Assembly: GCA_049644325.1 (NCBI GenBank)
Contig: JBARRR010000103.1
Coordinates: 1-62,625, forward strand
DNA: 62,625 nucleotides
DNA from: Candidatus Dormiibacterota bacterium
Lineage (GTDB): Bacteria; Chloroflexota; Dormibacteria; DASZGP01
Reading direction: 5' to 3'
Shown piece by piece: positions 1 to 62,625 of the stretch; within the stretch, counting starts at the first letter, position 1, and each line of letters begins with the position of its first letter. The translations under genes were made by a program, and so were the position numbers. Under the pieces are notes generated by a model that saw nothing but the letters and a program-made list of their open reading frames with translations, was not told where the DNA came from and made no database searches.

Positions 1-889
1 CCGGGGTGTCGGCTTCGCGGTCGAGCTGCGCGGCGGCCTGCGCCAACGCGTCGGCGCGCTCCCTCCGATAGTCAACCCAAACCCCACCCCGCTCCGGCCG
101 GTCGAGGCGGGTGAGGAAGTCGGGGATGACCTTCTGCAGCTCTGTCAGGATCAGCTCGCCGTAGGCCCGAGCTTCGGGAAGCTCCTCCGAGCGCATCCGC
201 AGGATCAGCTGCTCGTACCCCTGGGGGCTGCCGAAAATACCGACGTTGGAGACCGTGCCCACCGGCAAGAGGCCGCGGGCGACGTCCAGGGCCGCGGCAC
301 GGGCGGCGCGGACCTGGGCCTTGTCGTCGGGGGGAATGGGGCCGAGCAGCATCTCGCGGACACTGCTACCGATCTCGATGTAGGCCTCGAAGAGCCCGTC
401 CATGGCGGCGACATAGCGTTCGCCGTGCGGCCCCGCCACCAGGTCGGGGTCGCGGTAGTAGCGGAACATGCCGCCGGGCTTGTCGGCGTAGGAGACGTAG
501 CGCGTCGATTGCTCCAGGTAGCCCATCAGCCGGCCGCGCTCCAGGACTTTGGTCAGCAGGTTGGACACCTGCTCGCAGCTGACGTGGACCCCAGCCAGCT
601 GGGCGACGGAGTCGTCGCCGTAGTCGCTGAGGACGCGACTGAAGAGGTCGGAGGCACGCGCCATCCCGACGTCGGCGCCGGCGGCGGCTTCGGCGTCGGG
701 GTCGTAGAACTCGTCAAGAAAGACGCGCTTCAACGGTTTGGCGGTGCGGCTGTAGCGGGCGAACAACGCCGCCCTGGTGCTGTCGGGGAGTCCGACGAGG
801 ACGGAGGCAGGACCGTCGATGGAAGTGAAGTGGCGGCCCAGGATCTCCCGTTCGGCGGTGCTGTACTCCGCCTCGACGTAGGTCTGCAT
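1..889 (-). CDS. ThyX-like FAD-dependent thymidylate synthase (long form), N-terminal part; the 3' end runs off the window
   Basis: Absent from the ORF track because there is no stop inside the window. My reverse-strand translation from the ATG at 889-887 reads MQTYVEAEYSTAEREILGRHFTSIDGPASVLVGLPDSTRAALFARYSRTAKPLKRVFLDEF... and stays open to position 1. The family call rests on my recollection of the 'ALFARYSR' N-terminus of long ThyX-like proteins. The + ORF 425..1141 is its antisense shadow. Confidence 0.55.
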   Translation of the reverse strand, partial: MQTYVEAEYSTAEREILGRHFTSIDGPASVLVGLPDSTRAALFARYSRTAKPLKRVFLDEFYDPDAEAAAGADVGMARASDLFSRVLSDYGDDSVAQLAGVHVSCEQVSNLLTKVLERGRLMGYLEQSTRYVSYADKPGGMFRYYRDPDLVAGPHGERYVAAMDGLFEAYIEIGSSVREMLLGPIPPDDKAQVRAARAAALDVARGLLPVGTVSNVGIFGSPQGYEQLILRMRSEELPEARAYGELILTELQKVIPDFLTRLDRPERGGVWVDYRRERADALAQAAAQLDREADTP

Positions 890-938
890 TCGAAAGCGAT
901 TATCGGCCACGCCACTGGAGGGGCAATACCATTCACAT

Positions 939-1595
939 ATGGACACTCTCAACCCCGCCGGCGGCCCATCGGCCGGCGAGGTGCCGCCACCGCTGCTGGC
1001 GCTGGAGGCCGTCCTGGCGCGCCGGGCGCAGCACTATTCGCCGCCCAAGCCCAGCGCCCGGCGTCGGTCCGCCGCGGTACTAGTGCTCTTCTACGAGAAG
1101 TCGGGCGAGCTCCACCTGATCTTCTTCCGGCGCACCGATAGCGTGCGCACCCACAAGGGCCAGGTCGCCTTCCCCGGGGGCTCGGTCGACCCCGGCGACA
1201 CCAACCTCCTGGAGACGGCTCTGCGGGAGGCGAAGGAGGAGATCGGCATCGACCCCGCCAAGGTTGTCATCCTCGGCGAGATGCGGACCTTCGACACCTT
1301 CGTCAGCAACTTCACGGTGACGCCCTTCGTCGGCTTCTACCCGGTCCCAGACCCGGAGTTCGTCCCCGTCGACTACGAGGTCGAGGAGCTGAGGGAGGTC
1401 CCGCTGGCCAAGCTGCTTGACCCCAGGAACCGCCACGTGGGCCGAGTGCCGGGCTTCAACGTCCCCTTCCCTCTCCCCTACTACGAGATCGACGGCACCA
1501 TCATCTGGGGCGCCAGCGGAGGGGTGGTCGAGGAGCTGCTGGCCGCGCTGAAAGAGGCCGAGGCCGAGACGACCGCGACCGGGGAGGCTGGTTGA
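939..1595 (+). CDS. NUDIX hydrolase, CoA pyrophosphatase type
   Basis: Nudix box GGSVDPGDTNLLETALREAKEEIGI, preceded by the CoA-type motif LIFFRRTDSVRTHKGQVAFPGG. Divergent from the ThyX-like gene. Confidence 0.85.
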   Translation: MDTLNPAGGPSAGEVPPPLLALEAVLARRAQHYSPPKPSARRRSAAVLVLFYEKSGELHLIFFRRTDSVRTHKGQVAFPGGSVDPGDTNLLETALREAKEEIGIDPAKVVILGEMRTFDTFVSNFTVTPFVGFYPVPDPEFVPVDYEVEELREVPLAKLLDPRNRHVGRVPGFNVPFPLPYYEIDGTIIWGASGGVVEELLAALKEAEAETTATGEAG

Positions 1596-2290
1596 CGCCA
1601 GCCGGCGCCCCACGGCGTTTTGCGCCAATGCTGGCCGGGACCGCCGCCGGTAGCCTGGGCCCGGCCGACCTCGAGGAGATCGGGATCTCGATCATCGCGC
1701 TCGACATCCTGGAGCTGTGGATGGGCGTCGGGTTCGACCGCATCCGCGCCGCCGGCGGGCTGGGTGCCTTCGTCGGCTGGGACGGCCCGATCGTCGGGGT
1801 CGCGCGGTACTCCGACGAGGCTCCGTCGGCGACCGGCTGGCGGGGGCGCGGCCTGCCCCAGCTCTTGAAGCAGCTGGATGACAAGCTCCGGCTGCGCTCC
1901 TCGGTCGACGGCGCGGTGGTCGACGTGGTCATCGACGACCTGAGAACGGAAGCCGCTTCGCTTGGTTCCGGCGTCGTCGACGCCACCGGCGACCGGGCGG
2001 TCACCGTCTGGTCGGGGGCCGGCGAGCCTCCGGCCGACGGCACCATCGTTGTCACCGAGGCCGCCAACCTGGAGGCCGCGGTGGGACGCTACCACTCCAG
2101 CTCCGGATGGACTGAGCTGGCGACGGCGGCCGACGGCCCCCTGGTCCCTGGCTGCGACTGCCGCACCTGCCGCGTCTCGGGCGCGGCTTACATCGCCAAC
2201 CTCGCGAACGTGCGTGAGATCACCGCCCAGCACCTCCTCGGCTGGCACAACACCCACCGGCTGCGCCTACTGGTCGAGGGTCCGAGCTGA
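1592..2290 (+). CDS. Truncated tRNA-guanine transglycosylase (TGT)-like protein
   Basis: TTG start overlaps the NUDIX stop, with a GGGGAGG RBS at 1581-1587. The N-terminal stretch is TGT-like (APMLAGTAAGSLGPADLEEIGISIIALD...GGLGAFVGWDGPIV). The C-terminal TGT zinc site is present (CDCRTC...AYIANL...LLGWHN). At 232 aa it is far shorter than the ~375 aa of canonical Tgt. Confidence 0.6.
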   Translation: MTPAGAPRRFAPMLAGTAAGSLGPADLEEIGISIIALDILELWMGVGFDRIRAAGGLGAFVGWDGPIVGVARYSDEAPSATGWRGRGLPQLLKQLDDKLRLRSSVDGAVVDVVIDDLRTEAASLGSGVVDATGDRAVTVWSGAGEPPADGTIVVTEAANLEAAVGRYHSSSGWTELATAADGPLVPGCDCRTCRVSGAAYIANLANVREITAQHLLGWHNTHRLRLLVEGPS

Positions 2291-2291
2291 C

Positions 2292-3431
2292 CTAGACGTC
2301 ACTGGTGGCGGCGGATGCCGCCACCTGCCCAAGCCGCAGCACCGCCCACTCCGCTGCATCGCGCACCACCGGGTCGGGGTCGCTGTCGCGGGCCCGCTCG
2401 AGGACCGTGATCGCGGCGCCATCGCCGGCGTTTCCCAGCGCGATCGCCGCATTGCGGGCCAGGCCGCTGCGGCCGGCCCGCCAGATGGCGGTGCCCTGGA
2501 ACCTGGCCGCGAACTGGTCGTCGGTCAGCTCCAGGCACTCGACCAGGTCCGGGAAGGGCACCGGCCCGCGCTTGGTGGATGGGCCGGGATCCTCGCCGGC
2601 GGGCGGGGCCAGGCGCTGGTTGATGGGGCATGCTTCCATGCAGAGGTCGCAGCCGAAGACCCAGGTCCCCATAAGGGGCCGCAGGTCCTCGGGGATGCTG
2701 CCCTTATGCTCGATCGTCAGGTACGAGATGCAGCGCCGCGCGTCCATCACCCCGGGCGCCACCAGGGCGCCGGTTGGACAGGCGGGGAGGCAGGCCCGGC
2801 AGCTGCCGCAGCTGCGCTGGGACACCGGGGTTGGCGGCAGGGGGAGGCTGACCAGCAGGTCCGCCAGCAGGACGTAGGACCCGGCAGCCTGGCTGATCAG
2901 GGTCGTGTTCTTGCCGACAAAGCCCACCCCGGCGCGCTCGGCGATCGGCTTGTCCATGGCCCAGCCGTGGTCGATGAAGGCCTTGCTCCGCACCTGTTCA
3001 AACTCGCCCTCGAGCCAGTGCACCAGCCGGTCGACGCCCTGGGCCAGCCGATCGTGGTAGTCCACGGGGGCGCCGCCCTCGCCGGGCAGGCAAGCGTAGG
3101 CGGCGACCCTGCCGCGCGGCCGCCCAGGCGCGCCTGCCGGGCCCTGTCCGACCTCGCCGGCGCCAAGGCCGTCGAGCGGGACCGCGGGGCGGTAAGCCCA
3201 AGCCAGCGACACCACCGCCCGGGCCCAGGGGTACCGGGGGCGCAGGTCCGCCGATTTCTCGACGCGCTCCCGGCTGAACCAGGGCATGCCGTCGAGCCGC
3301 CCCTCCTCGACAGCCGCCAGGGCCCGCCCGCGCGCTGTGTCGAATGCCGTCACGCCACCGACCCCGACAGCGGCCCAGCCGTCGTCGAGCGCCCGCTGCA
3401 CCAGCCGGTCGCGCGCACCTGACCAGCTCAT
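2292..3431 (-). CDS. queG: Epoxyqueuosine reductase
   Basis: Two ferredoxin-type 4Fe-4S motifs (CGSCRACLPACP and CDLCMEACP). Shows the typical QueG N-terminal region and a C-terminal HEAT-like tail (DPDPVVRDAAEWA). Confidence 0.9.
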   Translation of the reverse strand: MSWSGARDRLVQRALDDGWAAVGVGGVTAFDTARGRALAAVEEGRLDGMPWFSRERVEKSADLRPRYPWARAVVSLAWAYRPAVPLDGLGAGEVGQGPAGAPGRPRGRVAAYACLPGEGGAPVDYHDRLAQGVDRLVHWLEGEFEQVRSKAFIDHGWAMDKPIAERAGVGFVGKNTTLISQAAGSYVLLADLLVSLPLPPTPVSQRSCGSCRACLPACPTGALVAPGVMDARRCISYLTIEHKGSIPEDLRPLMGTWVFGCDLCMEACPINQRLAPPAGEDPGPSTKRGPVPFPDLVECLELTDDQFAARFQGTAIWRAGRSGLARNAAIALGNAGDGAAITVLERARDSDPDPVVRDAAEWAVLRLGQVAASAATSDV

Positions 3432-3518
3432 GCCCGGATTCTAGGCAACGCGTAGGCGTCAGCGGCCAACGGGGGCGCCCTATGATGATGGCCGTGCCCG
3501 GGTATCGGAGGGAGACCA

Positions 3519-3728
3519 GTGAGCCCCATCATCGTGATCGCGGTCATCGTGGCCATCGTCGCCGTGGTCGCGATCGTCGCCGTCCGGCGGCGCGGATTGG
3601 GCACTTCGGACGATGACGATGACGGCGGCACCACCACGTATTCCGATAGCAGCGATAGTGATTCCGGCGGTTCCGGTGGCGGCGACTCGGGAGGAGGTGG
3701 CGGCAACGGCGGCGGGGGCGGCGACTAG
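3519..3728 (+). CDS. Small single-pass membrane protein with an acidic/Gly-Ser-rich tail (hypothetical)
   Basis: GTG start preceded by GGAGGGA. One hydrophobic helix (IIVIAVIVAIVAVVAIVAV), then RRR, then a DDDDDGG...SDSDSGGSGGG tail. No family recognised. Confidence 0.4.
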   Translation: MSPIIVIAVIVAIVAVVAIVAVRRRGLGTSDDDDDGGTTTYSDSSDSDSGGSGGGDSGGGGGNGGGGGD

Positions 3729-3779
3729 CAGCTCAGCCGAGGCAGACCGCCAAGTCACCGCCGCAGCGGCGGACGAAAT

Positions 3780-5006
3780 TTAGCCGGCGGTGACGGGGGC
3801 TGGGGTAGCGGCCACGTGCGCGTGGCCGTTGCGCTGGTCCAGCGGCAGCGAGCAGAACTCCTCGTAGTCGATCAGCTCGGTGATCGTGGGGTGCTCGCCG
3901 CAGACGGGGCAGTTCGGGTCCTTGCGCACCTTGAGGGTGCGGAACGACATGTCCAGCGCGTCGAAGACCAGCAGCTTGCCGACCAACGGCTCGCCGATGC
4001 CCAGGATCAGCTTGATGGCCTCGGTTGCCTGGATCGCGCCCAGGGTCCCGGGGAGGACGCCGAGGACGCCCGCCTCGGCACAGTTGGGCGCCAGGTCGCT
4101 GTCGGGGTCCGGGGGCTCGCCGAAGATGCAGCGGTAGCAGGGGCCGTGCTCGGCGTCCAGCACAGTGACCTGGCCGTCGAAACGGAAGATCGAGCCGTGA
4201 ACGATCTTCTTCTTCTTCCAGACGGCGGCGTCGTTGAGCAGGTAGCGGGTGGCGAAGTTGTCGGAGCCGTCGACGATGAGGTCGTAGGGCTCGATGATCT
4301 CGTAGACGTTCTCGGAGCTGAGCCGGGTGTTGTGCTCGACCACCCTGATGTCGGGGTTGAGGGCCCGCATGGCGATCGCCGCCGACTGCGTCTTGGGCAT
4401 CCCGATGCGGTCGGTGGTGTGGAGGATCTGGCGCTGCAGGTTGGACTCGTCGACGACATCGAAGTCGACGATGCCAATGGTGCCCACGCCGGCAGCGGCG
4501 AGGTACACACCCGCCGGTGATCCCAGGCCGCCGGCGCCGATCAGAAGGACCTTGGCGTCAAGCAGCTTGAGCTGGCCGGCCTCGCCCACGTTAGGCAGGA
4601 TGGTGTGGCGGCTGTAGCGCGCCAGCTGCTCGGGCTTGAGCGCCTGCGGCACGCTGAACTTGTAGCCGTGCTCCTTCCAGCCGTTGAAGCCGCCGGCCAT
4701 CGACTTGACGTCGGAGTAGCCCATCTGCTGCATCGCCTGCGCGCTCAGCACCGACCGGATACCCGAGGCGCAGTAGACAACCACGGGCTGGTCCTTGTCA
4801 GGGATCGTGCGCTCGATGCGCAGCTCCAACCATCCGCGGGGCAGGACGACGGCGCCGGGGATGATGCCCATGCCCGTCTCATCGGGCTCGCGGACGTCGA
4901 CCAGGACCGGCGGGTTGGCGCCCTTCAGCTGCTCGGCCACCTCGTCAGGGTTGGTTTCCTTGACGTCGCGGCGCGCCGCCGATAGAAAGTCGCGAAAAGT
5001 AGCCAT
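3780..5006 (-). CDS. Rhodanese-ThiF/MoeB family adenylyltransferase/sulfurtransferase, with the rhodanese domain N-terminal
   Basis: N-terminal rhodanese domain with active-site loop YCASGIRS. ThiF/MoeB Rossmann motif LLIGAGGLGSP. Zn cysteines CYRC...CPVC. Confidence 0.9.
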   Translation of the reverse strand: MATFRDFLSAARRDVKETNPDEVAEQLKGANPPVLVDVREPDETGMGIIPGAVVLPRGWLELRIERTIPDKDQPVVVYCASGIRSVLSAQAMQQMGYSDVKSMAGGFNGWKEHGYKFSVPQALKPEQLARYSRHTILPNVGEAGQLKLLDAKVLLIGAGGLGSPAGVYLAAAGVGTIGIVDFDVVDESNLQRQILHTTDRIGMPKTQSAAIAMRALNPDIRVVEHNTRLSSENVYEIIEPYDLIVDGSDNFATRYLLNDAAVWKKKKIVHGSIFRFDGQVTVLDAEHGPCYRCIFGEPPDPDSDLAPNCAEAGVLGVLPGTLGAIQATEAIKLILGIGEPLVGKLLVFDALDMSFRTLKVRKDPNCPVCGEHPTITELIDYEEFCSLPLDQRNGHAHVAATPAPVTAG

Positions 5007-5076
5007 CAGGTTCCAGTCTCCACGTTGTTTTGAACCAAAATCAATCTTGAGCTATTTCCGACCAAATCTATCAGAT

Positions 5077-6585
5077 TTAGCTTTTTCGGCCCATGCCGAG
5101 GGCCAACCGCGCCAGGGTGCGGACGCCGAAGCCGCTGGGGCCGCTGGGAACCTCCTTGAGGGCGGAAACGCGGTTCCAGCTGGGCGCCGCAATGTCCAGG
5201 TGGACCCACGGCTTGCCGGCTGCAAAACGCCGCACAAAGAGACCGGCGGTGATGGCGCTGGCGTTGGGCCCGGGCGCGTTGTTGAGATCGGCGATGGGAC
5301 TGTCCAGCAGGGTCTCGTATTCCGTGAAGGCGGGCAGCTCCCATAGCCGCTCCCCCGCCAGTCGCGAGGCCGCGGTCACCTCGGCCAGCAGCGCCGGCGC
5401 GTCCGAGATCACGGCGGCCGCCACGGGACCCAGCGCTACCCGCTGGCCACCGGTCAGGGTGGCGATGTCAACGATGTCGGTGGCGCCGAGGCCGAGGGCG
5501 TGGTGAACGCCGTCAGCCAGGACCATGCGGCCCTCGGCATCGGTGTTGGTCACCTCGATGGTTATGCCGCTGCCCGACCGGACGACGTCCCCGGGGCGCA
5601 TGGACCGATCAGAGACCATGTTCTCCGCCAGGCAGAGGACGCCGATGACCTCGACCCGCGGCTTCAGCCGACCGATCGCGATCATGGCGCCGAGGACCGC
5701 CGCCGCGCCACCCATGTCGCCTTTCATGTACTGCATGTCGGCTGACGGCTTGATCGAGATCCCGCCCGAGTCGAAGGTGATTCCCTTGCCCACCAGGGCC
5801 AGGCGCCGGCCGCGGGGCGCAGCCCTCCCAGCGGGCCGGTAGCGAAGGGTGACCAGTCGTGGCGCCAGGGCCGAGCCCGCGCCGACGGCCAGGAGGGCGC
5901 CGTAGCCGCGCTTCTTCAGCGCTCGTTCATCGAGGACGTCGATTGCAAGGCCGGCCGTGGCTGCCTGCCGCCGGGCCTCGGCGGCGAAGGCCACGGGCGT
6001 CAGCGTGGACGCCGGCGCGTTGACCAGCTCGCGGGCGGAGTTGGTGGCCTCGGCCAGGACCTCTGCCTCCTCCAGGCGTCGCCGGTCGACGCGCGGAAAG
6101 GCGACCAGGGTCAGGCGCTCGATCGACCGGGCCGAGGGGCGCTCGCGGGGCTCGCTTCGGAGCGTAGCCTGCGTGAAGCCGCTCAGGACCGCAGCTTCTA
6201 CGGCCGCCTCCGCCAGGTTGGCGGCGTCTACCCCGGACACCATCTCCTCGGCGAATTGCAGCGCCACCGACCGACGAGGACCCGGCAGCTTGGGGAGGGC
6301 CAGCTGCAACGCATTGCTGAGGCGGACCCGGTCGAGCCGCTCCGCAGGCCCCATGCCCACCAGCGCGACCCGGGTTAGGCCCAACGCGCCCAGGCTCAGC
6401 GTGTCGGCGACCTCCCCCAGGCGACCCGTGAATCCTCCACCGCGGAGTAGCTGGCCGAGGCCCCCGGAGAGGGCCTGGTCCAGCTCAGCGACCTGAGCGG
6501 GCAGCGCCTTGACGCCTTCAACCACGGGCAGCAGCAGGACATCCGCCTTGAGGCGGGCGGCAGAGGCCGCGGTACGGACGACCAC
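5077..6585 (-). CDS. pepA: Leucyl aminopeptidase (M17)
   Basis: M17 signature NTDAEGRMVLADG. Also KGITFDSGGISIKP and a typical length of 502 aa. Confidence 0.9.
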   Translation of the reverse strand: MVVRTAASAARLKADVLLLPVVEGVKALPAQVAELDQALSGGLGQLLRGGGFTGRLGEVADTLSLGALGLTRVALVGMGPAERLDRVRLSNALQLALPKLPGPRRSVALQFAEEMVSGVDAANLAEAAVEAAVLSGFTQATLRSEPRERPSARSIERLTLVAFPRVDRRRLEEAEVLAEATNSARELVNAPASTLTPVAFAAEARRQAATAGLAIDVLDERALKKRGYGALLAVGAGSALAPRLVTLRYRPAGRAAPRGRRLALVGKGITFDSGGISIKPSADMQYMKGDMGGAAAVLGAMIAIGRLKPRVEVIGVLCLAENMVSDRSMRPGDVVRSGSGITIEVTNTDAEGRMVLADGVHHALGLGATDIVDIATLTGGQRVALGPVAAAVISDAPALLAEVTAASRLAGERLWELPAFTEYETLLDSPIADLNNAPGPNASAITAGLFVRRFAAGKPWVHLDIAAPSWNRVSALKEVPSGPSGFGVRTLARLALGMGRKS

Positions 6586-6596
6586 GCTGAGGTCTG

Positions 6597-7634
6597 CTAG
6601 ACCTCGACCTGCTTCGCTTCCTGTTTCGGGGCTGGGGGGCGCGGCGCCCCGGAGGCCTCGGCGGCCAGCTGGCCGCTGGGGTCGGTGTGGTGATTGCGTT
6701 CTTCGAGCAGCTTGGCCGCGGCCACGACGGCGGTCGTGCCGTCGCCGACGGCGGTGGTGATCTGCTTGGTCAGCTGGTGCCGAACGTCGCCGGCGGCAAA
6801 GATGCCGGGGATGTTGGTGGCCATGTTTGTGTCGGTGAAGAGGTAGCCAAGCTCGTCATGTTCGACGTGGTCTCGGAAGATATTGCTGTTGGGCAGGAAG
6901 CCGATGAAGGGGAACACGGCGCCCACCTGCAGGTCGCGGGTCTCCTCGGTCTTGGCGTTGCGCAGCTTGAGGTGGACCACCTTGCCACCGGCCTCGGCGG
7001 CGGCGTCGCCGACGATCTCGTCGACCACCGTGTCGAGGATGAACTCGACCTTGGGGTCGGATTTGGCTGCGTTGATGGCGATGGCCTGGGCTCGGAACTC
7101 CTGGCGCCGGTGAATGATGTAGACCTTCTTGGCGTAGCGGGTCAGGAAGACCCCCTCCTCGAGGGCGCTGTCGCCACCACCGATGACGGCCACCTCCTGC
7201 TCCTTGAAGAAGGCGCCGTCGCAAATGGCGCAGTAGCTGACTCCGCGGCCCGCGTACTCGGCCTCACCCGGGATCTCCAGCTTCTTGGGGGCGCCACCGG
7301 CGGTGACGATCACGGCGGGGGCCTTGTACTGGTTGAGCTGGCCTTTGACGACGACGTCGTCGCCGTCCTTGTAGATCTCCTCGACGTCGTCGTAGTCGAT
7401 CTCGAGCCCAAATTTCTTGGCGTGGGCCTCCATCTTCTCGGAGAGCTCCTGGCCCGTGATGTGCTCGAAGCCGGGGTAGTCCTCGATATCGAGGGTGTTC
7501 AGCAGCTGTCCGCCGGGGGCAAGTCGATCGAGGGCCAGGGCTTTCAGCTCGAGCCGGCCGGCGTACATGCCCGCGGCCAAACCCGCGGGACCTGCCCCGA
7601 CTATGATCACGTCGTATTGCTTCTCTTCGGACAT
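6597..7634 (-). CDS. trxB: Thioredoxin-disulfide reductase with a ~35-aa C-terminal extension
   Basis: FAD motif YDVIIVGAGPAGLAAG, redox CAICDG and NADPH motif VIGGGDSALEE. Confidence 0.93.
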   Translation of the reverse strand: MSEEKQYDVIIVGAGPAGLAAGMYAGRLELKALALDRLAPGGQLLNTLDIEDYPGFEHITGQELSEKMEAHAKKFGLEIDYDDVEEIYKDGDDVVVKGQLNQYKAPAVIVTAGGAPKKLEIPGEAEYAGRGVSYCAICDGAFFKEQEVAVIGGGDSALEEGVFLTRYAKKVYIIHRRQEFRAQAIAINAAKSDPKVEFILDTVVDEIVGDAAAEAGGKVVHLKLRNAKTEETRDLQVGAVFPFIGFLPNSNIFRDHVEHDELGYLFTDTNMATNIPGIFAAGDVRHQLTKQITTAVGDGTTAVVAAAKLLEERNHHTDPSGQLAAEASGAPRPPAPKQEAKQVEV

Positions 7635-7747
7635 TCGAACCTCAACCTGGCTGCCGCCACTCTGCGGCCTATGTCGTTAAAACGCCACCGAAGGGGGATA
7701 GCTTCCACGCCTCCCCGCCAGAGTTGCGCTAATCCTAGCCTGACCGA

Positions 7748-8746
7748 ATGGACATGGTAGGAAATCGGCTGCGCTGGAAGGCCGGCAAACGCGGGCACTA
7801 CGAGGGCTACTACATCGCCTTCAACGACCCCGAATCGGAGCGCGGGTTCTGGATCCGCTACAGCATGAGGGCGCCCAGCGACGAGGCCGAGGAGCCGGTC
7901 GCCCAGGTGTGGTTCATGCGCACCGACCGATCGCGCACGCCGCGCAACGTTGCCATCCGGCAAACCTTCCCGATCCAGCAGCTGAGCGCGTCGGCAGAGC
8001 CGTTCTACGTCGAAATCGCCGACAACCGCCTCTCCGCCGACGGCTGCCGCGGCGCGATCGCGTCCGATGGCGTGGAAGCCTCCTGGAACCTGGACTTCGA
8101 CTCCGTCCTGCCGCCGATTGCGCCAACCCCGGAGTGGGGCGCGCGCGTAGCCACCTGCTTCCTTGAGCCACGGCCACTGCTGCGCATCTCCGGCACCATC
8201 ACCGAGAACAACCAGGAGGTCGCCGTCGAGGGTTGGCTCGGTGAGCAGGCCCACGTCTTCGGCAAGCGGCACAGCCAGCGCTGGCACTGGGCCGAGTGCA
8301 AGCACCTGGGCGCCCCCGGGCGCGCCTTCACCGGGTTCGCCGCCTGGCCCGCGCTTCCCGGCGGCGTGCGTACGGTTACCTCCCTGTACCTCGAGCTGGG
8401 CGACGGCCGGCGGATCCTGCGCAACCGCTTCCGCGAGATGCTGAAGCCCGTCACCGAGCACTCGCCCGACGGCTGGGAATTCGACGCCGAGTACGCCCGC
8501 GACAGGCTGGTGGGCAGCGTTCGGCCCGACCCCGACGACCTCATCGGGATCACCTACCACGACCCGTCGGGCCAGCCCATCTACTGCTACCACTCGGAGC
8601 TGGCCGACTTCAGCCTGCAGTACCACCGGCGGTCCAAGCCTTCAGCCGAGTGGCGGCTCGAAGAGGAGTTCACGGCGCCCAAAAGCGCGTCCTTCGAGTA
8701 CGGCAGCGCCACCGCGCTGGAAGGCATTCCCTTGCTTCTGAGTTAG
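7748..8746 (+). CDS. Hypothetical protein, possibly tocopherol-cyclase/AttH-like beta-barrel
   Basis: Coding-like composition. The N-terminal GHYEGYYIAFNDPESERGFWIRYSM resembles the 'FEGWYFR...F.F.YS' start of tocopherol-cyclase-like proteins. The similarity is weak and recalled from memory. Confidence 0.5.
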   Translation: MDMVGNRLRWKAGKRGHYEGYYIAFNDPESERGFWIRYSMRAPSDEAEEPVAQVWFMRTDRSRTPRNVAIRQTFPIQQLSASAEPFYVEIADNRLSADGCRGAIASDGVEASWNLDFDSVLPPIAPTPEWGARVATCFLEPRPLLRISGTITENNQEVAVEGWLGEQAHVFGKRHSQRWHWAECKHLGAPGRAFTGFAAWPALPGGVRTVTSLYLELGDGRRILRNRFREMLKPVTEHSPDGWEFDAEYARDRLVGSVRPDPDDLIGITYHDPSGQPIYCYHSELADFSLQYHRRSKPSAEWRLEEEFTAPKSASFEYGSATALEGIPLLLS

Positions 8747-8753
8747 CGAGGAT

Positions 8754-9878
8754 ATGACCCCGTACCTTCAGGTGGTCGAGGGCGTGGCGGGGGCGGCGCT
8801 GCTGCTGATCGTCCTGGTTGACATCTTCAACGCCGTCATCGTGCCCCGCCCCACGGCACGAAGCACCTCGATCAGCCGGTATACGATTCGACCGATCTGG
8901 AGGCTCTGGCGGGCGGTCGGCAACCGCAGCACCTCCATCACCAAACGCGAGGCGATCCTCGGTATCTTCGCTCCGGCCGCCATCGTCATCCTGCTGGTGG
9001 TCTGGATCCTGCTCGAGATCCTCAGCTACGCATTACTGGTTCACGCGTTGCGCGCCGACTTTACCCCTCAGCCCCGCTTCTTCGGGGCGGTCTACGTAGC
9101 TGCGTCCTCCCTATTCGGGGTGGGCCAATCCGGCTACATCCCGTCCGGGCACGGCGGGCGCATGGTGGTGCCGGCGATCAATGCCACCGGGCTGGGCACC
9201 GTGGCGCTCGTGATCACCTTCCTCTTCAGCCTCTATGGCAGCTTCCAGAAACGTGAGGCTCTGGTGGTCACCCTTGACGCTCGCGCCGGCGCGCCGCCCT
9301 CAGGCGTGACGTTGCTCGAGACCCACGCCAAGTACCAGATGCTCGACCGGCTGCCCCAGCTGTTCCTGGACTGGGAGCGCTGGTCGGCCGAGGTCCTCGA
9401 CAGTCACCTGGCCTACCCCATCCTCACCTACTTCCGCTCGAGCCACGACAACGAGTCATGGATTTCGGCCCTGGGCGCCGTGCTCGACGCCACCGCGCTT
9501 CTCCTTGCCACCCACGACCACGTCCCGGTGGGATCGGCAAAGATGATGCACGCCATGGGCACCCACCTGGTCGAGGACCTGTCCTACCGCTTCGGGCTGG
9601 AAAACGACGGCAGTGTCATGGTCGAGCGCCAGGAATTCGAGGACGCACGACGCCGGCTGATGGCTGTTGGTCTTCCCATCCACGACGATGAAAGCGGCTG
9701 GGAGAGCTTCAGCCGGATGCGATCGCAGTACGCCTCCCGCCTCAACGCCATGGCCCAGCTCTGGGCCTCGCCCCCGGCGCAGTGGATCGGCGATCGGTCG
9801 TCGCTGCTCTTCCATGACCGGCACAGTCACCAGGAGGTGGCGCGGGAGAACCAGCCGGCGGAGCAGCCGGCGCCCTAA
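8754..9878 (+). CDS. Membrane protein with an ion-channel-like pore-loop region plus a ~200-aa soluble C-terminal domain (hypothetical)
   Basis: Several TM segments. A pore-loop-like ASSLFGVGQSGY lies between two helices. Starts 7 nt after the preceding gene, so they are probably an operon. Confidence 0.55.
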   Translation: MTPYLQVVEGVAGAALLLIVLVDIFNAVIVPRPTARSTSISRYTIRPIWRLWRAVGNRSTSITKREAILGIFAPAAIVILLVVWILLEILSYALLVHALRADFTPQPRFFGAVYVAASSLFGVGQSGYIPSGHGGRMVVPAINATGLGTVALVITFLFSLYGSFQKREALVVTLDARAGAPPSGVTLLETHAKYQMLDRLPQLFLDWERWSAEVLDSHLAYPILTYFRSSHDNESWISALGAVLDATALLLATHDHVPVGSAKMMHAMGTHLVEDLSYRFGLENDGSVMVERQEFEDARRRLMAVGLPIHDDESGWESFSRMRSQYASRLNAMAQLWASPPAQWIGDRSSLLFHDRHSHQEVARENQPAEQPAP

Positions 9879-9893
9879 GCCCCGATAGGGTGT

Positions 9894-10724
9894 TCAGGGC
9901 CGGCGGTCGCCCAGCGAAGCCCGCGCCGTCCGCTCTGGCAGCTTCATCCCCTCCGGCAGGGGGCCAAACACCTCCTTGAGGGCGGCCCCGCTGGTGAGCT
10001 CGCCGGTGTACATGCGGTAGAAGGCCTCCGCATATTCCATCGACCCCATGCCCCGGTCCATGGCCTCCAGCGCAGCGCGCCGGCTCTGCGTCCGGACCCA
10101 CTCCCCGACCCAGTCGCCGAGCTGGCTGGCGTGGGCCAGGAGGGCGTTCACCTTGACGTCGACGAAGTCGCTGACGTCGACGTAGAGATTGGGCTCGACC
10201 TGGTTCGCGCCTGAGACGTAGACCCAGGTCACAACCCATTTCTCCAGGCCCTCCTCCCGCAGCTCGGGCAGGGCCATCGGGTTGCGCGCGGTGGGATAGA
10301 TCGCCGCCAGCGTGGCCTCGCCGATGGCCAGGTGGTCCGGGTGGTTGCCCCCGATGGGTCCGAAGTTGCGCACCGGGTTGGCGGTGATGACCAGGTCGGG
10401 GCGGTACTGGCGTATGACGCGGGTGATGTCCCGGCGCAGATCCAGAGAGGGGGTGAGGTTGCCGTCGTCGTAGCCGAGGTTGACGATCTCCCTGATCCCG
10501 ATGAGGTCGGCGGCCGCCCGCTGCTCCTGGATGCGGACCGCGGCCAGCTCGGCCTCAGTGCGATCGCCCTCCCCGCCGCGGTTGCCCTGGGTGGCGACGA
10601 CCAGGGTCCACTCCACGCCGTCGGCGGCGAGCTTGGCGATCGTGCCGGCAGCGTTGAACTCGGCGTCGTCAGGATGGGCGTGAACGACCATGGCGCGATG
10701 GATCGGGAACTCGTCTTCCGGCAT
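9894..10724 (-). CDS. PIG-L (LmbE) family N-acetylglucosaminyl deacetylase
   Basis: Zinc-site motifs AHPDDAEF and GGNHPDH. Confidence 0.85.
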   Translation of the reverse strand: MPEDEFPIHRAMVVHAHPDDAEFNAAGTIAKLAADGVEWTLVVATQGNRGGEGDRTEAELAAVRIQEQRAAADLIGIREIVNLGYDDGNLTPSLDLRRDITRVIRQYRPDLVITANPVRNFGPIGGNHPDHLAIGEATLAAIYPTARNPMALPELREEGLEKWVVTWVYVSGANQVEPNLYVDVSDFVDVKVNALLAHASQLGDWVGEWVRTQSRRAALEAMDRGMGSMEYAEAFYRMYTGELTSGAALKEVFGPLPEGMKLPERTARASLGDRRP

Positions 10725-10793
10725 GTGGCCCTCGTGTCAGCGATCTGGCGTGGGGACGATTGTATCGACGCCCCTCCTTATGATTGGCGGAAC

Positions 10794-12176
10794 ATGGCCG
10801 AGTCGCCGGCGGAAGAGGTCGCCACCCTGCTGGCGCCCGATGAGCCGCACAGAAAACCCTCGCGTTTCATCGACTGGCTGGCACGGAACCCGTTGGTGCG
10901 TCGCCTGCCCAGTGCCCTGCGCTCGCCCTTTGCCCTGGACAACATGGTCTACTTCGTCGGCAACCTCTTCGCCGGGCTGGCGGGCTTCGCCTTCCAAGGG
11001 CTTCTGGCGCGGGCCCTGGGGCCCGACGGTTTCGCCGAGGTCGCCCCCCTGATCTCGCTCTTCTACGTGGTCCAGATCGCGCTCTTCATCTCGATGGCGG
11101 TCTCGGCCCGCTACACCGCCCCCCTTGCCGCCCAGGGAGAGAGCTCGCGGGTCAACCGCGCCTACATCGACTTCACCCTCTACGTAACGGTGATCGGCCT
11201 GGTGGGAATGCTGCTCTTCCTGCTGCTGGTGCCGTGGCTCAAGGCCTTCCTCAACCTGACCACCTACGGCCCCTTGATCGCGCTCTCCGGTACGGTGCCA
11301 CTGTGCTTGCTGGTGGGGGTCGCCCGGGGCGTGGTCCAGGGCGAGCAGCGCTTCCCGCCGCTGTCGCTCAACTTCATCGTCTACGGCGTCAGCACCCTGG
11401 CCTTCCTGCCACTACTGCTCCATTTCAACCTGCACGCGGTTGGCGCCATGGTGGCCATCAACACCGCGCTGGTGCTGTGCAACTTCTTCGCCGCGTGGAC
11501 CCTGCGCGACCTGCCCCACGCCGGGCACCACGAGCGACTCAACGTCTGGCCCCTGCTGCGCAGCGCCCTTGTGGCCAGCGCCGGCATCACCGCGATCACC
11601 CTCTTCTACAACTTCGACGTGCTCCTGGCCAAGCACTTCCTGCCCGCGTCCGACGCTGGCCTCTACTCGGCGATGTCACTCCTGGGAAAGATCATCTTCT
11701 TTGGCACCATCAGCATCTCGGCGGTCATGTTCCCCCGCGTCGCCGCGCTCCACGCCCAGGGCAAGAGCGTCCGGCGGACCGTCAACCTGTCGCTGGCGCT
11801 GGTGCTGGGGGCAGGCGGCCTGGTGTCGGCGTTTTACTTCATCTTCCCCAGCCTGACCATCACCCTCCTGCTCCGTCAGGCCGCCTACCAGGCGATCGCG
11901 CCCTACCTCGGCCTCTTCGGCCTGGCGATGCTGGGCCTGGCCCTGGCCAATGTCCTGGTCTACTACTTCGTGGCGGTGCACAAGCGCCGTTTCGTCTTTG
12001 GACTGGCGGTCGGCGCCCTGGCATTCGCCATCCTTCTCTCCAGCTTCCACGACACCCTGGGCCAGTTCACCGTCTCGGTCACGATCGCCATCGACCTGAT
12101 GGCGCTGGTCCTGCTGGCGATCTACACCCTGGACCGGCTCCCCAACACCCGGCCTGCGCGGGTCGCCGATGATTGA
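10794..12176 (+). CDS. Oligosaccharide/polysaccharide flippase family membrane protein (Wzx/MurJ-like)
   Basis: Polytopic protein with 12 or more hydrophobic segments. I trimmed the start to the ATG at 10794 (MAESPAEE...), because track ORF 10332..12176 overlaps the PIG-L gene antisense over its first 154 codons. Confidence 0.75.
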   Translation: MAESPAEEVATLLAPDEPHRKPSRFIDWLARNPLVRRLPSALRSPFALDNMVYFVGNLFAGLAGFAFQGLLARALGPDGFAEVAPLISLFYVVQIALFISMAVSARYTAPLAAQGESSRVNRAYIDFTLYVTVIGLVGMLLFLLLVPWLKAFLNLTTYGPLIALSGTVPLCLLVGVARGVVQGEQRFPPLSLNFIVYGVSTLAFLPLLLHFNLHAVGAMVAINTALVLCNFFAAWTLRDLPHAGHHERLNVWPLLRSALVASAGITAITLFYNFDVLLAKHFLPASDAGLYSAMSLLGKIIFFGTISISAVMFPRVAALHAQGKSVRRTVNLSLALVLGAGGLVSAFYFIFPSLTITLLLRQAAYQAIAPYLGLFGLAMLGLALANVLVYYFVAVHKRRFVFGLAVGALAFAILLSSFHDTLGQFTVSVTIAIDLMALVLLAIYTLDRLPNTRPARVADD

Positions 12177-12179
12177 GTC

Positions 12180-12767
12180 ATGAGTGCCCCGGCACATAAG
12201 TGGGAGGACAGCGCCGCCGACGCGGTCCACCAGCTCCTGACGGACCTTGGCGAAGACCCTGACCATGGCGACCTGGTCGAGACCCCCTCGCGGGTGGCCC
12301 GGTCACTGCGCTTCCTCACCCAGGGCTACGCCGAGGACCCGGTCAAGATCCTGCGGCAGGGCGTCATCGCCGCCGAGGTCGACGAGATGGTGCTGGTCAA
12401 GGACGTCGAGTTCTACTCACTCTGCCGTCACCACCTGCTGCCCTTCTATGGCCGCTGCCACGTCGCCTACATACCCAACGGCAAGGTGGTGGGACTCAGC
12501 AAGCTGGGCCGCGTCGTCGACGCCTTCAGCCGCCGCCTCCAGGTGCAGGAGCAGCTGACAAACCAGGTAGCCGCCGCCATCAACGAGGCGGTCGAGCCCA
12601 AGGGCGTGGGGGTGGTGATGGAGGCCTACCACCTGTGCATGATGATGCGGGGGGTTCAGAAGCAGGGCAGCCAGGCAGTGACCAGCTGCATGCTGGGCAG
12701 CTTCAAGAAGGATGCCCGCACCCGCTCGGAGTTCTTACAGCTGATTAAGGGAGGCGTCAATGCCTGA
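12180..12767 (+). CDS. folE: GTP cyclohydrolase I
   Basis: Conserved core [48 protein letters not shown]. Confidence 0.93.
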
Positions 12768-13233
12768 CAAGCCGGAGATGACGATCGACGAGTCCAAGAC
12801 CTACCGGGTGACCGTGGACTCCAGCAAGGGCCCGTTCGTGATGGACCTGCAGCCCTCGCTGGCGCCGAAGACGGTCAACAACTTCGTCCACCTCGCCAAC
12901 CAGGGGTACTACGACGGGCTGACGTTCCATCGCTACGTGCCCGAGTTCGTCATCCAGGGGGGCGACCCCACCGGCACCGGCGGCGGCGGCCCCGGCTACA
13001 AGTTCGAGGACGAGCCGGTGAAGGCCAGCTACCGCGAGGGCGCCGTGGCAATGGCCAACTCCGGCCCCAACACCAACGGCAGCCAGTTCTTCATCACCAA
13101 CACCGACTGCCAGAACAAGCTGGCGCCGAGCTACAACCTCTTCGGCTTCGTGGTCCAGGGCCAGGACGTGGTCAACAGCCTGCGCCAGGGCGACGTGATG
13201 AACAAGGTCAGCGTCGAGGAGCGCGAGGGCTAA
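12760..13233 (+). CDS. Peptidylprolyl isomerase (cyclophilin type)
   Basis: [30 protein letters not shown] and [10 protein letters not shown]. Confidence 0.93.
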
Positions 13234-16200
13234 GCCCGGCGAACCAGCCGGCGGCGGCGCCGCGTGACGATGTAGGCCAGCGCCAGGCCGAGCCCGATCC
13301 AGACGCCGCCACCGGCGGTGGCACCGCTGTTGGGCAGGCCTTCGGCAACTACCGGGGTGGTGGTTGACGCGGTTGTCGGCTGCTGGGGCGTGATGCCCGA
13401 GCCCGATGGAATCGAAGCACAGTTGGCAGCGCCGTCCTTGACCTCGGCCAGCGGTGACCGGAGCCCCGCGCTGTTGCGCACCTGGAGGGCGACGTAGACG
13501 CAGGTGCCGAGGTTCTGCCCGGAGACGTTGATGACCGGGTCCTGGCCGGGAACGCCTGGGCTGGGCTGGGCCACCTCGGTGGCCTGATCGAAGTTCTGGG
13601 GGGTGATCGGGTTAGCGCTGACCCGGACGCTGGCGCTGACGGCATTGCCGCAGCGGAACTCGGCGCCCGACGCCGTCCATTCGGCGGTGAAGCCGCCATT
13701 GGCGCCATGGACCACGTTGCGCAGCCGCAGGTCGTTGATCGCCCCCGGCGGGCGGGTGATGTTGCCGTACGCCCCGCTGTTCCACTCATCGTGGTGGTTG
13801 CTCCACCACTGGTTATTGGCGCAGGCATCGCCGGGAACGTTCCAGCTGAAGAGGTAGCCCTCGTGGGTACCCACGACCAGGTTCAGTTTGCCGTTCCGAT
13901 CGAGGTCCGCCAGGGCCGGGGCCTGGTTGGCCCAGCCGCCGGTGAACTTCGGGAAGTTGGGGGCGTCCTGGCCGGCGATGTCGTACGCGTGGACCAGGTA
14001 CAGGCCGCTGCCGCTGATGACACTGGCCGACCCGAGAGTGCCACCCACCGGTGCTACCGCCGGCTCGACAAAGGCCTGGTAGTCCTCCATGGGTTGGGGG
14101 AACGCCGGGTACATTTGGCCCGTCAGGGGATTCCAGGCGGACAGGTCGTGGTCGAAGGGGAAGTTCTGTCCGACCAGGACGTCGTCGACCAGGGCGTTGG
14201 CGGTGATCCCGCCCTCGAAGATTCCCAGCCCAAGGCCGCTGCCTAGATCGCCTAAGGCGCCGTGACCGAGGGCGTTGAGGCTGACCGTCCCCGACGCCGG
14301 TGACACCCCGCTTGCGGCGCCGTGGTTGGGCGCCAGGCCTTCGTCTATGACGCCATTAGCCTTGACGATGTTCACCGGCCCCGTGAACAGGCTGAGGACG
14401 GCGCGGGGCCCGCTGCCGAAGTCGCCCAGGAGAGCCGGGACCGGCCCCACCGGCGCCAGCGCGTCCGGCGCCAACCCCACCGTGGCAACGGGCCAGCCAC
14501 TCAGGATGTGGCCGCCGCGGTCCAGCGCGTAGGTGCGGTTGGAGTTGCCCACCCCAAGCCCCTGGACGGCGTTGGCGATGAGGTTGGCGGGAATCGAGGT
14601 GGTGTTGCCGGTCATGGTGTTGAGCAGGGTGTTGAAGTCGGCCGTCTTGGCGGCATAGAACTCGGTGGTTGGCACCACGATCTGCTGGTGCCCATCCCCA
14701 AGCAGGTTGCCCACCGCCGGCGTGGACGTGATCTGGGCGAAGGACGTTGGGTTCTGAGATGTGTCGGCCAGCAGCTTGGGATGGCCGCTGTTGAAGCTCG
14801 GCAGGAACACCCCGTCCGGACGCCAGACATAAACGCGCTGGTCGAGCGCGCCGACGACAATGTCCAGCTGGCCGGGATGAGCGTCGTCCAGCCGTCCCAG
14901 GGCAGGTGAGGCACTCACACCCCGCTGCTGGTGGTTGTGCTTGTTCTCATTGCTGACGGGCACAAGGCTGGGATCGGGCATGACCGGGAAGCCGGGCAGC
15001 ATTGCACCGGTGGCATCGAGGGCATAGACGTGACCATCGAGGTCCACCGCCACGATCTCCTGGCGCCCGTCGCCCAGCAGGTCGCCGACGGCCGGAGTCG
15101 CCGTGAAGCTTGTATGTGGTAAGGGCAACCCGCCATGGGCCAGCCCTGGGGCGCTGGTATGGAGCGTCGCTGAGCTGCGCTGACTCAGGAACGGGTGGCC
15201 GCTGTTGAACCAGGGCACGTCGTGGCCGGCGGCGTCCAGGACGTGAAGCTCGCCGGCGTCGTTGGCCACGATCGACTCCATGTTCCCGTCGCCAAGCAGG
15301 TCGGTGAGATGAACCCCGGCGACGATGCCGCTACCAAAGTTGATGGGGAACCCGCCGTGGACGGTGGGGTCATGGTGGACATGAATGACCCGCCGGGTCT
15401 CACCATGCCGGCCGCAGCTGTCGTTGACGCTGAGGCGAAGCGTCACCGAGAACGCCTCTCGGTTCGCGGGCGCGCCCGACGCCTGCGGGACCGGCAGCGA
15501 CGAGGTGGCGATATTGGCCAGCGTGCCGGTCTCGGTGGAGCCGTTCATGGAGCGCGTCAGCAGGGTGGTGAACTGGTTTATAGGCGTGGTCGTGGGTTCG
15601 ATACCGGGGGCGGCCTCGACCTTGAAGGTCGCAGGCCCCGGGCAGCGCAGGTGGCCCAGGTAGCCGGTCAGCGGCAGGGATGGGGTGACGGTGGGGTCAA
15701 CCTGCTGCCACCAGTCCGGGGAGGTCAGCGAGACCTCGGGCGGAATCTTGACCGGCAGCGCCGGCCCGCTGGTCCCGCTGGGAGTGACGAAGTTGGCCGG
15801 CTGGCCCAGCCACTCCAGGGCTCGACCGGCGTTGATGCGCCCGTATCCGAAATACTGCGACCAGCTCCCGTCAAGCTGGGCGCTGGTCGCCCGCGGCGGT
15901 GATCCGCCCGGTGCCGGGGGATCGGGGAAGACGCTCAGCGGCGTGGGCAGGACCTCGGCCGTGGTCACCCCGTCGGCGGTCAGCTTCAGCAGCTGTTCCG
16001 CCTCCAGCGGGGTGATCGGCCGGTCGAGGAAGTGGTACGGCGCGTCGGCGAGCTCCCGCGAGTGAGCCACCAAGAGGGCGACGATTCCAGACGTCTGGGC
16101 ACTGGCCACCGAACCCGTGGTGGCGCCCTCCATTCCCACGTCGAGATGGTCCCCGGGAGCCGTCAGGTTGGACGAGCGGAAATATGTCTGGGGCTCGATC

Positions 16201-17402
16201 GCCTGGCCGTTCATCCCCAGCCCCTGGCTGTCGGGGACGATGCCGTTCACGGTCAGGACGTCGGGGTAGTTCTCGGGATAGAGGTGGTCCGCAGTGTTCA
16301 GGTCCTGCGTGATGCTCACCGGGACGACCCCATGGTCCACGGCATAGCGCGTGGCGGCCCGGGCGAATGGCGTGTTGTTGACCGCGGCGAACGCCAGCTC
16401 CATCACGGAAGCGCCCATGTCGGCGGCGTAGACCGCGGCCGCGCCATAGGCGTTCTCATCCATGATGAAAAAGCTGTGGGTGCGGATCGGTAGGAAGGTG
16501 CATTGGGGACACGAGCCCACCCCACCGACGCCGTTGTTGGCCTCGGCCACCGCGTCCTTCATCCTGCCGGTACCGTGGTTGTTGGCGGACGAGTACGAGC
16601 TGAGGTCGTGGGGATCGTTGTTGTCGTCCATGAAGTTCCAGCCGGCGATGTCATGGGCGTAACCGTTGCCGTCGTTATCGACCGCGGCACAGCCCGAGGG
16701 GTCGCCGTGCCAGGTGCCGCCACTCGTGCACCAGCTGGAAAACGTATGGATCAGGTCGGCTGCATTGATGAGGTTGCCGTCACTGTCGTTGGCGGGGTTG
16801 GCAGCATCCTCGGTCCAGTCGGGCTCCTTGAAGTCGACAACCCGGGGATCGCCAACATATGAGTCGACGTTGAAGTAGGACTGCCCATTGAGATAGCACG
16901 GCGGCGCCGGTCCTCTTACCGCGTACGTGGAGAGATCGACGTTGGCGCATGAGCTGCTGGTATCCGGGTGCTCCGGAGGGGGCAGCTCCGCCCAGTTGAG
17001 CCGGACCTGGCGACGAATGTCACGGTCCTCCCAACGTACACCGGTGTCGATGACGGCCACGGTCACGTCGGGCCGACCCAGGCTCAGCTGCCAGGCTTTG
17101 TCAATGCTGACGCCACTGACGGTCAGGTTGCCATTGCACGCTGGCCCGACAGGCGCGAAGCTGAACCAGCCGAACTGCTCGTCGTAGGGGCTGGCATTGC
17201 TGGGGCAATCAGCCGGGAACTTCTTGTTCTCGTGGGACGCATAGCCTGGATCGTTGGGCCGGTGGTCCCGCGGGTCTGTGCCCGGCGCACCCGGGTTGTA
17301 GGTGGCCGCGCTGGCCGTGGTCGGCACCGCGGACCAGAGAAAACCTAGGGCCAACACGACCGCCAGCCAGCGACGCCTCCCCGCCAGATACCGCGCTCTC
17401 AA
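13230..17402 (-). CDS. Secreted S8 (subtilisin-like) serine peptidase fused to FG-GAP/VCBS beta-propeller repeats, with a C-terminal LPxTG-like anchor
   Basis: Signal peptide (...AVPTTASAAT). Catalytic Asp VAVIDTGV, His NNHGTGR, and a Ser region TGSVASAQTSGIVALL. Five or more repeats of the type DLLGDG.QEIVAVD.DG.VYA. C-terminus LPNSG followed by a hydrophobic helix and [10 protein letters not shown]. Confidence 0.85.
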   Translation of the reverse strand: MRARYLAGRRRWLAVVLALGFLWSAVPTTASAATYNPGAPGTDPRDHRPNDPGYASHENKKFPADCPSNASPYDEQFGWFSFAPVGPACNGNLTVSGVSIDKAWQLSLGRPDVTVAVIDTGVRWEDRDIRRQVRLNWAELPPPEHPDTSSSCANVDLSTYAVRGPAPPCYLNGQSYFNVDSYVGDPRVVDFKEPDWTEDAANPANDSDGNLINAADLIHTFSSWCTSGGTWHGDPSGCAAVDNDGNGYAHDIAGWNFMDDNNDPHDLSSYSSANNHGTGRMKDAVAEANNGVGGVGSCPQCTFLPIRTHSFFIMDENAYGAAAVYAADMGASVMELAFAAVNNTPFARAATRYAVDHGVVPVSITQDLNTADHLYPENYPDVLTVNGIVPDSQGLGMNGQAIEPQTYFRSSNLTAPGDHLDVGMEGATTGSVASAQTSGIVALLVAHSRELADAPYHFLDRPITPLEAEQLLKLTADGVTTAEVLPTPLSVFPDPPAPGGSPPRATSAQLDGSWSQYFGYGRINAGRALEWLGQPANFVTPSGTSGPALPVKIPPEVSLTSPDWWQQVDPTVTPSLPLTGYLGHLRCPGPATFKVEAAPGIEPTTTPINQFTTLLTRSMNGSTETGTLANIATSSLPVPQASGAPANREAFSVTLRLSVNDSCGRHGETRRVIHVHHDPTVHGGFPINFGSGIVAGVHLTDLLGDGNMESIVANDAGELHVLDAAGHDVPWFNSGHPFLSQRSSATLHTSAPGLAHGGLPLPHTSFTATPAVGDLLGDGRQEIVAVDLDGHVYALDATGAMLPGFPVMPDPSLVPVSNENKHNHQQRGVSASPALGRLDDAHPGQLDIVVGALDQRVYVWRPDGVFLPSFNSGHPKLLADTSQNPTSFAQITSTPAVGNLLGDGHQQIVVPTTEFYAAKTADFNTLLNTMTGNTTSIPANLIANAVQGLGVGNSNRTYALDRGGHILSGWPVATVGLAPDALAPVGPVPALLGDFGSGPRAVLSLFTGPVNIVKANGVIDEGLAPNHGAASGVSPASGTVSLNALGHGALGDLGSGLGLGIFEGGITANALVDDVLVGQNFPFDHDLSAWNPLTGQMYPAFPQPMEDYQAFVEPAVAPVGGTLGSASVISGSGLYLVHAYDIAGQDAPNFPKFTGGWANQAPALADLDRNGKLNLVVGTHEGYLFSWNVPGDACANNQWWSNHHDEWNSGAYGNITRPPGAINDLRLRNVVHGANGGFTAEWTASGAEFRCGNAVSASVRVSANPITPQNFDQATEVAQPSPGVPGQDPVINVSGQNLGTCVYVALQVRNSAGLRSPLAEVKDGAANCASIPSGSGITPQQPTTASTTTPVVAEGLPNSGATAGGGVWIGLGLALAYIVTRRRRRLVRRA

Positions 17403-17449
17403 AACACCCCCCGCCTGCGAGTCCAGATGGACGCCGATTAGCGTACCAG

Positions 17450-18004
17450 CTACCCGGACTGGAGCCTCTGCAACGCGCCTTCGTAGGCCTCCCGGTCGGA
17501 CTCCGAAAACGTGCAGATGCTGACGTCGATCTGCTTCCCGGAGTGGCTCGCGGCAAGAGCATCCGCGACCTCGCCAACAGCGATAGCCGCGGCCTGCTGC
17601 ACGGGAAATCCGTAGGCGCCCGTCGATAGGGAGGGAAAGGCCAGGCTGCCGCAGTCGTGGTCGACCGCCTCGGCCAGCGCAGATCGCCAGGCGGACGCCA
17701 GCAACGCCTCAGCATCGCTGTCGACGCCCCACCTGGGCCCGACGGCGTGGATCACGTATCGCGCCGGTAATTCCCCAGCCGTGGTAGTGACGGCTCTGCC
17801 GGTGACGCAGCCGCGGGGGAAGCGCTCGCGGGTCTCGCGCATGATCGACGGGCCGCCGCGCCGGTGGACGGCGCCATCCACACCTCCACCACCGGCGAGG
17901 TGCGCATTGGCGGCGTTGACGATGGCGTCCACGTCCATCTCCGTGATGTCGCCCTGGACCACTCGCACCGTGCCGCCGGGCAACCGCAGCTCCACCACGG
18001 CCAT
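17450..18004 (-). CDS. Macro domain protein (O-acetyl-ADP-ribose deacetylase / ADP-ribose binding)
   Basis: VQGDITEMDVDAIVNAANAHLAGGGGVDGAVHRRGGP, and PSLSTGAYGFP. Confidence 0.88.
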   Translation of the reverse strand: MAVVELRLPGGTVRVVQGDITEMDVDAIVNAANAHLAGGGGVDGAVHRRGGPSIMRETRERFPRGCVTGRAVTTTAGELPARYVIHAVGPRWGVDSDAEALLASAWRSALAEAVDHDCGSLAFPSLSTGAYGFPVQQAAAIAVGEVADALAASHSGKQIDVSICTFSESDREAYEGALQRLQSG

Positions 18005-18012
18005 ATTCTGGC

Positions 18013-18498
18013 GTGCCGGTCGGGCAAGATATCGCGGTGACGATTCGGCTGGCGGTCATCGGCGACACCCAGGGGCGGTTTGAGGTGCCGGCCCTGATCG
18101 ACCGCTGCCAGCAGGTCTTCGAGGGCGTCGACGAGGTCTGGCACGCGGGCGATTGGCAGTACCCCGAGGTGCTCGACGGCCTCCAGCAGATCGCGCCGCT
18201 GACGGTCGTCAACGGCAATGCCCCCGACGACCCACGCTACCCTATGCAGGTCGTGCGCGAGATCGAGGGACTGAGGCTGGGCATGGTGCATAGGCCGCCG
18301 AGCCCCGGCGACCAGTGGGCCTCCGCCCTCGACATCTGCATCCACGGCCATACCCATCGATGGCGCGACGAGGTGGTCGGTGGGACCCGCTTCATCAACG
18401 TCTCCACCGCTACCGGTGCCTGGTTCAGCAAGGACCGCAGCGCCGCCATCCTGACCCTCACCGCCGGCGACGCCGAGCTCCAGCGCATCGAGCTCTAG
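18013..18498 (+). CDS. YfcE/MJ0936-type metallophosphoesterase
   Basis: Motifs VIGDTQG, WHAGDW and IHGHTH. The start may lie a few codons downstream. Confidence 0.8.
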   Translation: MPVGQDIAVTIRLAVIGDTQGRFEVPALIDRCQQVFEGVDEVWHAGDWQYPEVLDGLQQIAPLTVVNGNAPDDPRYPMQVVREIEGLRLGMVHRPPSPGDQWASALDICIHGHTHRWRDEVVGGTRFINVSTATGAWFSKDRSAAILTLTAGDAELQRIEL

Positions 18499-18501
18499 CC
18501 G

Positions 18502-20472
18502 GTGGCGCGCGTGGCCAGGAAGCCCAACAAGCGGACCACCCTGGCGGCGTCGCGGGCGACCCACCCCTACGTCCCCCGCGGGGGCAAGACCGCGGCCCAC
18601 GACCTCCGCGTCGACGGCTACCTCCACATCGGCGACTACGGCACCATCGGCGACTGCCGCTCGCTGGCGCTGGTTGGTGTCGACGGCAGCATTGACTGGT
18701 GCTGCCTCCCGCGATTCGACAGCCCCAGCGTCTTCGGCCGCATCCTCGACGCCAGGAAGGGCGGGTTCTGGCAGGTAGCGCCGGTGGGCGAGTACGCCAC
18801 TCGCCAGGAGTACATCGACAAGAGCAACATCCTGCGCACCATCTTCCAGACACCCGAGGGCCTGGCCCTGTTGGTCGACTACATGCCAGCCGACGAGCAC
18901 GACATCATGCGCCACGCGCGACCCCATCGTCACCCCCGGATCGTGCGCATGATCACCGGGCTCAGCGGGCGCGTCCGGATGCGGCAGAAGATCGACCTCC
19001 GCCCCGACTATGCGCGCAAGCCCAACCCGCTCAAAGTCGAGGGCGACCTCTACCACGGCGACAGCGAGAACCTTCACTTCTGCTTCAGCGGCACCGTTCC
19101 AGTCACCGGGCCCGCGCAGGACTTCACCCTCCACCCCGGCCAGACGATCGCCTTCGCAATGTCGTGCAACCACGCCGGCCAATGCGGCCGGCCGATGAAC
19201 GACATCGAATCGTCCCGTGCCCTGTTCAAGGAAACGCAGCAGTTCTGGTGGCACTGGATCGACCAGTGCACCTACACCGGGCCCTACCAGACCATCGTCT
19301 GGAGGTCGGCGCTGGCGCTCAAGCTGCTGACCTACGCCCCCACGGGTGCCATCGTCGCCGCCCCCACGACCAGCCTGCCGGAGTGGATCGGCGCCGAGCG
19401 CAATTGGGACTACCGCTTCACCTGGATCCGGGACGCCTCGTTCACCCTCTATGGCCTGTTCCAGCTCGGCTTCAAAAAGGAGGCGATCGACTTCATGGAG
19501 TGGGTCACCAAACTCACCATCAAGCGGGGGCTGAACATCATGTACACGCTCGACGGCAAACCGCCGGGCGAGGAGCTCGAGCTGCCCCACCTTGAGGGGT
19601 ACCGCAAGTCCAGGCCGGTGAGGACAGGCAACGGCGCCGCCACCCAGCTCCAGCTCGACATCTACGGCGAGCTGATGGACACCGTCTTCATCTACGTCAT
19701 CAACGGCGGCCAGGTCTCGGAGCGGCTGTGGCGCGAGCTCCAGCAGGTGGTTGAGTTCGCCATCGAGCGCTGGACCGAGCCCGACGCCGGGCTCTGGGAG
19801 GTGCGCGGGCAGAACGTCCACTTCACCTACAGCAAGGCGATGTGCTGGGCGGCGGTCGATCGCGGTATCCGGCTCGCGGAGATGACGAAGCTGCCGGCCG
19901 ACCTTCTCCGCTGGCGGAAGGCGCGCGCCCAAATCCACAGGGCGGTCATGGCCCAGGGGTTTTCAAAACGGCTGCAAGCGTTCACGCAGGCTTTTGGCTC
20001 CGACGACCTCGACGCCTCGGTGCTGCGCCTGGTGCAGCTTGGCTTCCTGCGCAACGGCGACCCGCGCTTGCGCAACACGATCGACGTGGTCGATGCCGGG
20101 CTGAGCATTGGCCCGCTGATGTTCCGCTACAGAGCCGAGGACACCGACGACGGCTTCAACAGTCCCGAGGGGTCGTTCATCATCTGCGCCTTCTGGATCG
20201 CTGATGCGCTGGCCATCGTCGGCGACCTCGAGGAGGCGGAGCGCCGCTTCACCCGGCTGCTCGCCTTCGCGTCGGCCACCGGGCTGTTCTCCGAAGAGGT
20301 CGACCCCGGCAGCGGCGCCCTGCTGGGGAACTACCCCCAGGCCTTCAGTCACCTGGCCCTGATCTCGGCCGCCGTCAACATCGAGCGCCGACGGTCCGGG
20401 ACCCTGGTGCGCAATACCGGCGGGAAGAGCGCCCGGCGTCGGCGCCGTCAGCGCGGAGCCGCCAAGGACTGA
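18502..20472 (+). CDS. Glycoside hydrolase family 15 (glucoamylase/trehalase-like)
   Basis: Typical GH15 N-terminus GDYGTIGDCRSLALVGVDGSIDWCCLPRFDSPSVFGRILD. Catalytic-domain pattern WIRDASFTLY...QLDIYGE. Confidence 0.9.
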   Translation: MARVARKPNKRTTLAASRATHPYVPRGGKTAAHDLRVDGYLHIGDYGTIGDCRSLALVGVDGSIDWCCLPRFDSPSVFGRILDARKGGFWQVAPVGEYATRQEYIDKSNILRTIFQTPEGLALLVDYMPADEHDIMRHARPHRHPRIVRMITGLSGRVRMRQKIDLRPDYARKPNPLKVEGDLYHGDSENLHFCFSGTVPVTGPAQDFTLHPGQTIAFAMSCNHAGQCGRPMNDIESSRALFKETQQFWWHWIDQCTYTGPYQTIVWRSALALKLLTYAPTGAIVAAPTTSLPEWIGAERNWDYRFTWIRDASFTLYGLFQLGFKKEAIDFMEWVTKLTIKRGLNIMYTLDGKPPGEELELPHLEGYRKSRPVRTGNGAATQLQLDIYGELMDTVFIYVINGGQVSERLWRELQQVVEFAIERWTEPDAGLWEVRGQNVHFTYSKAMCWAAVDRGIRLAEMTKLPADLLRWRKARAQIHRAVMAQGFSKRLQAFTQAFGSDDLDASVLRLVQLGFLRNGDPRLRNTIDVVDAGLSIGPLMFRYRAEDTDDGFNSPEGSFIICAFWIADALAIVGDLEEAERRFTRLLAFASATGLFSEEVDPGSGALLGNYPQAFSHLALISAAVNIERRRSGTLVRNTGGKSARRRRRQRGAAKD

Positions 20473-20486
20473 CCCTGGGGCCGGAG

Positions 20487-21545
20487 CTACATCTCCAGCG
20501 GCGGGTAGTAGTTCTCAACGCCGGCCTTGCGGACGTCGCCCAGCCAATCGCCGTCGTACGCCTCGGTCGGACCCTGGTCGCGTCGCACCAGGCTCCAGGC
20601 CTGCCGCTTGTAGGTCCAGTTCTCGGGCTGGGCGCGGTGCGCCTCGCGGAAATGGGAAATGGCGTCTTCGGCAAAACCAGCACGCTGCAGGTGCTGGCCC
20701 ATTTCGAAGTGCGCTGCCGCCAGCGCCACCCCCGGCGGCCGCGGCCGTGAACGATCGATGACCTCGTCGGGCGTGAGCGCGAACCGGCTGCCGCTACCGC
20801 AGTCGACCCAGTCGCGTAGCGCGGCGACGTACCGATGTGGCTCGCTGTGAATCTTGCGTGACTCGACGACGACATCGCGCAGGTAGGGATCGATGCCCTC
20901 GGGCACGGGTGGCAGCTGGTCCACCGGGATGGCCGCGATCGACAGCTCCGGGAAAGCCGGCTCGGGCGGGCGCACGATCACGCCCTCCTCGTCAATCCAA
21001 ACACCGCTGGGGACGTTGACCACGCCCAGCAGCGTATCGAGTCGATGGGCCTGGTCGATGAGCGAGGGGTGCGTCTGGTTGGCGGCCTCGATGTACTTCT
21101 GAGTCTTCTCGAGCCCGAGGACGTCTAGGGCCACGGTGACGACCTCAAGCCCCTTGGGGTGGAGCTCCTCCCGCAAAGCCTGCCACCCGGGCAGGTCCCG
21201 CCGGCAGCCTCACCAGGATGCCCAGGCGAGGAGAAAGATCTTCTGACCCCTAAGGGTGCGGAAGTCGAAGTCGTCCCCCTGCCACGTGGGAAGCACAAGG
21301 TCGGGGAAGTCCGCGCTGGGCAGCACCCGGCCGGCGGTCTCGGGGCCCACAGCCCAGATCCCGTGCTTCTGCTGATAGACCAGCGGCATCCCCAGCCGCT
21401 CCGCCACCCAGGCCACGTCGACCTCGTCGCCCATGTCCCCGAGCGGAACGCAGACGTCGCCGCGGCAGGCCCCCTCGGGCTTGATCTCCCAGCCGGTCTC
21501 ACGTTGGAATGTCGCCCGGTCGGTGCGCAGCGCGCTGAGGATCAC
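20487..21545 (-). CDS. Thioredoxin-fold (TlpA/ResA-like) redoxin with an in-frame TGA at 21210-21212; probable selenocysteine, motif W-A-S-W-U-G-C
   Basis: Track ORFs 21210..21683(-) and 20487..21176(-) share one frame and are separated by a single TGA. Read-through gives LRGQKIFLLAWASW[TGA]GCRRDLPGWQALREELHPKGLEVVTVALD. I chose the GTG start at 21545 because it lies 8 nt after the AlkA stop. A GC hairpin sits directly after the TGA. Confidence 0.7.
21180..21212 (-). promoter_or_regulatory. UGA codon plus adjacent hairpin; candidate bacterial SECIS element
   Basis: mRNA reads UGA GG CUGCC GG CGGG ACCUG CCCG GGU GGCAG. The outer stem is 5 bp, the inner stem is 4 bp and the loop is 5 nt, starting 3 nt after UGA. 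GC-rich DNA forms such hairpins easily, so this is suggestive only. Confidence 0.45.
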
Positions 21546-21552
21546 GCCGTGG

Positions 21553-22317
21553 TCAGCGGTTTCGGGCGGACCGCGCGGCAGGCTTACGGCGAGCCTTCGT
21601 GCTCGGCTCGACGGCGCCCGCCCTTGCGGCGCGAGGCCTGCGCTCGGCCGGCGAATCGCCGCCGGGCAGCAGCATGTCGCCACGCATCAGGTGCACCGCC
21701 TGCCAGCAATACCAGGCAGCGATGCTGCGATAGGGCCGATAGATATCGCCCAGCGCCTGCAGCTCCTTCGGCTTGGGCATCTCCTGCAGGCTGTGGATCA
21801 GCCGATAGCCATTGCGAACGCCGAGGTCGTCGACGGGCCAGACGTCGAGACGCCGCAGCTCGAAGAGCAGGAACATTTGGGCGGTCCAGCGCCCGATGCC
21901 ACGAACACTGCTGAGACGCGCCACCAGCTCGTCGTCGGGCAGCATGTGGAGGTCGTGCAGCGGCACCGTGCCGTCAGTCGCTTTCTGGGCCAGGTCGCGA
22001 ACGGCGGCCAGCTTGGCGCCGCTGAGGCCCGCCGCCCGCAGCTTCTCAGGATCGGCCGCCAAGACTGCCTCCGGGGTGACCTTCCCGCCGAGCGCCTCAA
22101 CGAGCCGGCCGTGGATGGCGGCCGCCGCCCGGCCCGCCAGCTGTTGGTACATGATCGACCGCACCAGAGACCCGAAGTAGTCGCCAACCCCACCACGCAT
22201 CCGCACTGGACCGGCTTTGGCGATGAACGCCCGCAGTGCCGGGTCGCGCTTTGCCACCTCCTTGGCCGCGGCAACCTGCTCCGCAGTCGGCTCGGTCGGA
22301 TCGGGCACGGTTGCCAT
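21553..22317 (-). CDS. alkA: DNA-3-methyladenine glycosylase II / HhH-GPD family base-excision glycosylase
   Basis: HhH motif VRGIGRWTAQMFLLF and catalytic Asp region VWPVDDLGVRNG. Confidence 0.85.
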   Translation of the reverse strand: MATVPDPTEPTAEQVAAAKEVAKRDPALRAFIAKAGPVRMRGGVGDYFGSLVRSIMYQQLAGRAAAAIHGRLVEALGGKVTPEAVLAADPEKLRAAGLSGAKLAAVRDLAQKATDGTVPLHDLHMLPDDELVARLSSVRGIGRWTAQMFLLFELRRLDVWPVDDLGVRNGYRLIHSLQEMPKPKELQALGDIYRPYRSIAAWYCWQAVHLMRGDMLLPGGDSPAERRPRAARAGAVEPSTKARRKPAARSARNR

Positions 22318-22350
22318 CGCTAGACAGTACCTGCGGCCCGGCTTCGATTC

Positions 22351-23679
22351 CTACGCTTGGCTCACCTCGTACAGCCGCCACTGGCCGGGCACGCCTTTGA
22401 GTTCGTGCTCGCCCATGTCGACAAAATCGAGCGTGGAGCCGGCTACCAGGTCTTTGACCGTGCTGGAGACAAGCACCTGGCCGGGCCCCGCTGCCCCGGC
22501 GACACGGGCCGCTATGTGCACGGCGAGCCCACCGATGTCATCGCCTCTCAGCTCGCACTCCCCGGAATGGACGCCGGCACGGACCTCGAGGCCTATTGCT
22601 CGGGTCGCTTCCTGGATGGCCTGGGCACACTGGACGGCGCGGGCGGGCCCGTCGAACGTGGCCAGGACGCCGTCGCCGGTGTGCTTCAGGTGACGGCCCC
22701 GGAATCTTTCGATCTGGCGATTGGTCACGGTGTCGTGCTGGTCAAGCAGTGTTCGCCACGCGTCATCCCCAACCCGAGCGACGTGACCGGTCGAGCCGAC
22801 TATGTCGGTGAACATGACCGTTGAAAGCACTCGATCGGCCGGGCCCACGTGCCGCATGCCGGTGAGGAACTCCTCCACCTCCTCAACCACCGCGTCGGTG
22901 TCGCCGAACCATGGCCAGTGGTCGCCGCCGTCCAGTTCAACGTACTTGGCGCCCGGGATGTGCTCGGCGAGATAGCGTCCGTGGCCGACCTCCACCAGCG
23001 CGTCGTCTTTCCGGTGTATGACGAGGGTGGGAACTCGGATGGACGGGAGGACGGCGCGTATATCGATGGCCGAATTCGAGCGCATGTATATGTCCAGCTG
23101 AGCCGGACTGGCCGCCATCCGGTTGATCCGGGCAAACCACTGGCGAAACTCCTCGTCGCCGCTGCGGCTGGGCACCACCATGTCGTAGAACTCGCCGGTC
23201 GTCCCGGCCGCCTGCACGCCTGTGAAGAACATCTGGATCCCCTCTTCAGAGAATCCGTAGGGATAGTCAGGCGCGAGCTTGAGGCGCGCGAAGGAGGCGT
23301 AGGCGATCAGCCCGCTAACCCTGTCTGGATGAGTCGCGGCGAACAGCGCGGCGAGCGCTCCACCCTCGGAGTAGCCGAGTAGGGCCGCCCGGGTCGACCC
23401 GACGGCGTCCATCACGGCTCGGATGTCGTCCATGCGCTCGTCGACATGGGGCACGTGGGCCACCGGGTCCGAGAGGCCGGTCCCGCGTTTGTCGAAGATG
23501 ACGAGCCGGCTGAATTCCCCCAGTCGGCGTAGAAACGCCGCTGCCTGCGGCTCCTCCCATACCACCTCGACGTGCGACACCCACCCAGGCACGATTACGA
23601 GGTCGATCGGCCCCTCACCCACCACCTTGTAGGCAATGGAGACGTCCCCACTCTTCGCGTACCGTGTCTCCGGCTGCAT
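22351..23679 (-). CDS. Alpha/beta-hydrolase domain fused to a class III adenylate/guanylate cyclase domain
   Basis: N-terminal half is alpha/beta-hydrolase (LLGYSEGGALA nucleophile-elbow-like). C-terminal half is a cyclase: VMFTDIVGSTGHV...KHTGDGVLATFDGPARAV...AGVHSGECE...GLAVHIAARV. Confidence 0.88.
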   Translation of the reverse strand: MQPETRYAKSGDVSIAYKVVGEGPIDLVIVPGWVSHVEVVWEEPQAAAFLRRLGEFSRLVIFDKRGTGLSDPVAHVPHVDERMDDIRAVMDAVGSTRAALLGYSEGGALAALFAATHPDRVSGLIAYASFARLKLAPDYPYGFSEEGIQMFFTGVQAAGTTGEFYDMVVPSRSGDEEFRQWFARINRMAASPAQLDIYMRSNSAIDIRAVLPSIRVPTLVIHRKDDALVEVGHGRYLAEHIPGAKYVELDGGDHWPWFGDTDAVVEEVEEFLTGMRHVGPADRVLSTVMFTDIVGSTGHVARVGDDAWRTLLDQHDTVTNRQIERFRGRHLKHTGDGVLATFDGPARAVQCAQAIQEATRAIGLEVRAGVHSGECELRGDDIGGLAVHIAARVAGAAGPGQVLVSSTVKDLVAGSTLDFVDMGEHELKGVPGQWRLYEVSQA

Positions 23680-23720
23680 CCCTTTAACTGCAGCCTAACC
23701 CACCGCGCTAGGCTGAATCT

Positions 23721-23996
23721 GTGTCATCGATCACACAGTTGGATCGCTCCGAGGCTCCTGAGGCTGCGCTGCGCTCAAACGGCCTGTCCCCTTATCCGTG
23801 GTCCGCCGGTCCCGGTGCGGTCTTCTCGCCCCACAGCCACTCACAGACCAAACACCTCTACGTGCTGCGCGGCGGCATCGACTTCGACGGCATCGAGCTT
23901 GGCGCCGGCGACGGCATCCTGATCCCCGCGGGAACCGAGCACTCAGCGGTGGCTGGGCCCTCGGGTGTGACCTGCGTGGAGGCCTTCGAGGACTAG
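23721..23996 (+). CDS. Cupin domain protein
   Basis: Cupin motifs PHSHSQTKHLYVLRG and ILIPAGTEHS. 91 aa. Confidence 0.75.
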   Translation: MSSITQLDRSEAPEAALRSNGLSPYPWSAGPGAVFSPHSHSQTKHLYVLRGGIDFDGIELGAGDGILIPAGTEHSAVAGPSGVTCVEAFED

Positions 23997-25036
23997 TCGC
24001 CAGACGCGGATCGCCGCCGAGCTGCCGGCTCCAACCAGGGGTTGTAGTAGCCCGCGTCGGAGGCATTCAAGTTGGTCCCCGGCGTCACCAGCTCATCAAT
24101 GCGATCGAGCACGGCCTTGTCGAGCCTGATGTCGTCGGCGCCGAGGTTGCCCTCCAGCTGCTCCATCGTCCGGGGTCCGATGATTGCCGCCGTCACCGCC
24201 GGGTGTTCCAGGACCCAGGCCAGCGCCAGCTGCGTCATGGTGACGCCCGCCTCCTGCGCCAGCTGGTCGAGGTCCTCGACGAGGTCCAGCTTTCGCGCGT
24301 TGCCGGGCAGGCTGACGTCGAAGCGCTCGGGAATCCGGCGGATGGTCATGCGAGAGTCCTTGGGCGTGTCCTGGTCCTTCCGGTACTTGCCGGTCAGCCA
24401 GCCACCGTTGAGCGGGCTCCACGCCAACACCCCCATGTTGTAACGCTGGGCGCTGGGCAGCACCGCGGTCTCGACGCCGCGGGCGAAGATCGAGTACGGC
24501 GGCTGCTCGGTGACGAAGCGTCCGAGGTTGTTGGTGGCCGATGCCCAGTGCGCCTCGACGATCGCCTCGGCGGGGTAGGTGGAGCAGCCGAAGTAGCGGA
24601 TCTTGCCGGCGTGGACCAGGTCGGTCAGAGCCCCAAGCGTTTCTTCTATGTCGGTCTTGTGGTCGGGGCGGTGGAGCTGGTAGAGGTCAATCCAGTCCGT
24701 GTCGAGGCGGCGGAGGCTGTTGTCGACCTCCTGCATGATCCAGCGGCGCGAGTTGCCCCGCTGGTTGATGTCGTCGCCCATCCTGCCATGGACCTTGGAG
24801 GCGAGGACCACCGTGTCGCGCCGGCCTTTCAGCGCCTTGCCCACGATCTCCTCTGATTCGCCAGAGCTGTAGACGTCAGCGGTGTCGACGAAGTTGATGC
24901 CGGCGTCCAAGGCCCGGTGGATGATGGCGATCGAGTCGTCGTGGTCCTTGTTGCCCCACGCGCCGAACATCATCGTCCCGAGGCACAACGGGCTGACCTT
25001 TACGCCGGTCCCGCCAAGCCGCCGGTAGCGCGTCAT
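23993..25036 (-). CDS. Aldo/keto reductase
   Basis: Begins MTRYRRLGGTGVKVSPLCLGTMMFG, with ALDAGINFVDTADVYSSGESE. I trimmed the start to the ATG at 25036, which overlaps the upstream stop as ATGA. Confidence 0.9.
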   Translation of the reverse strand: MTRYRRLGGTGVKVSPLCLGTMMFGAWGNKDHDDSIAIIHRALDAGINFVDTADVYSSGESEEIVGKALKGRRDTVVLASKVHGRMGDDINQRGNSRRWIMQEVDNSLRRLDTDWIDLYQLHRPDHKTDIEETLGALTDLVHAGKIRYFGCSTYPAEAIVEAHWASATNNLGRFVTEQPPYSIFARGVETAVLPSAQRYNMGVLAWSPLNGGWLTGKYRKDQDTPKDSRMTIRRIPERFDVSLPGNARKLDLVEDLDQLAQEAGVTMTQLALAWVLEHPAVTAAIIGPRTMEQLEGNLGADDIRLDKAVLDRIDELVTPGTNLNASDAGYYNPWLEPAARRRSASGD

Positions 25037-25530
25037 CCCGCGGGCTCGAGCACCACCACCGGGATCTCGCGATCGGTGGCCCTCTGGTAGTCGTCGTACC
25101 CGGAGTAGACCCTGGTCATGATCTTCCAAAGCCGTCGCCTCTCCTCGCCGACGGCAGTGCGGGCGCGGAAGCGACCCTTGTGGCTTTTGACCTGCACCTC
25201 CACCTCGGGGTTCACGAGCATGTTCTTGTACCAGTGGGGATGATCGGCAACCCCACCCTTCGAGGCCACAACAACCAGGTTGTCGCCGTCGCGCTCGTAC
25301 GTCAGGGCCGTCGTCCGAGGTTGGCCGCTTTTGGCGCCGGTGACAGTCAGGATCAGGTGTTTCGCAGGACCAATGCGGTGCCCGATTAGACCACCGGTTA
25401 GTCGGTAGATCGGGATGTGCAGGGCCCGCTGGATCTTGAAGCCGGTGGGATTCAGGTAGAAAGCCGTCGCCCCCCTGGTGCCCGCAGTTGTCCCTTTGGT
25501 TCTCTTCTCGCCCTTGTCAGACTCTGGCAT
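25033..25530 (-). CDS. Deazaflavin (F420)-dependent nitroreductase family oxidoreductase (DDN-like)
   Basis: IYRLTGGLIGHRIG....LILTVTGAKSGQPRTTALTYERDGDNLVVVASKGGVADHPHWYKNM. I took the start at MPESDKG (25530). Confidence 0.85.
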   Translation of the reverse strand: MPESDKGEKRTKGTTAGTRGATAFYLNPTGFKIQRALHIPIYRLTGGLIGHRIGPAKHLILTVTGAKSGQPRTTALTYERDGDNLVVVASKGGVADHPHWYKNMLVNPEVEVQVKSHKGRFRARTAVGEERRRLWKIMTRVYSGYDDYQRATDREIPVVVLEPAG

Positions 25531-25663
25531 TGGACCTCCTCTCGGCCTCTGCCGTGACGTCCTCACGACCCACCTGGCAGCGCGGGCAATAGTAGGTCAC
25601 CCGGGCCAGCGTCCCCTGCCGCCGCGCTGTCACCGCCGCCCCGCAGCGCGGGCACGCGGTCAC
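25517..25663 (-). CDS. 48-aa C4 zinc-ribbon protein resembling the C-terminal zinc finger of Fpg/Nei glycosylases
   Basis: Below the track's length cut-off. My translation is VTACPRCGAAVTARRQGTLARVTYYCPRCQVGREDVTAEAERRSNARV. The GTG start overlaps the lhr TGA as GTGA, and the 3' end overlaps the DDN start by 14 nt. The pattern CPRCG-x16-YYCPRCQ matches the Fpg/Nei finger. Confidence 0.45.
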   Translation of the reverse strand: MTACPRCGAAVTARRQGTLARVTYYCPRCQVGREDVTAEAERRSNARV

Positions 25664-28600
25664 GCGCTCACGGATGTCCGTCGGTCCGGCCAGAGGACCA
25701 GCCCGCGAGGAGAAACGCCGAATCCGACCTCGCGCATCAGCGGCTCTAAGTTCGACCCTGCAATCGGATCGCCGTTGAGGGTGCGGACCTCGACCTTGCC
25801 GGCGCGGCCGGCGCAGGTCGCCAGGGCGGCCAGAGCCTCCAACGTGACCTCGCCAAAGCTGAGCAGGCTGCGCCCGCCGCGCTCGAGGTAGAGGCGAAGC
25901 TCACCGTCCTCGAGGACCACGTATGCCCCCGCCACTCGCGCCGTGCGGGCGGGAGACGCCGGCCAGGGGATGGTGACGCCATACGGGTTGGCAGGGTCGG
26001 TGGAGGCCAGCCCGATGGCGCGCGGCCCTTCGTCGCTGCGTGCCGCATGGCGCGCCCCGCGGAGGCGATCGACGGCCCCCGGAAGGGCGAACTGGGAGCC
26101 GCCAAGGCCGTCGACAAAGTAGCCGCGGCGGATTTTGCCCGCCTCCTCCATGGCCCGCAGCACCGGGTAAATCGCGGTGAAGCCGCCAGGGCTGCCCTCA
26201 CCGAGCACCTCCGCCCGCGACAGCACTCCGTAGCGCTGGAGCAGCGCGCCGGCCGTGGCGTGAAGGCGCTCGGTGGGGCTGATGTCGAGGGACGTCAGAT
26301 GCTCGACCAGCGACCAACGGCCCTCGGACCCTGGTGGGCCCAGGCGCATCATCGGCCGGCGCGTGCGGCTGCCGCGCCTGCGGGGGCCCCGGTTGCGCAG
26401 GGGCACAAAGGTGTCGTTGGTCACCTCCCCGGCCCAGACCATCTCCCAGAGCACGTCGAGCACCGCCTCGGGGTCACGGCCATCGTCGACCTCGAGGGTG
26501 GCGCGCATCAGGTCGGCGAAGAACGAGGCACCGCGGCTGACCAGCTGCTCGCGGAGGGCGTCGGCGATGGCGCCCTCGGGCAGGTCAAGCGGCGGCTGAA
26601 GCAGGCGGGGGGCATCGGCGCGGAGGTATAGCGCCACCCGCCCGTCGGTCCCACCCAGGGCGCCTCGGCCCGCCCAGACCACCTCGCCGGCGGAGATCAG
26701 GTGGTCCAGCATCTGGGGGCTGTAGTCCGCGACCCGAGCCGGCAGGACATCTCGCTCCATCACGGAGACCGGCACCGCGGCGGCCTGCAGCTGGTGCACC
26801 ACCTCAGCCAGGCGGTCGAGGCCGCGGGCGGGCACGCCGATGCCCTGCCACTGGGGCAGGAAGCGGGCCAGGACGTCGACCGGCACCGGCTCGACCTCGC
26901 GCCGCAGCCGGGCCAGCGAACGCCGCCGCAGCGCGATCAGCACCTCCGGGTGACAGAACTCACGCCCAGCGCCACCGGGGCGGAACTCCCCGCTGAGCAG
27001 GTCGCCGGCGGCCACCAGCTGCGACAACACGTTGCTGACCTGCTGCTTGGGCAGCGCCCAGCGGGTGGCGGGGTCGGCGGCGAGGAACGGGGTGTGGGTG
27101 CGCGCGTAACGCAGCACCAGCGACTCGAAGGCCTCGTCCCACTCGCCCAGCAGGGCGACCGGGAGGCCGACGGGCAGGGCGACGCCAAGGCCGTCGCGGT
27201 ACCGGGCGGCGTCCTCAGCTGCGACCCAGCGCTCCTCCCCGGCGATGCGCACAGCGGCGGCGCGGTGCTCCTGGGCCAGCTGCCGCAGCCACTCGGGTCT
27301 GATGCCGCGCGCGGTGGCCTCGGCCTCGGTCAGGTCGCCGAGTCGCCGCAGCACGTCGGCAGCCTCGTCGCGGTCGCGCGGCCAGCGGTCGTCGACCAGG
27401 CCTTGCAGCTCGAGCTCCACCGCCTCGATGACCTCGGGCGCCAGGAGCTCGCGCAGCTCCGCGGACCCCAGCAGCTCGGCCAGCAGCTCGCGGTCCAGGG
27501 TCAACGCTTGGGCGCGGCTCTCCGCCAGCGGCGCGGCGGCCTCGTAGATGTACTGGGCTATGAAGTCGAAGAGCAGCGAGCTGGCGAAGGGCGAAGCTCG
27601 CTCCGTCTCGACGGTCACCACCCGGACCTCGCGCGAGCGAATAGCACGCATCAGGTCGACCAGCGCTTCCATGTCGAAGGTGTCACTGAGGCACTCGCGG
27701 TAGGTCTCCAGGATGATGGGGAAGTCGGGATGCCGCGACGCCACCTGGAGGAGGTCGTGGGCCCGCTGCCGCTGCAGCCACAGCGGTTGGCGCTGGTTGG
27801 GCCGCCGCCGCGGTAGGAGCAGAGACCGGGCGGCGTTCTCGCGGAATCGGGATGCGAACAGCGCCGATCCCTGGACCACGTCGATGACCGCCTCGCGCAC
27901 GTCCTCGGGATCAAGGAAGAGACGGTCGACGTCAGGCGGATTGTCGACCTCGGGGACGCGCAGGGCGAAGCCGTCATCGGTGTAGATCGACTGCACCTCC
28001 AACCCCAGCTCCCGCTCCATTCGCGCCGCCACCGCCAGCGCCCACGGCGCATGGACCCGGGCGCCGTATGGGGTCAGGACGCAGACGCGCCAGTCGCCCA
28101 GCTGGTCGCGGAAACGCTCCACGACCACGGTTTTGTCATCGGGCACAGCGCTGGCCGCCGCCTGCTCGGCGAGGTAGCCCAGCAGGTTCTCGATGGCCAG
28201 GCGGTCGAGGCCGGCGCGGTCGTGGAGCCGCGCGGCGGCCACCTCGGGGCTGGCCTCGCGCAGCTCGCGGGTCATCTGCCCCAGGGCGCGGCCGACCTCG
28301 ACCGGGCGGCCCAGGGTGTCACCGTGCCAGAAGGCGATCGTCCCCGGCTCGCCGGGCGCGGGCGTGACCAGCACCTGGGAGGGGGTTATGTCCATCACCC
28401 GCCAGGTGCTGGCCCCGAGCACGAAGGTCTGGCCGACGCGCATCTCGTAGACCATCTCCTCATCCAGCTCACCGATGCGCCGGCCCGGCCGCCGACCGCC
28501 GGGGGGCGCCGCGGTGCCGGCCATGGCAAAGCCGGGCACGGTGCCACGGTCCGGCAGCGGCTCGCCCTCATAGAGCGCCACCGTGTACAGCCCGCGGTCG

Positions 28601-30204
28601 GGGATGGTGCCGCCGCTGACGACAGCCAGCCGCTGCGCCCCGGCGCGACCGCGCAGCTTGCCGGTGACCCGGTCCCAAACGATCCTGGGCCGCAGCTCGG
28701 CGAAGTCGTCGGATGGGTAGCGCCCAGCGAGCATGTCGAGTGTCGCTTCGAAGGCGCGGTCGGTCAGGTCGCTGAAGGGGTAGGCGCGGCGGACCAGCGC
28801 CTTGGCGTCGGCGTCCTGCCACTCGCCCATCGCCACCATCGCCACCAGCTGCTGGGCCAGCACGTCGAGCGGGTTGCGCGGCACCCTGGTCCGTTCAATC
28901 TCGCCTTCGAGCATTCGCTCGACCACCACCGCTGCCTGGAGCAGGTCGCCGCGGTGCTTGGGCATCACGACGCCCTTGGACGGCTCCCCCACCTGGTGGC
29001 CGGCCCGACCGATGCGCTGGATGCCGCTGGCGACGGTCGCCGGCGACTCGACCTGCACCACCAGGTCGACGGCCCCCATGTCGATGCCCAGCTCCAGCGA
29101 CGAGGTCGCCACCAATGCCGGCAGCCGTCCCGACTTGAGCGCCTCCTCCAGCTCCAGCCGCTGCTCCCTGGCGATCGACCCGTGGTGAGCGCGAACCAGC
29201 TCCACCGGTTCGCCAGGCGGGCCATCACCGTCCTCGACCGCCTGCGCGACTGCCTGTTCTTGGGCCAGCTCGTTGAGACGCGCCGCCAGCCGCTCGGCGA
29301 GCCGCCGCGAGTTGACGAAAATGATGGTGGACCTGTGAGCCCGGATCAGCTCCAGCAGCCGCGGGTGGATCGCGGGCCAGATGCTCCTCCGCGAAGGCGC
29401 CGGGGCGCCCGGGTCCAGCACTGTGGCGCCTGCGGGCCCCGAGGGCTGGTCGGCGCCACGCTCCAGGTTGCCCATGTCTTCGACCGGCACCTCGACCGTG
29501 ATCTCGAGCCGTTTGCGCTCCCCGGTGTCGATCAGCTCCACCTCGCGGCCGCTGCCGCCCAGGAATCGCCCCACCTCATCGAGCGGGCGCTGGGTGGCGG
29601 AGAGTCCGATCCGCCGCGGCTCGACCTTGGTCAAGTCGCCCAGCCGTTCCAGGCTCAGGGCCAGGTGTGCGCCACGCTTGGTGGCGGCCATGGAATGGAT
29701 CTCGTCGACGATGACGTAGCGGACCGTGGCCAGAACCTCCCGCGCCTGGCTGGTCAGCATCAGGAAGAGCGACTCGGGGGTGGTGATGAGGATGTCGGGC
29801 GGGTGGCGCTCGATGCGGCGGCGGTCGGCGGGCGAGGTGTCGCCGGTGCGGATCGCCGACGTGATCTCGGGGATGGGCGCGTCCATCCGCCGCGCCTCGA
29901 GCGCCATCCCCGCAAGCGGCGCCCGCAGGTTGCGCTCGATGTCGACCGCCAGCGCTTTGAGTGGCGAGATGTAGAGCACCCGGCAGCGCTCGCGCTCCGG
30001 TGGTGGTGGCTCCTGGGCCAGCCGGTCAAGGCAGTAGAAGAAGGCGGCCAGCGTCTTGCCGCTGCCGGTCGGCGCCGACATCAGGGTGTGCTTGCCGGCG
30101 GCGATAGCGCGCCAGCCCTGCTCCTGGACCAGGGTGGGCGCCTCGAAGGCGCCCGCGAACCAATGTCGCGAGACCGGCGAGAACAGGTCGAGCACGGTGG
30201 ACAT
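25660..30204 (-). CDS. lhr: Lhr-family ATP-dependent DNA helicase (long form with C-terminal domain)
   Basis: 1514 aa. Motif I APTGSGKTLAAF, motif II VDEIHS, TSSLELGID and QRIGRAGH. The length equals the long mycobacterial-type Lhr. Confidence 0.93.
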   Translation of the reverse strand: MSTVLDLFSPVSRHWFAGAFEAPTLVQEQGWRAIAAGKHTLMSAPTGSGKTLAAFFYCLDRLAQEPPPPERERCRVLYISPLKALAVDIERNLRAPLAGMALEARRMDAPIPEITSAIRTGDTSPADRRRIERHPPDILITTPESLFLMLTSQAREVLATVRYVIVDEIHSMAATKRGAHLALSLERLGDLTKVEPRRIGLSATQRPLDEVGRFLGGSGREVELIDTGERKRLEITVEVPVEDMGNLERGADQPSGPAGATVLDPGAPAPSRRSIWPAIHPRLLELIRAHRSTIIFVNSRRLAERLAARLNELAQEQAVAQAVEDGDGPPGEPVELVRAHHGSIAREQRLELEEALKSGRLPALVATSSLELGIDMGAVDLVVQVESPATVASGIQRIGRAGHQVGEPSKGVVMPKHRGDLLQAAVVVERMLEGEIERTRVPRNPLDVLAQQLVAMVAMGEWQDADAKALVRRAYPFSDLTDRAFEATLDMLAGRYPSDDFAELRPRIVWDRVTGKLRGRAGAQRLAVVSGGTIPDRGLYTVALYEGEPLPDRGTVPGFAMAGTAAPPGGRRPGRRIGELDEEMVYEMRVGQTFVLGASTWRVMDITPSQVLVTPAPGEPGTIAFWHGDTLGRPVEVGRALGQMTRELREASPEVAAARLHDRAGLDRLAIENLLGYLAEQAAASAVPDDKTVVVERFRDQLGDWRVCVLTPYGARVHAPWALAVAARMERELGLEVQSIYTDDGFALRVPEVDNPPDVDRLFLDPEDVREAVIDVVQGSALFASRFRENAARSLLLPRRRPNQRQPLWLQRQRAHDLLQVASRHPDFPIILETYRECLSDTFDMEALVDLMRAIRSREVRVVTVETERASPFASSLLFDFIAQYIYEAAAPLAESRAQALTLDRELLAELLGSAELRELLAPEVIEAVELELQGLVDDRWPRDRDEAADVLRRLGDLTEAEATARGIRPEWLRQLAQEHRAAAVRIAGEERWVAAEDAARYRDGLGVALPVGLPVALLGEWDEAFESLVLRYARTHTPFLAADPATRWALPKQQVSNVLSQLVAAGDLLSGEFRPGGAGREFCHPEVLIALRRRSLARLRREVEPVPVDVLARFLPQWQGIGVPARGLDRLAEVVHQLQAAAVPVSVMERDVLPARVADYSPQMLDHLISAGEVVWAGRGALGGTDGRVALYLRADAPRLLQPPLDLPEGAIADALREQLVSRGASFFADLMRATLEVDDGRDPEAVLDVLWEMVWAGEVTNDTFVPLRNRGPRRRGSRTRRPMMRLGPPGSEGRWSLVEHLTSLDISPTERLHATAGALLQRYGVLSRAEVLGEGSPGGFTAIYPVLRAMEEAGKIRRGYFVDGLGGSQFALPGAVDRLRGARHAARSDEGPRAIGLASTDPANPYGVTIPWPASPARTARVAGAYVVLEDGELRLYLERGGRSLLSFGEVTLEALAALATCAGRAGKVEVRTLNGDPIAGSNLEPLMREVGFGVSPRGLVLWPDRRTSVSA

Positions 30205-30273
30205 CCTCCGAGTCTAAGAGTGCGCTACGATCCGACGGCAATGGACCGGAGGGCAGCGCGCCGGACAGCCACG

Positions 30274-31173
30274 ATGCCGCATGTCGAAGGCGTCAGTCAC
30301 CGCTACGTCGAGGCCGGCGACCTCCTCATGCACGTGGCCGAGGCCGGCAGCGGGCCGGTCATGGTCATGCTCCACGGCTGGCCGCAGCACTGGTACGAGT
30401 GGCGCCACCTCATCCCCCAGCTGGCCAAGCACCGGCGCCTGGTGATGCCCGACCTCCGCGGCTTCGGCTGGAGTGAGGCGCCACCGGGTGGATACAAGAA
30501 GGAGGAGATGGCGGCCGACGTCGCCAGCGCCCTCGACGCCCTGGAGATCGAGGAGTACGAGCTGGTCGGTCATGACTGGGGCGCTTACATCGGCTTCCTG
30601 CTGGCGCTGCGCGAGCCGCAGCGGGTGAAGCGCTACCTGGCGATGTCGATGACGCCGCCCTGGGTCGATGGCGCCGCGCTACGGCCCTATTTCTACCGCC
30701 TCGGCTACATGGCGCTACTCGACAAGCCGGTGCTCAGCCCTCTGCTGCTGCAGCGGCTGCCGGGGATGGTGCGCCTGTTTCTGACGTTGGGGACGGTTAG
30801 GCGCGGCACCTGGACCCGCGCGGAGCAGGACGCCTTTGCCGAGCACGTCCGCGAACCGGCTCGGGCGGCGGCGTCAAGCGCGCTGTACCGCGCCTTCACC
30901 CTGGGCGAGGGAGTCGCCCAGGCCCGGGGCCGCTACGACAACGAGCGGCTGACGGTTCCGACCCGCCTCCTGGTGGGTGACCACGACGTCCTCCCGCCGT
31001 CTGTCTTCACCGGCTGGGAGCCGTACGCCGACGACATGCACGTCAAGCCGATCGCCGGCGCAGGCCACTACATCGTCGACGAGCAGCCCGAGGTCGTTCT
31101 CGACAACATCCTCGAGTTCTTCGATATCAAACAAAAACGGGCGGCCCCAAGGACCGCCCGTTCGTCGAAGTAA
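30274..31173 (+). CDS. Alpha/beta hydrolase (epoxide-hydrolase/haloalkane-dehalogenase-like)
   Basis: HGWPQHWYEWRHLIPQL and nucleophile elbow VGHDWGAYIG. An alternative in-frame ATG lies at 30241. The first ~740 codons of track ORF 28051..31173 are antisense to lhr. Confidence 0.85.
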   Translation: MPHVEGVSHRYVEAGDLLMHVAEAGSGPVMVMLHGWPQHWYEWRHLIPQLAKHRRLVMPDLRGFGWSEAPPGGYKKEEMAADVASALDALEIEEYELVGHDWGAYIGFLLALREPQRVKRYLAMSMTPPWVDGAALRPYFYRLGYMALLDKPVLSPLLLQRLPGMVRLFLTLGTVRRGTWTRAEQDAFAEHVREPARAAASSALYRAFTLGEGVAQARGRYDNERLTVPTRLLVGDHDVLPPSVFTGWEPYADDMHVKPIAGAGHYIVDEQPEVVLDNILEFFDIKQKRAAPRTARSSK

Positions 31174-31179
31174 CCAGGC

Positions 31180-31587
31180 TCAGGCCGGGCTGACCTCCAT
31201 CGCGCTGGAGCGCGGGTAGCAGACGAGGTAGCCGGCGAGGAAGAGCACCGACAGGAGCAGTCCTATCGGCGACAGCCGGATGCCGAAGCCCTGGCTCCAC
31301 CAGACCGCGCCCATCAAGAGGGTCAAGGCGTTGTACATGATCGCCAGGTTGACCCAGGCGCGCGTTGGCGTCCGGAAGTTGAGGACAAAGGCAGCGCCCA
31401 GGACCACGGCTGCGACCGACGCGTCGGTCCCCACCATGACGTCAAGGGGAAGGATCGAGGTGGCGCCGACAGCGACGAGGATGGCGCCGACGATGATCAG
31501 CGCGCCCTGGACCGCCAGGAGCACGCCGAGGATGGCTTTCTTGTGTTCGCTTTTCACGGATGGCCTCCTTTCCCCTCTTGGCTGCAT
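31180..31587 (-). CDS. Small 4-TM membrane protein (hypothetical)
   Basis: Four hydrophobic segments and no recognised family. The start is uncertain; a GTG at VKSEHKK is possible. Confidence 0.5.
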   Translation of the reverse strand: MQPRGERRPSVKSEHKKAILGVLLAVQGALIIVGAILVAVGATSILPLDVMVGTDASVAAVVLGAAFVLNFRTPTRAWVNLAIMYNALTLLMGAVWWSQGFGIRLSPIGLLLSVLFLAGYLVCYPRSSAMEVSPA

Positions 31588-31731
31588 CGTAGGCTGCTCG
31601 GATCGGGGATGGATCCGGTTGTTACAAAGTGTTAATCCCCGACCTACCTGGTTTGGTTACGGCCAGGGCCGAGCGGGAATAAGGCTGAGCGAGATCAGAT
31701 TCAGTTCGAAAAAGAGGAGAAATCTGTCCCC

Positions 31732-32742
31732 ATGATCCGCCTGCTCGAATCCAATATCGACACACTCACCGTTGGCAGCGCGACCCCGGTAACCGAGGCC
31801 GCAGCCCTCGACGCCTACTCCAGCGTGGTCACCTCGGTGGCCGAGAAACTCTCGCCTTCGGTGGCCAGCCTGCGCGTCAACGTCCGCGGTCGTGGCGGCC
31901 GATCCGCCGGCGGCAGCGGCTCCGGCATCGTCATCAGCACCGACGGCTACATCCTGACGTCGGCCCACGTCGTTGCCGAGAGCGAAGGCGGCACCGCCAC
32001 CTTCATCGATGGCCGTGAGCTGGCCTTCACGCCGGTCGGCACTGACCGGTTCTCCGACCTGGCCGTCATCCGGGTCACGGCGACCGACCTGGTGCCCGCC
32101 GAGCTTGGCGACGCGGACCGGCTCCGCGTGGGCCAGCTGGTGGTGGCCATCGGCAACCCCATGGGCTTCGCCGGTTCCGTCACCGCCGGCGTTGTCTCCG
32201 CGGTGGGCAGGTCGCTGACCACTGGCGACGGCAACATGAGCCGCATGGTGGAGAACGTGATCCAGACGGATGCCTCGCTCAACCCGGGCAACTCCGGGGG
32301 CGCGCTGGCAGACTGGCGCGGTGCCGTTATCGGCGTCAATACCGCGGTGGCCGGCGTGGGGTTGGGGTTGGCAGTCCCGGTCAACCCCACCACCGCCGGC
32401 ATCATCTCCTCCCTGATCACGCAGGGACGGGTGCGTCGCGGCTACCTGGGCATCGCCGGCGCCCCCCGTCCGCTGACCCCACGGTTTGCGGAGCGCACCG
32501 GCCATAAGAGCGGCCTCAATGTCGTCGAGGTCGTCACCGGCAGCCCAGCGGCAGCCGCGGGGCTGCGCCAGGGCGACGTCATCACCGAGGTCAACAGCAC
32601 CCCGGTCAGCGATGCCGGGGACCTGCAGCGCGTCCTGGTCGAGGACACCATCGGCAAGTCGATGAAGCTGGCCGTGATCCGCGGCAACGAGCAGCTCGAC
32701 GTCTACGTCGTGCCCCTGGAGCTGGGGGTCACCACGGTCTAG
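31732..32742 (+). CDS. HtrA/DegP-family trypsin-like serine protease with a PDZ domain
   Basis: Catalytic triad contexts TSAHVV, DLAVIRV and GNSGGAL. C-terminal PDZ domain (GLNVVEVVTGSPAAAAGLRQGDVI). Strong RBS AGAGGAG. Confidence 0.9.
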   Translation: MIRLLESNIDTLTVGSATPVTEAAALDAYSSVVTSVAEKLSPSVASLRVNVRGRGGRSAGGSGSGIVISTDGYILTSAHVVAESEGGTATFIDGRELAFTPVGTDRFSDLAVIRVTATDLVPAELGDADRLRVGQLVVAIGNPMGFAGSVTAGVVSAVGRSLTTGDGNMSRMVENVIQTDASLNPGNSGGALADWRGAVIGVNTAVAGVGLGLAVPVNPTTAGIISSLITQGRVRRGYLGIAGAPRPLTPRFAERTGHKSGLNVVEVVTGSPAAAAGLRQGDVITEVNSTPVSDAGDLQRVLVEDTIGKSMKLAVIRGNEQLDVYVVPLELGVTTV

Positions 32743-32747
32743 TCAGT

Positions 32748-32770
32748 GCCCGCACGTCGTCCGTGCGGGC
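32748..32770 (+). terminator. Perfect 9-bp GC hairpin after htrA; candidate intrinsic terminator without a U-tract
   Basis: GCCCGCACG-tcgtc-CGTGCGGGC, 6 nt after the stop codon. Confidence 0.5.
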
Positions 32771-32798
32771 CGTGGCCCTGGCGATGTAGCATCGCCGT

Positions 32799-32900
32799 GA
32801 TCCGAAGGGGAGCGACCGGTTTCAGCGCCGGGAGCTGAGAGGCTGCCTCGCAGCGACCCTTTGAACCTGGACCAGGCAATGCTGGCGTAGGAATCGGAAA
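32799..32900 (+). ncRNA. TPP (THI-box) riboswitch
   Basis: Conserved cores are present: GGGGAGC...GCUGAGAGG...ACCCUUUGAACCUGGACCAGGCAAUGCUGGCGUAGGAA. P1 pairs UCCGA (32801-05) with UCGGA (32894-98). It ends 2-3 nt before the cytX ATG, so the P1 3' strand covers the GGAA/RBS region. The downstream genes are thiamine-related. Confidence 0.85.
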
Positions 32901-32901
32901 C

Positions 32902-34344
32902 ATGAGCAAAGCCGTCAAGAACCCGGCCGAGGCGCTGCCGCTGCCGGCATCCGCCAATGACGAATTCCTCCGCGTGGAGCTGCGCGGACTCGAACCGGTA
33001 CCTGACGAGACCCGGCGTGGGCACCCGCGCGAGCTCTTTTTCATCTGGGCCGCGGCGCTGGCCGACTTCTTCTCCTTCCTCGCCGGGGCGCTCCTGATCA
33101 ACCTCGGCCTGGGCGTCTGGGATGCCATCCTGGTCCTGGTGCTGGGCGCTGTCGCCGGCGGCATCCTCATCGGTCCCCTCAGCGTCACCGGTGTCCGTAC
33201 CGGGGTCCCCCAGATCATGTACTCCCGGATCGCCTTCGGCCGCCGTGGCGCCGCCATTGGTGGCCTGCTGACGATGGTCATCGCGGTCGGCTGGTTCAGC
33301 TACGACTGTGCCATCGCCGTCTACACCGCCAAGGCGCTGCCTGTCTTCGGCGCGGGCCCGCCGAGCTGGGTGGTGGGCCTGATGCTGGTGGCGATGGTGC
33401 TGGGCTGCATCCTGGTGGCGTTCTTCGGCCACCGCACCATCACCATCGTGCAGACGGTGCAGGCGCCGCTGTTTATCACGCTATGCGCAGTGGTGGCGGT
33501 GGTGTTGGCGCCCAAGTTCAACGTCGGCCTGGCCAGCGCCCTCGACCCCGCGACGCACCTCTCGGTGGCCCTGCTCGGCTTCACCGCGACCTTCGCGCTG
33601 ATCATCTCTTGGGCGACGTACGCCGGCGACTACTCCCGCTACCTGCCGCGCAAAACCAGCGCCATCGCCGTCAGCATCTGGGCCGGCGCCGGCGGCGTGG
33701 TCACGCTTGTCATCTGCGGCGCGCTGGGCGCCCTGGTGCAAACCATCGACCCCACCCAGCAGAACCCCGCCTTGCTGATCGTCCCCAACCTGCCCACGGC
33801 ACTGGCCTGGGTGTTCGTCGCCTTCATCGTGATTGCCGAGATGAGCAGCAACTACCTCAACATCTACACCGCAGCCCTCAGCGGGCTGGCCATCGGCATT
33901 CCCCTCAAGCGCTGGTGGGCGGTGGCGATTTTCGGGATGGTCGGCGGCGCCATCGCCCTGGTGATCGTGTTCCTCGGCGACTTCCTCAAGATCTACCTCA
34001 ACTTCCTGACGGTGACGTATGTCTGGTTTCCGGCGTGGTGCATTGTTGTGTTGGTCGACTTCTGGCGACGGCGGGGGACGCTTAACGTGGACGAGATCAC
34101 CAGTCGGCCGGCGTCGTGGCGGGACTCGATACGGTGGCCGGCGCTGACCGCGTTCGCCGTCGGGACCGCCGCAACGCTGCTTTTCTACAGCAATCAACCC
34201 TTCTTCCAGGGATGGCTGGCGAGGGCCTTCTTCCACGACCAGCCAGCCGATGTCAGCAGCGTCGTCGGTGTCATCACCAGCCTGGTGTTGTTCGTGGTCC
34301 TGCTGCGGCTGAGCCGCAGCCCGCGCCCGGCGGCAGCGGGATGA
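32902..34344 (+). CDS. cytX: NCS1-family permease, probable hydroxymethylpyrimidine (HMP) transporter
   Basis: 12-TM cytosine/purine/thiamine-precursor permease pattern. Sits behind a TPP riboswitch and is ATGA-coupled to thiD. Confidence 0.8.
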
Positions 34345-35198
34345 CCGTACCCGTCGCGGCCACCATCGCCGGCAGCGATTCCGGCGGCGGCGCCGGGATC
34401 CAGGCCGACCTCAAGACATTTGCCGCCCTCGGCGTCTATGGAGCCAGCGCCATCGTCGCCCTCACGGCGCAGAACACCGTGGGTGTCAGGGGGGTGCAGA
34501 CCGCCTCGTTGGAGATGGTGGCTCAGCAGATCGACGCCATCGCCGACGACCTCTCACCCAACGCCTGGAAGACGGGGATGCTGGCCAGCGCCGACATCAT
34601 CGACATCGTCGTCGCACGGCTGCGTCACCACCGGGCGCGGAACCTGGTTGTCGACCCCGTGATGGTGTCGAAGTCGGGGGACCGGCTGCTGGACGTCGAG
34701 GCGGTGGGCGCCTTGGTACAGCGGCTGCTGCCGCTGGCACTGGTGGTAACCCCCAACCTGCCCGAAGCCACCGCCATGACCGGCCGGACGATCGACTCCC
34801 CCCGCGACGCGCGTCGCGCCGCCCGCGAGCTGGCCGAGCTGGGGCCGCGGCTGGTGGTGGTCAAGGGCGGACACGCCGGCACCGACCCCGTGGTGGACGT
34901 CGTCTACGACGCCAACAGCAAGGAGTGGACGGAGCTCCGCAACGAGCGGGTCGCAGGCGACAACACGCATGGCACTGGGTGCACTTTCAGCGCCGCAATC
35001 GCCGCCAACCTGGCGCGCGGCGCAGACCCGGCGGAGGCCGTACACCGCGCGCGTCAGTACCTGCAGGCGGCGCTACGCTGGGCCCCAAGCATAGGGTCGG
35101 GCCATGGACCGCTCGGCCACATGGGGCCGCAAGGGTATGCCCCCGCCGAACGTTACATGATGACGGACGATGCTACCTCCGGTAGAGTGGATAGCTGA
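34341..35198 (+). CDS. thiD: Hydroxymethylpyrimidine/phosphomethylpyrimidine kinase
   Basis: [26 protein letters not shown] and [11 protein letters not shown]...[14 protein letters not shown] trimmed the start to the ATG at 34341. Confidence 0.9.
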
Positions 35199-35284
35199 AA
35201 GCCGCCGGCCAGCGGGAGCCGGTTGCGACACTCGCTGCTGAGCGGGGCCGCGGGAGGTCAAGAATCAAGACCCTGAGGCGACAG

Positions 35285-36946
35285 TTGCGCGCCGCCATTC
35301 GAACCAAGGCAAGACCGCGAATGGCGGCCAGTGCCTGCGCCACGCTGTTCCTGACAGCCGGTTTCGTCATCGGCGGCTACGCCACAGCCCACGCCGACTC
35401 CTGCTTCCTGATCCTGACCTGTCCCTCCAGTCCGTCGCCAGTGCCAGTGGCCCCGCCCTCACCATCGCCCTCGCCGTCGCCGCCCAAACCACCGCCACCA
35501 GCGCCGCCGAAACCGCCGCCCAAGACCGACGCCGGCGCCGGCGCCGCACCGGCCCCGCCGGCCCCTTCGGCGTCAGCCGCGGCGGCGCAGGTCGCGGCTC
35601 GCTTCCGCAACGCCGCCTTCCTTGACGACCTGCTCGCAGTGCTGCAGCACCCGACGTCAGACCAGCAGCCTGACCTCAAGCACTTCCGGGTCGCAGCCGG
35701 GCTCACCGCTGACGAGACCGAGGCCGCGGCGGCGCAGGATGCAGCTCGCACACCAGCGCTGGAGGTCGCGACCTTCATCCTCATCTGGGCGGTGGCGATG
35801 GCGGTCGGCCTTGGGCTGGGACTGCGCCGTCGCATCCGTTTCGCTCGGCTTCGGGCCATGGCGATGCTCTCGCTGATCCCGCTGGTGGCTGTCACCGCTG
35901 CGGGGCTCAGGGCCGCCGGCACGCCGCGCCTGGCGCCGTCGACTGTGGCGGTCTCGACGCGCGCCTTCGGTCCCGGGCTGCAGAGCTCAACCACCATCGA
36001 CGACCTGGACCCGCTGCACAGATTCTTCGAGCCCAGCGCACCGGCCTGGAACCGGCTGGTCTCGATCGAGAGCCAGGTCACCCTCCACCAGGACCAGCTC
36101 AAGGCCCAGGAGCTGCAGATCCAGCGCATCGCCGGCGCGGTCGCGGGCTCCGCTTCGGCACAGCCTTCGGCCACCGCCTCGCCAACCGCGGTGCAGTCGG
36201 ATGTCGAGGCGGTCCTGGCCGGCCTGCTGGCCCAGCACGATGCCACCGCCCAGGCATTCAAGGCGTCGTTGCAGCAGGAGTACGAGGTCTACCGCGAGGC
36301 CGCCCAGCAGCCAGCGCTACGGGACCAGATCCTCGGTGCCGTCGCCAAACTGCCTCAGCCGGATGCCAAGGACGCCGTCAGCTACAACCTCCAGGTGCTG
36401 CAGACCCAGCTGACCCAGGAGAGCGCCATCAATGCCGCCGCGGCTAAGCTCAGCGCCATCGGCTCGCTGTCCGCTTCGCAGCTGGCGGCGATGCGACGTC
36501 ACCAGCCGTTCATCATCCCGCTGGAGGGACCAATGACCCAGGGCTTCGGTCCCACCGACTTCTCGTTGGAGCCGCCGCTGACATACAACGGCGTCTTCTA
36601 TCCCCATTTCCATACCGGCTTCGACATCGCTGCCCCACTTGACACCCCGGTCCACGCCGCCGCCGACGGCGTCGTGGCCCTGGCCACCGCCACCCAGGAC
36701 AGCCAGGGTCACCTCCTTGGCTATGGGAATTACGTCGTCATCGCCCACCCCGACGGCTTCTTCACCCTCTACGGACACCTCGACACGGTCGCGGTCAAGG
36801 AGGGCCAGGTGGTGCACCAGGGGGAGATCATCGGCCAGGAGGGGTCGACCGGCCTCAGCACCGGCCCACATGTCCACTTCGAGATCCGCCACAACGGCAC
36901 CTTCCTGGACCCAGCGCCCTACCTACAAGGCCAGATCCCGGGCTGA
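35285..36946 (+). CDS. Secreted M23 (LytM-type) metallopeptidase with a Pro-rich linker and a coiled-coil region
   Basis: Signal peptide, then a PSPSPSPPKPPPP linker. M23 motifs HTGFDIAA, GYGNYVVIAHPDG and GSTGLSTGPHVHFEI. Confidence 0.85.
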   Translation: MRAAIRTKARPRMAASACATLFLTAGFVIGGYATAHADSCFLILTCPSSPSPVPVAPPSPSPSPSPPKPPPPAPPKPPPKTDAGAGAAPAPPAPSASAAAAQVAARFRNAAFLDDLLAVLQHPTSDQQPDLKHFRVAAGLTADETEAAAAQDAARTPALEVATFILIWAVAMAVGLGLGLRRRIRFARLRAMAMLSLIPLVAVTAAGLRAAGTPRLAPSTVAVSTRAFGPGLQSSTTIDDLDPLHRFFEPSAPAWNRLVSIESQVTLHQDQLKAQELQIQRIAGAVAGSASAQPSATASPTAVQSDVEAVLAGLLAQHDATAQAFKASLQQEYEVYREAAQQPALRDQILGAVAKLPQPDAKDAVSYNLQVLQTQLTQESAINAAAAKLSAIGSLSASQLAAMRRHQPFIIPLEGPMTQGFGPTDFSLEPPLTYNGVFYPHFHTGFDIAAPLDTPVHAAADGVVALATATQDSQGHLLGYGNYVVIAHPDGFFTLYGHLDTVAVKEGQVVHQGEIIGQEGSTGLSTGPHVHFEIRHNGTFLDPAPYLQGQIPG

Positions 36947-36964
36947 CCCGGCCCTCCGGCTTAC

Positions 36965-37603
36965 CTAGCTGACGAGGCCCGCCGTGCAGCCGTTTACCGC
37001 CGCCTCGGCCTCGGCCCGCCGGCCATCTCGCAGCAGCTCCAACGCTCCCGATTCCTCGATCCGGGCGTAGACCTGGTTCTGCCTATCCAGGGGCACGCCG
37101 TCGGCGCGCATGCGGTCACGGAGGGCGCCGACTATGTCGACCAGCTCGCCGTACTCCTCACCGATCTCGCCCTCCAGCCGGCGGCGGATCAGCGACGCCA
37201 GGAACGGGCTTCGGCCGCTGGTTGACACGGCCACCTGCAGCCTTCCCCGGCGCACCAGCGCGGGGGCGATAAAGTCGCAGAGCCTGGGGCGGTCAAGGAC
37301 ATTGACCAGCACGTGCCGGGCGCGCGCGGCGGCGGCAACCCGCTCTCCGGAGGCGTCATCGCCGCTGGCGTCGATCACCAGGAACGCCTGGTTTAGGTCG
37401 CCTTCCTCGAAGCCCCGTCGTTCCACCTCCAGACCTCCCTCGGCCACCAACTCCTCGAGCGCCGTGTTAAGGGTGCCGGCGATGACCGTCACCGCGGCGC
37501 CGTCGGTGAGCAGGCCCTGCACCTTGGCCGCGGCCTCATCCCCGCCGCCGACGACCAGGCACCTCTTGCCGCTGACGTCGAGGTAGGCGGCGTAGTAGCC
37601 CAT
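36965..37603 (-). CDS. Precorrin-2 dehydrogenase / sirohydrochlorin ferrochelatase (CysG N-terminal/SirC/Met8-like)
   Basis: MGYYAAYLDVSGKRCLVVGGGDEAAAKV Rossmann motif, and LQVAVSTSGRSPFLA. I trimmed the start to the ATG at 37603; upstream, the track ORF is Arg/Ser/Pro-rich junk that overlaps the next gene. Confidence 0.8.
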   Translation of the reverse strand: MGYYAAYLDVSGKRCLVVGGGDEAAAKVQGLLTDGAAVTVIAGTLNTALEELVAEGGLEVERRGFEEGDLNQAFLVIDASGDDASGERVAAAARARHVLVNVLDRPRLCDFIAPALVRRGRLQVAVSTSGRSPFLASLIRRRLEGEIGEEYGELVDIVGALRDRMRADGVPLDRQNQVYARIEESGALELLRDGRRAEAEAAVNGCTAGLVS

Positions 37604-37619
37604 TGGACGGCGGTGGGGG

Positions 37620-39437
37620 CTAGCCCACCGCCTCCGCGTCGCCGGTGCGCTGGCGTTCCGCCTCGAGCAGGATCTCGGCGATCTCCGGGCGGGTGAACTC
37701 GATGGGCAGGTCCTCGCCCGCGCGCAGCATCTCCCGCACCTTGGTGCCGCTGAGGATGACGCGGTCGTCGCCGCCGTGCGGGCACGTCCGGCTGGTGGCC
37801 ATCTGGCCGCAGGCCCTGCAGTAGAAGGAGTGCTCGAACTTGAGTAACGCAATGCCGATCTCCGCGGGCGCGAACTGGTCGAAGATCTCCTGCGCGTCGT
37901 AGCTGCCGTAGAACGAGCCCACCCCGGCGTGGTCACGGCCGACGATGAAGTGGCTGCAGCCGTAGTTCTTGCGGACCAGGGCGTGGAAGATGGCCTCGCG
38001 CGGCCCGGCGTAGCGCATCGACGCGGGGAAGACGGATAGGACGACGCGGTCCGGCGGGTAGTGGTGCTGCATCAGCGCCTGGTAGCAGCGCATTCGGACC
38101 GCGGCCGGGATGTCGTCGTCCTTGGTCTCGCCCACCAGTGGATGGAGGAGGAGGCCGTCGACCTGCTCCAGCGCCACCTTCTGCAAGTACTCGTGAGCGC
38201 GGTGCACGGGATTGCGCGTCTGGAAGCCGACCACCGTTCGCCAGCCCTTGTCGGCGAAGACGGCGCGGGTCTGCATCGGCGTGAGGCGGACCTCGGCGAA
38301 GGGCGCCTTGGGCAGGGCGAAGACCTCGACCGGGCCCGCTACCGCGAGGCCCGGCTGGGCCAGCACCCGGGCGACGCCGGGGTGGGACTCGTCCGACGTT
38401 CCGTAGACGTCGGCCGCGACGCGGTTGCGGTCATAGCCGTACGTCTCGCTCACCGTCAACACCGCCAGTGACTTGCCCCCCGTCCGCAACGCCACCCGCT
38501 GCCCCGCGCCCAGCTCGCGGGCCTGGGCCTCGTCCACCGGCAGGATGACGGGCAGGCTCCAGACCATCCCGTCCGAGAGCCGCATCCGCTCCGCCACCGA
38601 AAGCATGTCGGCCTCGCGCATGAAGCCGGTCAGGGGGCTGAGGCCGCCGCCGGCGAGCAGCTCGAGGTCGCTCACGGCCCAGGCGTCGAGCTCGATCGAC
38701 GGCAGCGCCTGCGCCTCCTGGCTGAGCTCGCGGCCGCGCTCCTTGGACGCCATCCGGACCTGGAGGACGCCGCCGTGGGGCATGACGCCGGTGCCAGCCA
38801 CGTCAGCCTGGTTGTGCTCCTCGCCGAAGCGATGGCCGTGGGACAGGTGCTCCACGTGCACGTGGGCGGGGACGTCGTCACGGTCGAGATAGCCGCGGGC
38901 CTGCAGCGCCGCCAGCACGTCGGCCACCGACTCACCCACCGTTTGGGTCTCGCTGCTGACGACCACCTCGGGATGCAGTGGCGCCTCGTATGGATCGCTG
39001 ACGCCGGTGAAGTTCTTTATCTCTCCCGACAGCGCCTTGGCGTAGAGGCCCTTGACGTCGCGGCGGCTGAGCTCCTCGATGGAGCAGTCGACGTGGACCT
39101 CGACGAAGTCGCCGATGCGGGCCCGGACCTCGTCGCGGATATCGCGGTAGGGCGATATGGCAGCCACCAGGACAAAGGCGCCGTGCCGGGTCAGCAGCTG
39201 CGCAACGAACCCGATGCGGCGGATGTTCTCGTCGCGGTCCTCCTTGCTGAAGCCCAGGCCCTTGCTCAGGTTCTCGCGGATGACGTCGCCGTCGAGGATC
39301 TCGACGCGCTTGCCACGCAGCTCCAGCTCGCTGGCCAGGGCGGTGGAGATGGTCGACTTGCCGGCGCCGCTGAGGCCGGTCAGCCAGATGGTGACCCCGC
39401 GCTGCGTCTCATGCGACGTCTCCTTGATGACGCTCAC
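37620..39437 (-). CDS. Bifunctional adenylylsulfate kinase (N-terminal) / sulfate adenylyltransferase (C-terminal)
   Basis: APS kinase P-loop [16 protein letters not shown] sulfurylase motifs [15 protein letters not shown] and [12 protein letters not shown]. Confidence 0.9.
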
Positions 39438-41275
39438 TTCTGTCCCGCCGCTCGCGCCGCCCGCTGGGCCCGGGCGTAGGCGGTGTCGTCATGCTCGCCG
39501 GCGTCGCGGACGGCATGGGCCGAGCCGCCCTCAGATGTTCCCGCCTCGACCAGGGCGCCGGGCGGCATCGCCTCCCTGGCGAAGGCCTGCAGAGACTCGT
39601 CATCGAGCTGGTTGAGGTAATGGCTGAAGTCCTGCTCCGGCAGGCGGCGCTGGAGGTAAAGCCGCAGCAACGACTCGATGTAGTCGGGCATCTTCTCGGC
39701 GCGGACGCGGGCTCCCTTGGCGATGCGGGCGAAGTGCCGCTCCTCGCCGAGGTGGCCGCCGAGGTAGACCTGGAAGACCTCGGTCGGTACCCCCGCGATG
39801 GTCACGATCGAGCCCATGAACCCCATGTCCGCGATCTGGAAGCGGGCGCAGGCATTGGGGCAGCCATTGATGTTGATGCGGCAGTAGTCGTCGAAGTCGG
39901 GAAGCCGCTTCTCCAGCTCGTCGACGATGGTCGCGGCCCGGCCCTTGGTCTCGGTCACCGCCAGCTTGCAGAACTCGATGCCGGTGCAGGCCATGGTGCT
40001 CCGCCGGAAGCTCGAGCTGCGCACCTGGAGTCCCAGCGCGGCCAGTTCGCCGACGGCGGCCTCGACCTTGGCCTCAGGGATGTCGAGGATGACCATCTTC
40101 TGCTGGGTTGTGGTGCGGACGCGGCCCTTGCCGTAGCGCCGCGAGATCGCGGCGATGCCACTCATCTGCTCGGCATCGGTACGGCCCGCCACCAGCGGGA
40201 AGCCGACGTACATGTTGCCGTCGGCCTGGCGGTGAATGCCGGCATGGTCGCGATGAGAGGCGTGCGTTTCCGGCGCAGGCGGCCCATCGACCAGTCGACG
40301 CTTGAGGTACTTCTTCTCCAGGACCTCACGGAACTTCTCCACGCCCCAGTCCGCGACCAGGAACTTGAGCCGGGCCCGGTTGCGGGTCCGCCGGTAGCCG
40401 TAGTCGCGGAAGCAGGTGGTGATGGCGACGCACAGCTCGACCAGCTCGTCAGGCGCGACGAAGGCGCCCAGCGACTGGGCCATGTGCGGCGTTGTCGAGA
40501 GCCCGCCACCGACCAGCACATCGAAGCCGACCCGGCCGTCGACCCGGTGGGCCACGGCGCCGATGTCGTTGACGTCCTCGTGGCCGCAGCGGTCGGCGCA
40601 GCCGGTGATCGAGATCTTGTACTTGCGCGGCAGGTTGGAGAACTCCTTGGTCCCCGTCAGCCGGTGGCCGACCGCGAGCACGTAGGGCGTGGCGTCGATG
40701 TACTCGGCGGCGTCGACCCCGGCGGTCGGGCAGCCGAGCACGTTGCGGGTGACGTCGCCGCACGTCTGCAGCGTCGACAGCCCGACCGCGGAGATGGTCG
40801 CCCAGGCCTCGGGGATGTCCTCGATGTGGAGGTTGTGGAACTGGAAGTTCTGCCGGTCGGTGACGTCGATCACGCCCTTGCCCCAGCGGCGGGCGAGCTC
40901 GGCGCAGGCATCCAGCTGCTCGGCGGTCAGCTGGCCACCCGGGATGCGGATGCGCATCATGAACATCTTGTCTTCCTCGGGCCGCTGGGTGTAGAGCCCG
41001 TACCAGCGGAAGCGGCCGCTGAGGTCGGCGGGATCGATGCTGTCCCACCCTTCCTTGGCGTACTGGTGGATGATCCGCTCGAAAACGTCGAGGCCGTCCT
41101 GGTTGCGCTTGTTGGCCTCCTGGGGGGTGAGCGGCTCCATGTAGCCGAGAGCCCACTGGCCCTGGGCCCGCTTGGGTCGCGGGATCTCCAGGGGCGAGTC
41201 CTGGAGGAGGGAATCCTCCTCGCTCTCGGCAAGCGTGCCGCCGGCCTCGGGGTGCTCGCCGTTGGTCTCGCTCAT
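39434..41275 (-). CDS. Ferredoxin-dependent sulfite reductase (NirA/SirA-type siroheme hemoprotein)
   Basis: Nitrite/sulfite reductase ferredoxin-like half-domains. Cluster cysteines [12 protein letters not shown] and NGCPNACAR. The start ATG at 41275 is ATGA-coupled to cysH. Confidence 0.9.
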
Positions 41276-42081
41276 GTGTCCGACGCCTCCGCGGCCGGCG
41301 CGCTGTCGGCCCGCGTCAACACCCTGCTGTTGCCGTCGGCGTCGACCACGGTCTCGTAGTGGATGCCGCACTCGGTATCGCCCTGTTCCCACCACCACCG
41401 GCCGGCGCGCAGTTCCTCGCCCGGCTCGATCGCCCGGGTGCAGGGGTCGCAGCCGATGCTGGTGTAGCCCTTCCGGTAGAGCGAGTTGCGGGGGACGTTG
41501 TACGTCTCGATGTGCTCCAGGACCTGCTCGTGGGTCCAGTTCGCCAGCGGGTTGATCTTGACGATGCCGCCATGCTGCTCGTCGAGCTCGACGACTTCCA
41601 CGTTGGCGCGGCTGGCGTTCTGGTCGCGCCGCAGCCCCGTGATCCAGGCGTCGAGGGTTTTCAGCCTGCGGTTGAGGGGCAGTACCTTGCGCACCTCGCA
41701 GCAGCTGAGGCGCAGCTCGGTGGACTTGTACATCAGGTTGATGCCGTGCTCGCTGACCAGCTCGGACACCTCCTGGGCGTCGGGGTAGAGGATCTCGATC
41801 TTGACCCCGAAGCGATCGTTGATCTCGTCCATCAGGTCGTAGGTGGCCGCCGGCAAGCGCCCAGTGTCGATGGTGAAGACGTTGACCGCCCAGTCGATGC
41901 GGACCGCCATGTCGAGCACCGCCATGCCCTCGTCCTGGAGGGAGGTGCAGATCGAAATGCGGTTACGCGGGAAAGTGGTCAGGCCCCAGACAAGCACCTC
42001 CTGGGGGGAGGCGTCCTTCAGTTGCTCGGCAGCCTCCGCGACGAGGGTGGCGTTGTCCGACAGCGGCTGGGGCATCGACAC
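41272..42081 (-). CDS. cysH: Adenylylsulfate/phosphoadenylylsulfate reductase, Fe-S-type CysH
   Basis: PAPS-reductase fold. The CC...CxxC cysteines (SCCEVRK, IGCDPCT) are typical of APS-preferring CysH. C-terminal ECGIH. Confidence 0.9.
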   Translation of the reverse strand: MSMPQPLSDNATLVAEAAEQLKDASPQEVLVWGLTTFPRNRISICTSLQDEGMAVLDMAVRIDWAVNVFTIDTGRLPAATYDLMDEINDRFGVKIEILYPDAQEVSELVSEHGINLMYKSTELRLSCCEVRKVLPLNRRLKTLDAWITGLRRDQNASRANVEVVELDEQHGGIVKINPLANWTHEQVLEHIETYNVPRNSLYRKGYTSIGCDPCTRAIEPGEELRAGRWWWEQGDTECGIHYETVVDADGNSRVLTRADSAPAAEASDT

Positions 42082-42159
42082 GCGGGGTTCACACTCCTAC
42101 CTCTGGGGGCTGACGACGACAATCCGACAATTCCGACCAGAAAGCTAGGATTATGCACG

Positions 42160-42945
42160 ATGCCTCCAGCCGCTGACAACAAAGCCCGGGTCCACCTCGT
42201 CGGCGCCGGCCCGGGCGACCCCGAATTGCTGACGGTGCGCGCCGCCAGGCTGCTCGATGCCGCCGACGTGGTGTTCCACGACCACCTCGTCCCGCAGGCC
42301 ATCCTGCGGCTGGCAGCGGACGCCGAGCTGGTCCCCGTGGGCCACCGGCGGGGCGGCCCGAAGCCGGATGTCAGCCAGGTGGCCGGGCTGATGGCCACCC
42401 GGGCGCTGGCCGGCGAGCTCGTGGTTCGCCTCAAAGGTGGCGATCCCTACCTCTTCGGGCGGGGCGCGGAGGAAGCGGCCGCGCTGCTGGAGCGCGGCAT
42501 CGCCTATGAGATGGTCCCCGGGGTCAGCTCGGCCTTGGCCGCGCCTGCCGCGGCCGGCATCCCCCTCACCCACCGCGAGCTGGCCAGCTCGGTGACCATC
42601 GTCACCGGCCACGAGCGGGAGGGCAAGGGGCGTGTGCGCTGGGACCAGCTGGCCAGCGGCGCCGACACCCTGGTCGTCCTGATGGGCGCCACCAAGCTCC
42701 GTCAGCTGACACGGAGCATCATCCTGGCGGGCCGGCCGGCGACCACGCCGGCGGCGGTGGTGATGGCGGCGACGCGGCCGGAGCAGCGCCAGGTGTTTGC
42801 CACTCTGGCCGGTATCGCCGACGCTGCCGAGCATGCGGGGATCACTTCGCCGGCGGTCCTGGTGGTGGGCGAGGTGGCGAGCCTCTCCAATGTGCTGGCC
42901 GCACCCGCGCTGTCGGAGCTGGCCCTGTCCGCCGCCGGCGGCTGA
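42160..42945 (+). CDS. cobA: Uroporphyrinogen-III C-methyltransferase (SUMT)
   Basis: VHLVGAGPGDPELLTVRAARLL, VVRLKGGDPYLFGRG and VPGVSSA. I trimmed the start to the ATG at 42160. Confidence 0.9.
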   Translation: MPPAADNKARVHLVGAGPGDPELLTVRAARLLDAADVVFHDHLVPQAILRLAADAELVPVGHRRGGPKPDVSQVAGLMATRALAGELVVRLKGGDPYLFGRGAEEAAALLERGIAYEMVPGVSSALAAPAAAGIPLTHRELASSVTIVTGHEREGKGRVRWDQLASGADTLVVLMGATKLRQLTRSIILAGRPATTPAAVVMAATRPEQRQVFATLAGIADAAEHAGITSPAVLVVGEVASLSNVLAAPALSELALSAAGG

Positions 42946-43045
42946 AAGGCCGCCCCGCCGCTGCTGGTGAAGAACGGCTAAGACGCTGGCAGCCCGAGAA
43001 TCGCGGGCTACTATAGGCCCCTGATGACTGCACTGGGCGGGGCCG

Positions 43046-45121
43046 TTGCCTGAGCTAGCCGGGATCGAGTTCGTCCAGACCATCGGCCGCGGCGCGATGG
43101 GCGCGGTCTACCTGGCCCGGCAGACGGCCCTCAACCGGTACGTGGCCGCCAAGCAGATCCTGGGCGCCTGGAACGGCGACCCTGAGATGCTGGCCCGCTT
43201 CCAGCGGGAGGCGCGCGCCCTGGCGCAGATGAACCACCCCAACGTCGTTGGCATCTACGACCTGACGACCGCGGGCAACGACCTCTTCATGATCATGGAG
43301 TACGTCCGCGGCCCCTCGCTACGTCAGCTGATGGACAAGCAGCAGCTGACGGTCTCGCAGGCGCTGCGCACCCTGGGCGACATCTCGGCCGCGCTCGAAT
43401 ACGCCAGCAAGCTCGGCGTCGTTCACCGCGACCTCAAGCCCGGCAACGTCTTCGTCACCGTCGCCGGCAGCTCCAAGCTGGGCGACTTCGGCCTGGTCAA
43501 GATGGTGTCGGCGCAGTCGAACTTCCAGACCCAGGCCGGGACCATCCTTGGCACCCCCGCCTACATGTCGCCGGAGCAGGCCGAGGGCAAGGCCGACATC
43601 GACCAGCGCACGGACGTCTACTCGCTGGCGGTGATGGCATATGAGCTCCTCACCGGCAGGCTGCCGTTCCCCTCCATCCCCGGCAACATCATGGCCAGCC
43701 TCGACGCCCACATCTCGCAGCCGCCGCCGAAGCCAACAGACATCGTCCCGGGCTTCCCCAAGCGCGTCGAGGCGGCGCTGCTCGAGGGCCTGGCCAAGGA
43801 CCCGAAGAAGAGACCCGCCTCCGCGGGCCAGCTGTGGCAGAAGATACAATCCGCCGCCGCCAAGGATTGGCCGGGCTGGGAAAAGGACTCCGACCTGGCC
43901 GCCATGGCCTTGGCCGCGGCTCCCCCCGCCCCCCCGCCACTGCCGGCGCCAGGAACGCCCTCGGTGGCGCCCGCCGCCGCCGCGGAGACCGCCATGAGCC
44001 AGCCGCCAGGGGCGTACGGCGCTCCGACTGATCCGCCGCCGATGGCGCCACCGCCGCCGTCGACTGGCACATCGCCACCCCTCTCGTCGATCCCGGCGTC
44101 GATGCCCGTGATGGCTCCCCCGGCAGCGCCCCCTATGGCACCTCCCCCGGCCAGCACGGGGACACCGCCAACCCCGGGACCTGCGCCCGACGAAACGATG
44201 GTCAGACCCGCCGCCGCCGCCGACGAGACCATGGTGCGACCATCGCTCGCGGACGAGACCGCCGTGCAACCACCGCTGCCAGACGAGACCATGGTTCGGC
44301 CTCCGCTGGTGGACGAGACCGTGGTCCAACCACCGCTGCCAGACGAGACCATGGTTCGGCCTCCGCTGGCCGACGAAACCATGGTCCATCCGGTGCCCCC
44401 GGCCGGCGGCGCAAGCCTGGACGAAACCGTCGCCCTGCCCAATGCCCCCGCGGCACCCGGCGGTCCGGGGGCAACCCCGCCGCCCCCGGCACCGGGCGCT
44501 ACACCGTCAGCGCCGACCTTCGCCCCCCTGCCGCCGACGTCGACCCCTGCATCGATGGCGCCTCCGCTGGCGACAACCGCACCACCTGTCGCTCCCATGT
44601 CGGCGCCGCCGGCCGGCCCGGCCAGCGGCTCATGGGCTGCGCCCCAGGTGGAGACGCCGGTCTACAAGCCGCCGCCGACCAAGAGCCGCCGCCGCGGGGG
44701 TTTCGGCCGTTTCCTACTCATCCTGGTGCTGCTCCTGATCATCGTGGTTGCCGGCGCCGGGGCATTCCTGTTCCTCACCGGCGGCAACCTCTTCGGCCCT
44801 GGCACGCCGCTGTCCGTTTCGTCGGTGAACACCACCGTCAACCCAAGCTCGGGCAAGTGCCCCAGCTCCAAATACGTCTTCAGCGGCAAGGTCCACACCA
44901 ACGGCGCCGGCGGCGACATCACCTACCAGTGGGTCAAGCCGGACGGCACCGCCACAGATCCAGCGGTTGCGACCATCAAGAAGGGCGACACCGACGCGGT
45001 CGCCACCCTGGAGTTCACCTTCCAGGGCAACGGCAGCGCCGAGGGTGACGCTGTACTCCGCGTGCTCAAACCGACAAACTTGAGCTCGCAAGCCGCGCAC
45101 ATCACATACACCTGCCCCTGA
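43046..45121 (+). CDS. Hanks-type Ser/Thr protein kinase: cytoplasmic kinase, Pro-rich repeat linker, one TM, ~115-aa extracellular domain
   Basis: G-loop GRGAMGAVY, VAAK Lys, HRDLKPGN, DFG and GTPAYMSPE. TM segment FLLILVLLLIIVVAGAGAFLFL. The C-terminal domain has a Cys pair and is not PASTA-like. TTG start. Confidence 0.9.
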   Translation: MPELAGIEFVQTIGRGAMGAVYLARQTALNRYVAAKQILGAWNGDPEMLARFQREARALAQMNHPNVVGIYDLTTAGNDLFMIMEYVRGPSLRQLMDKQQLTVSQALRTLGDISAALEYASKLGVVHRDLKPGNVFVTVAGSSKLGDFGLVKMVSAQSNFQTQAGTILGTPAYMSPEQAEGKADIDQRTDVYSLAVMAYELLTGRLPFPSIPGNIMASLDAHISQPPPKPTDIVPGFPKRVEAALLEGLAKDPKKRPASAGQLWQKIQSAAAKDWPGWEKDSDLAAMALAAAPPAPPPLPAPGTPSVAPAAAAETAMSQPPGAYGAPTDPPPMAPPPPSTGTSPPLSSIPASMPVMAPPAAPPMAPPPASTGTPPTPGPAPDETMVRPAAAADETMVRPSLADETAVQPPLPDETMVRPPLVDETVVQPPLPDETMVRPPLADETMVHPVPPAGGASLDETVALPNAPAAPGGPGATPPPPAPGATPSAPTFAPLPPTSTPASMAPPLATTAPPVAPMSAPPAGPASGSWAAPQVETPVYKPPPTKSRRRGGFGRFLLILVLLLIIVVAGAGAFLFLTGGNLFGPGTPLSVSSVNTTVNPSSGKCPSSKYVFSGKVHTNGAGGDITYQWVKPDGTATDPAVATIKKGDTDAVATLEFTFQGNGSAEGDAVLRVLKPTNLSSQAAHITYTCP
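44189..44395 (+). repeat. Seven tandem ~10-aa coding repeats of the form x-DET(M/A/V)V(R/Q/H)P-PL inside the kinase linker
   Basis: DETMVRPAAAA DETMVRPSLA DETAVQPPLP DETMVRPPLV DETVVQPPLP DETMVRPPLA DETMVHP. At DNA level, AGACGAGACCATGGTTCGGCCTCCGCTGG occurs identically at 44281 and 44341, giving a 60-nt period. Confidence 0.85.
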
Positions 45122-45131
45122 GGAGGAGAAA

Positions 45132-46373
45132 ATGCCCGAAAGAGTCGTAGCCTACGCCGCCAGCCCCACCCGCCTGGTGCGCGTGGTGGGTGAGCAGAAC
45201 GCCCTGGGCAACCAGGTGATGGCCGCCTTCCTCAACCCCCACACCGCGCACGGCTTCCTCACGCGCAATCCGTACCCGGTTGTAGGCGACCCGCTTGACG
45301 GCTTCGAGGTTGCGCCGGCGGCCGGCCCGGTGGCGGAGCCGCTGGCGGCGCCTGGCTTCCCTGCCCCCGAGCAAACCGCGGTCTACGCTCCCGAGGTGGT
45401 GGCAGACGCGGCCGCGACCGACCCCGCGGCCCCGGTCGAGACCCCCGGGTTTGCGCCAGCGGCGGCGCCCGCCTTCACGCCCCCGCCCCCCTCGGCTGCC
45501 CCGCCGCCGATGATGCCGGTGGGCGCCGTCCAGGCGGTCACGCCCCGGGCGACCGGCGGACCGGGACAGGTGTTCGCGGTCTACAGTCCGCGTGGCGGAT
45601 CCGGCACCAGCCTGCTGGCGGCCACAATGGCGTCGCGGATTGCCCAGGACCCGGCGCTCCGCGTCCTCCTGGTCGACCTCGACCTCCAGAATGGCAGCCA
45701 GTCCTACTTCTTCGACGTAACCGAGCAGAAGCGCTGCAGCGTGCTCGGACTCAAGCCGCTGATCGACGAGATCCTGGTCAAGGTCGACGGTGACCTCACC
45801 CGGGTGGTGGCCGAGGCGCCCTCGGTGATCTCCGACGAGATCCTGATGGCCAAGACGTTCGACCGGGACAACCTGCACGTCCTGGTGGCCCTCGACGACC
45901 CGGCGGCGATCGACGACTACGTCGACCCCAGTTCCCACATGGAGGCGCTGATGTCGGTGCTGGGCAACAGCTTCGACGTTGTCGTGCTCGACCTGCCCAA
46001 CACCGTCGACCAGTTCACGGCCCCGGCGCTGTTCCGGTCCGACCGCATCGTTGTCGTCACCCCGGACGACATCCCCAGCCAGATCAAGGTGGCCCGCATG
46101 CTCAACCTGGTGCTGGCGCCGATGATCGAGGCCCGTGAGATGGCGCTCCAGGAGCGGTGCTTCCTGGTCGTCAACCGAAGCAGCAAGAAGAAGCTCGAGG
46201 TGCCGATGCCGATCGGGATCGCGGCCTCGCTGCCCGACGACAAGAAGTTCGTTGAGAGCTTCGCCGAGAAGCACCAGCCGTTCGCCAAGTCGAGCAGCTC
46301 CAACTACCCCAAGGCGGTGGCGCAGCTGGCCACCTTCCTGGGTGCGGGGCCGGCGGGCCAGGGCAAGAAGTAG
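45132..46373 (+). CDS. TadZ/CpaE-like ParA/MinD-family pilus-localisation protein with a degenerate Walker A
   Basis: The ATPase-fold half starts VFAVYSPRGGSGTSLLAATMA...LLVDLDLQNGS. Both Walker A lysines are missing (RGGSGTS in place of KGGxGKT). The N-terminal ~150 aa are Pro/Ala-rich. Strong RBS GAGGAGGAG, 10 nt after the kinase stop. Confidence 0.75.
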   Translation: MPERVVAYAASPTRLVRVVGEQNALGNQVMAAFLNPHTAHGFLTRNPYPVVGDPLDGFEVAPAAGPVAEPLAAPGFPAPEQTAVYAPEVVADAAATDPAAPVETPGFAPAAAPAFTPPPPSAAPPPMMPVGAVQAVTPRATGGPGQVFAVYSPRGGSGTSLLAATMASRIAQDPALRVLLVDLDLQNGSQSYFFDVTEQKRCSVLGLKPLIDEILVKVDGDLTRVVAEAPSVISDEILMAKTFDRDNLHVLVALDDPAAIDDYVDPSSHMEALMSVLGNSFDVVVLDLPNTVDQFTAPALFRSDRIVVVTPDDIPSQIKVARMLNLVLAPMIEAREMALQERCFLVVNRSSKKKLEVPMPIGIAASLPDDKKFVESFAEKHQPFAKSSSSNYPKAVAQLATFLGAGPAGQGKK

Positions 46374-46443
46374 CCGGGGTACCGACGGACGACGGCGTAT
46401 CCTAAGGGCCACCAACCGGCCCTGCAAGCGTGAGGAAGTACTG

Positions 46444-47766
46444 ATGGGAGTCAATCGATATATTCGCCGGCCCGGAGCCGAGGCGCCGGCCGCCGCGCCG
46501 GCGAAGCCGCGTGCGGCCGCCGCCCCGCGTGACCTGACCCCAATCAAGGCCGAGATCCGCCGCCGTGTCCTCGACGAGCAGCTCGCCGATCCCCAGTTCG
46601 CCGAGCTGGTCAAGACCAAGCCGGAGCGAGCCAAGCGGGAGCTCTCGGAAGTTGTCATGCGCCTGATGGACGAGTACGCCCTGGGCGTCGAGGATCGCAA
46701 GACCGTCGTAGGCTACATCACCGACAACATCTTCGGCTTCGGCCCACTCGAGGACCTGCTCCGCGACGAGACGATCACCGAGATCATCGTCAGCGGGCCC
46801 AAGCGGGTGTTCATCGAGCAGAAGGGCAAGCTCCGCCCCACCAACATCGTCTTCGAGGACAACTCCCACCTCGACCAGATCGTGCAGGTCATCCTGCGAC
46901 CCCTGAACCGGCCGGCCAACGAGTCCAACCCATTGGTCAACGGCCGCCTGCCTGACGGCAGCCGCGTCAACGTGGTCATGCCGCCGCTGGCCATCGACGG
47001 GATCTCGGTCAATATCCGAAAGTTCAGCAAGGACAAGCTGGGCGTCACCCAGCTGGTGGAGATGGGCGCCCTGACCCAGGACCTCGCCGACTGGTGCAGC
47101 CGCGCCGTCGAGGGTCGCATGAACGTGCTGGTCTCGGGCGGCACCGGCTCCGGGAAGACGACGCTCTTGAACATCCTCTCCAGCTTCATCCCCGACGACC
47201 AGCACGTGATCACGATCGAGGACGCCGCCGAGCTGCAGCTGCGCCACCCGTTCATCAAGCGGCTTGAGGCGCGGCCGGCCAACCTTTCGGGCCAGGGGGA
47301 GGTCAGCATCCGCGACCTGGTCAAGAACGCGCTGCGCATGCGGCCCGACCGGATCGTCGTCGGCGAGTGTCGAGGCGAGGAGGCCTTCGACATGATGACG
47401 GCGATGAACACCGGCCACGACGGCTCCCTCTCGACCATCCACGCCAACAGCCCCTATGACACCATCAGCCGCCTGGAGACAATGGTGCTGATGGCGAAGG
47501 AGCTGCCGATACCCGCCATCCGCAAGCAGATCGCCAGCGCCATCAACCTGATCGTGCAGACATCGCGCCTCAGCGACGGCACACGCAAGGTCATCGAGGT
47601 GGCCGAGATCACAGGCATCGACGACCGTGGGGAGGTCATGCTGGACACCATCTTCCAGTTCAAGCGCACGGGCCAGAACGCCGAGGGGAAGTTCGTTGGA
47701 GAGTTCACCCGGGTCAAGGACCCGGCGGACTGCGAGGAGAAGATTCGACTGGAACTGGGGCACTGA
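46444..47766 (+). CDS. CpaF/TadA-family type IV pilus (Tad) secretion ATPase
   Basis: Walker A VSGGTGSGKTTLLN, Asp box ITIEDAAEL, Walker B RIVVGECRGEEA and His box GHDGSLSTIHAN. I trimmed the start to the ATG at 46444. Confidence 0.92.
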   Translation: MGVNRYIRRPGAEAPAAAPAKPRAAAAPRDLTPIKAEIRRRVLDEQLADPQFAELVKTKPERAKRELSEVVMRLMDEYALGVEDRKTVVGYITDNIFGFGPLEDLLRDETITEIIVSGPKRVFIEQKGKLRPTNIVFEDNSHLDQIVQVILRPLNRPANESNPLVNGRLPDGSRVNVVMPPLAIDGISVNIRKFSKDKLGVTQLVEMGALTQDLADWCSRAVEGRMNVLVSGGTGSGKTTLLNILSSFIPDDQHVITIEDAAELQLRHPFIKRLEARPANLSGQGEVSIRDLVKNALRMRPDRIVVGECRGEEAFDMMTAMNTGHDGSLSTIHANSPYDTISRLETMVLMAKELPIPAIRKQIASAINLIVQTSRLSDGTRKVIEVAEITGIDDRGEVMLDTIFQFKRTGQNAEGKFVGEFTRVKDPADCEEKIRLELGH

Positions 47767-47902
47767 CAGGGTAAGAGTCCAACCGCCTTCGGGCGATATA
47801 TCATGGGCGCCGATCGCCAGCCTGCAAGCGCAAATAAGGGGATAAACGCCAGATGGTAGATGTACGCGGCAGCGCACCGCGACCAGATGGGAGGCTCGAG
47901 AC

Positions 47903-48850
47903 ATGTTGTTGATCATCGGCATGGTGCTGGCGGCGATCGGGTTGATCTACCTGGTCCTCAGCGCGGTGCTTCCCATCATGCAGTCGTCGCGAACCGACCC
48001 GTACACCGCCTACACCGGCGCCGGCCAGGCCGCGGGCGCGGCTCAGCCGGCGGAGTACGTCAGTCCCACCGAGGCCATCCTCGGCGTGGTTTGGCGGGGC
48101 ATGGGCGACAGCAAGTTCAAACGCCGCGTGGCCGTGGGGCCGACGTTCCACTGGGGGACGCTGCTGGACCGGATGCTGGCCGGCGCCCTGCTCGGCGGCG
48201 GGGTGGGGCTGATCATCTTCGCGCAGCCCCTGATCGCGGCGATCGCCCTCGTCGCGGTGCCGGTCATCCTCTACTTCCTGGCAAGTCGCCGGGCCAAGGC
48301 CTACGAGCAGAAGTTCCTGATCCAGCTGCCCAACGCACTTTTGCTGATCTCCAGCGCAATGGCCGCTGGCCGCAACTTCGTCAACGCCCTGGAGGCCACA
48401 ACCCCCAACCTCGCGGATCCAATCAGGAGCGAGCTGATCACCCTCGGCAACCGCATCTCGTCGCTGAGGGTGACCGAGGCCCAGGCCTTCGAGATGTGGG
48501 CGGAGCGGCTACCCTACCCCGAGCTTCACACCATCAGCTCGGCGCTGGCGATCGGCAACCAGGTCGGTCTTGAGACCTTCATGCTCCTGCGCAGCCTGAG
48601 CAGCTCGATCCAGGACGAAATCCGGGGACGCAATGAGCTCGAGGCGCTGACCAGCCAGGTGAAGTCGACCGCCACGGTGGTCTCTTACCTGCCCCTGATC
48701 TTTGTCCTGCTGATCTACCTTATAACCCCCAAGTTTGTGACCCCGCTCTTCACGACGGTGGTGGGCATTATCGTCATCATCATCGCGGTGGGGATGAACT
48801 ACGCCAGCCGGCTTTGGACGCGCCGCATCCTCAAGAGGATTGAGGCATGA
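47903..48850 (+). CDS. TadB-like type II secretion system F-family inner-membrane platform protein
   Basis: T2SS-F domain pattern (LPNALLLISSAMAAGRNFVNALE...) flanked by TM segments. Confidence 0.8.
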   Translation: MLLIIGMVLAAIGLIYLVLSAVLPIMQSSRTDPYTAYTGAGQAAGAAQPAEYVSPTEAILGVVWRGMGDSKFKRRVAVGPTFHWGTLLDRMLAGALLGGGVGLIIFAQPLIAAIALVAVPVILYFLASRRAKAYEQKFLIQLPNALLLISSAMAAGRNFVNALEATTPNLADPIRSELITLGNRISSLRVTEAQAFEMWAERLPYPELHTISSALAIGNQVGLETFMLLRSLSSSIQDEIRGRNELEALTSQVKSTATVVSYLPLIFVLLIYLITPKFVTPLFTTVVGIIVIIIAVGMNYASRLWTRRILKRIEA

Positions 48851-49731
48851 GCGACATCCTGCTGCTGGTCGCCGTCGTCGTCGGGCTGGTCATCGTGGTG
48901 GTGGCGATCCTCGTGATCGGACGGCGCCGCTCGAGGAGTTCGTACAAGGCCGAGGCGGAACTGGTCGACCCCGACAAGAAGGCGGTCCTGCGGCTCAAGG
49001 CACAGGCCAAGAACCTGCCCGCGATTCCGCTCTTTGTCCAGGTCGTCAACCGCAGCGATATCCCCAGGCAGCTGGAGCAGGCGGACGTCGCCCACGAGGT
49101 CACGGTCGAGGATGTCGCCCGCATGAAGCTGCTTCTGATGCTGCTGTTTGGCGTCGCCGGCGCCGTCCTGGGCGGCCTGCTCTTCAACCCCCTGCTGATC
49201 GTCATCTTCGCGGTCACCGGGGCCGTGGTCGGCTTCCTCGGCCCCGACTCGACGATCAAGCAGGCGGCCACCTTGCGCCAGAACAAGCTGAGCCGTGCGC
49301 TTCCGCTCGCGCTCGAGGTCATCGGCCTGGCGGTGGAGCGCACCTCGATCGATGCCGGCATCGCCTACTACTGCCAGTTCTTCTCCGGCGAGGTCCTGGC
49401 CCAGGAGCTGGGGTACGCCAACCAGCGCGTGGTCCAGCTCAAGGAGCGACTGGACGTCGCCATGAGCGAGCTGCTGCGCAAGAACCGCAACGACGACCTC
49501 TCGTTCCTGGTGGCCGCCGTGGGCCAGGCCACCCAGGTCGGCGGCCGCGACCTCAAGGCGATGCTGCAGGGCCAGTCGACCGAGCTGCGCATCAAGCGGG
49601 AGCAGGAGGTCAAGGCGCGTTCACTGCGGGCGCCAGTGCTCATGACCTTCCCGACGATGCTCAACATGATGGCGCTGCTGGTGATCCTCGGCAGCCTGGC
49701 ATTCCTCCAGATCGGCGCCTCAAGCAGGTAG
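48847..49731 (+). CDS. TadC-like type II secretion system F-family platform protein
   Basis: T2SS-F domain (LPLALEVIGLAVERTSIDAGI...) with N- and C-terminal TM segments. 4-nt overlap with tadB. Confidence 0.8.
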   Translation: MSDILLLVAVVVGLVIVVVAILVIGRRRSRSSYKAEAELVDPDKKAVLRLKAQAKNLPAIPLFVQVVNRSDIPRQLEQADVAHEVTVEDVARMKLLLMLLFGVAGAVLGGLLFNPLLIVIFAVTGAVVGFLGPDSTIKQAATLRQNKLSRALPLALEVIGLAVERTSIDAGIAYYCQFFSGEVLAQELGYANQRVVQLKERLDVAMSELLRKNRNDDLSFLVAAVGQATQVGGRDLKAMLQGQSTELRIKREQEVKARSLRAPVLMTFPTMLNMMALLVILGSLAFLQIGASSR

Positions 49732-49738
49732 AACGGGG

Positions 49739-49996
49739 ATGCGGCACCGGCGACGCGTTATGGGATCGTCGATGGCCCAGCGTGGTCAAGCGATGATGGA
49801 GTATTCGCTGATCTCGCTGACCGTAGTGCTGGGGTTCGCCGTCGCCTACTATGCCGGCCTCACCGACGTCTGGACCCGCACCCTCAACGACTCGGTCAAC
49901 AGCTACTACATCACCGTGCCCATCGACTGCACCGACGGGGTCACGCCGTGCGTCCAGCACCTGACTGACATCAACTTCCAGTACCAGCATCGATGA
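49739..49996 (+). CDS. Flp/Fap-type prepilin; long mature part with a Cys pair
   Basis: Flp processing motif G/xxxxEY is present: QRG|QAMMEYSLISLTVVLGF. The start is uncertain (ATGs at 49739, 49760 and 49772). ATGA overlap with the next gene. Confidence 0.6.
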   Translation: MRHRRRVMGSSMAQRGQAMMEYSLISLTVVLGFAVAYYAGLTDVWTRTLNDSVNSYYITVPIDCTDGVTPCVQHLTDINFQYQHR

Positions 49997-50526
49997 GGCG
50001 TCGCCAGCCCAACCAATCGTCTGGACAAGCGATGGTGGAATTCGCCCTGGTCCTTCCGCTGCTCCTGGTCATCATCTTCATCTGCATCGGCACCGCGTTT
50101 CTCTACGCTCTGCGGATCGCCGAACACAAAGCCGCGTACGACGCCGCCCGGTACGTCGCCAAGGTGACGAACGCCAAACTGGATGCGGGCGACATTACCG
50201 GCAAGGCCACCGACACGTACCCCACAGCCCAGGGCGCGGCCCAGGACGTGGTCGATTTCGACTACCAGGGCTCTGGGCCCAACCGCGGTTCCGCGGTGAT
50301 GAAGGCGTTCGGCACCCATCCCCAGGTCACCTCGGTCAAGACCGGGCCTGATGCCGGGGGCCCCGCCGGCTACCACACCGTCGAGTCCGTCGAGGTGACC
50401 ATCACCTACAAGATCCAGAACATACCCGGCTGGGACTACCTTGCCGCCATCTACGGCAGCAGCAGCGTAAACGGCAAGGACCTCACCGAGCAGGGCGTGG
50501 CCGCCCGCGTGGTCAACCAGTACTGA
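49993..50526 (+). CDS. TadE-like pseudopilin / pilus assembly protein
   Basis: TadE N-terminal motif SGQAMVEFALVLPLLLVIIF. Confidence 0.75.
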   Translation: MRRRQPNQSSGQAMVEFALVLPLLLVIIFICIGTAFLYALRIAEHKAAYDAARYVAKVTNAKLDAGDITGKATDTYPTAQGAAQDVVDFDYQGSGPNRGSAVMKAFGTHPQVTSVKTGPDAGGPAGYHTVESVEVTITYKIQNIPGWDYLAAIYGSSSVNGKDLTEQGVAARVVNQY

Positions 50527-52652
50527 TGAGCATCAGGGCCCAGGAGGGCAACGTCACGCTGATCACGGCTCTGACCGCGGGCCTGATGCTGCTCGTGATC
50601 CTGCTCGCCACCGGGATCGCGCAGAACTCCGGGGGCTCGACGCGGATGCAGGCCTCCAGCGATGGCGCTGCGCTGACGGCGGCGTCCGGCTACATCATGG
50701 CGCTCAACGACGACACCCTCTTGGACACGATCCAGTGGGCGGTCGACGCCGTGGGCCACCTCGGCAACGCGCTCGAGATCGCCGGCGCGGCGATCATCGC
50801 CGCGGCGACCGCGGCAGAGGCGTTCAGCTTAGGTTTAGCCTCGGCTGCGGTTGCCATCCTGATCGCGTTTGGAACGACGCTTATCAGCGCCGGGTCCACC
50901 TTAATCAGCATCGGGCAGACGATGTCGAATGTGGTGGACAACTTTGTCACCGTTGCCAAACAGGTGGTGGACATCGCCAAATACGTCTTGGCCATCGCCA
51001 ACTCCACCATCATCGCCAGCAACAACGGCTACCTGGGCTTCATGCTGCCTGCCGCACTGAATGCGGCGGGCGCGTTGAAGTACGACAAGACAGATGCTGA
51101 CAAGATCGTCCGCCACGCCAAGGAGATCACCAGCGACACCGGCACGCCGGCCAGCGACGGTCAGGGCCTATACATCAAGGCCAGCCTCAAGGAGACGCTC
51201 CGGCGGGCGGCCCTGCGCGACCTCTGGACGGGCGGCAAGCAGGGGCAGCAGCGCGGCCACAACACCTTCCAGATCTGGAACTCGCCAACCCCCGGGTGTA
51301 ACCCCGATACCTGGGATACGGTCGGAGCCGACCCCACCAACGTGCAGTTCGACTCCCACGGCGTTCTGCAGCCGGCCAAGGCCATCAAACGGGACTGCAG
51401 CAGCGAGTTCAAGTACCTGGTACAGCTCCTCAACCGTGCCTTCAACGCCCAGATCGCCGACCTCAAAGGGCTGCGGGCCAAGATCAACCTGCCCAACGTT
51501 TTCGACGACAGCCAGGGGTCACTTCAGGACGCCAACTCGGAGATCGACAGCACGATCAGTGACCTACAGAAAATCGTGGGCGGGGCTCCCCAGGGGCCAT
51601 CCCAGGTTGGGATCGGGGCCAATGGACCCCAGAGCGACCTCTTCCCCTCGGTGCCGTCCGGACTGAGCAACCAGGACTGGGCCAACTACGTCTACTCCTA
51701 CTACCACAGCACCGGAAGAGGCCAGGCATGCAAGGGCGCATCAGCGGCAACTTACACGGGCGCCAACGTCCCATTCACGCCCTACGGCGACGGCAGCAAC
51801 GACAAGAACCAGACCTTCTTCGGCTGCCTGACCGCCGAGTCGCAGAACAACCCCGCCAACCCGGGCAGCATCCCGGGCGCGCACAGCCTGGGCGTCACAA
51901 CCACCCAGAACAACCAGAGCAGCACCACCAACTACTGGTGGACCGGGACGCAGAACCGCGACGTGCAGTCGTCGGACGTGGGGTCGCCTCCGGGTCCGGC
52001 AGGGACCCCGTGCTGCTGGGACTTTCGCACCACCGACGACTACGCCAAGAACAAGAGGTTCGTCGGCGACACCGACGGGATGCTCAACTACGTCAAGGAG
52101 GTGCTGCGCTACGGCCACACCACCAAGGGGGGCGAGGCCAGCAACCCGATCACCTTCCTTGCCTTTCAGAAGCTCGATCCGACCTATATGCAGGAGACCA
52201 CGGCGCGGCTGTCTGGGCAGTCGAAGCCACCAAGCCAATACTCAGTGGCCGCCACCATGGTTGACGTCAAGATTGCCGCGGACGACAACGACCGCATCAG
52301 CTTCGCCCAGTTCTGCGGCAAGATCTTCGACGGGGACCCCAACGACGACAGCCTGCTCGGCTTCCTGCCCAACAACGGGGCCGCGTGGTGCACCGCGTTT
52401 GCCAACTTGCTCATCGGCGCCGCCAGCGCCATCAACAGCGCACCCCAGCCGATCAAGGCCCTCCTCGACGCCATCTTCGGGACGCCGCCACCGACCCAGG
52501 TGTACCACGCCGAGATGCACGTGCCCGCCGCGACCACCGAGATCTGCCAGGCACTCAACGTGATCAAAGAAATCCAGCAGGGCACCAGCTCGGTCGACGC
52601 CGTCTGGAAGGAGGTCACCAACCCGCCGCAATCGGTGGCGACCTCTTGCTGA
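50526..52652 (+). CDS. TadG-like N-terminal domain protein with a large unassigned C-terminal region
   Basis: The N-terminus EGNVTLITALTAGLMLLVILLATGIAQNSGGSTRMQASSDGAALTAA fits the Tad/TadG-like N-terminal pattern. Residues ~80-180 are Ala/Ile/Ser-rich and hydrophobic. The remaining ~530 aa are Asn/Gln/Thr/Ser-rich with no motif I recognise. Confidence 0.6.
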   Translation: MSIRAQEGNVTLITALTAGLMLLVILLATGIAQNSGGSTRMQASSDGAALTAASGYIMALNDDTLLDTIQWAVDAVGHLGNALEIAGAAIIAAATAAEAFSLGLASAAVAILIAFGTTLISAGSTLISIGQTMSNVVDNFVTVAKQVVDIAKYVLAIANSTIIASNNGYLGFMLPAALNAAGALKYDKTDADKIVRHAKEITSDTGTPASDGQGLYIKASLKETLRRAALRDLWTGGKQGQQRGHNTFQIWNSPTPGCNPDTWDTVGADPTNVQFDSHGVLQPAKAIKRDCSSEFKYLVQLLNRAFNAQIADLKGLRAKINLPNVFDDSQGSLQDANSEIDSTISDLQKIVGGAPQGPSQVGIGANGPQSDLFPSVPSGLSNQDWANYVYSYYHSTGRGQACKGASAATYTGANVPFTPYGDGSNDKNQTFFGCLTAESQNNPANPGSIPGAHSLGVTTTQNNQSSTTNYWWTGTQNRDVQSSDVGSPPGPAGTPCCWDFRTTDDYAKNKRFVGDTDGMLNYVKEVLRYGHTTKGGEASNPITFLAFQKLDPTYMQETTARLSGQSKPPSQYSVAATMVDVKIAADDNDRISFAQFCGKIFDGDPNDDSLLGFLPNNGAAWCTAFANLLIGAASAINSAPQPIKALLDAIFGTPPPTQVYHAEMHVPAATTEICQALNVIKEIQQGTSSVDAVWKEVTNPPQSVATSC

Positions 52653-53269
52653 TGTACGGCATCCGCCGACGAGCCGGACCGCGGCAACGAGCGCAGGCGA
52701 TGATCGAATTCGCCATCGCGATTCCAGTCCTGGCTCTGCTCCTGATCGGGTCCATCGTGCTCGGAAAGCTGGCCTACCAGGCCGTCATCGTCGGCGAGGC
52801 GGTCGACGAGGCCAGCAAGATCGCGATGGTGGATCGCCTCAGCCCCAGCGGCGGTGGCTCGTTGCAGATGAGCAACGACGACCTCCTCAAGTGGATCCGC
52901 GCCGCCGCCAAGGAAGGTGACCCCACCATGGATTCAGAGTCCATCTGCCCGGATGGGGACTGGAAGTTCCGTCACTCGCCGAGTGACATCTTCTCCGCGA
53001 TCGGCAGCGGCGGCAATTTCTTCGATAACTTCAACAGCCAGAGCAACGCCGTCCCGGGCGGGAACAAGAATGGCGACACCACCATCGACGGAATCGAGCG
53101 CTGGCTCAACCCGGGGCTGCAAACGATGCGGGTTAAATTCAACTTCAAGAGCGGCATCAACGACGCCGTGCTCACTGTCCGCCTCGCCCAGCACGCCACC
53201 AGCTACCAGATGTTCACCGTGCCGTTCAACGGCCCATCCGGCGGCTCGGTAAGCGGCAGCGGCTGCTGA
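52652..53269 (+). CDS. TadE-like pseudopilin / pilus assembly protein (second copy)
   Basis: RAQAMIEFAIAIPVLALLLIGSIVLG. I trimmed the start to the ATG at 52652, a TGATG overlap with the preceding gene. Confidence 0.7.
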   Translation: MYGIRRRAGPRQRAQAMIEFAIAIPVLALLLIGSIVLGKLAYQAVIVGEAVDEASKIAMVDRLSPSGGGSLQMSNDDLLKWIRAAAKEGDPTMDSESICPDGDWKFRHSPSDIFSAIGSGGNFFDNFNSQSNAVPGGNKNGDTTIDGIERWLNPGLQTMRVKFNFKSGINDAVLTVRLAQHATSYQMFTVPFNGPSGGSVSGSGC

Positions 53270-53305
53270 CTCCCGATTGCCCGGGCTCGAGGTCTAGGTC
53301 GAACT

Positions 53306-53824
53306 GTGGCTAGGGCGGCAACGGCGAAGCGACGCCGCGTGGCGCCGGCCGGCAAGAGGCGTCGAAGGCGGGGCCCCCTTGCCGGGCTCTTGGTGGTGGG
53401 GGTGCTTGGCGCCCTGATCGCGATTGGTTACTACTTCTACTCCCGGCCAGCACCGCAGCTGCAAGAGTCGGACCTGGGCAGCATCCAGCAGGCGCTGAGC
53501 CAGGTGCCCGCGCAGGATATTGCAGCACCCGAACTGGGTCTGCCACGACCACCTGGATCGACGCGCTCCTACTTCCACCAGAACGGCAAGGTGATCACGA
53601 CCATTTATGCCAGCCACTCCGGCTTCGAGGAGATCCGTAGCCGGCTCCAGGAACAGCTCCCGGCGTCGGGCTGGCAGAGCCTGGGCAGGTCCGGAACGGC
53701 GCCGGTCCAGGCCGCCCAGAGTTGGTCAGGCGTATTCGGGCAGACAGGGAAGATCCTCCAGGTCTCGGTGATCTCGACCAGCGGCGCGACGTCAACCATC
53801 TATATCCTCGAGAACAGTTCGTAG
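53306..53824 (+). CDS. Membrane-anchored hypothetical protein (Arg-rich N-terminus, one TM, ~120-aa external domain)
   Basis: KRRRVAPAGKRRRRRGP, then LAGLLVVGVLGALIAIGYYF. No family recognised. Co-directional within the Tad locus. Confidence 0.5.
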   Translation: MARAATAKRRRVAPAGKRRRRRGPLAGLLVVGVLGALIAIGYYFYSRPAPQLQESDLGSIQQALSQVPAQDIAAPELGLPRPPGSTRSYFHQNGKVITTIYASHSGFEEIRSRLQEQLPASGWQSLGRSGTAPVQAAQSWSGVFGQTGKILQVSVISTSGATSTIYILENSS

Positions 53825-53911
53825 ATGGTGACTCCCGGCGAACCACTGTGAGATGCTCTGCTCCGCCACAGGGCCACAGCTTGGCGAGCCAACCCACTAG
53901 GAGACTGCTGA

Positions 53912-54955
53912 ATGGCTAACGGACCCGCCTTCAAGTACGGAGACCAGGTCTTCCCGCTCAACAAGGTGACCAACACGATCGGCCGCAAGGACCGGATCAC
54001 CAACATGGTGCCGGACGTCGACCTGGCGACCGTCGACGACGAGCGCGCGGTGTCCCGCAAACACGCAGAGGCCACCTACCAGTCGGGCAAGATCCTGCTG
54101 CGTGATGTCGGCTCGACCAACGGCACCACCATCAATGGCCAGGCGCTCCAGCTCCAAGTCGAAGGCGAGCTGGCGGACGGCGACCAGGTCTCGCTCGGCG
54201 GCTTTGAGGTCGTCTACGCAGCGTCGGCGGAATGGCCTGCCGGCGTGGAGGCGCAGTGGCCGGCGGAGCAGCCGGTGGACCTCGAGACCCAGGTGTACCA
54301 CCCCGAGGAGACAGCCGTGATGCGGCCCGACGAGACCGCGGTGTTCGCGCAAGGCGCCCTGGATCAGCCGGCGGAAGCAGCCCCCGCGGAGAGCGAGCTG
54401 GCCGGGGCAGCGGATGTCTACACGCCCGCGCCGGAGGCTGAGGCGCCCGCCGAAGAGGGTGCCGCCGAGCCCACGCCCGCGGCCGAGGCCGAACCCGAGG
54501 CTGCTGCAGCCGAGGCAGCGCCGGCGGTCGAGGAGGCAGCACCGGTGGCGAAGACGCCGGCGGTCGAGGCGGCCCCCGCGCCCGAAGAGGCCCCGGTGGC
54601 CGCGGCGTCGGCAGAGGAGTCGATCACCTTCGTCCCCTGCACCAACCACCCGCACCTGCCAGCGGTCGGGCTCTGCCCTGGCTGCCTCGACCCCTTCTGC
54701 ATCGATTGCCTGCCCGAGCGCCCGGAGCAGCCGCTGGCGTGCAACCGCTGCGCCGGGATCCTGATGCGACTGGCGGCGGCCACAGGAGGGACGCCGTGGG
54801 CGGCCGTGGCGGCGGCGCCGGTGGCGACTGCGCCAGAGGCCGCCGGCTTCCCACCCCCGTCCGCGGGCGTGGCGCGCAACTACAACCCGGAGCCCCCGGC
54901 GCAGCCGACGACCCCGGCGCCCCCGGAGGAGAAAAAGAAGAAGTGGCCCTTCTGA
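53912..54955 (+). CDS. FHA domain protein with an Ala/Glu/Pro-rich linker and a B-box-like Cys/His zinc module
   Basis: FHA core TIGRKDRI...VSRKHAEATYQSGKILLRDVGSTNGTTING. C-terminal CTNHPHLPAVGLCPGCLDPFCIDCLPERPEQPLACNRC, i.e. C-x2-H-x7-C-x2-C-x4-C-x2-C-x10-C-x2-C. Confidence 0.85.
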   Translation: MANGPAFKYGDQVFPLNKVTNTIGRKDRITNMVPDVDLATVDDERAVSRKHAEATYQSGKILLRDVGSTNGTTINGQALQLQVEGELADGDQVSLGGFEVVYAASAEWPAGVEAQWPAEQPVDLETQVYHPEETAVMRPDETAVFAQGALDQPAEAAPAESELAGAADVYTPAPEAEAPAEEGAAEPTPAAEAEPEAAAAEAAPAVEEAAPVAKTPAVEAAPAPEEAPVAAASAEESITFVPCTNHPHLPAVGLCPGCLDPFCIDCLPERPEQPLACNRCAGILMRLAAATGGTPWAAVAAAPVATAPEAAGFPPPSAGVARNYNPEPPAQPTTPAPPEEKKKKWPF

Positions 54956-54986
54956 GGACCGCCTCCTAGAAACCGCCGGCCGGCCG

Positions 54987-56405
54987 TCAGCAGGCGGCCT
55001 TGGTCTTGGACTTCGCCCGCTTCTTATGGGCGGTGGGCTGCTTGGCCTGCTTCTGCACCACGGTGTCGAGGAAGTCGACGGTGCGGTGGATGTCCTGCAC
55101 CAAAAGCTCGGCCATGTCGCGGCTGAGCCCCTCGCGGACGACCACCCGCAGCACCGCGATGTGCTCGGCGTCGGGGGCGAGCGTGTAGGCGGGTACGATC
55201 CAGCCCCGCTCGCGCAGGTGGTCGGCGACATCGAAGACGGAGTAGTGGCGCTCCCGCTTGAGTTTGAAGCAAACCAGCGGCAGCCCCTTGTCGTCACTGA
55301 GCAGGTCGAAGTGGCCGGTGTCCTCGATCTGAGCGGCGATGTACCGGGCCGTGTCCTGGAGGTTGAGCATGATGTCGCGGTAGCCCTGCCGCCCCAGCCG
55401 CAGGAAGTTGTAGTACTGGGCAATGATCTGGCTGGCACCGCGCGAGAAGTTCAGGTTGAATGTGGGCTGGTCGCCGCCGAGGTAGTTGACGTGGAAGATC
55501 AGCTCCTCGGGCAGCTCCGCCTCGTCGCGCCAGATGATCCAGCCGACGCCGGGGTAGACGAGGCCGTATTTGTGCCCCGAGACGTTGATCGAGCGCACCA
55601 GCGGGAGCCGGAAGTCCCACTCCACCTCGGGCTGCACAAAGGGCGCCACGAACCCGCCGCTGGCGGCGTCAACGTGGAGCGGGACGTCCCACCCCGTCCT
55701 CTCGTTCAGCTCCAGCAGCGCGTCGTTGAGCTCCTTGATGGGCTCGTATTGGCCGTTGTACGTGCTGCCCAGGATGCCGACCACAGCAATGGTGTCCTCG
55801 TCTACCACGGCCATCGCCTCGTCGACCCCGATGACGTACCGCGTCTTGGTCAGGGGTACATAGCGCGGCTCGACGTCGAAGTAGCGGGCGAATTTCTCCC
55901 AGCAGACCTGGACGTTGGCGCCCATCACGATGTTGGGCTTGTCGAATGCCTTCTTCTGCTTCTGGCGCTTTTTCTTCCAGTTCCACTTCAACGCCAGGCC
56001 CGCCAGGTGGATGGCTTCGGATGACCCAACGGTGGCGGTGCCCGTCGGGGTGTGGTGCGCCGGGGAGTTGTACAAGCGGGCCAGCATGTTGACGCATCGG
56101 TTCTGGATCTCGGTCGACTGCGGGTACTCATCGGCGTCGATGTAGTTCTTGCTCATGGTCTCGACCACCAGCTTGTCGGCCTCGGGCTCCATCCAGGTGG
56201 TCACGAAGGTGGCCAGGTTCATCGAGGGGTTGCCGTCCAGGTTCATCTCGTCATGGATGATCTGGTAGACGATGTTGGACGGCATCTGCTCTTCCGGCAT
56301 CTCGTACTTCGGCACCGGCGCCGAGATGAAGCGGCTTCCATAAGAGGACGCCAAGAGCTGCTTCCAGCGGTCGAGGTCCTCGGTGCTGACCTTCTTTGAG
56401 AGCAT
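54987..56405 (-). CDS. gad: Glutamate decarboxylase (PLP-dependent)
   Basis: NLATFVTTWMEPEADKL and PLP-Lys motif SGHKYGLVYPGVGW. I trimmed the start to the ATG at 56405 (MLSKKVSTEDL). Confidence 0.92.
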   Translation of the reverse strand: MLSKKVSTEDLDRWKQLLASSYGSRFISAPVPKYEMPEEQMPSNIVYQIIHDEMNLDGNPSMNLATFVTTWMEPEADKLVVETMSKNYIDADEYPQSTEIQNRCVNMLARLYNSPAHHTPTGTATVGSSEAIHLAGLALKWNWKKKRQKQKKAFDKPNIVMGANVQVCWEKFARYFDVEPRYVPLTKTRYVIGVDEAMAVVDEDTIAVVGILGSTYNGQYEPIKELNDALLELNERTGWDVPLHVDAASGGFVAPFVQPEVEWDFRLPLVRSINVSGHKYGLVYPGVGWIIWRDEAELPEELIFHVNYLGGDQPTFNLNFSRGASQIIAQYYNFLRLGRQGYRDIMLNLQDTARYIAAQIEDTGHFDLLSDDKGLPLVCFKLKRERHYSVFDVADHLRERGWIVPAYTLAPDAEHIAVLRVVVREGLSRDMAELLVQDIHRTVDFLDTVVQKQAKQPTAHKKRAKSKTKAAC

Positions 56406-56469
56406 GTATCTCCTCCTCTGCCTCTGGCGTCGTGGCTGCCGCGCGGGCGATGATGCCCGCGATGCTACA

Positions 56470-58035
56470 GTGTCCGCCGTGACGGGTGGCGTTGACATCC
56501 TGGCGCTGCATGCGCTGGGCAATCCTGACAAGCCGGTCCTGATTAACCAGGACGGGGTTGTCACCACATACGGCGAGTTCAACGCCCGCGTCAACCGGTG
56601 TGCCAGCGCCCTGCTGGGGCTGGGCCTTAAGCCCGGCGAGACCTGCCTCCACATCCACTACAACCGGCCGGAGGCGTTCGAGCTGGCCCACGCTCTGCGC
56701 AAGATCCGGGCGATCACCACGCCCATGAACTACCGGCTCCGCGGGGGCGAGGTGGCCTACATCCTCAACGACAGTGGAGCCCGCGCAATTGTCGCCGGCG
56801 AGGAGTTCATCCCCCTGATCAATGAGGCTCGCGCGGAGGTCGGCGACGCAGGCGACCGTCTCTGGATCGCGTTCGGCGACGAGGCCCCTGCGGGGTGGCT
56901 GTCATACGAGGAGATCCTCAGGGGCGGCACCGAGGCGGAGCCCGACACGCCCTCGGAGATCACCGGTCCGAGCATGATCTACACCGCTGGCACCACCGGC
57001 AACCCCAAGGGCGCGCTGCGCAAGGACGGCGCCGACCCCGCGGTCGTGATGCAATGGATCCAGTGGTTCAGCCTTGGCCCCAGCGACGTCCACCTTCTCG
57101 CCGGCCCCGGCTACCACAGTGCGCCGGCGGCGTTCGCCGGGGTCCACACCATCGTTGGCGCGAGCGTGGTGGTGGAGAAGACGTTCGACCCGGAGCTGTC
57201 GCTCCGGCTCATTGAGCAGCACCGGGTCACCACCACCTTCATGGCTCCCATCCTGGTCAAGCGCATTCTCGATCTGCCCGCCCAAACTCGGGCCCGGTAC
57301 GACGTGTCCTCCCTGCGGGCCCTGATCGTGGCTGCCGCGCCATTCCCCGGCGACCTCAAATGCCGTGCAGTGGAGTACTTCGGGGACCACGTCTACGAGT
57401 TCTACGGCGCCACCGAGTCGGGCCTGGTCACGGTGATGACGCCGGAGGACCTGCTGCGCAAGCCGGAGTCGTGTGGCCGGGTGGTGGACGGCGCCGAGGT
57501 GCTCTTCCTCGACGACGAGGGCAACGAGGTCGAGCCGGGAGAGCCCGGCGAGCTGTGGGCACGATCGGCGGCGATCTTCGGCGAGTACCTCAACAAGCCC
57601 GACGCCACCAGCAAGAGCAAGCGCGACGGCTTCTTCACCGCCGGCGACATCGCCTATCAGGACGACGAGGGCTTCGTCTACATCTGCGACCGCAAGATCG
57701 ACATGATCATCAGTGGCGGCGTCAACATCTACCCCGCCGAGGTCGAGTCGGTGCTCCACGGCCACCCCGCGGTCGAGGATTGCGCCGTGATCGGTGTTCC
57801 TGACATGGAGTGGGGCGAGTCGGTAAAGGCGGTGGTCAAGCTGCGCGATGTCGCGGCCGGCGGCACCGATACCACCGCCGACCAGCTGATCGCTTTCGTC
57901 CGTGACCGGGTGGCGAGCTACAAGGTGCCACGCTCGGTGGACTTCGTCGACGACTTCCCCCGTGATCCAGCCGGCAAGCTGCTCAAGCGCCTGATTCGCG
58001 ACCGCTACTGGGAGGCCTCCGGCACCCGCATCTAG
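56470..58035 (+). CDS. AMP-dependent acyl-CoA synthetase/ligase
   Basis: AMP-binding motif YTAGTTGNPKGA, plus FFTAGDIAYQDDEGFVYICDRKIDMIISGGVNIYP. The GTG start at 56470 is my choice and is uncertain. Confidence 0.88.
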   Translation: MSAVTGGVDILALHALGNPDKPVLINQDGVVTTYGEFNARVNRCASALLGLGLKPGETCLHIHYNRPEAFELAHALRKIRAITTPMNYRLRGGEVAYILNDSGARAIVAGEEFIPLINEARAEVGDAGDRLWIAFGDEAPAGWLSYEEILRGGTEAEPDTPSEITGPSMIYTAGTTGNPKGALRKDGADPAVVMQWIQWFSLGPSDVHLLAGPGYHSAPAAFAGVHTIVGASVVVEKTFDPELSLRLIEQHRVTTTFMAPILVKRILDLPAQTRARYDVSSLRALIVAAAPFPGDLKCRAVEYFGDHVYEFYGATESGLVTVMTPEDLLRKPESCGRVVDGAEVLFLDDEGNEVEPGEPGELWARSAAIFGEYLNKPDATSKSKRDGFFTAGDIAYQDDEGFVYICDRKIDMIISGGVNIYPAEVESVLHGHPAVEDCAVIGVPDMEWGESVKAVVKLRDVAAGGTDTTADQLIAFVRDRVASYKVPRSVDFVDDFPRDPAGKLLKRLIRDRYWEASGTRI

Positions 58036-58048
58036 AATCGGGATCGCG

Positions 58049-58810
58049 ATGGGCGAGCTTGACGGAACGGTAGCCCTGGTGACCGGCGCTTCCAGCGGGA
58101 TCGGAGAGGCGACGGCCAGGTCCCTGGCCGAGCATGGCGCAGCGGTGGCGATCGCCGCCCGCCGGCGTAACCGCCTCGATGCCCTTGCCGCTGAGATCGA
58201 AAAGGCCGGCGGCAAGGTCCTCATCCTGGAGGCCGACGTTGGTGACCGCGACCAGGCGCAGGGCGTGGTCGAGCGGGCGGCTGCCGAGCTCGGCCGGCTC
58301 GACACGCTGGTCAACAACGCCGGCGTGATGCTGCTGGGCCAGGCGGTGGGCGCCCCCATCGAGGAGTGGGAGGAGGTGGTGCGAGTCAACCTGATGGGCC
58401 TGATGTACTGCGCCCATGCCGCCCTCCCCCACCTCCTCAGCGCCGCGGAGTCGTCGCCCCGCAAGGTTGCGGACATGGTCAACATCGCCTCCACGGCGGG
58501 ACGCGTCGCGCGAGTCGGCAGCGGCGCCTACAACGCGACCAAGTTCGGGGTCGTCGCGTTCAGCGAGTCGCTACGCCAGGAGGTGACCCAGCGGCATGTT
58601 CGGGTCTCCGCGGTTGAGCCCGGCGCGGTCGACACCGAGCTCCCCCTCCACAACCGGCCCGAGGTGCAGGAAGCCATCGGCCGGCGCTTCGGCGAAATCG
58701 TGAGGCTCCGTTCCGAGGACATCGCCGACGTCATCAGCTACATCGTCACCCGGCCCCCGCACGTCGCCATCAATGAGATCTTGGTCCGGCCCACCGAGCA
58801 GCGGGATTAG
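58049..58810 (+). CDS. SDR-family short-chain oxidoreductase
   Basis: TGASSGIG cofactor motif and YNATK catalytic motif. Confidence 0.9.
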   Translation: MGELDGTVALVTGASSGIGEATARSLAEHGAAVAIAARRRNRLDALAAEIEKAGGKVLILEADVGDRDQAQGVVERAAAELGRLDTLVNNAGVMLLGQAVGAPIEEWEEVVRVNLMGLMYCAHAALPHLLSAAESSPRKVADMVNIASTAGRVARVGSGAYNATKFGVVAFSESLRQEVTQRHVRVSAVEPGAVDTELPLHNRPEVQEAIGRRFGEIVRLRSEDIADVISYIVTRPPHVAINEILVRPTEQRD

Positions 58811-58812
58811 TC

Positions 58813-59517
58813 ATGCGGCCGCCCGCGGTTGGAAAGCGCCCGGAGCTGGAGGTGCTGGGCGTGCCGGAGACGACCCTGAGGGCCGACCAGCTGCGGACGC
58901 TTCCCCGCGATGTCCCTCCGGGACCATGGGATGTCGAGGGCAGCGCCATGGTCTGGGTCTGTCGCCCCCGGCCGGCGCTGCTCGATGTCCTGCCGCCGTC
59001 TCTCCGCGACCTGCGGCCGCTGGTGGTGGTGGGCTGCATGGTGCACTACGACCGGACCCCGGTGGGACCGTATGACGAGGTGGCCGCCGTTGCCATCCTG
59101 CGTGACGGCCGACGCCGGGTCGCGCACGTGCCGTTCATCGCCGTCGACTCGGCGGCCAGCCTGGTTGGCGGGCGCGTCAACTGGTCGCTGCCCAAGACCA
59201 TGGCAGCTTTCGACGGCCGCCCCGGCGCCGGCAAGGCGATGATGGCCAGCGGTCCAGGCTGGTCGGTCCGGGCCACGGCGCGGGCGATCGGGCCATCCCT
59301 GCCGTTCCGCTCCGGAACCCGCCTGCGCCAGGAGGCGCCGTCGGGCGAGGCTGGCGAGACGCTGGCGCGGTTCCGCGGGCGCGGCCGCGTCGGACGCATC
59401 CGGGTCGAGGTCGGCGGATCAGACAACCTGCGCGGCTGGCTGCCCTCGGGGACCTTCCCGGGGTTTATCGCCCAACGGTCTCGGGGAACCTTCCCGGTAC
59501 CAACCCGGCCCAGCTGA
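58813..59517 (+). CDS. Acetoacetate decarboxylase (ADC)-like family protein
   Basis: The pattern HYDRTPVGPYDEVAAVA...IAVDSAASLVGGRVNWSLPK resembles the ADC-family core (Y.dSPvGpY.E....V.s..s...GRe.wG.PK). Confidence 0.65.
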   Translation: MRPPAVGKRPELEVLGVPETTLRADQLRTLPRDVPPGPWDVEGSAMVWVCRPRPALLDVLPPSLRDLRPLVVVGCMVHYDRTPVGPYDEVAAVAILRDGRRRVAHVPFIAVDSAASLVGGRVNWSLPKTMAAFDGRPGAGKAMMASGPGWSVRATARAIGPSLPFRSGTRLRQEAPSGEAGETLARFRGRGRVGRIRVEVGGSDNLRGWLPSGTFPGFIAQRSRGTFPVPTRPS

Positions 59518-59552
59518 CCTTGCTGCAGCCCGAAAAAAGGAGGAATTGAAGC

Positions 59553-59879
59553 ATGGGAACCGAGCAGTACCACGAGCCGCCAGGCGAGCTGTCGCCGGAG
59601 GTCCGTACCTTCGCCCGCGTGATCGCCTCGCTCCAGGAGGAGGCCGAGGCCATCGGCTGGTACCAGCAGCGGATCTCGATCGAGCCGGAGTCTGAGGCCC
59701 GGGCGATCATGCGGAACGCCCAGCAGGAGGAGTTCAAGCACTTCGCCATGGCCCTGGAGTACCTCGTCCGGCGCAAGCCGAAATGGCGGGTCGCGCTCCA
59801 GGATGTCCTCTTCAAGGAAGGCGACATCGTCGAGCACGGCGAGCAGGCCGAGGAGGACGAGGAGAAGGTCCCCGACTGA
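59553..59879 (+). CDS. Encapsulated-ferritin-like (EncFtn family) ferritin-like protein
   Basis: Strong RBS AAGGAGG. HEP...SLQEEAEAIGWYQQRI...NAQQEEFKHFAMALEYLVRRKPKW...LFKEGDI matches my recollection of EncFtn (HEP...EELEAVDWYDQR...EEKEHAAMTLEWLRR...W...LFTEGPI), including the Glu/Glu/His iron ligand positions. Confidence 0.75.
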   Translation: MGTEQYHEPPGELSPEVRTFARVIASLQEEAEAIGWYQQRISIEPESEARAIMRNAQQEEFKHFAMALEYLVRRKPKWRVALQDVLFKEGDIVEHGEQAEEDEEKVPD

Positions 59880-59896
59880 GCCGCGAGCACGGCCCA

Positions 59897-59917
59897 GAGG
59901 GGCTGACGAGCCCCCTC
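59897..59917 (+). terminator. GC hairpin after the EncFtn-like gene; candidate terminator
   Basis: GAGGGGCT-gacg-AGCCCC(C)TC, an 8-bp stem with one bulged C and no U-tract. Confidence 0.4.
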
Positions 59918-60047
59918 ACTGCTATCCTTGACGGCAACACGTCCACTTTGGACTGACCTATACGTCTCCAACGTTCCTTGAGCCCGGCGCCGCCGGTGTC
60001 CGTTGCAGCCGATCGACCTCTCAAACTCAAGGACCTTGGAGAAGTGA

Positions 60048-61256
60048 ATGACTGATAGTTTCGCGTCGCTCGGATTGAGCGCGCCCACCCTGGACGGCCT
60101 GCGCCGGATGGGCATCGATACCCCCACCCCAGTGCAGGCCCAGAGCATCCCCCCGCAGCTCGAAGGCAGCGACATCCTGATGCAGGCGCCGACCGGCAGT
60201 GGCAAGACGGCCGCCTTCGTCATCCCCCTGGTGGAGCTGTGCGAAGAGCTGGCCGACAACACCCGCACCGTCGGCCTGGTGCTATGCCCCACCCGCGAGC
60301 TCGCCACCCAGGGCGCCGACGTCGCCGACAAGCTGCTGGAGCCGCATGGCTACCGTTCCGCCTGCCTCATCGGCGGGGTCGGCTACGACAGCCAGAGGAT
60401 GCAGCTGAAGCAGCACCCGCAGATCGTCTTCGGTTCCCCCGGCCGCGTCCTCGACCACATCTGGGAGGGCCGGCTCGACGTCTCCCGCCTCGCCGTGGTG
60501 GTGATCGACGAGGCCGACGAGCTGCTCGACCAGGGCTTCGCCCCCGAGGTGCTGAAGATCCTTTCGCTGCTGCCCTCTAAGCGGCAGACGGTGCTGGTCT
60601 CGGCCACCCTTCCAGGCTGGGTCCAGGAGATCGTCCACAGCGAGCTGCACCACCCCGCCCGGATCCACGTCGAGTTCGACCGCAAGGTTGAGGGCACCAT
60701 CGAGCACACCCTCTACGAAACCACCATGAAACGCCGCTTTGACGACCTCTGCCACCTGCTGGACAGCGAGGGCGACGGCTCGGCGCTCGTCTTCGGCCGC
60801 ACCAAGCACGGGGTCCAGAAGCTCTACTCCCAGCTGCGCAAGGCCGGCTACAAGGCGGAGGCCATCGAGGGCAACATGCGCCAGGGCCAGCGAGACCGGG
60901 CGATGGACAGCTTCCGCGACGGCCACGCCCCCATCCTGGTGGCAACCAACGTCGCCGCCCGCGGTATTGACGTCCGCCACATCGGCCTGGTCATCAACTA
61001 CGAGCTGCCGGAGACAGCCGACCTCCTCACCCACCGCATCGGCCGCACCGGGCGGATGGGCTCTGACGGCGTCGCCGTCACGCTCCTGACGCCGGAGGAG
61101 GAGCCCAAGTGGCAGCGCCTGCGCCGCGGCGGGGCGCCCGACCTGCCCCGCACTCGCACCTGGACCGCCGAGGAGCGCGCCCACGCTGAATCCCCAGCGC
61201 GGGCTCGCGGTCCACAGGGCCGCCGGCCACGCTGGCAGGGGCGGCAGGCCGTCTAG
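60048..61256 (+). CDS. DEAD-box ATP-dependent RNA helicase
   Basis: Q-motif region PTPVQAQ, with APTGSGKT, DEAD, SAT and HRIGRTGR. Confidence 0.92.
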   Translation: MTDSFASLGLSAPTLDGLRRMGIDTPTPVQAQSIPPQLEGSDILMQAPTGSGKTAAFVIPLVELCEELADNTRTVGLVLCPTRELATQGADVADKLLEPHGYRSACLIGGVGYDSQRMQLKQHPQIVFGSPGRVLDHIWEGRLDVSRLAVVVIDEADELLDQGFAPEVLKILSLLPSKRQTVLVSATLPGWVQEIVHSELHHPARIHVEFDRKVEGTIEHTLYETTMKRRFDDLCHLLDSEGDGSALVFGRTKHGVQKLYSQLRKAGYKAEAIEGNMRQGQRDRAMDSFRDGHAPILVATNVAARGIDVRHIGLVINYELPETADLLTHRIGRTGRMGSDGVAVTLLTPEEEPKWQRLRRGGAPDLPRTRTWTAEERAHAESPARARGPQGRRPRWQGRQAV

Positions 61257-62311
61257 CCCAGCTCCACCACGCGCCCGTCTCGGGCGCTGTCGCGTGCGGC
61301 GTCGATGGCCTCGACTACGGCGACCGCGCTGTCCGGATCGACCGGCGGCGGGCTCCCCGCTCGAAGAGCCTCAGCCATCAGCTGATAAAAGCGCGGCCAG
61401 TCGCCGCGCTCGGTCTCGACCCGCTGCTCGCCGTCGGTGGTGACCAAACGGCCCCAGAGCTCGGGCGGGTCCTCGCCCCAAGCAGGGTCGCCGGGCCGCA
61501 TTCCCGCGCGGAGGGCGTCCTCCTGGATGTCAAGACCGTGCTTTTCATAGCCGCCGGCCACCCCCAGGAGCTGGACCCGGGGCCCGGGCACGGCGGCGAC
61601 GGAGCTGGCCCAGAGGTGTGAGATCACGCCGCTGGTGTGCTCCAGGGCGATGAAGGCGTCGTCGTCGACGATCGCCCCAGGCCGGACCGCGCGAACCTCA
61701 CCGTACAGCCGGCTCGCCGGGCCGAAGAGGTGAAGCGCCTGGTCGATGACGTGGCTGCCGAGGTCGAGGAGGACGCCGCCGCCCTCGGCTGCCGAGACCT
61801 GCTCCCGCCAGGCATCGTCGCGGACCTCGGCGCGAAAGCGCTCGAACCGGGACTCGAAGCGGACGGCTTCGCCAGTCGCGCCTTCCCGCAGGAGGCGCTG
61901 CAGGGTGAGGGTGTCGCCGTCCCAGCGACGATTGTGGAAGACCGTCAGCAGCAGGCCGCGGCTGGCGGCTGCGGCAGCCAGCCGGCGAGCATCCGCCGCC
62001 CGGGCCGCCAGCGGCTTGTCGACAACCAGCGGCAGCCCCGCCTCCAGCGCCGCCAGTCCAACCGCGAGGTGGGTGCCTGTGGGAGAAGCGATGACCACCA
62101 GGTCATGGTCGGAGGCGTGGCGCCAGAGGTCGTCGACCGTCGGCAGCACCTCGACGCCGGGGATGTCCTGGCGAGCGCGCGCGGCGCGCTCGGGGTTGGC
62201 GCTGACCACGGTGGCCACCAGCATGCCCGGCGTGGCGGCGACCAGCGGGGCGTGAAAGACGGCGCCGCTGAGCCCGTAGCCCACGATTGCGACCCTCAGC
62301 TGCGCTTCCAC
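61253..62311 (-). CDS. Gfo/Idh/MocA family oxidoreductase
   Basis: N-terminal Rossmann motif LRVAIVGYGLSG. Typical length and C-terminal alpha/beta domain. GTG start. Confidence 0.85.
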   Translation of the reverse strand: MEAQLRVAIVGYGLSGAVFHAPLVAATPGMLVATVVSANPERAARARQDIPGVEVLPTVDDLWRHASDHDLVVIASPTGTHLAVGLAALEAGLPLVVDKPLAARAADARRLAAAAASRGLLLTVFHNRRWDGDTLTLQRLLREGATGEAVRFESRFERFRAEVRDDAWREQVSAAEGGGVLLDLGSHVIDQALHLFGPASRLYGEVRAVRPGAIVDDDAFIALEHTSGVISHLWASSVAAVPGPRVQLLGVAGGYEKHGLDIQEDALRAGMRPGDPAWGEDPPELWGRLVTTDGEQRVETERGDWPRFYQLMAEALRAGSPPPVDPDSAVAVVEAIDAARDSARDGRVVELG

Positions 62312-62435
62312 TTCAGCATGGTAGCCGGGAGCTGCCGCCTCCGCGCTTGACCTAGAGGGCGCTTACAGAAGATAGTGATCACACCGTTGGAGGGCGGGGC
62401 ACCAGATAGGCCACTTTGAGGAGGTCCCAGTTTTG

Positions 62436-62625
62436 ATGCGGTGGTGGAAATTGGCAGCGCTCGCGACAGCGGGCATCATGCTGCTGGCGGCCTGCGGAAG
62501 CAGCAGCAGCAGCAGCGGTGGCAGCGCCGCGGGTAAGAAGATCGCGCTTCTGCTACCCGAGACCAAGACGGCGCGCTACGAGAGCAAGGACCGGCCCCTG
62601 TTCACCCAGGCGGTCAAGGACAAGT
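62436..62625 (+). CDS. Sugar ABC transporter substrate-binding lipoprotein, 5' part; continues beyond the window
   Basis: RBS GAGGAGG, then MRWWKLAALATAGIMLLAAC (lipobox LAAC), a poly-Ser linker, and KKIALLLPETKTARYESKDRPLF, typical of periplasmic-binding-protein type 1 sugar binders. Confidence 0.75.
   Translation, partial: MRWWKLAALATAGIMLLAACGSSSSSSGGSAAGKKIALLLPETKTARYESKDRPLFTQAVKDK

Follow-up and report, generated by a model that had tools for sequence, protein, structure and literature searches.

The gene on the minus strand at 20487..21545 of the window, by which we mean the whole 62.6-kb stretch of DNA that was analysed (62,625 nucleotides), is an ordinary member of an already known bacterial selenoprotein family whose genes are routinely split by gene callers. 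It is very probably a WAxxUGC selenoprotein gene in which an in-frame UGA is decoded as selenocysteine (Sec). A first-pass annotation, made from the sequence alone, had called a selenoprotein at this place; the call is correct except for the register of the SECIS hairpin, and the finding itself was already known.

Results

One reading frame interrupted by a single UGA

Two open reading frames listed on the minus strand, 21210..21683 (157 residues, ending in ...LLAWASW) and 20487..21176 (229 residues, TTG start, N-terminus MREELHPKGL...), share one frame, and the ORF list and the translation bear out the first observation that they are parted only by the TGA at 21210-21212: read in a single frame, 20487-21683 contains one internal stop (...KIFLLAWASW*GCRRDLPGWQALREELHPKGLEVV...). 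Around this stop the minus strand reads GCC TGG GCA TCC TGG TGA GGC TGC CGG CGG GAC CTG CCC GGG TGG CAG; the motif W-A-S-W-[TGA]-G-C occupies 21224-21204, its U being encoded by the in-frame stop codon. Since the N-termini of the homologues (MILxxL) align with VILSAL of the window protein (alignment A2), we place the true start at the GTG at 21545, and from there the read-through translation gives 352 codons that are otherwise free of stops and frameshifts. The gene and the elements around its UGA are as follows.

20487..21545, minus strand: complete selenoprotein coding sequence, with a GTG start at 21545, 352 codons including Sec112 and a TAG stop at 20487-20489
21210..21212, minus strand: UGA codon, in all likelihood read as selenocysteine, residue 112 in W-A-S-W-U-G-C (from the sequence and the homologous codon column)
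21179..21195, minus strand: bacterial SECIS hairpin of 17 nt, +15 to +31 (from covariation and the bSECIS rules)
21180..21207, minus strand: longer hairpin of the first-pass annotation, an alternative fold that uses the same 3' arm as the 17-nt hairpin (from complementarity and fold energy)

TGA is the stop codon of 18 of the 36 Pfam-supported genes whose stop lies inside the window. It is thus a normal terminator here, and read-through at 21210-21212 must be a local recoding; a global reassignment of UGA (genetic codes 4 or 25) is ruled out by the same count. Compared with the related locus L001, dN/dS is 0.037/0.32 (about 0.11) upstream of the TGA and 0.053/0.43 (about 0.12) downstream of it, and judged by these substitution rates both halves are under the same purifying selection. 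The 11 codons that lie between the TGA and the TTG (GCRRDLPGWQA) have dN = 0 against both L001 and L081.

The codon at the motif position in relatives

Related loci were collected by a scan of one genome per species, which gave 80 loci, and by a metagenome scan seeded with a Cys form. The first reading had asked what stands under the TGA in homologues, and the answer from the 158 loci where the motif was located is TGA in 133, TGC or TGT in 24 and TAG in one. The 133 TGA loci span several phyla, with the protein sequence conserved on either side of the stop. Matches found by tblastn run across the stop and cover residues 1-352 in metagenome-assembled genomes (MAGs) of Dormibacterota, Chloroflexota (Dehalococcoidia, Ktedonobacterales, Thermomicrobiales and Limnocylindria), Actinomycetota, Myxococcota/'Deltaproteobacteria', Burkholderiales and Spirochaetales, the top genome match being a Candidatus Dormibacterota MAG at 91% identity; the homologues do not end at the TGA, and what follows it is related sequence.

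In the genome-scan subset 78 of the 80 loci have TGA at this codon; the two exceptions are Patulibacter minatonensis, with TGC, and a Blastococcus MAG (L053), with TAG. The Geodermatophilaceae, to which Blastococcus belongs, have a tRNA-Sec with the anticodon CUA and encode Sec by UAG (PMC5330540), so that the codon at the motif position tracks the Sec codon of the lineage.

Among the best 120 protein-database matches, 110 are contiguous full-length Cys forms reading WASWCGC, and the contiguous Cys homologues are 344-360 residues long. The nearest relatives in the protein database (75-90% identity) are present only as 229-residue C-terminal fragments (P0001, P0002, P0016, P0024 and P0064), which indicates that they have been split like the window gene.

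A conserved hairpin downstream of the UGA

The nucleotides that follow the TGA are strikingly conserved among the TGA loci (CTGCC-NGKNT-GGCAG). In the window they form a 6-bp stem, CCUGCC/GGCAGG, in which 21195-21190 pairs with 21184-21179, and a loop C-G-G-G-U at 21189-21185 that begins 20 nt past the UGA. In the published model of bacterial SECIS elements, the loop measures 3-9 nt and the stem 4-16 bp, one of the first two loop positions is a G with G or U next after it, 16-37 nt separate the UGA from the loop, and the energy is -7.5 kcal/mol or lower (PMC13188914). With its 5-nt loop, the G at loop position 2, its 6-bp stem, 20-nt spacing and energy of -10.4 kcal/mol, the hairpin lies within all four bSECIS rules, and at 17 nt it is as long as the smallest E. 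coli SECIS element that still functions (PMC11431864).

Folding energy is uninformative at 68% G+C (against shuffles, z = -0.03 for the 66 nt after the UGA and z = -1.7 for a 21-nt stretch), and covariation was therefore used as the evidence for a SECIS. The covariation test was run on alignment A1, which holds 77 distinct TGA loci, with 500 column shuffles and slid controls. In the 17-nt hairpin, taken as the 6-bp stem plus the pair between loop positions 1 and 4, pairing holds in 99.4% of the cells and 28 cells carry changes in both partners, a result reached by none of the 500 shuffles, while the slid controls are 33-75% paired. The outermost pair, +15/+31, is CG in 52 loci, UA in 9, GC in 8 and UG in 3; the next, +16/+30, includes one UA (TTG...CAA); and loop positions 1 and 4 (+21/+24) covary as CG in 67, AU in 6 and GC in 4. 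A search of Rfam returned no family for the hairpin, its matches being at chance level (E of at least 0.14).

All six stem pairs are retained in 117 of 120 distinct TGA loci, compared with 5 of 16 distinct Cys-form loci, in which the codons CTC, TCN and CGC take the place of CTG, CCC and CAG/CGG; the Fisher p of about 3e-10 for this difference is overstated, as the 16 distinct Cys sequences come from about four lineages and are phylogenetically clumped. Part of the stem's conservation stems from coding, because its codons are those of the conserved L-P-x-W-Q and are also the preferred ones in a high-G+C genome. With these qualifications, the aligned loci give good support to the view that the 21195..21179 hairpin has been kept, through compensatory changes, only in loci whose motif codon is a stop.

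Like the E. coli fdhF-type SECIS of the bSECISearch model, the window hairpin is located within the coding region right after the UGA. It differs from the bacterial consensus in being without the bulged U and without the long lower stem, and in that its stem is encoded by the conserved L-P-x-W-Q, so that constraints on the RNA and on the protein overlap. The covarying loop pair is reminiscent of the GGUCU loop in the Moorella SECIS and of the G-C pair that flanks G23-U24 in fdhF.

The SECIS had at first been placed in a 28-nt hairpin at +3 to +30. The complementarity on which that proposal was based does exist (CUGCC/GGCAG and CGGG/CCCG, with the loop ACCUG), and folding the 32-nt stretch on its own gives this hairpin as the structure of lowest energy, at -17.3 kcal/mol; in the window sequence taken in isolation it is more stable than the 17-nt hairpin (-17.3 versus -10.4 kcal/mol). 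Its z-score against shuffles is -0.8, however, so that this stability is not unusual at the local G+C content. As a conserved SECIS it was rejected: over the 77 TGA loci it is 72.4% paired versus 72.6% in the shuffles, its inner helix is 49.7% paired and it displays no covariation. During the decoding of the UGA its 5' arm, 3-7 nt past the codon, would sit inside the ribosome, within the ribosome footprint.

Family membership

The read-through protein, with U entered as C for scoring, reaches 519.6 bits against the NCBIfam profile NF041054 (cut-off 300, E = 4.4e-156), residues 2-352 aligning to positions 2-354 of the 354 in the profile. NF041054 is a curated NCBIfam equivalog, 'WAxxUGC_long', described as 'ResA-like WAxxUGC motif-containing protein'; the family name that the first-pass annotation had suggested for this gene is therefore a real one, and the match to it extends over the full length. 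Together with the comparison of homologues, this full-length match supports the proposal that the ORF caller had cut one selenoprotein gene in two. The window protein is a typical member of NF041054, which it resembles in the W-A-S-W-U-G-C motif, the three-domain length of about 350 residues, the UGA-encoded Sec and the abundance of Cys-form homologues, with no substantive difference.

Three names are already in use for the family in existing catalogues, among them 'Prx-like (UGC-containing)' and NCBIfam NF041054. The former comes from the survey of the GOS data, where it is assigned to pfam00578 with the motif UGC and counts 46 Sec sequences and 855 Cys homologues (PMC2398784). We equate NF041054 with the published family names on the basis of the shared motif and domain assignments (pfam00578/cd02966, UGC). 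A full-text literature search for 'WAxxUGC' found no paper, the family appearing under other names, and the literature search found no biochemically characterised member.

Three domains around a U-G-C site

Alignment, profile and structure comparisons divide the protein into three domains.

21321..21545, minus strand: N-terminal domain of about 75 residues, small, mostly beta, family-specific, with C-x4-C (alignment A2 and AlphaFold2 model of a homologue)
20970..21311, minus strand: thioredoxin-fold (redoxin) domain, residues 79-192, with U112-G-C114 and N-V-P (Pfam, profile matches and Foldseek)
20490..20936, minus strand: C-terminal all-helical domain, residues about 204-352, with the motifs NWTYKRQAW and ENYYP (Pfam, homologue model and alignment A2)
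20619-20720, minus strand: single TPR-like repeat, residues 276-309 (TPR_2, E = 0.004, under the Pfam cut-off)

Residues invariant in alignment A2 are found in all three: G18, W19, G25, C27 and C32 in the N-terminal domain; W108, A109, W111, U/C112, G113, C114, N177, V178 and P179 in the redoxin domain; and P307, N309, W310, T311, Y312, R314 and W317 in the C-terminal domain. The Cys-containing N-terminal region (C27 and C32) and the TPR-like C-terminal part that had been noticed in the sequence are thus both real, the latter as a single repeat, and residues 275-309 align to consensus TPR proteins in the family profile search. The AlphaFold2 model of a Cys homologue that is 60% identical (P0003; pLDDT 93.5, pTM 0.90) is a single compact fold, in which a small beta-rich N-terminal domain (strands 20-22, 25-28 and 31-33, with pLDDT 85-97 over residues 1-80) is followed by a thioredoxin fold and by a helical C-terminal domain with helices from residue 204 to 333. 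When this model was compared with the PDB by Foldseek, the thioredoxin domain alone was matched, by ResA (2f9s/1st9, TM-score on the target about 0.75, rmsd 1.8 Å), and no structural relative was found for the N- and C-terminal domains.

Pfam assigns residues 79-192 to AhpC-TSA (45.6 bits) and Redoxin (34.6 bits), and the family profile search matches the solved thioredoxin domains of ResA, TlpA and DsbE as well as 3kcm; the conserved N-V-P stands at the cis-proline position of the fold. In the HMMER alignment W-A-S-W-C-G-.-C-R falls on W-A-T-W-C-P-P-C-R of 3kcm, which puts Sec at the first, nucleophilic Cys position of the CxxC with one spacer residue fewer. This agrees with two earlier suggestions, that the TGA stands where TlpA/ResA-type redoxins have their first redox Cys (here the first Cys of the CPPC in 3kcm) and that the redox pair is U-G-C with a one-residue spacer, seen here as a one-residue gap against that CPPC.

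ResA, TlpA and CcmG (DsbE) are thiol-disulfide oxidoreductases that serve the maturation of cytochrome c and of copper centres. The window protein shares with them the thioredoxin-fold subtype and the F/W-W-A-x-W that leads into the active site, and it has the conserved N-V-P proline loop as well. It differs from them in having U-G-C, with one spacer residue, where ResA, TlpA and DsbE have C-x-x-C, and in possessing an N-terminal C-x4-C domain and a C-terminal helical domain that ResA and TlpA lack. Its scores fall below the curated cut-offs for ResA (48.8 vs 170), TlpA (41.1 vs 230), StoA (40.3 vs 210) and DsbE (19.6 vs 123). The membrane anchor or signal peptide of ResA, TlpA and DsbE has no counterpart in its hydropathy profile, the criterion used here, in which no membrane segment or hydrophobic leader was seen (the 19-residue Kyte-Doolittle mean peaks at 1.03, and the average over the first 30 residues is -0.6); on this reading the protein is probably cytoplasmic, unlike ResA, TlpA and CcmG.

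As regards peroxiredoxins, the protein scores above the gathering threshold of PF00578 AhpC-TSA (45.6 vs 26). The peroxidatic motif P-x-x-x-T/S-x-x-C(U) is absent, the sequence F-L-L-A-W-A-S-W-U having L seven and A three residues before Sec, and the columns before the Sec/Cys are W-A-S-W in nearly all homologues of alignment A2; in addition, the resolving Cys is two residues from Sec and not distant. 'Peroxiredoxin' is the JGI label for the Cys forms. An identity as ResA/TlpA/DsbE or as a typical peroxiredoxin is ruled out by these comparisons, since the defining features of those proteins were looked for and are missing. The window protein would instead work as thioredoxin-fold redoxins do, through a U-x-C centre that forms a selenenylsulfide.

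Selenocysteine machinery and gene neighbourhood

ARAGORN found no tRNA, tRNA-Sec included, in the 62.6-kb window, and Pfam scans of about 47 of its ORFs found no SelA, SelB-wing or SelD-type (AIRS) domain; nor was a tRNA-Sec found in the flanks of the 81 related loci (L001-L081). Clustering of the ORFs within 5 kb on either side of 82 loci gave no gene partner conserved in more than 15 loci. The neighbours that recur, acyl-CoA dehydrogenase, acyl-CoA synthetase and enoyl-CoA hydratase, belong to large paralogous families, and the neighbourhood gives no hint of a substrate. Upstream of the selenoprotein gene, an HhH-GPD glycosylase gene ends at 21553, 7 nt before it, an arrangement limited to close relatives.

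Discussion

The doubt that remains about Sec decoding comes from the Sec machinery being unseen in the 62.6-kb window. A rival reading is that the UGA is read through without Sec, either by near-cognate insertion of Trp, Cys or Arg or as a leaky codon kept after a recent loss of the Sec machinery. The lack of this machinery from the window would fit such a reading, as would the literature search, which found no paper that links Dormibacterota with selenocysteine or selenoproteins. However, the window and its nearest relatives, L001 and L081, have kept the SECIS intact, but it decays once the codon is one for Cys; where UAG is the Sec codon of the lineage, TAG stands at the motif position; and TGA terminates 18 of 36 other genes in the window, so that there is no global reassignment of the code. 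We therefore regard read-through without Sec as very unlikely.

The Sec reading has also to be weighed against a pseudogene, in which a Cys-form redoxin would owe its TGA to an inactivating nonsense change from TGC, or else to an error in sequencing. TGA is one base away from TGC and TGT, Cys forms abound (110 among the top 120 protein matches) and the Sec machinery is unseen in the window, all of which such an origin would accommodate. Against it, the same TGA occurs in 133 loci from several phyla, no further stop or frameshift is met over the 352 codons, the sequences before and after the TGA both have a dN/dS of about 0.11-0.12, and the compensatory changes in the downstream hairpin are confined to TGA loci. 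A third reading, in which an N-terminal protein of 111 residues stops at the TGA and the TTG at 21176 starts a separate protein of 229 residues, matches the public gene calls for the nearest relatives, which are exactly such fragments, but the split would fall inside the active site of a thioredoxin fold, GCRRDLPGWQA would be non-coding in spite of its dN of 0 and its invariant resolving Cys, the Cys homologues are contiguous (344-360 residues) and modelled as one compact fold, and the NCBIfam profile requires both halves. The codon column, the homology across the stop and the dN/dS values together exclude the pseudogene and the two-gene arrangement, to each of which we leave a negligible probability.

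Two natural controls make the decoding of Sec hard to doubt, namely the decay of the hairpin in the Cys forms and the TAG found where UAG stands for Sec. Under the Sec reading, the single gene at 20487..21545 codes for a 352-residue, probably cytoplasmic, three-domain WAxxUGC selenoprotein. By the established bacterial mechanism, the 17-nt hairpin would lie immediately outside the mRNA channel of a ribosome that has arrived at the UGA, where it would recruit SelB-GTP-Sec-tRNA(Sec), so that selenocysteine is inserted and termination does not take place. In the protein, Sec112 would be the attacking nucleophile and Cys114 the resolving residue, the two forming a selenenylsulfide over a one-residue spacer in a thiol/disulfide or peroxide-type redox reaction, and the invariant pair Cys27/Cys32 may represent a second redox or metal site.

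From the point of view of annotation, a 229-residue 'hypothetical protein' and an orphan N-terminal fragment become one 352-residue selenoprotein, and the same mis-annotation affects the public metagenome gene calls of the nearest relatives. The comparative data also supply a cleanly defined SECIS for the WAxxUGC family. A characterised member of this family would be useful, while the finding in the window raises no new question in itself.

A broader proposal is that the family is a cytoplasmic three-domain selenoenzyme, rather than a periplasmic reductase of the ResA/TlpA type, with the C-x4-C as a second centre, and that Dormibacterota use Sec; taken jointly, these statements are tentative, and we hold them to be possible rather than probable. 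Either of them, the second redox or metal centre or the use of Sec in Dormibacterota, would leave the kind of system unchanged. If they were true, the invariant N-terminal C-x4-C hairpin would serve, inside the same protein, as a second redox or metal centre that feeds the U-G-C site, the substrate would be new for redoxins, and the Dormibacterota, a phylum known mainly from MAGs, would be users of selenocysteine.

Genes surrounding the selenoprotein gene

Annotation of the window places the following features around the selenoprotein gene:

3780-5051 (-), ThiF-family adenylyltransferase with a rhodanese domain
22351-23694 (-), fusion of an alpha/beta-hydrolase and an adenylate/guanylate cyclase catalytic domain
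32796-32910 (+), TPP riboswitch (RF00059; 61.8 bits against a gathering score of 54.3)
32839-34344, cytosine/purine/thiamine-type permease
34086-35198, ThiD-like phosphomethylpyrimidine kinase
37620-42096 (-), sulfate-assimilation cluster
37620-39488 (-), fused APS kinase/ATP sulfurylase
39434-41962 (-), sulfite/nitrite reductase
41272-42096 (-), PAPS reductase-family gene
43028-45121, Ser/Thr kinase
45084-52652 (+), Tad/Flp-type pilus gene set
53912-54955, FHA-domain protein
59550-59879 (+), EncFtn-like (encapsulated ferritin) gene, ~109 residues

The hydrolase-cyclase fusion (hydrolase, residues 32-261; cyclase, 292-442) lies two genes upstream of the selenoprotein gene on the same strand, adjoining the HhH-GPD glycosylase gene (21553-22317). 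The TPP riboswitch is directly upstream of the permease and is followed downstream by the ThiD-like gene, an arrangement that looks like a thiamine-precursor salvage operon. In the sulfate-assimilation cluster, the sulfite/nitrite reductase and the PAPS reductase-family gene are given as mutually overlapping stop-to-stop frames, whose true starts may differ.

MoeB is among the families with Sec forms, and in MoeB/MoeZ-type proteins the rhodanese domain is usually C-terminal, whereas in the ThiF-family protein of the window this domain (residues 35-127) is N-terminal and precedes the ThiF domain (146-383); no in-frame TGA was seen in this gene. The pilus set, preceded by the Ser/Thr kinase and followed by the FHA-domain protein, holds an AAA_31 ParA-like ATPase, a CpaF-type T2SSE ATPase and a TadE-like protein, together with several ORFs without a Pfam match. 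No encapsulin shell gene was recognised beside the EncFtn-like gene, after which a DEAD-box helicase gene comes next.

Sec forms and active-site variants of the family

Soil metagenome contigs (L082-L161) were found by a scan with a Cys-form protein as seed and, although the search started from the Cys form, they comprise 53 TGA loci against 23 Cys loci. Soil metagenomes are therefore very rich in Sec forms of the WAxxUGC family, whose under-representation in protein databases is due solely to their being split by gene callers.

Two loci from Acidimicrobiia/Actinomycetota MAGs (L023:2134-2136 and L024:10300-10302) encode a W-A-S-W-U-H-C active site, with His as the Sec-Cys spacer where Gly is invariant in other family members; their SECIS is unaltered.

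In a Blastococcus sp. MAG (JAOPUS010000278.1), the homologous position (L053:10334-10336) is occupied by TAG rather than TGA, next to an intact SECIS hairpin, GACCTGCCCGGGTGGCAGG. This agrees with published work in which Geodermatophilaceae encode Sec by UAG, with a tRNA-Sec(CUA) (PMC5330540), and would place the WAxxUGC family among the UAG-Sec selenoproteins of that group.

Follow-up and report, generated by a model that had tools for sequence, protein, structure and literature searches.

Positions 43046-54955 of the window, the whole 62.6-kb stretch of DNA analysed here, encode a Tad/Flp (type IVc) pilus operon of Candidatus Dormibacterota that lacks a secretin and, in our reading, includes a phospho-threonine signalling module. 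The module consists of a membrane Hanks-type Ser/Thr kinase (STPK1) and an FHA protein, whose genes strictly co-occur with the Tad core in Dormibacteria-type loci. Within the window and the related loci, a threonine motif is conserved in, and restricted to, the linkers of both module proteins and, in one subclade, that of TadZ. Judged from these sequences, the module probably controls the Tad machine.

Gene content of the operon

Open reading frames, translations and profile searches placed 11 genes on one strand, in the order STPK1-tadZ-cpaF-tadB-tadC-flp-tadE-tadG-like-tadE-172-aa unknown-FHA (Table 1). The initial annotation had given this order correctly but had counted twelve genes; the profile searches matched the families that it described, several of them below threshold, except for the prepilin. 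With the real starts of cpaF at 46444 and of the second tadE at 52652, successive genes are spaced by 10, 70, 136, -4, 7, -4, -1, -1, 36 and 87 nt. The very short gaps or overlaps reported earlier are thus present at most junctions but not at three, because these measure 70, 136 and 87 nt. The 136-nt gap before tadB is AT-richer.

Table 1. Features of the kinase-Tad-FHA operon (window positions; E-values where a profile matched)
Feature	Position	Strand	Evidence
STPK1, membrane Hanks-type Ser/Thr kinase, 691 aa, TTG start	43046..45121	+	Pkinase 1.7e-46
Catalytic kinase domain, aa 8-263	43067..43834	+	profile match, PknB and orthologue alignments
Seven D-E-T-[MAV]-V-x-P repeats, aa 382-450, Pro/Ala-rich cytoplasmic linker	44189..44395	+	motif scan
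Single transmembrane helix of STPK1, aa 553-577	44702..44776	+	sequence; kept in orthologue alignment
STPK1 extracytoplasmic domain, aa 586-691, predicted seven-strand beta sandwich	44801..45118	+	AF2 pLDDT 70
TadZ/CpaE-like ParA/MinD protein, 413 aa	45132..46373	+	AAA_31 1.5e-9; CpaE_hom_Actino 5e-12
Near-motif E-Q-T-A-V-Y-A-P in TadZ linker	45369..45392	+	motif scan
CpaF/TadA secretion ATPase, 440 aa	46444..47766	+	T2SSE 6.6e-59; TadA-family TIGR03819 2e-90
TadB-like platform protein, 315 aa	47903..48850	+	T2SSF 0.0011, sub-threshold; 5 hydrophobic segments; synteny
TadC-like platform protein, 294 aa	48847..49731	+	T2SSF 8.4e-5, sub-threshold; multi-pass membrane; synteny
Flp-type prepilin, 85 aa	49739..49996	+	motif G/QAMMEY; predicted cleavage after G16
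TadE-like pseudopilin, 177 aa	49993..50526	+	TadE 1.2e-10
TadG-like large protein, 708 aa	50526..52652	+	N-terminal 'Tad' PF13400, 0.002, sub-threshold
Second TadE-like pseudopilin, 205 aa	52652..53269	+	TadE 1.1e-6
Single-pass membrane protein, 172 aa, no assigned function	53306..53824	+	orthologues in all relatives
FHA protein with C-terminal Cys/His finger, 347 aa	53912..54955	+	FHA 1.9e-13
FHA domain, aa 22-96	53975..54199	+	profile match, alignment
Motif copies EETAVMRP and DETAVFAQ, just past FHA domain	54305..54352	+	motif scan
Cys/His zinc-finger-like module, B-box-like	54638..54751	+	family alignment; sub-threshold Pfam
Conserved C-terminal tail KKKKWPF	54932..54952	+	family alignment

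Secretin, RcpC, TadD and A24 peptidase families had no match among the 11 products or the other window ORFs scanned, in agreement with the earlier statement that the locus lacks a secretin, TadD and a prepilin peptidase. Together with phylogeny, the absence of a secretin suggests a monoderm envelope. The source lineage, Candidatus Dormibacterota, is an uncultured soil bacterium.

Pfam searches matched no fused FHA domain in CpaF and no family for the prepilin, whose G/QAMMEY motif was kept in eight orthologues. The TadG-like protein is fast-evolving (22-32% identity among relatives) and has no PDB relative. The 172-aa membrane protein matched no family or PDB entry, and its orthologues have a conserved PRPxGxxRS box. 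The rapid evolution of the pilin/TadG/tip module relative to the motor, together with the PA14-like domain that one TadE-like protein carries in the paralogous locus, would fit a Tad-derived apparatus for DNA uptake, Kil-like killing or secretion rather than an adhesive pilus, with the phospho-signal firing on contact; the Myxococcus Kil system is such an FHA-rich, Tad-like machine assembled on prey contact. However, the locus encodes a standard Flp prepilin and TadE- and TadG-type minor pilins, and profile searches detected no toxin, immunity, nuclease or ComEA/ComEC-type genes in it, which makes a non-adhesive apparatus very unlikely. That reading concerns the output and can therefore coexist with the regulatory model.

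TadZ starts with a short conserved segment in place of a full N-terminal receiver-like domain; a linker rich in Pro and Ala and a domain of ATPase fold follow. It belongs to a subfamily of 37 proteins confined to Dormibacteria. Its P-loop, SPRGGSGTS, is invariant in the subfamily and has no Walker lysine. Since the lysine is also missing in distant CpaE homologues and in the closest PDB ParA (3EA0), its loss is a family trait and not decay, and the former description of this protein as a degenerate TadZ was mistaken.

Linkage of the kinase and FHA genes to Tad genes

We recovered 14 Dormibacteria-type Tad loci and limited the counts to loci whose flank is present. The kinase lay directly upstream of tadZ in 12/12 loci with that flank, and the FHA gene was downstream of the Tad genes in all 12 loci with the other; the count of positive loci is inflated by shared ancestry, because all come from one class-level lineage. 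In all relatives, the kinase that immediately precedes tadZ is an orthologue of STPK1. The linkage spans CpaF identities of 73-98%, with outer neighbours that vary from locus to locus. It is kept in a paralogous second locus (L028), and also in the rearranged locus L032, where the pilin genes were relocated and the kinase and FHA genes are still with tadZ-cpaF-tadB-tadC. The proposed association of these genes with Tad thus survived the comparison with relatives. Neither domain occurred in the 95 non-Dormibacteria Tad/CpaE loci (0/95, by a local FHA HMM that a divergent FHA could escape), in line with the earlier remark that monoderm Tad loci are not framed by a kinase and a phospho-threonine reader. 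No PP2C phosphatase was linked in any locus, and no further gene for a kinase or an FHA protein was found in the 62.6-kb window.

The single lineage behind all positive loci would also fit a neighbourhood without function, in which the kinase and FHA proteins serve, for example, cell envelope or division control and adjoin Tad by descent. One relative (L026) has an FHA-gene remnant beside the same downstream genes but no Tad genes, and some kinases that share the ectodomain are encoded far from any Tad genes. Yet the FHA gene of L026 has lost its 5' end and is frameshifted, as would result from decay once Tad was lost or from misassembly, and the non-Tad-adjacent paralogue with the STPK1 ectodomain has degenerate catalytic motifs and no copy of the threonine motif. 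Moreover, the linkage outlasted changes on both flanks, paralogous duplication, a second-kinase indel and relocation of the pilin module. We regard mere adjacency as highly improbable.

A threonine motif shared by kinase and FHA protein

The closest PDB structure to STPK1 was PknB (1.4e-47). STPK1 has K36, HRD, DFG and SPE and activation-loop threonines, which are invariant in seven orthologues, and we propose that it is an active PknB-like kinase. Just past the repeat array, an eighth, degenerate repeat (DETVA) lies at aa 459; in the DNA the array is a 30/60-nt tandem repeat. Kinases of relatives have 1-7 repeats at the equivalent site, and 3-7 in all except L033. Relatives have 2-3 kinases, and the extra kinases of the loci are without the threonine motif. 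The ectodomain has a conserved Cys pair (C605, C690) and gave weak PKD/CARDB/Ig-like matches in Foldseek (E ~0.01; Pfam PKD 0.07). The initial annotation had seen it as the sensor; a small outer domain is indeed there, but its Ig-like sandwich is generic and points to no particular ligand.

The FHA-protein family is restricted to Dormibacteria (33 homologues, after which the score falls sharply). Its phospho-threonine-binding residues G24-R25, S48-R49 and N70-G71 are invariant in 23 homologues, with H51 nearly so, and the closest FHA domains among solved structures are those of the phospho-threonine binders GarA, OdhI and FhaA. Pfam also matched Yop-YscD_cpl (4.3e-7), as might be expected if the protein were a structural part or scaffold of the Tad platform in the cytoplasm that works independently of phosphorylation, with the kinase regulating something else; the FHA domains of T7SSb EssC and T3SS YscD do work without phospho-threonine. 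However, EssC/YscD-type domains lack the phospho-threonine-binding residues that are invariant across this family, and in every locus an orthologous kinase is adjacent, which has the threonine motif in common with the FHA protein. We consider a purely structural role quite improbable. NCBIfam TagH scored 55.9 bits on the FHA protein, well under its 120-bit cut-off.

The C-terminal module of the FHA protein has eight invariant residues, C243, H246, H248, C255, C258, C263, C277 and C280. Pfam matches were sub-threshold (ANCHR-like_BBOX 0.0016, zf-B_box 0.064), and the AlphaFold2 model (pLDDT 78) had B-box/PHD/RING folds as its best Foldseek matches at E ~1; we call it a putative, B-box-like zinc finger. 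The FHA protein is soluble.

Scanning all six frames of the 62.6-kb window for [DE]-E-T-[AMVL]-[VIM] returned nine matches, seven in the kinase linker, two in the FHA-protein linker and zero elsewhere. In 13 related loci, 60/60 matches fell in STPK1, FHA-protein or TadZ linkers, and 275 kb of control loci held three. Nearly all members of the FHA family (31/33) have 1-5 copies after the FHA domain; the short FHA proteins of L028 and L032 are without the strict motif. At least two copies occurred in only two kinases, both STPK1-type, among the best 150 kinase representatives of 1.8 billion proteins. The motif resembles the acceptor pattern of M. tuberculosis STPKs, with acidic residues before T, V at +2 and P/R at +4. 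Canonical FHA specificity is set by the pT+3 residue, a position that is variable in the shared motif.

For TadZ, the window copy reads only EQTAV, the closest relatives have EETAV or EETAM at this site, and the paralogous TadZ P0073 has three EETMV copies. The TadZ motif is present in 5/37 homologues and is clade-specific. Of the two candidate targets or adaptors suggested earlier, the FHA protein is the general partner, and TadZ may be one in a single clade.

These features suggest a mechanism in which STPK1 would phosphorylate the threonines of its own linker array, and the FHA domain encoded by the last gene would then dock on them. The FHA protein may be reader and substrate at once, because two motif copies stand just past its FHA domain; once phosphorylated, it could inhibit itself (GarA/OdhI-like) or assemble head-to-tail in a multivalent manner (Rv1747-like). 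The Cys/His finger and the KKKKWPF tail would form the output end, touching the TadZ-CpaF-TadB/C motor platform. The motif copy in the linker of TadZ is a possible further target in the subclade of the window. As a net result, an outside signal would decide whether the pilus motor is recruited or active. The control point may be assembly or expression, with a presumably post-translational action. Motif phosphorylation, FHA-motif binding, the output partner and whether the module would switch the machine on or off are matters of inference. With the motif common to both proteins, a possible control of the pilus by phosphorylation can be drawn as a concrete wiring diagram that lends itself to testing.

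Alternatively, as in the archaeal Arn network, the kinase could phosphorylate the FHA/zinc-finger protein to repress or activate pilin or operon expression through DNA, RNA or a regulator. ArnA, a zinc-finger-plus-FHA protein, acts on expression in its only studied case; the window FHA protein is soluble with an invariant finger, and the AT-richer gap precedes tadB. Against this, the window protein has its finger at the C-terminus, and that finger differs in type, being B-box-like; B-boxes mostly bind proteins, and profile searches matched no DNA-binding family in the FHA protein. The seven-fold array on a membrane kinase better fits a membrane docking scaffold, and in L032, where the pilin genes have moved off, the motor genes still have the kinase and FHA genes beside them. 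We hold control through expression of this kind to be unlikely.

Comparison with known systems

Monoderm-type Tad loci are arranged tadZ-tadA-tadB-tadC-flp-tadE-tadF, as in Bifidobacterium breve, Micrococcus luteus and M. tuberculosis (Rv3654c-3660c). The window shares with them TadZ, CpaF/TadA, TadB, TadC, a Flp prepilin with G/XXXXEY, TadE-type pseudopilins and their order, as well as the lack of a secretin and an unlinked prepilin peptidase. It differs by the 5' Hanks kinase, 10 nt before tadZ, and the 3' FHA/zinc-finger gene, and also by the large TadG-like gene, the 172-aa membrane protein and a TadZ without a full receiver-like N-domain.

An FHA domain is tied to the Tad motor elsewhere, and phospho-signalling has been proposed there too. 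Class III CpaF proteins with an N-terminal FHA are mostly betaproteobacterial, Kil has the FHA-ATPase KilF and several FHA proteins, and Bdellovibrio has FHA genes near tad genes. In those systems, which are secretin-bearing diderms, FHA domains are fused to the ATPase or scattered and no kinase is in the locus, whereas the window has a separate FHA protein, a CpaF without FHA and a kinase within the operon.

In mycobacterial-type FHA switches, as proposed for the window, an FHA domain and acceptor threonines in a disordered segment occur in one protein; in GarA/OdhI the FHA domain binds the protein's own phosphorylated ETTS tail. Rv1747, which is linked to the kinase PknF, has linker phospho-threonine sites and FHA domains. 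Motif sequence and copy number differ, and the window partner is a pilus machine, not a metabolic enzyme or ABC transporter. T7SS variants c-e are also monoderm envelope machines whose loci have an embedded membrane Ser/Thr kinase, a phosphatase and phospho-threonine-competent FHA domains, and some adjoin Tad genes; the window, however, is without EssC/EccC and WXG100, and its kinase/FHA module belongs to the Tad operon itself.

The Sulfolobus Arn network around the archaellum, a related type IV filament, comprises ArnA (zinc finger plus FHA), ArnB (vWA), the kinases ArnC/ArnD and PP2A. ArnA is phosphorylated by Hanks-type kinases and represses archaellum expression, deletion of its zinc finger derepresses the filament, and an Arn substrate has several repeated E-T-type phospho-sites (IET*T*). 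Shared with the window are Hanks-type kinases, a zinc-finger/FHA protein and a filament ATPase and platform homologous to CpaF and TadB/C. In the window, by contrast, the FHA domain is N-terminal (reversed order), the finger is B-box-like and not RanBP2-type, and a vWA partner is missing; the Arn proteins control expression, with kinase genes outside the filament operon and in a different domain of life.

In the T6SS pathways PpkA-Fha1-PppA (P. aeruginosa) and PpkA-TssL-Fha (Agrobacterium), binding of FHA to phospho-threonine switches assembly post-translationally. There too, the locus of an envelope machine includes genes for an FHA protein and for a Hanks kinase that spans the membrane and has a sensor outside; unlike these, the window machine is Tad, has no linked PP2C, repeats the motif on both kinase and FHA protein, and has a Cys/His finger in place of a TagH-type C-terminal region. 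In our best reading, the window module would be analogous to T6SS PpkA/Fha1, the kinase/FHA-bearing T7SS variants and the archaeal ArnA/B/C/D network.

Gene content and boundaries of the Tad locus

The locus comprises eleven co-directional genes, which encode, in order, a PknB-like kinase (STPK1), TadZ/CpaE, CpaF/TadA, TadB, TadC, a Flp prepilin, TadE, a TadG-like protein, a second TadE, a 172-aa protein and a protein with an N-terminal FHA domain and a C-terminal Cys/His finger (hereafter FHA protein). Successive genes are separated by 10, 70, 136, -4, 7, -4, -1, -1, 36 and 87 nt. The initial annotation had counted twelve genes, and the ORFs and translations gave eleven; its description of the locus was essentially right. 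Upstream lies a sulfate-assimilation cluster, whose last gene encodes a tetrapyrrole methylase, and downstream a convergent PLP-decarboxylase gene; the G+C content of the window is ~68%. The closest CpaF (98% identity) comes from a Candidatus Dormibacterota MAG. Four more Dormibacteria or 'Chloroflexota' MAGs encode a CpaF that is 82-89% identical, and the next ones, from Chloroflexota and others, reach at most 57%.

CpaF/TadA matched T2SSE (6.6e-59) and the TadA family TIGR03819 (2e-90, under that model's strict equivalog cut-off). Its 440 aa hold the T2SSE domain only; the profile search detected no FHA domain, which places it outside class III CpaF. TadB and TadC matched T2SSF at 0.0011 and 8.4e-5, both under the Pfam gathering score, and are multi-pass membrane proteins that stand at the expected position and are kept in relatives. 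The 85-aa Flp prepilin gave no Pfam match, the Flp_Fap model included, and carries an RG/QAMMEY processing motif, kept as G/QAM[LMI]EY in eight orthologues. Two TadE pseudopilins scored above cut-off (1.2e-10 and 1.1e-6). The profile search found a weak TadG-type N-terminus in the 708-aa TadG-like protein, beyond which no family or PDB relatives were detected; the 172-aa product has a single membrane span, with no recognisable family and no PDB relatives.

TadZ/CpaE gave AAA_31, ParA and CpaE_hom_Actino matches, and source annotations call its homologues CpaE. A short conserved N-terminal segment stands in place of a complete receiver-like N-terminal domain. The protein had initially been described as a degenerate TadZ, which we rejected: its P-loop without a lysine does not vary within the subfamily and is a family trait, common to distant CpaE proteins and PDB 3EA0. 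The subfamily counts 37 members, only from Dormibacteria, and scores fall sharply beyond it.

The reported absence of a secretin, TadD and a prepilin peptidase was borne out for the eleven products in profile searches. Secretin RcpA/CpaC, RcpC/CpaB and TadD had no match in these products or among neighbouring genes of related loci, and no secretin, RcpC, TadD, A24 peptidase or PP2C phosphatase was present among the other scanned window ORFs. An A24 prepilin peptidase (TadV/CpaA) was found neither in the locus and the scanned window ORFs nor within 10 kb in relatives, and is presumably encoded elsewhere in the genome. PP2C/SpoIIE gave no match in the scanned window genes or in the 10-kb flanks of relatives, and the 62.6-kb window holds no second kinase or further FHA gene.

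The cpaF-tadB gap, a possible site of an internal promoter, is comparatively AT-rich and is kept in the window's subclade; in more distant relatives tadB directly follows cpaF. The gap had no Rfam match, and the promoter/terminator scan and Rfam search gave nothing informative. Other genes of the window are listed in the table; among them, the subtilase is probably a large secreted or surface protease.

Coordinates of the Tad locus, of further features of the window and of features in related or comparison loci (L numbers)
Sequence	Positions (strand)	Feature	Remark
Window	43046-54955	Tad locus	11 genes
Window	7748-8746 (+)	332-aa protein	no Pfam match
Window	10332-12176 (+)	614-aa protein	~10 membrane spans; no Pfam match
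Window	13230-17402 (-)	1390-aa subtilase (Peptidase_S8)	FG-GAP/beta-propeller-like repeats
Window	22351-23679 (-)	alpha/beta-hydrolase fused to adenylate/guanylate cyclase domain	
Window	25660-30204 (-)	1514-aa Lhr-type large helicase	all four Lhr winged-helix domains
Window	46373-46444	second-kinase position	compared with L029
Window	47767-47902	cpaF-tadB gap	136 nt
Window	49739-53824	pilin/tip module	
Window	54022-54773	FHA-gene segment	compared with L026
Window	54932-54952	C-terminus of FHA protein	
L002	10364-11140	~258-aa lipoprotein gene	
L003	333-1445 (-)	FHA-cyclase fusion	just upstream of the L003 Tad-locus kinases
L003	17183-18091	~258-aa lipoprotein gene	
L005	8802-9581	~258-aa lipoprotein gene	
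L026	9312-9992	FHA-gene remnant	
L028	6857-16922	paralogous Tad-like locus	opposite strand to L027, same 818-kb contig
L029	11253-13104	second-kinase position	
L030	18547-19317	~258-aa lipoprotein gene	
L113	635-2179	gene of kinase paralogue P0083	

The kinase, the FHA protein and their shared threonine motif

STPK1 matched Pkinase (1.7e-46) and aligned with PknB across all catalytic motifs and the activation-loop threonines. The catalytic motifs (GRGAMG14, K36, HRD127, DFG147 and SPE175) are invariant in seven orthologues, and by these motifs STPK1 would qualify as an active Hanks-type Ser/Thr kinase. Its ectodomain was modelled, at moderate confidence, as a sandwich of seven strands in which a cysteine pair is conserved; profile and fold searches returned only generic Ig/PKD-like matches and gave no clue to a ligand. 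One paralogue, P0083, shares this ectodomain but carries HGD and DLG instead of HRD and DFG; its activation segment is shortened, it has zero copies of the threonine motif described below, and its gene adjoins PAP2 phosphatase and diacylglycerol kinase genes, not Tad genes.

The FHA domain (Pfam FHA, 1.9e-13) has GarA, OdhI and FhaA as its closest relatives. Across 23 homologues, G24, R25, S48, R49, N70 and G71 are invariant and H51 is nearly so, residues with which the domain would be expected to bind phospho-threonine. That the FHA protein acts as a phospho-independent scaffold is a less likely reading of a domain conserved at these positions. The C-terminal region carries eight conserved Cys/His positions, which are candidate zinc ligands; its matches to ANCHR-like_BBOX (0.0016) and zf-B_box (0.064) were both under the Pfam cut-off, and a Foldseek search gave B-box, PHD and RING folds as top matches at E ~1, none of them significant. 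Most family members end in [DE]-x-KKKKWPF, which is missing from three shorter ones and could be a membrane-binding or docking tail. The FHA/finger family has 33 members, only from Dormibacteria, with a sharp fall of scores beyond.

Between its catalytic domain and membrane span, STPK1 carries a linker in which D-E-T-[MAV]-V-x-P occurs seven times; a 30/60-nt tandem repeat in the DNA encodes this array. The same type of motif occurs in the FHA protein directly after the FHA domain (EETAVMRP and DETAVFAQ), and the TadZ linker holds a near-motif, EQTAVYAP. A six-frame scan of the 62.6-kb window for [DE]ET[AMVL][VI] gave nine matches, of which the kinase accounts for seven and the FHA protein for two. 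The 60 matches in 13 related loci all fell in the linker of STPK1 (1-7), of the FHA protein (1-3) or of TadZ, and 275 kb of control loci contained three. The motif columns are the sole conserved columns in alignments of these variable linkers. It is present in 31 of the 33 FHA-family proteins, with up to five copies in the linker across the family; the two exceptions are 198 and 202 aa long, and one of them is annotated as partial.

The additional kinases of the loci are without the motif. A homology search with the kinase tail as query was swamped by candidates with low-complexity words and returned three homologues; among the best 150 kinase representatives from 1.8 billion proteins, only the two of the STPK1 type had at least two copies. 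A role of TadZ as a general phospho-target was downgraded, since the strict motif occurs in only five of its 37 homologues, namely in the window's subclade and, in three copies, in a paralogous TadZ. In the motif, acidic residues precede the threonine, V occupies +2 and P occupies +4, an arrangement similar to what has been reported as the acceptor pattern of M. tuberculosis kinases.

Kinase and FHA genes in related Tad loci

Dormibacteria-type loci were gathered via CpaF, via FHA and TadZ homologues and via a metagenome scan. They show that the kinase and FHA genes are kept next to the Tad genes in relatives, a point on which the initial annotation had made its proposal depend. An STPK1 orthologue (53-81% identity), with the same linker, membrane span and ectodomain, lies directly upstream of tadZ in every locus that includes this flank, and the FHA gene stands at the downstream end in every locus that includes that one. 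The outer neighbours vary both upstream (sulfate genes, acetyltransferase, Cpn60, divergent kinases) and downstream (PLP decarboxylase, cellulase, short-chain dehydrogenase with enolase, lipoprotein). Linkage of the kinase and FHA genes to the Tad genes by descent alone is a less likely explanation for loci with such varied surroundings. In another locus, L032, the pilin genes have been relocated to the other strand and kinase-TadZ-CpaF-TadB-TadC-FHA-kinase remain together, which indicates that the signalling genes stay with the motor module. In this lineage, the genes for the kinase and the FHA protein are genuine, conserved parts of the Tad locus. Local HMMs and tblastn detected no kinase or FHA domain in 16 Tad loci of other lineages found through CpaF, or in 79 CpaE/TadZ metagenome loci (560 kb).

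One genome carries a second, paralogous Tad-like locus (L028) ~12 kb off with the same frame. Its order is kinase-kinase-TadZ (481 aa)-TadB-TadC-three large TadE/TadG-like proteins-short FHA/finger protein; TadZ has three EETMV motifs and one TadE/TadG-like protein a PA14-like stretch. L028 has no CpaF or Flp gene of its own and may therefore borrow the ATPase of the neighbouring locus.

The related loci also differ in content. Most have a second Ser/Thr kinase gene (~570-605 aa) between tadZ and cpaF, whose product has its own membrane span and ectodomain and is without the threonine motif. It is absent from the window and from two related loci (L001 and L030), and comparison of the window with L029 revealed a clean 1.85-kb indel at this position. 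Some relatives have a third kinase upstream. Several relatives have, in the interval from the 172-aa gene to the FHA gene, an extra gene that the window does not have; it encodes a ~258-aa lipoprotein with a weak match to the SCO4651 lipoprotein family (4e-11, under cut-off). The pilin/tip module, made up of flp, tadE, the TadG-like gene, the second tadE and the 172-aa gene, is too divergent for blastn to align it with four related loci (L029, L003, L004 and L027) and shows 22-49% protein identity; for the motor module, DNA identity in the same genome pair is ~80-84%. This divergence would be explained by diversifying selection or by exchange of modules affecting exposed parts.

An apparent counter-example, L026, belongs to a close relative; it shares the genes found downstream in the window (PLP decarboxylase, AMP-binding enzyme, SDR and ADC-like) and has no Tad genes, with PAS/GGDEF/EAL fragments at the position of the Tad locus. 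Its FHA gene is a frameshifted, 5'-truncated remnant that lacks the first 37 or so codons. We rejected it as a counter-example on these grounds: synteny breaks off within the FHA gene, the finger is frameshifted and the contig has many split genes. Either the Tad locus was lost and the FHA gene then decayed, or the sequence is misassembled.

A candidate phospho-threonine module and its known counterparts

Tad pili drive adhesion, biofilm formation, surface sensing and predation. To our knowledge, switches of the Tad machine have been described for only a few proteobacteria, as two-component systems, c-di-GMP and polarity factors, and we know of no kinase or target for the FHA domains of the Kil, Bdellovibrio and class III CpaF systems. 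What is observed here, namely the identities of the genes, the intactness of active-site and binding residues, the linkage and the exclusivity of the motif, is best accounted for by an operon-embedded phospho-threonine module, for which we infer phosphorylation, FHA binding, an output partner and a sign of the effect. On an outside cue, the membrane kinase would phosphorylate the motif copies of its own array, those on the FHA protein and, in some lineages, possibly that on TadZ. The FHA domain would read the phosphorylated sites, and the finger and tail may link to the TadZ-CpaF-TadB/C platform. For a course like that of T6SS, in which the kinase would phosphorylate a machine part or the FHA protein and FHA binding would activate assembly, the observation made here is the sharing of the motif.

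A more specific version, tentative and on balance somewhat doubtful, is that a lineage-specific phospho-code gates the Tad machine. [DE]-E-pT-Phi-Phi would be written on the kinase, the FHA adaptor and sometimes TadZ, and read by the single FHA domain; the resulting membrane scaffold would recruit or release TadZ-CpaF. The self-array of the membrane kinase would then provide up to seven sites, and the scaffold would be built on multivalent pThr-FHA contacts. If true, no kinase-substrate-reader circuit would have been defined before it for any Tad pilus, and archaeal Arn logic would gain a bacterial counterpart on a homologous filament.

One operon encodes a writer and a reader together with a candidate acceptor motif whose residues are specified exactly, so that the phospho-threonine module is open to test by means of three recombinant proteins and a small number of peptides, despite the lack of a culture of the organism. 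Dormibacterota are widespread soil bacteria known only from metagenomes, and for them the locus suggests that a regulated surface appendage is a conserved trait. In open-access text we found neither a Tad locus described with a Hanks kinase inside it nor any account of pili in Dormibacterota.

Class III CpaF, Myxococcus Kil and Bdellovibrio provide known cases of FHA domains on or near Tad motors, and these domains have been suggested to act in signalling; a kinase is absent from those loci. Class III CpaF carries the FHA domain at its N-terminus, unlike the CpaF described here. For T6SS, modules of a kinase and an FHA protein within machine loci are established, and several T7SS variants are predicted to have them; the present locus extends this theme of a membrane Hanks kinase with an FHA protein in an envelope-machine locus to bacterial type IV filaments. 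The T6SS pathway includes a cognate PP2C phosphatase, whereas none was found in the locus or in the 10-kb flanks of its relatives.

The arrangement also parallels the archaeal Arn regulation of a homologous filament: in Sulfolobus, Hanks kinases together with ArnA/ArnB control the archaellum via repeated E-T phospho-sites. Arn-like control of expression is the main rival to a module acting on the assembled machine, and ArnA provides a precedent for a protein with a zinc finger and an FHA domain. ArnA, however, has an N-terminal RanBP2-type finger and, C-terminally, an FHA domain, whereas here the order is reversed and the finger type differs, and profile searches of the locus gave no match to vWA, the domain of an ArnB-type partner. 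With a phospho-threonine module as the best-supported reading, the locus is a variant of a known regulatory theme and not a new kind of system.
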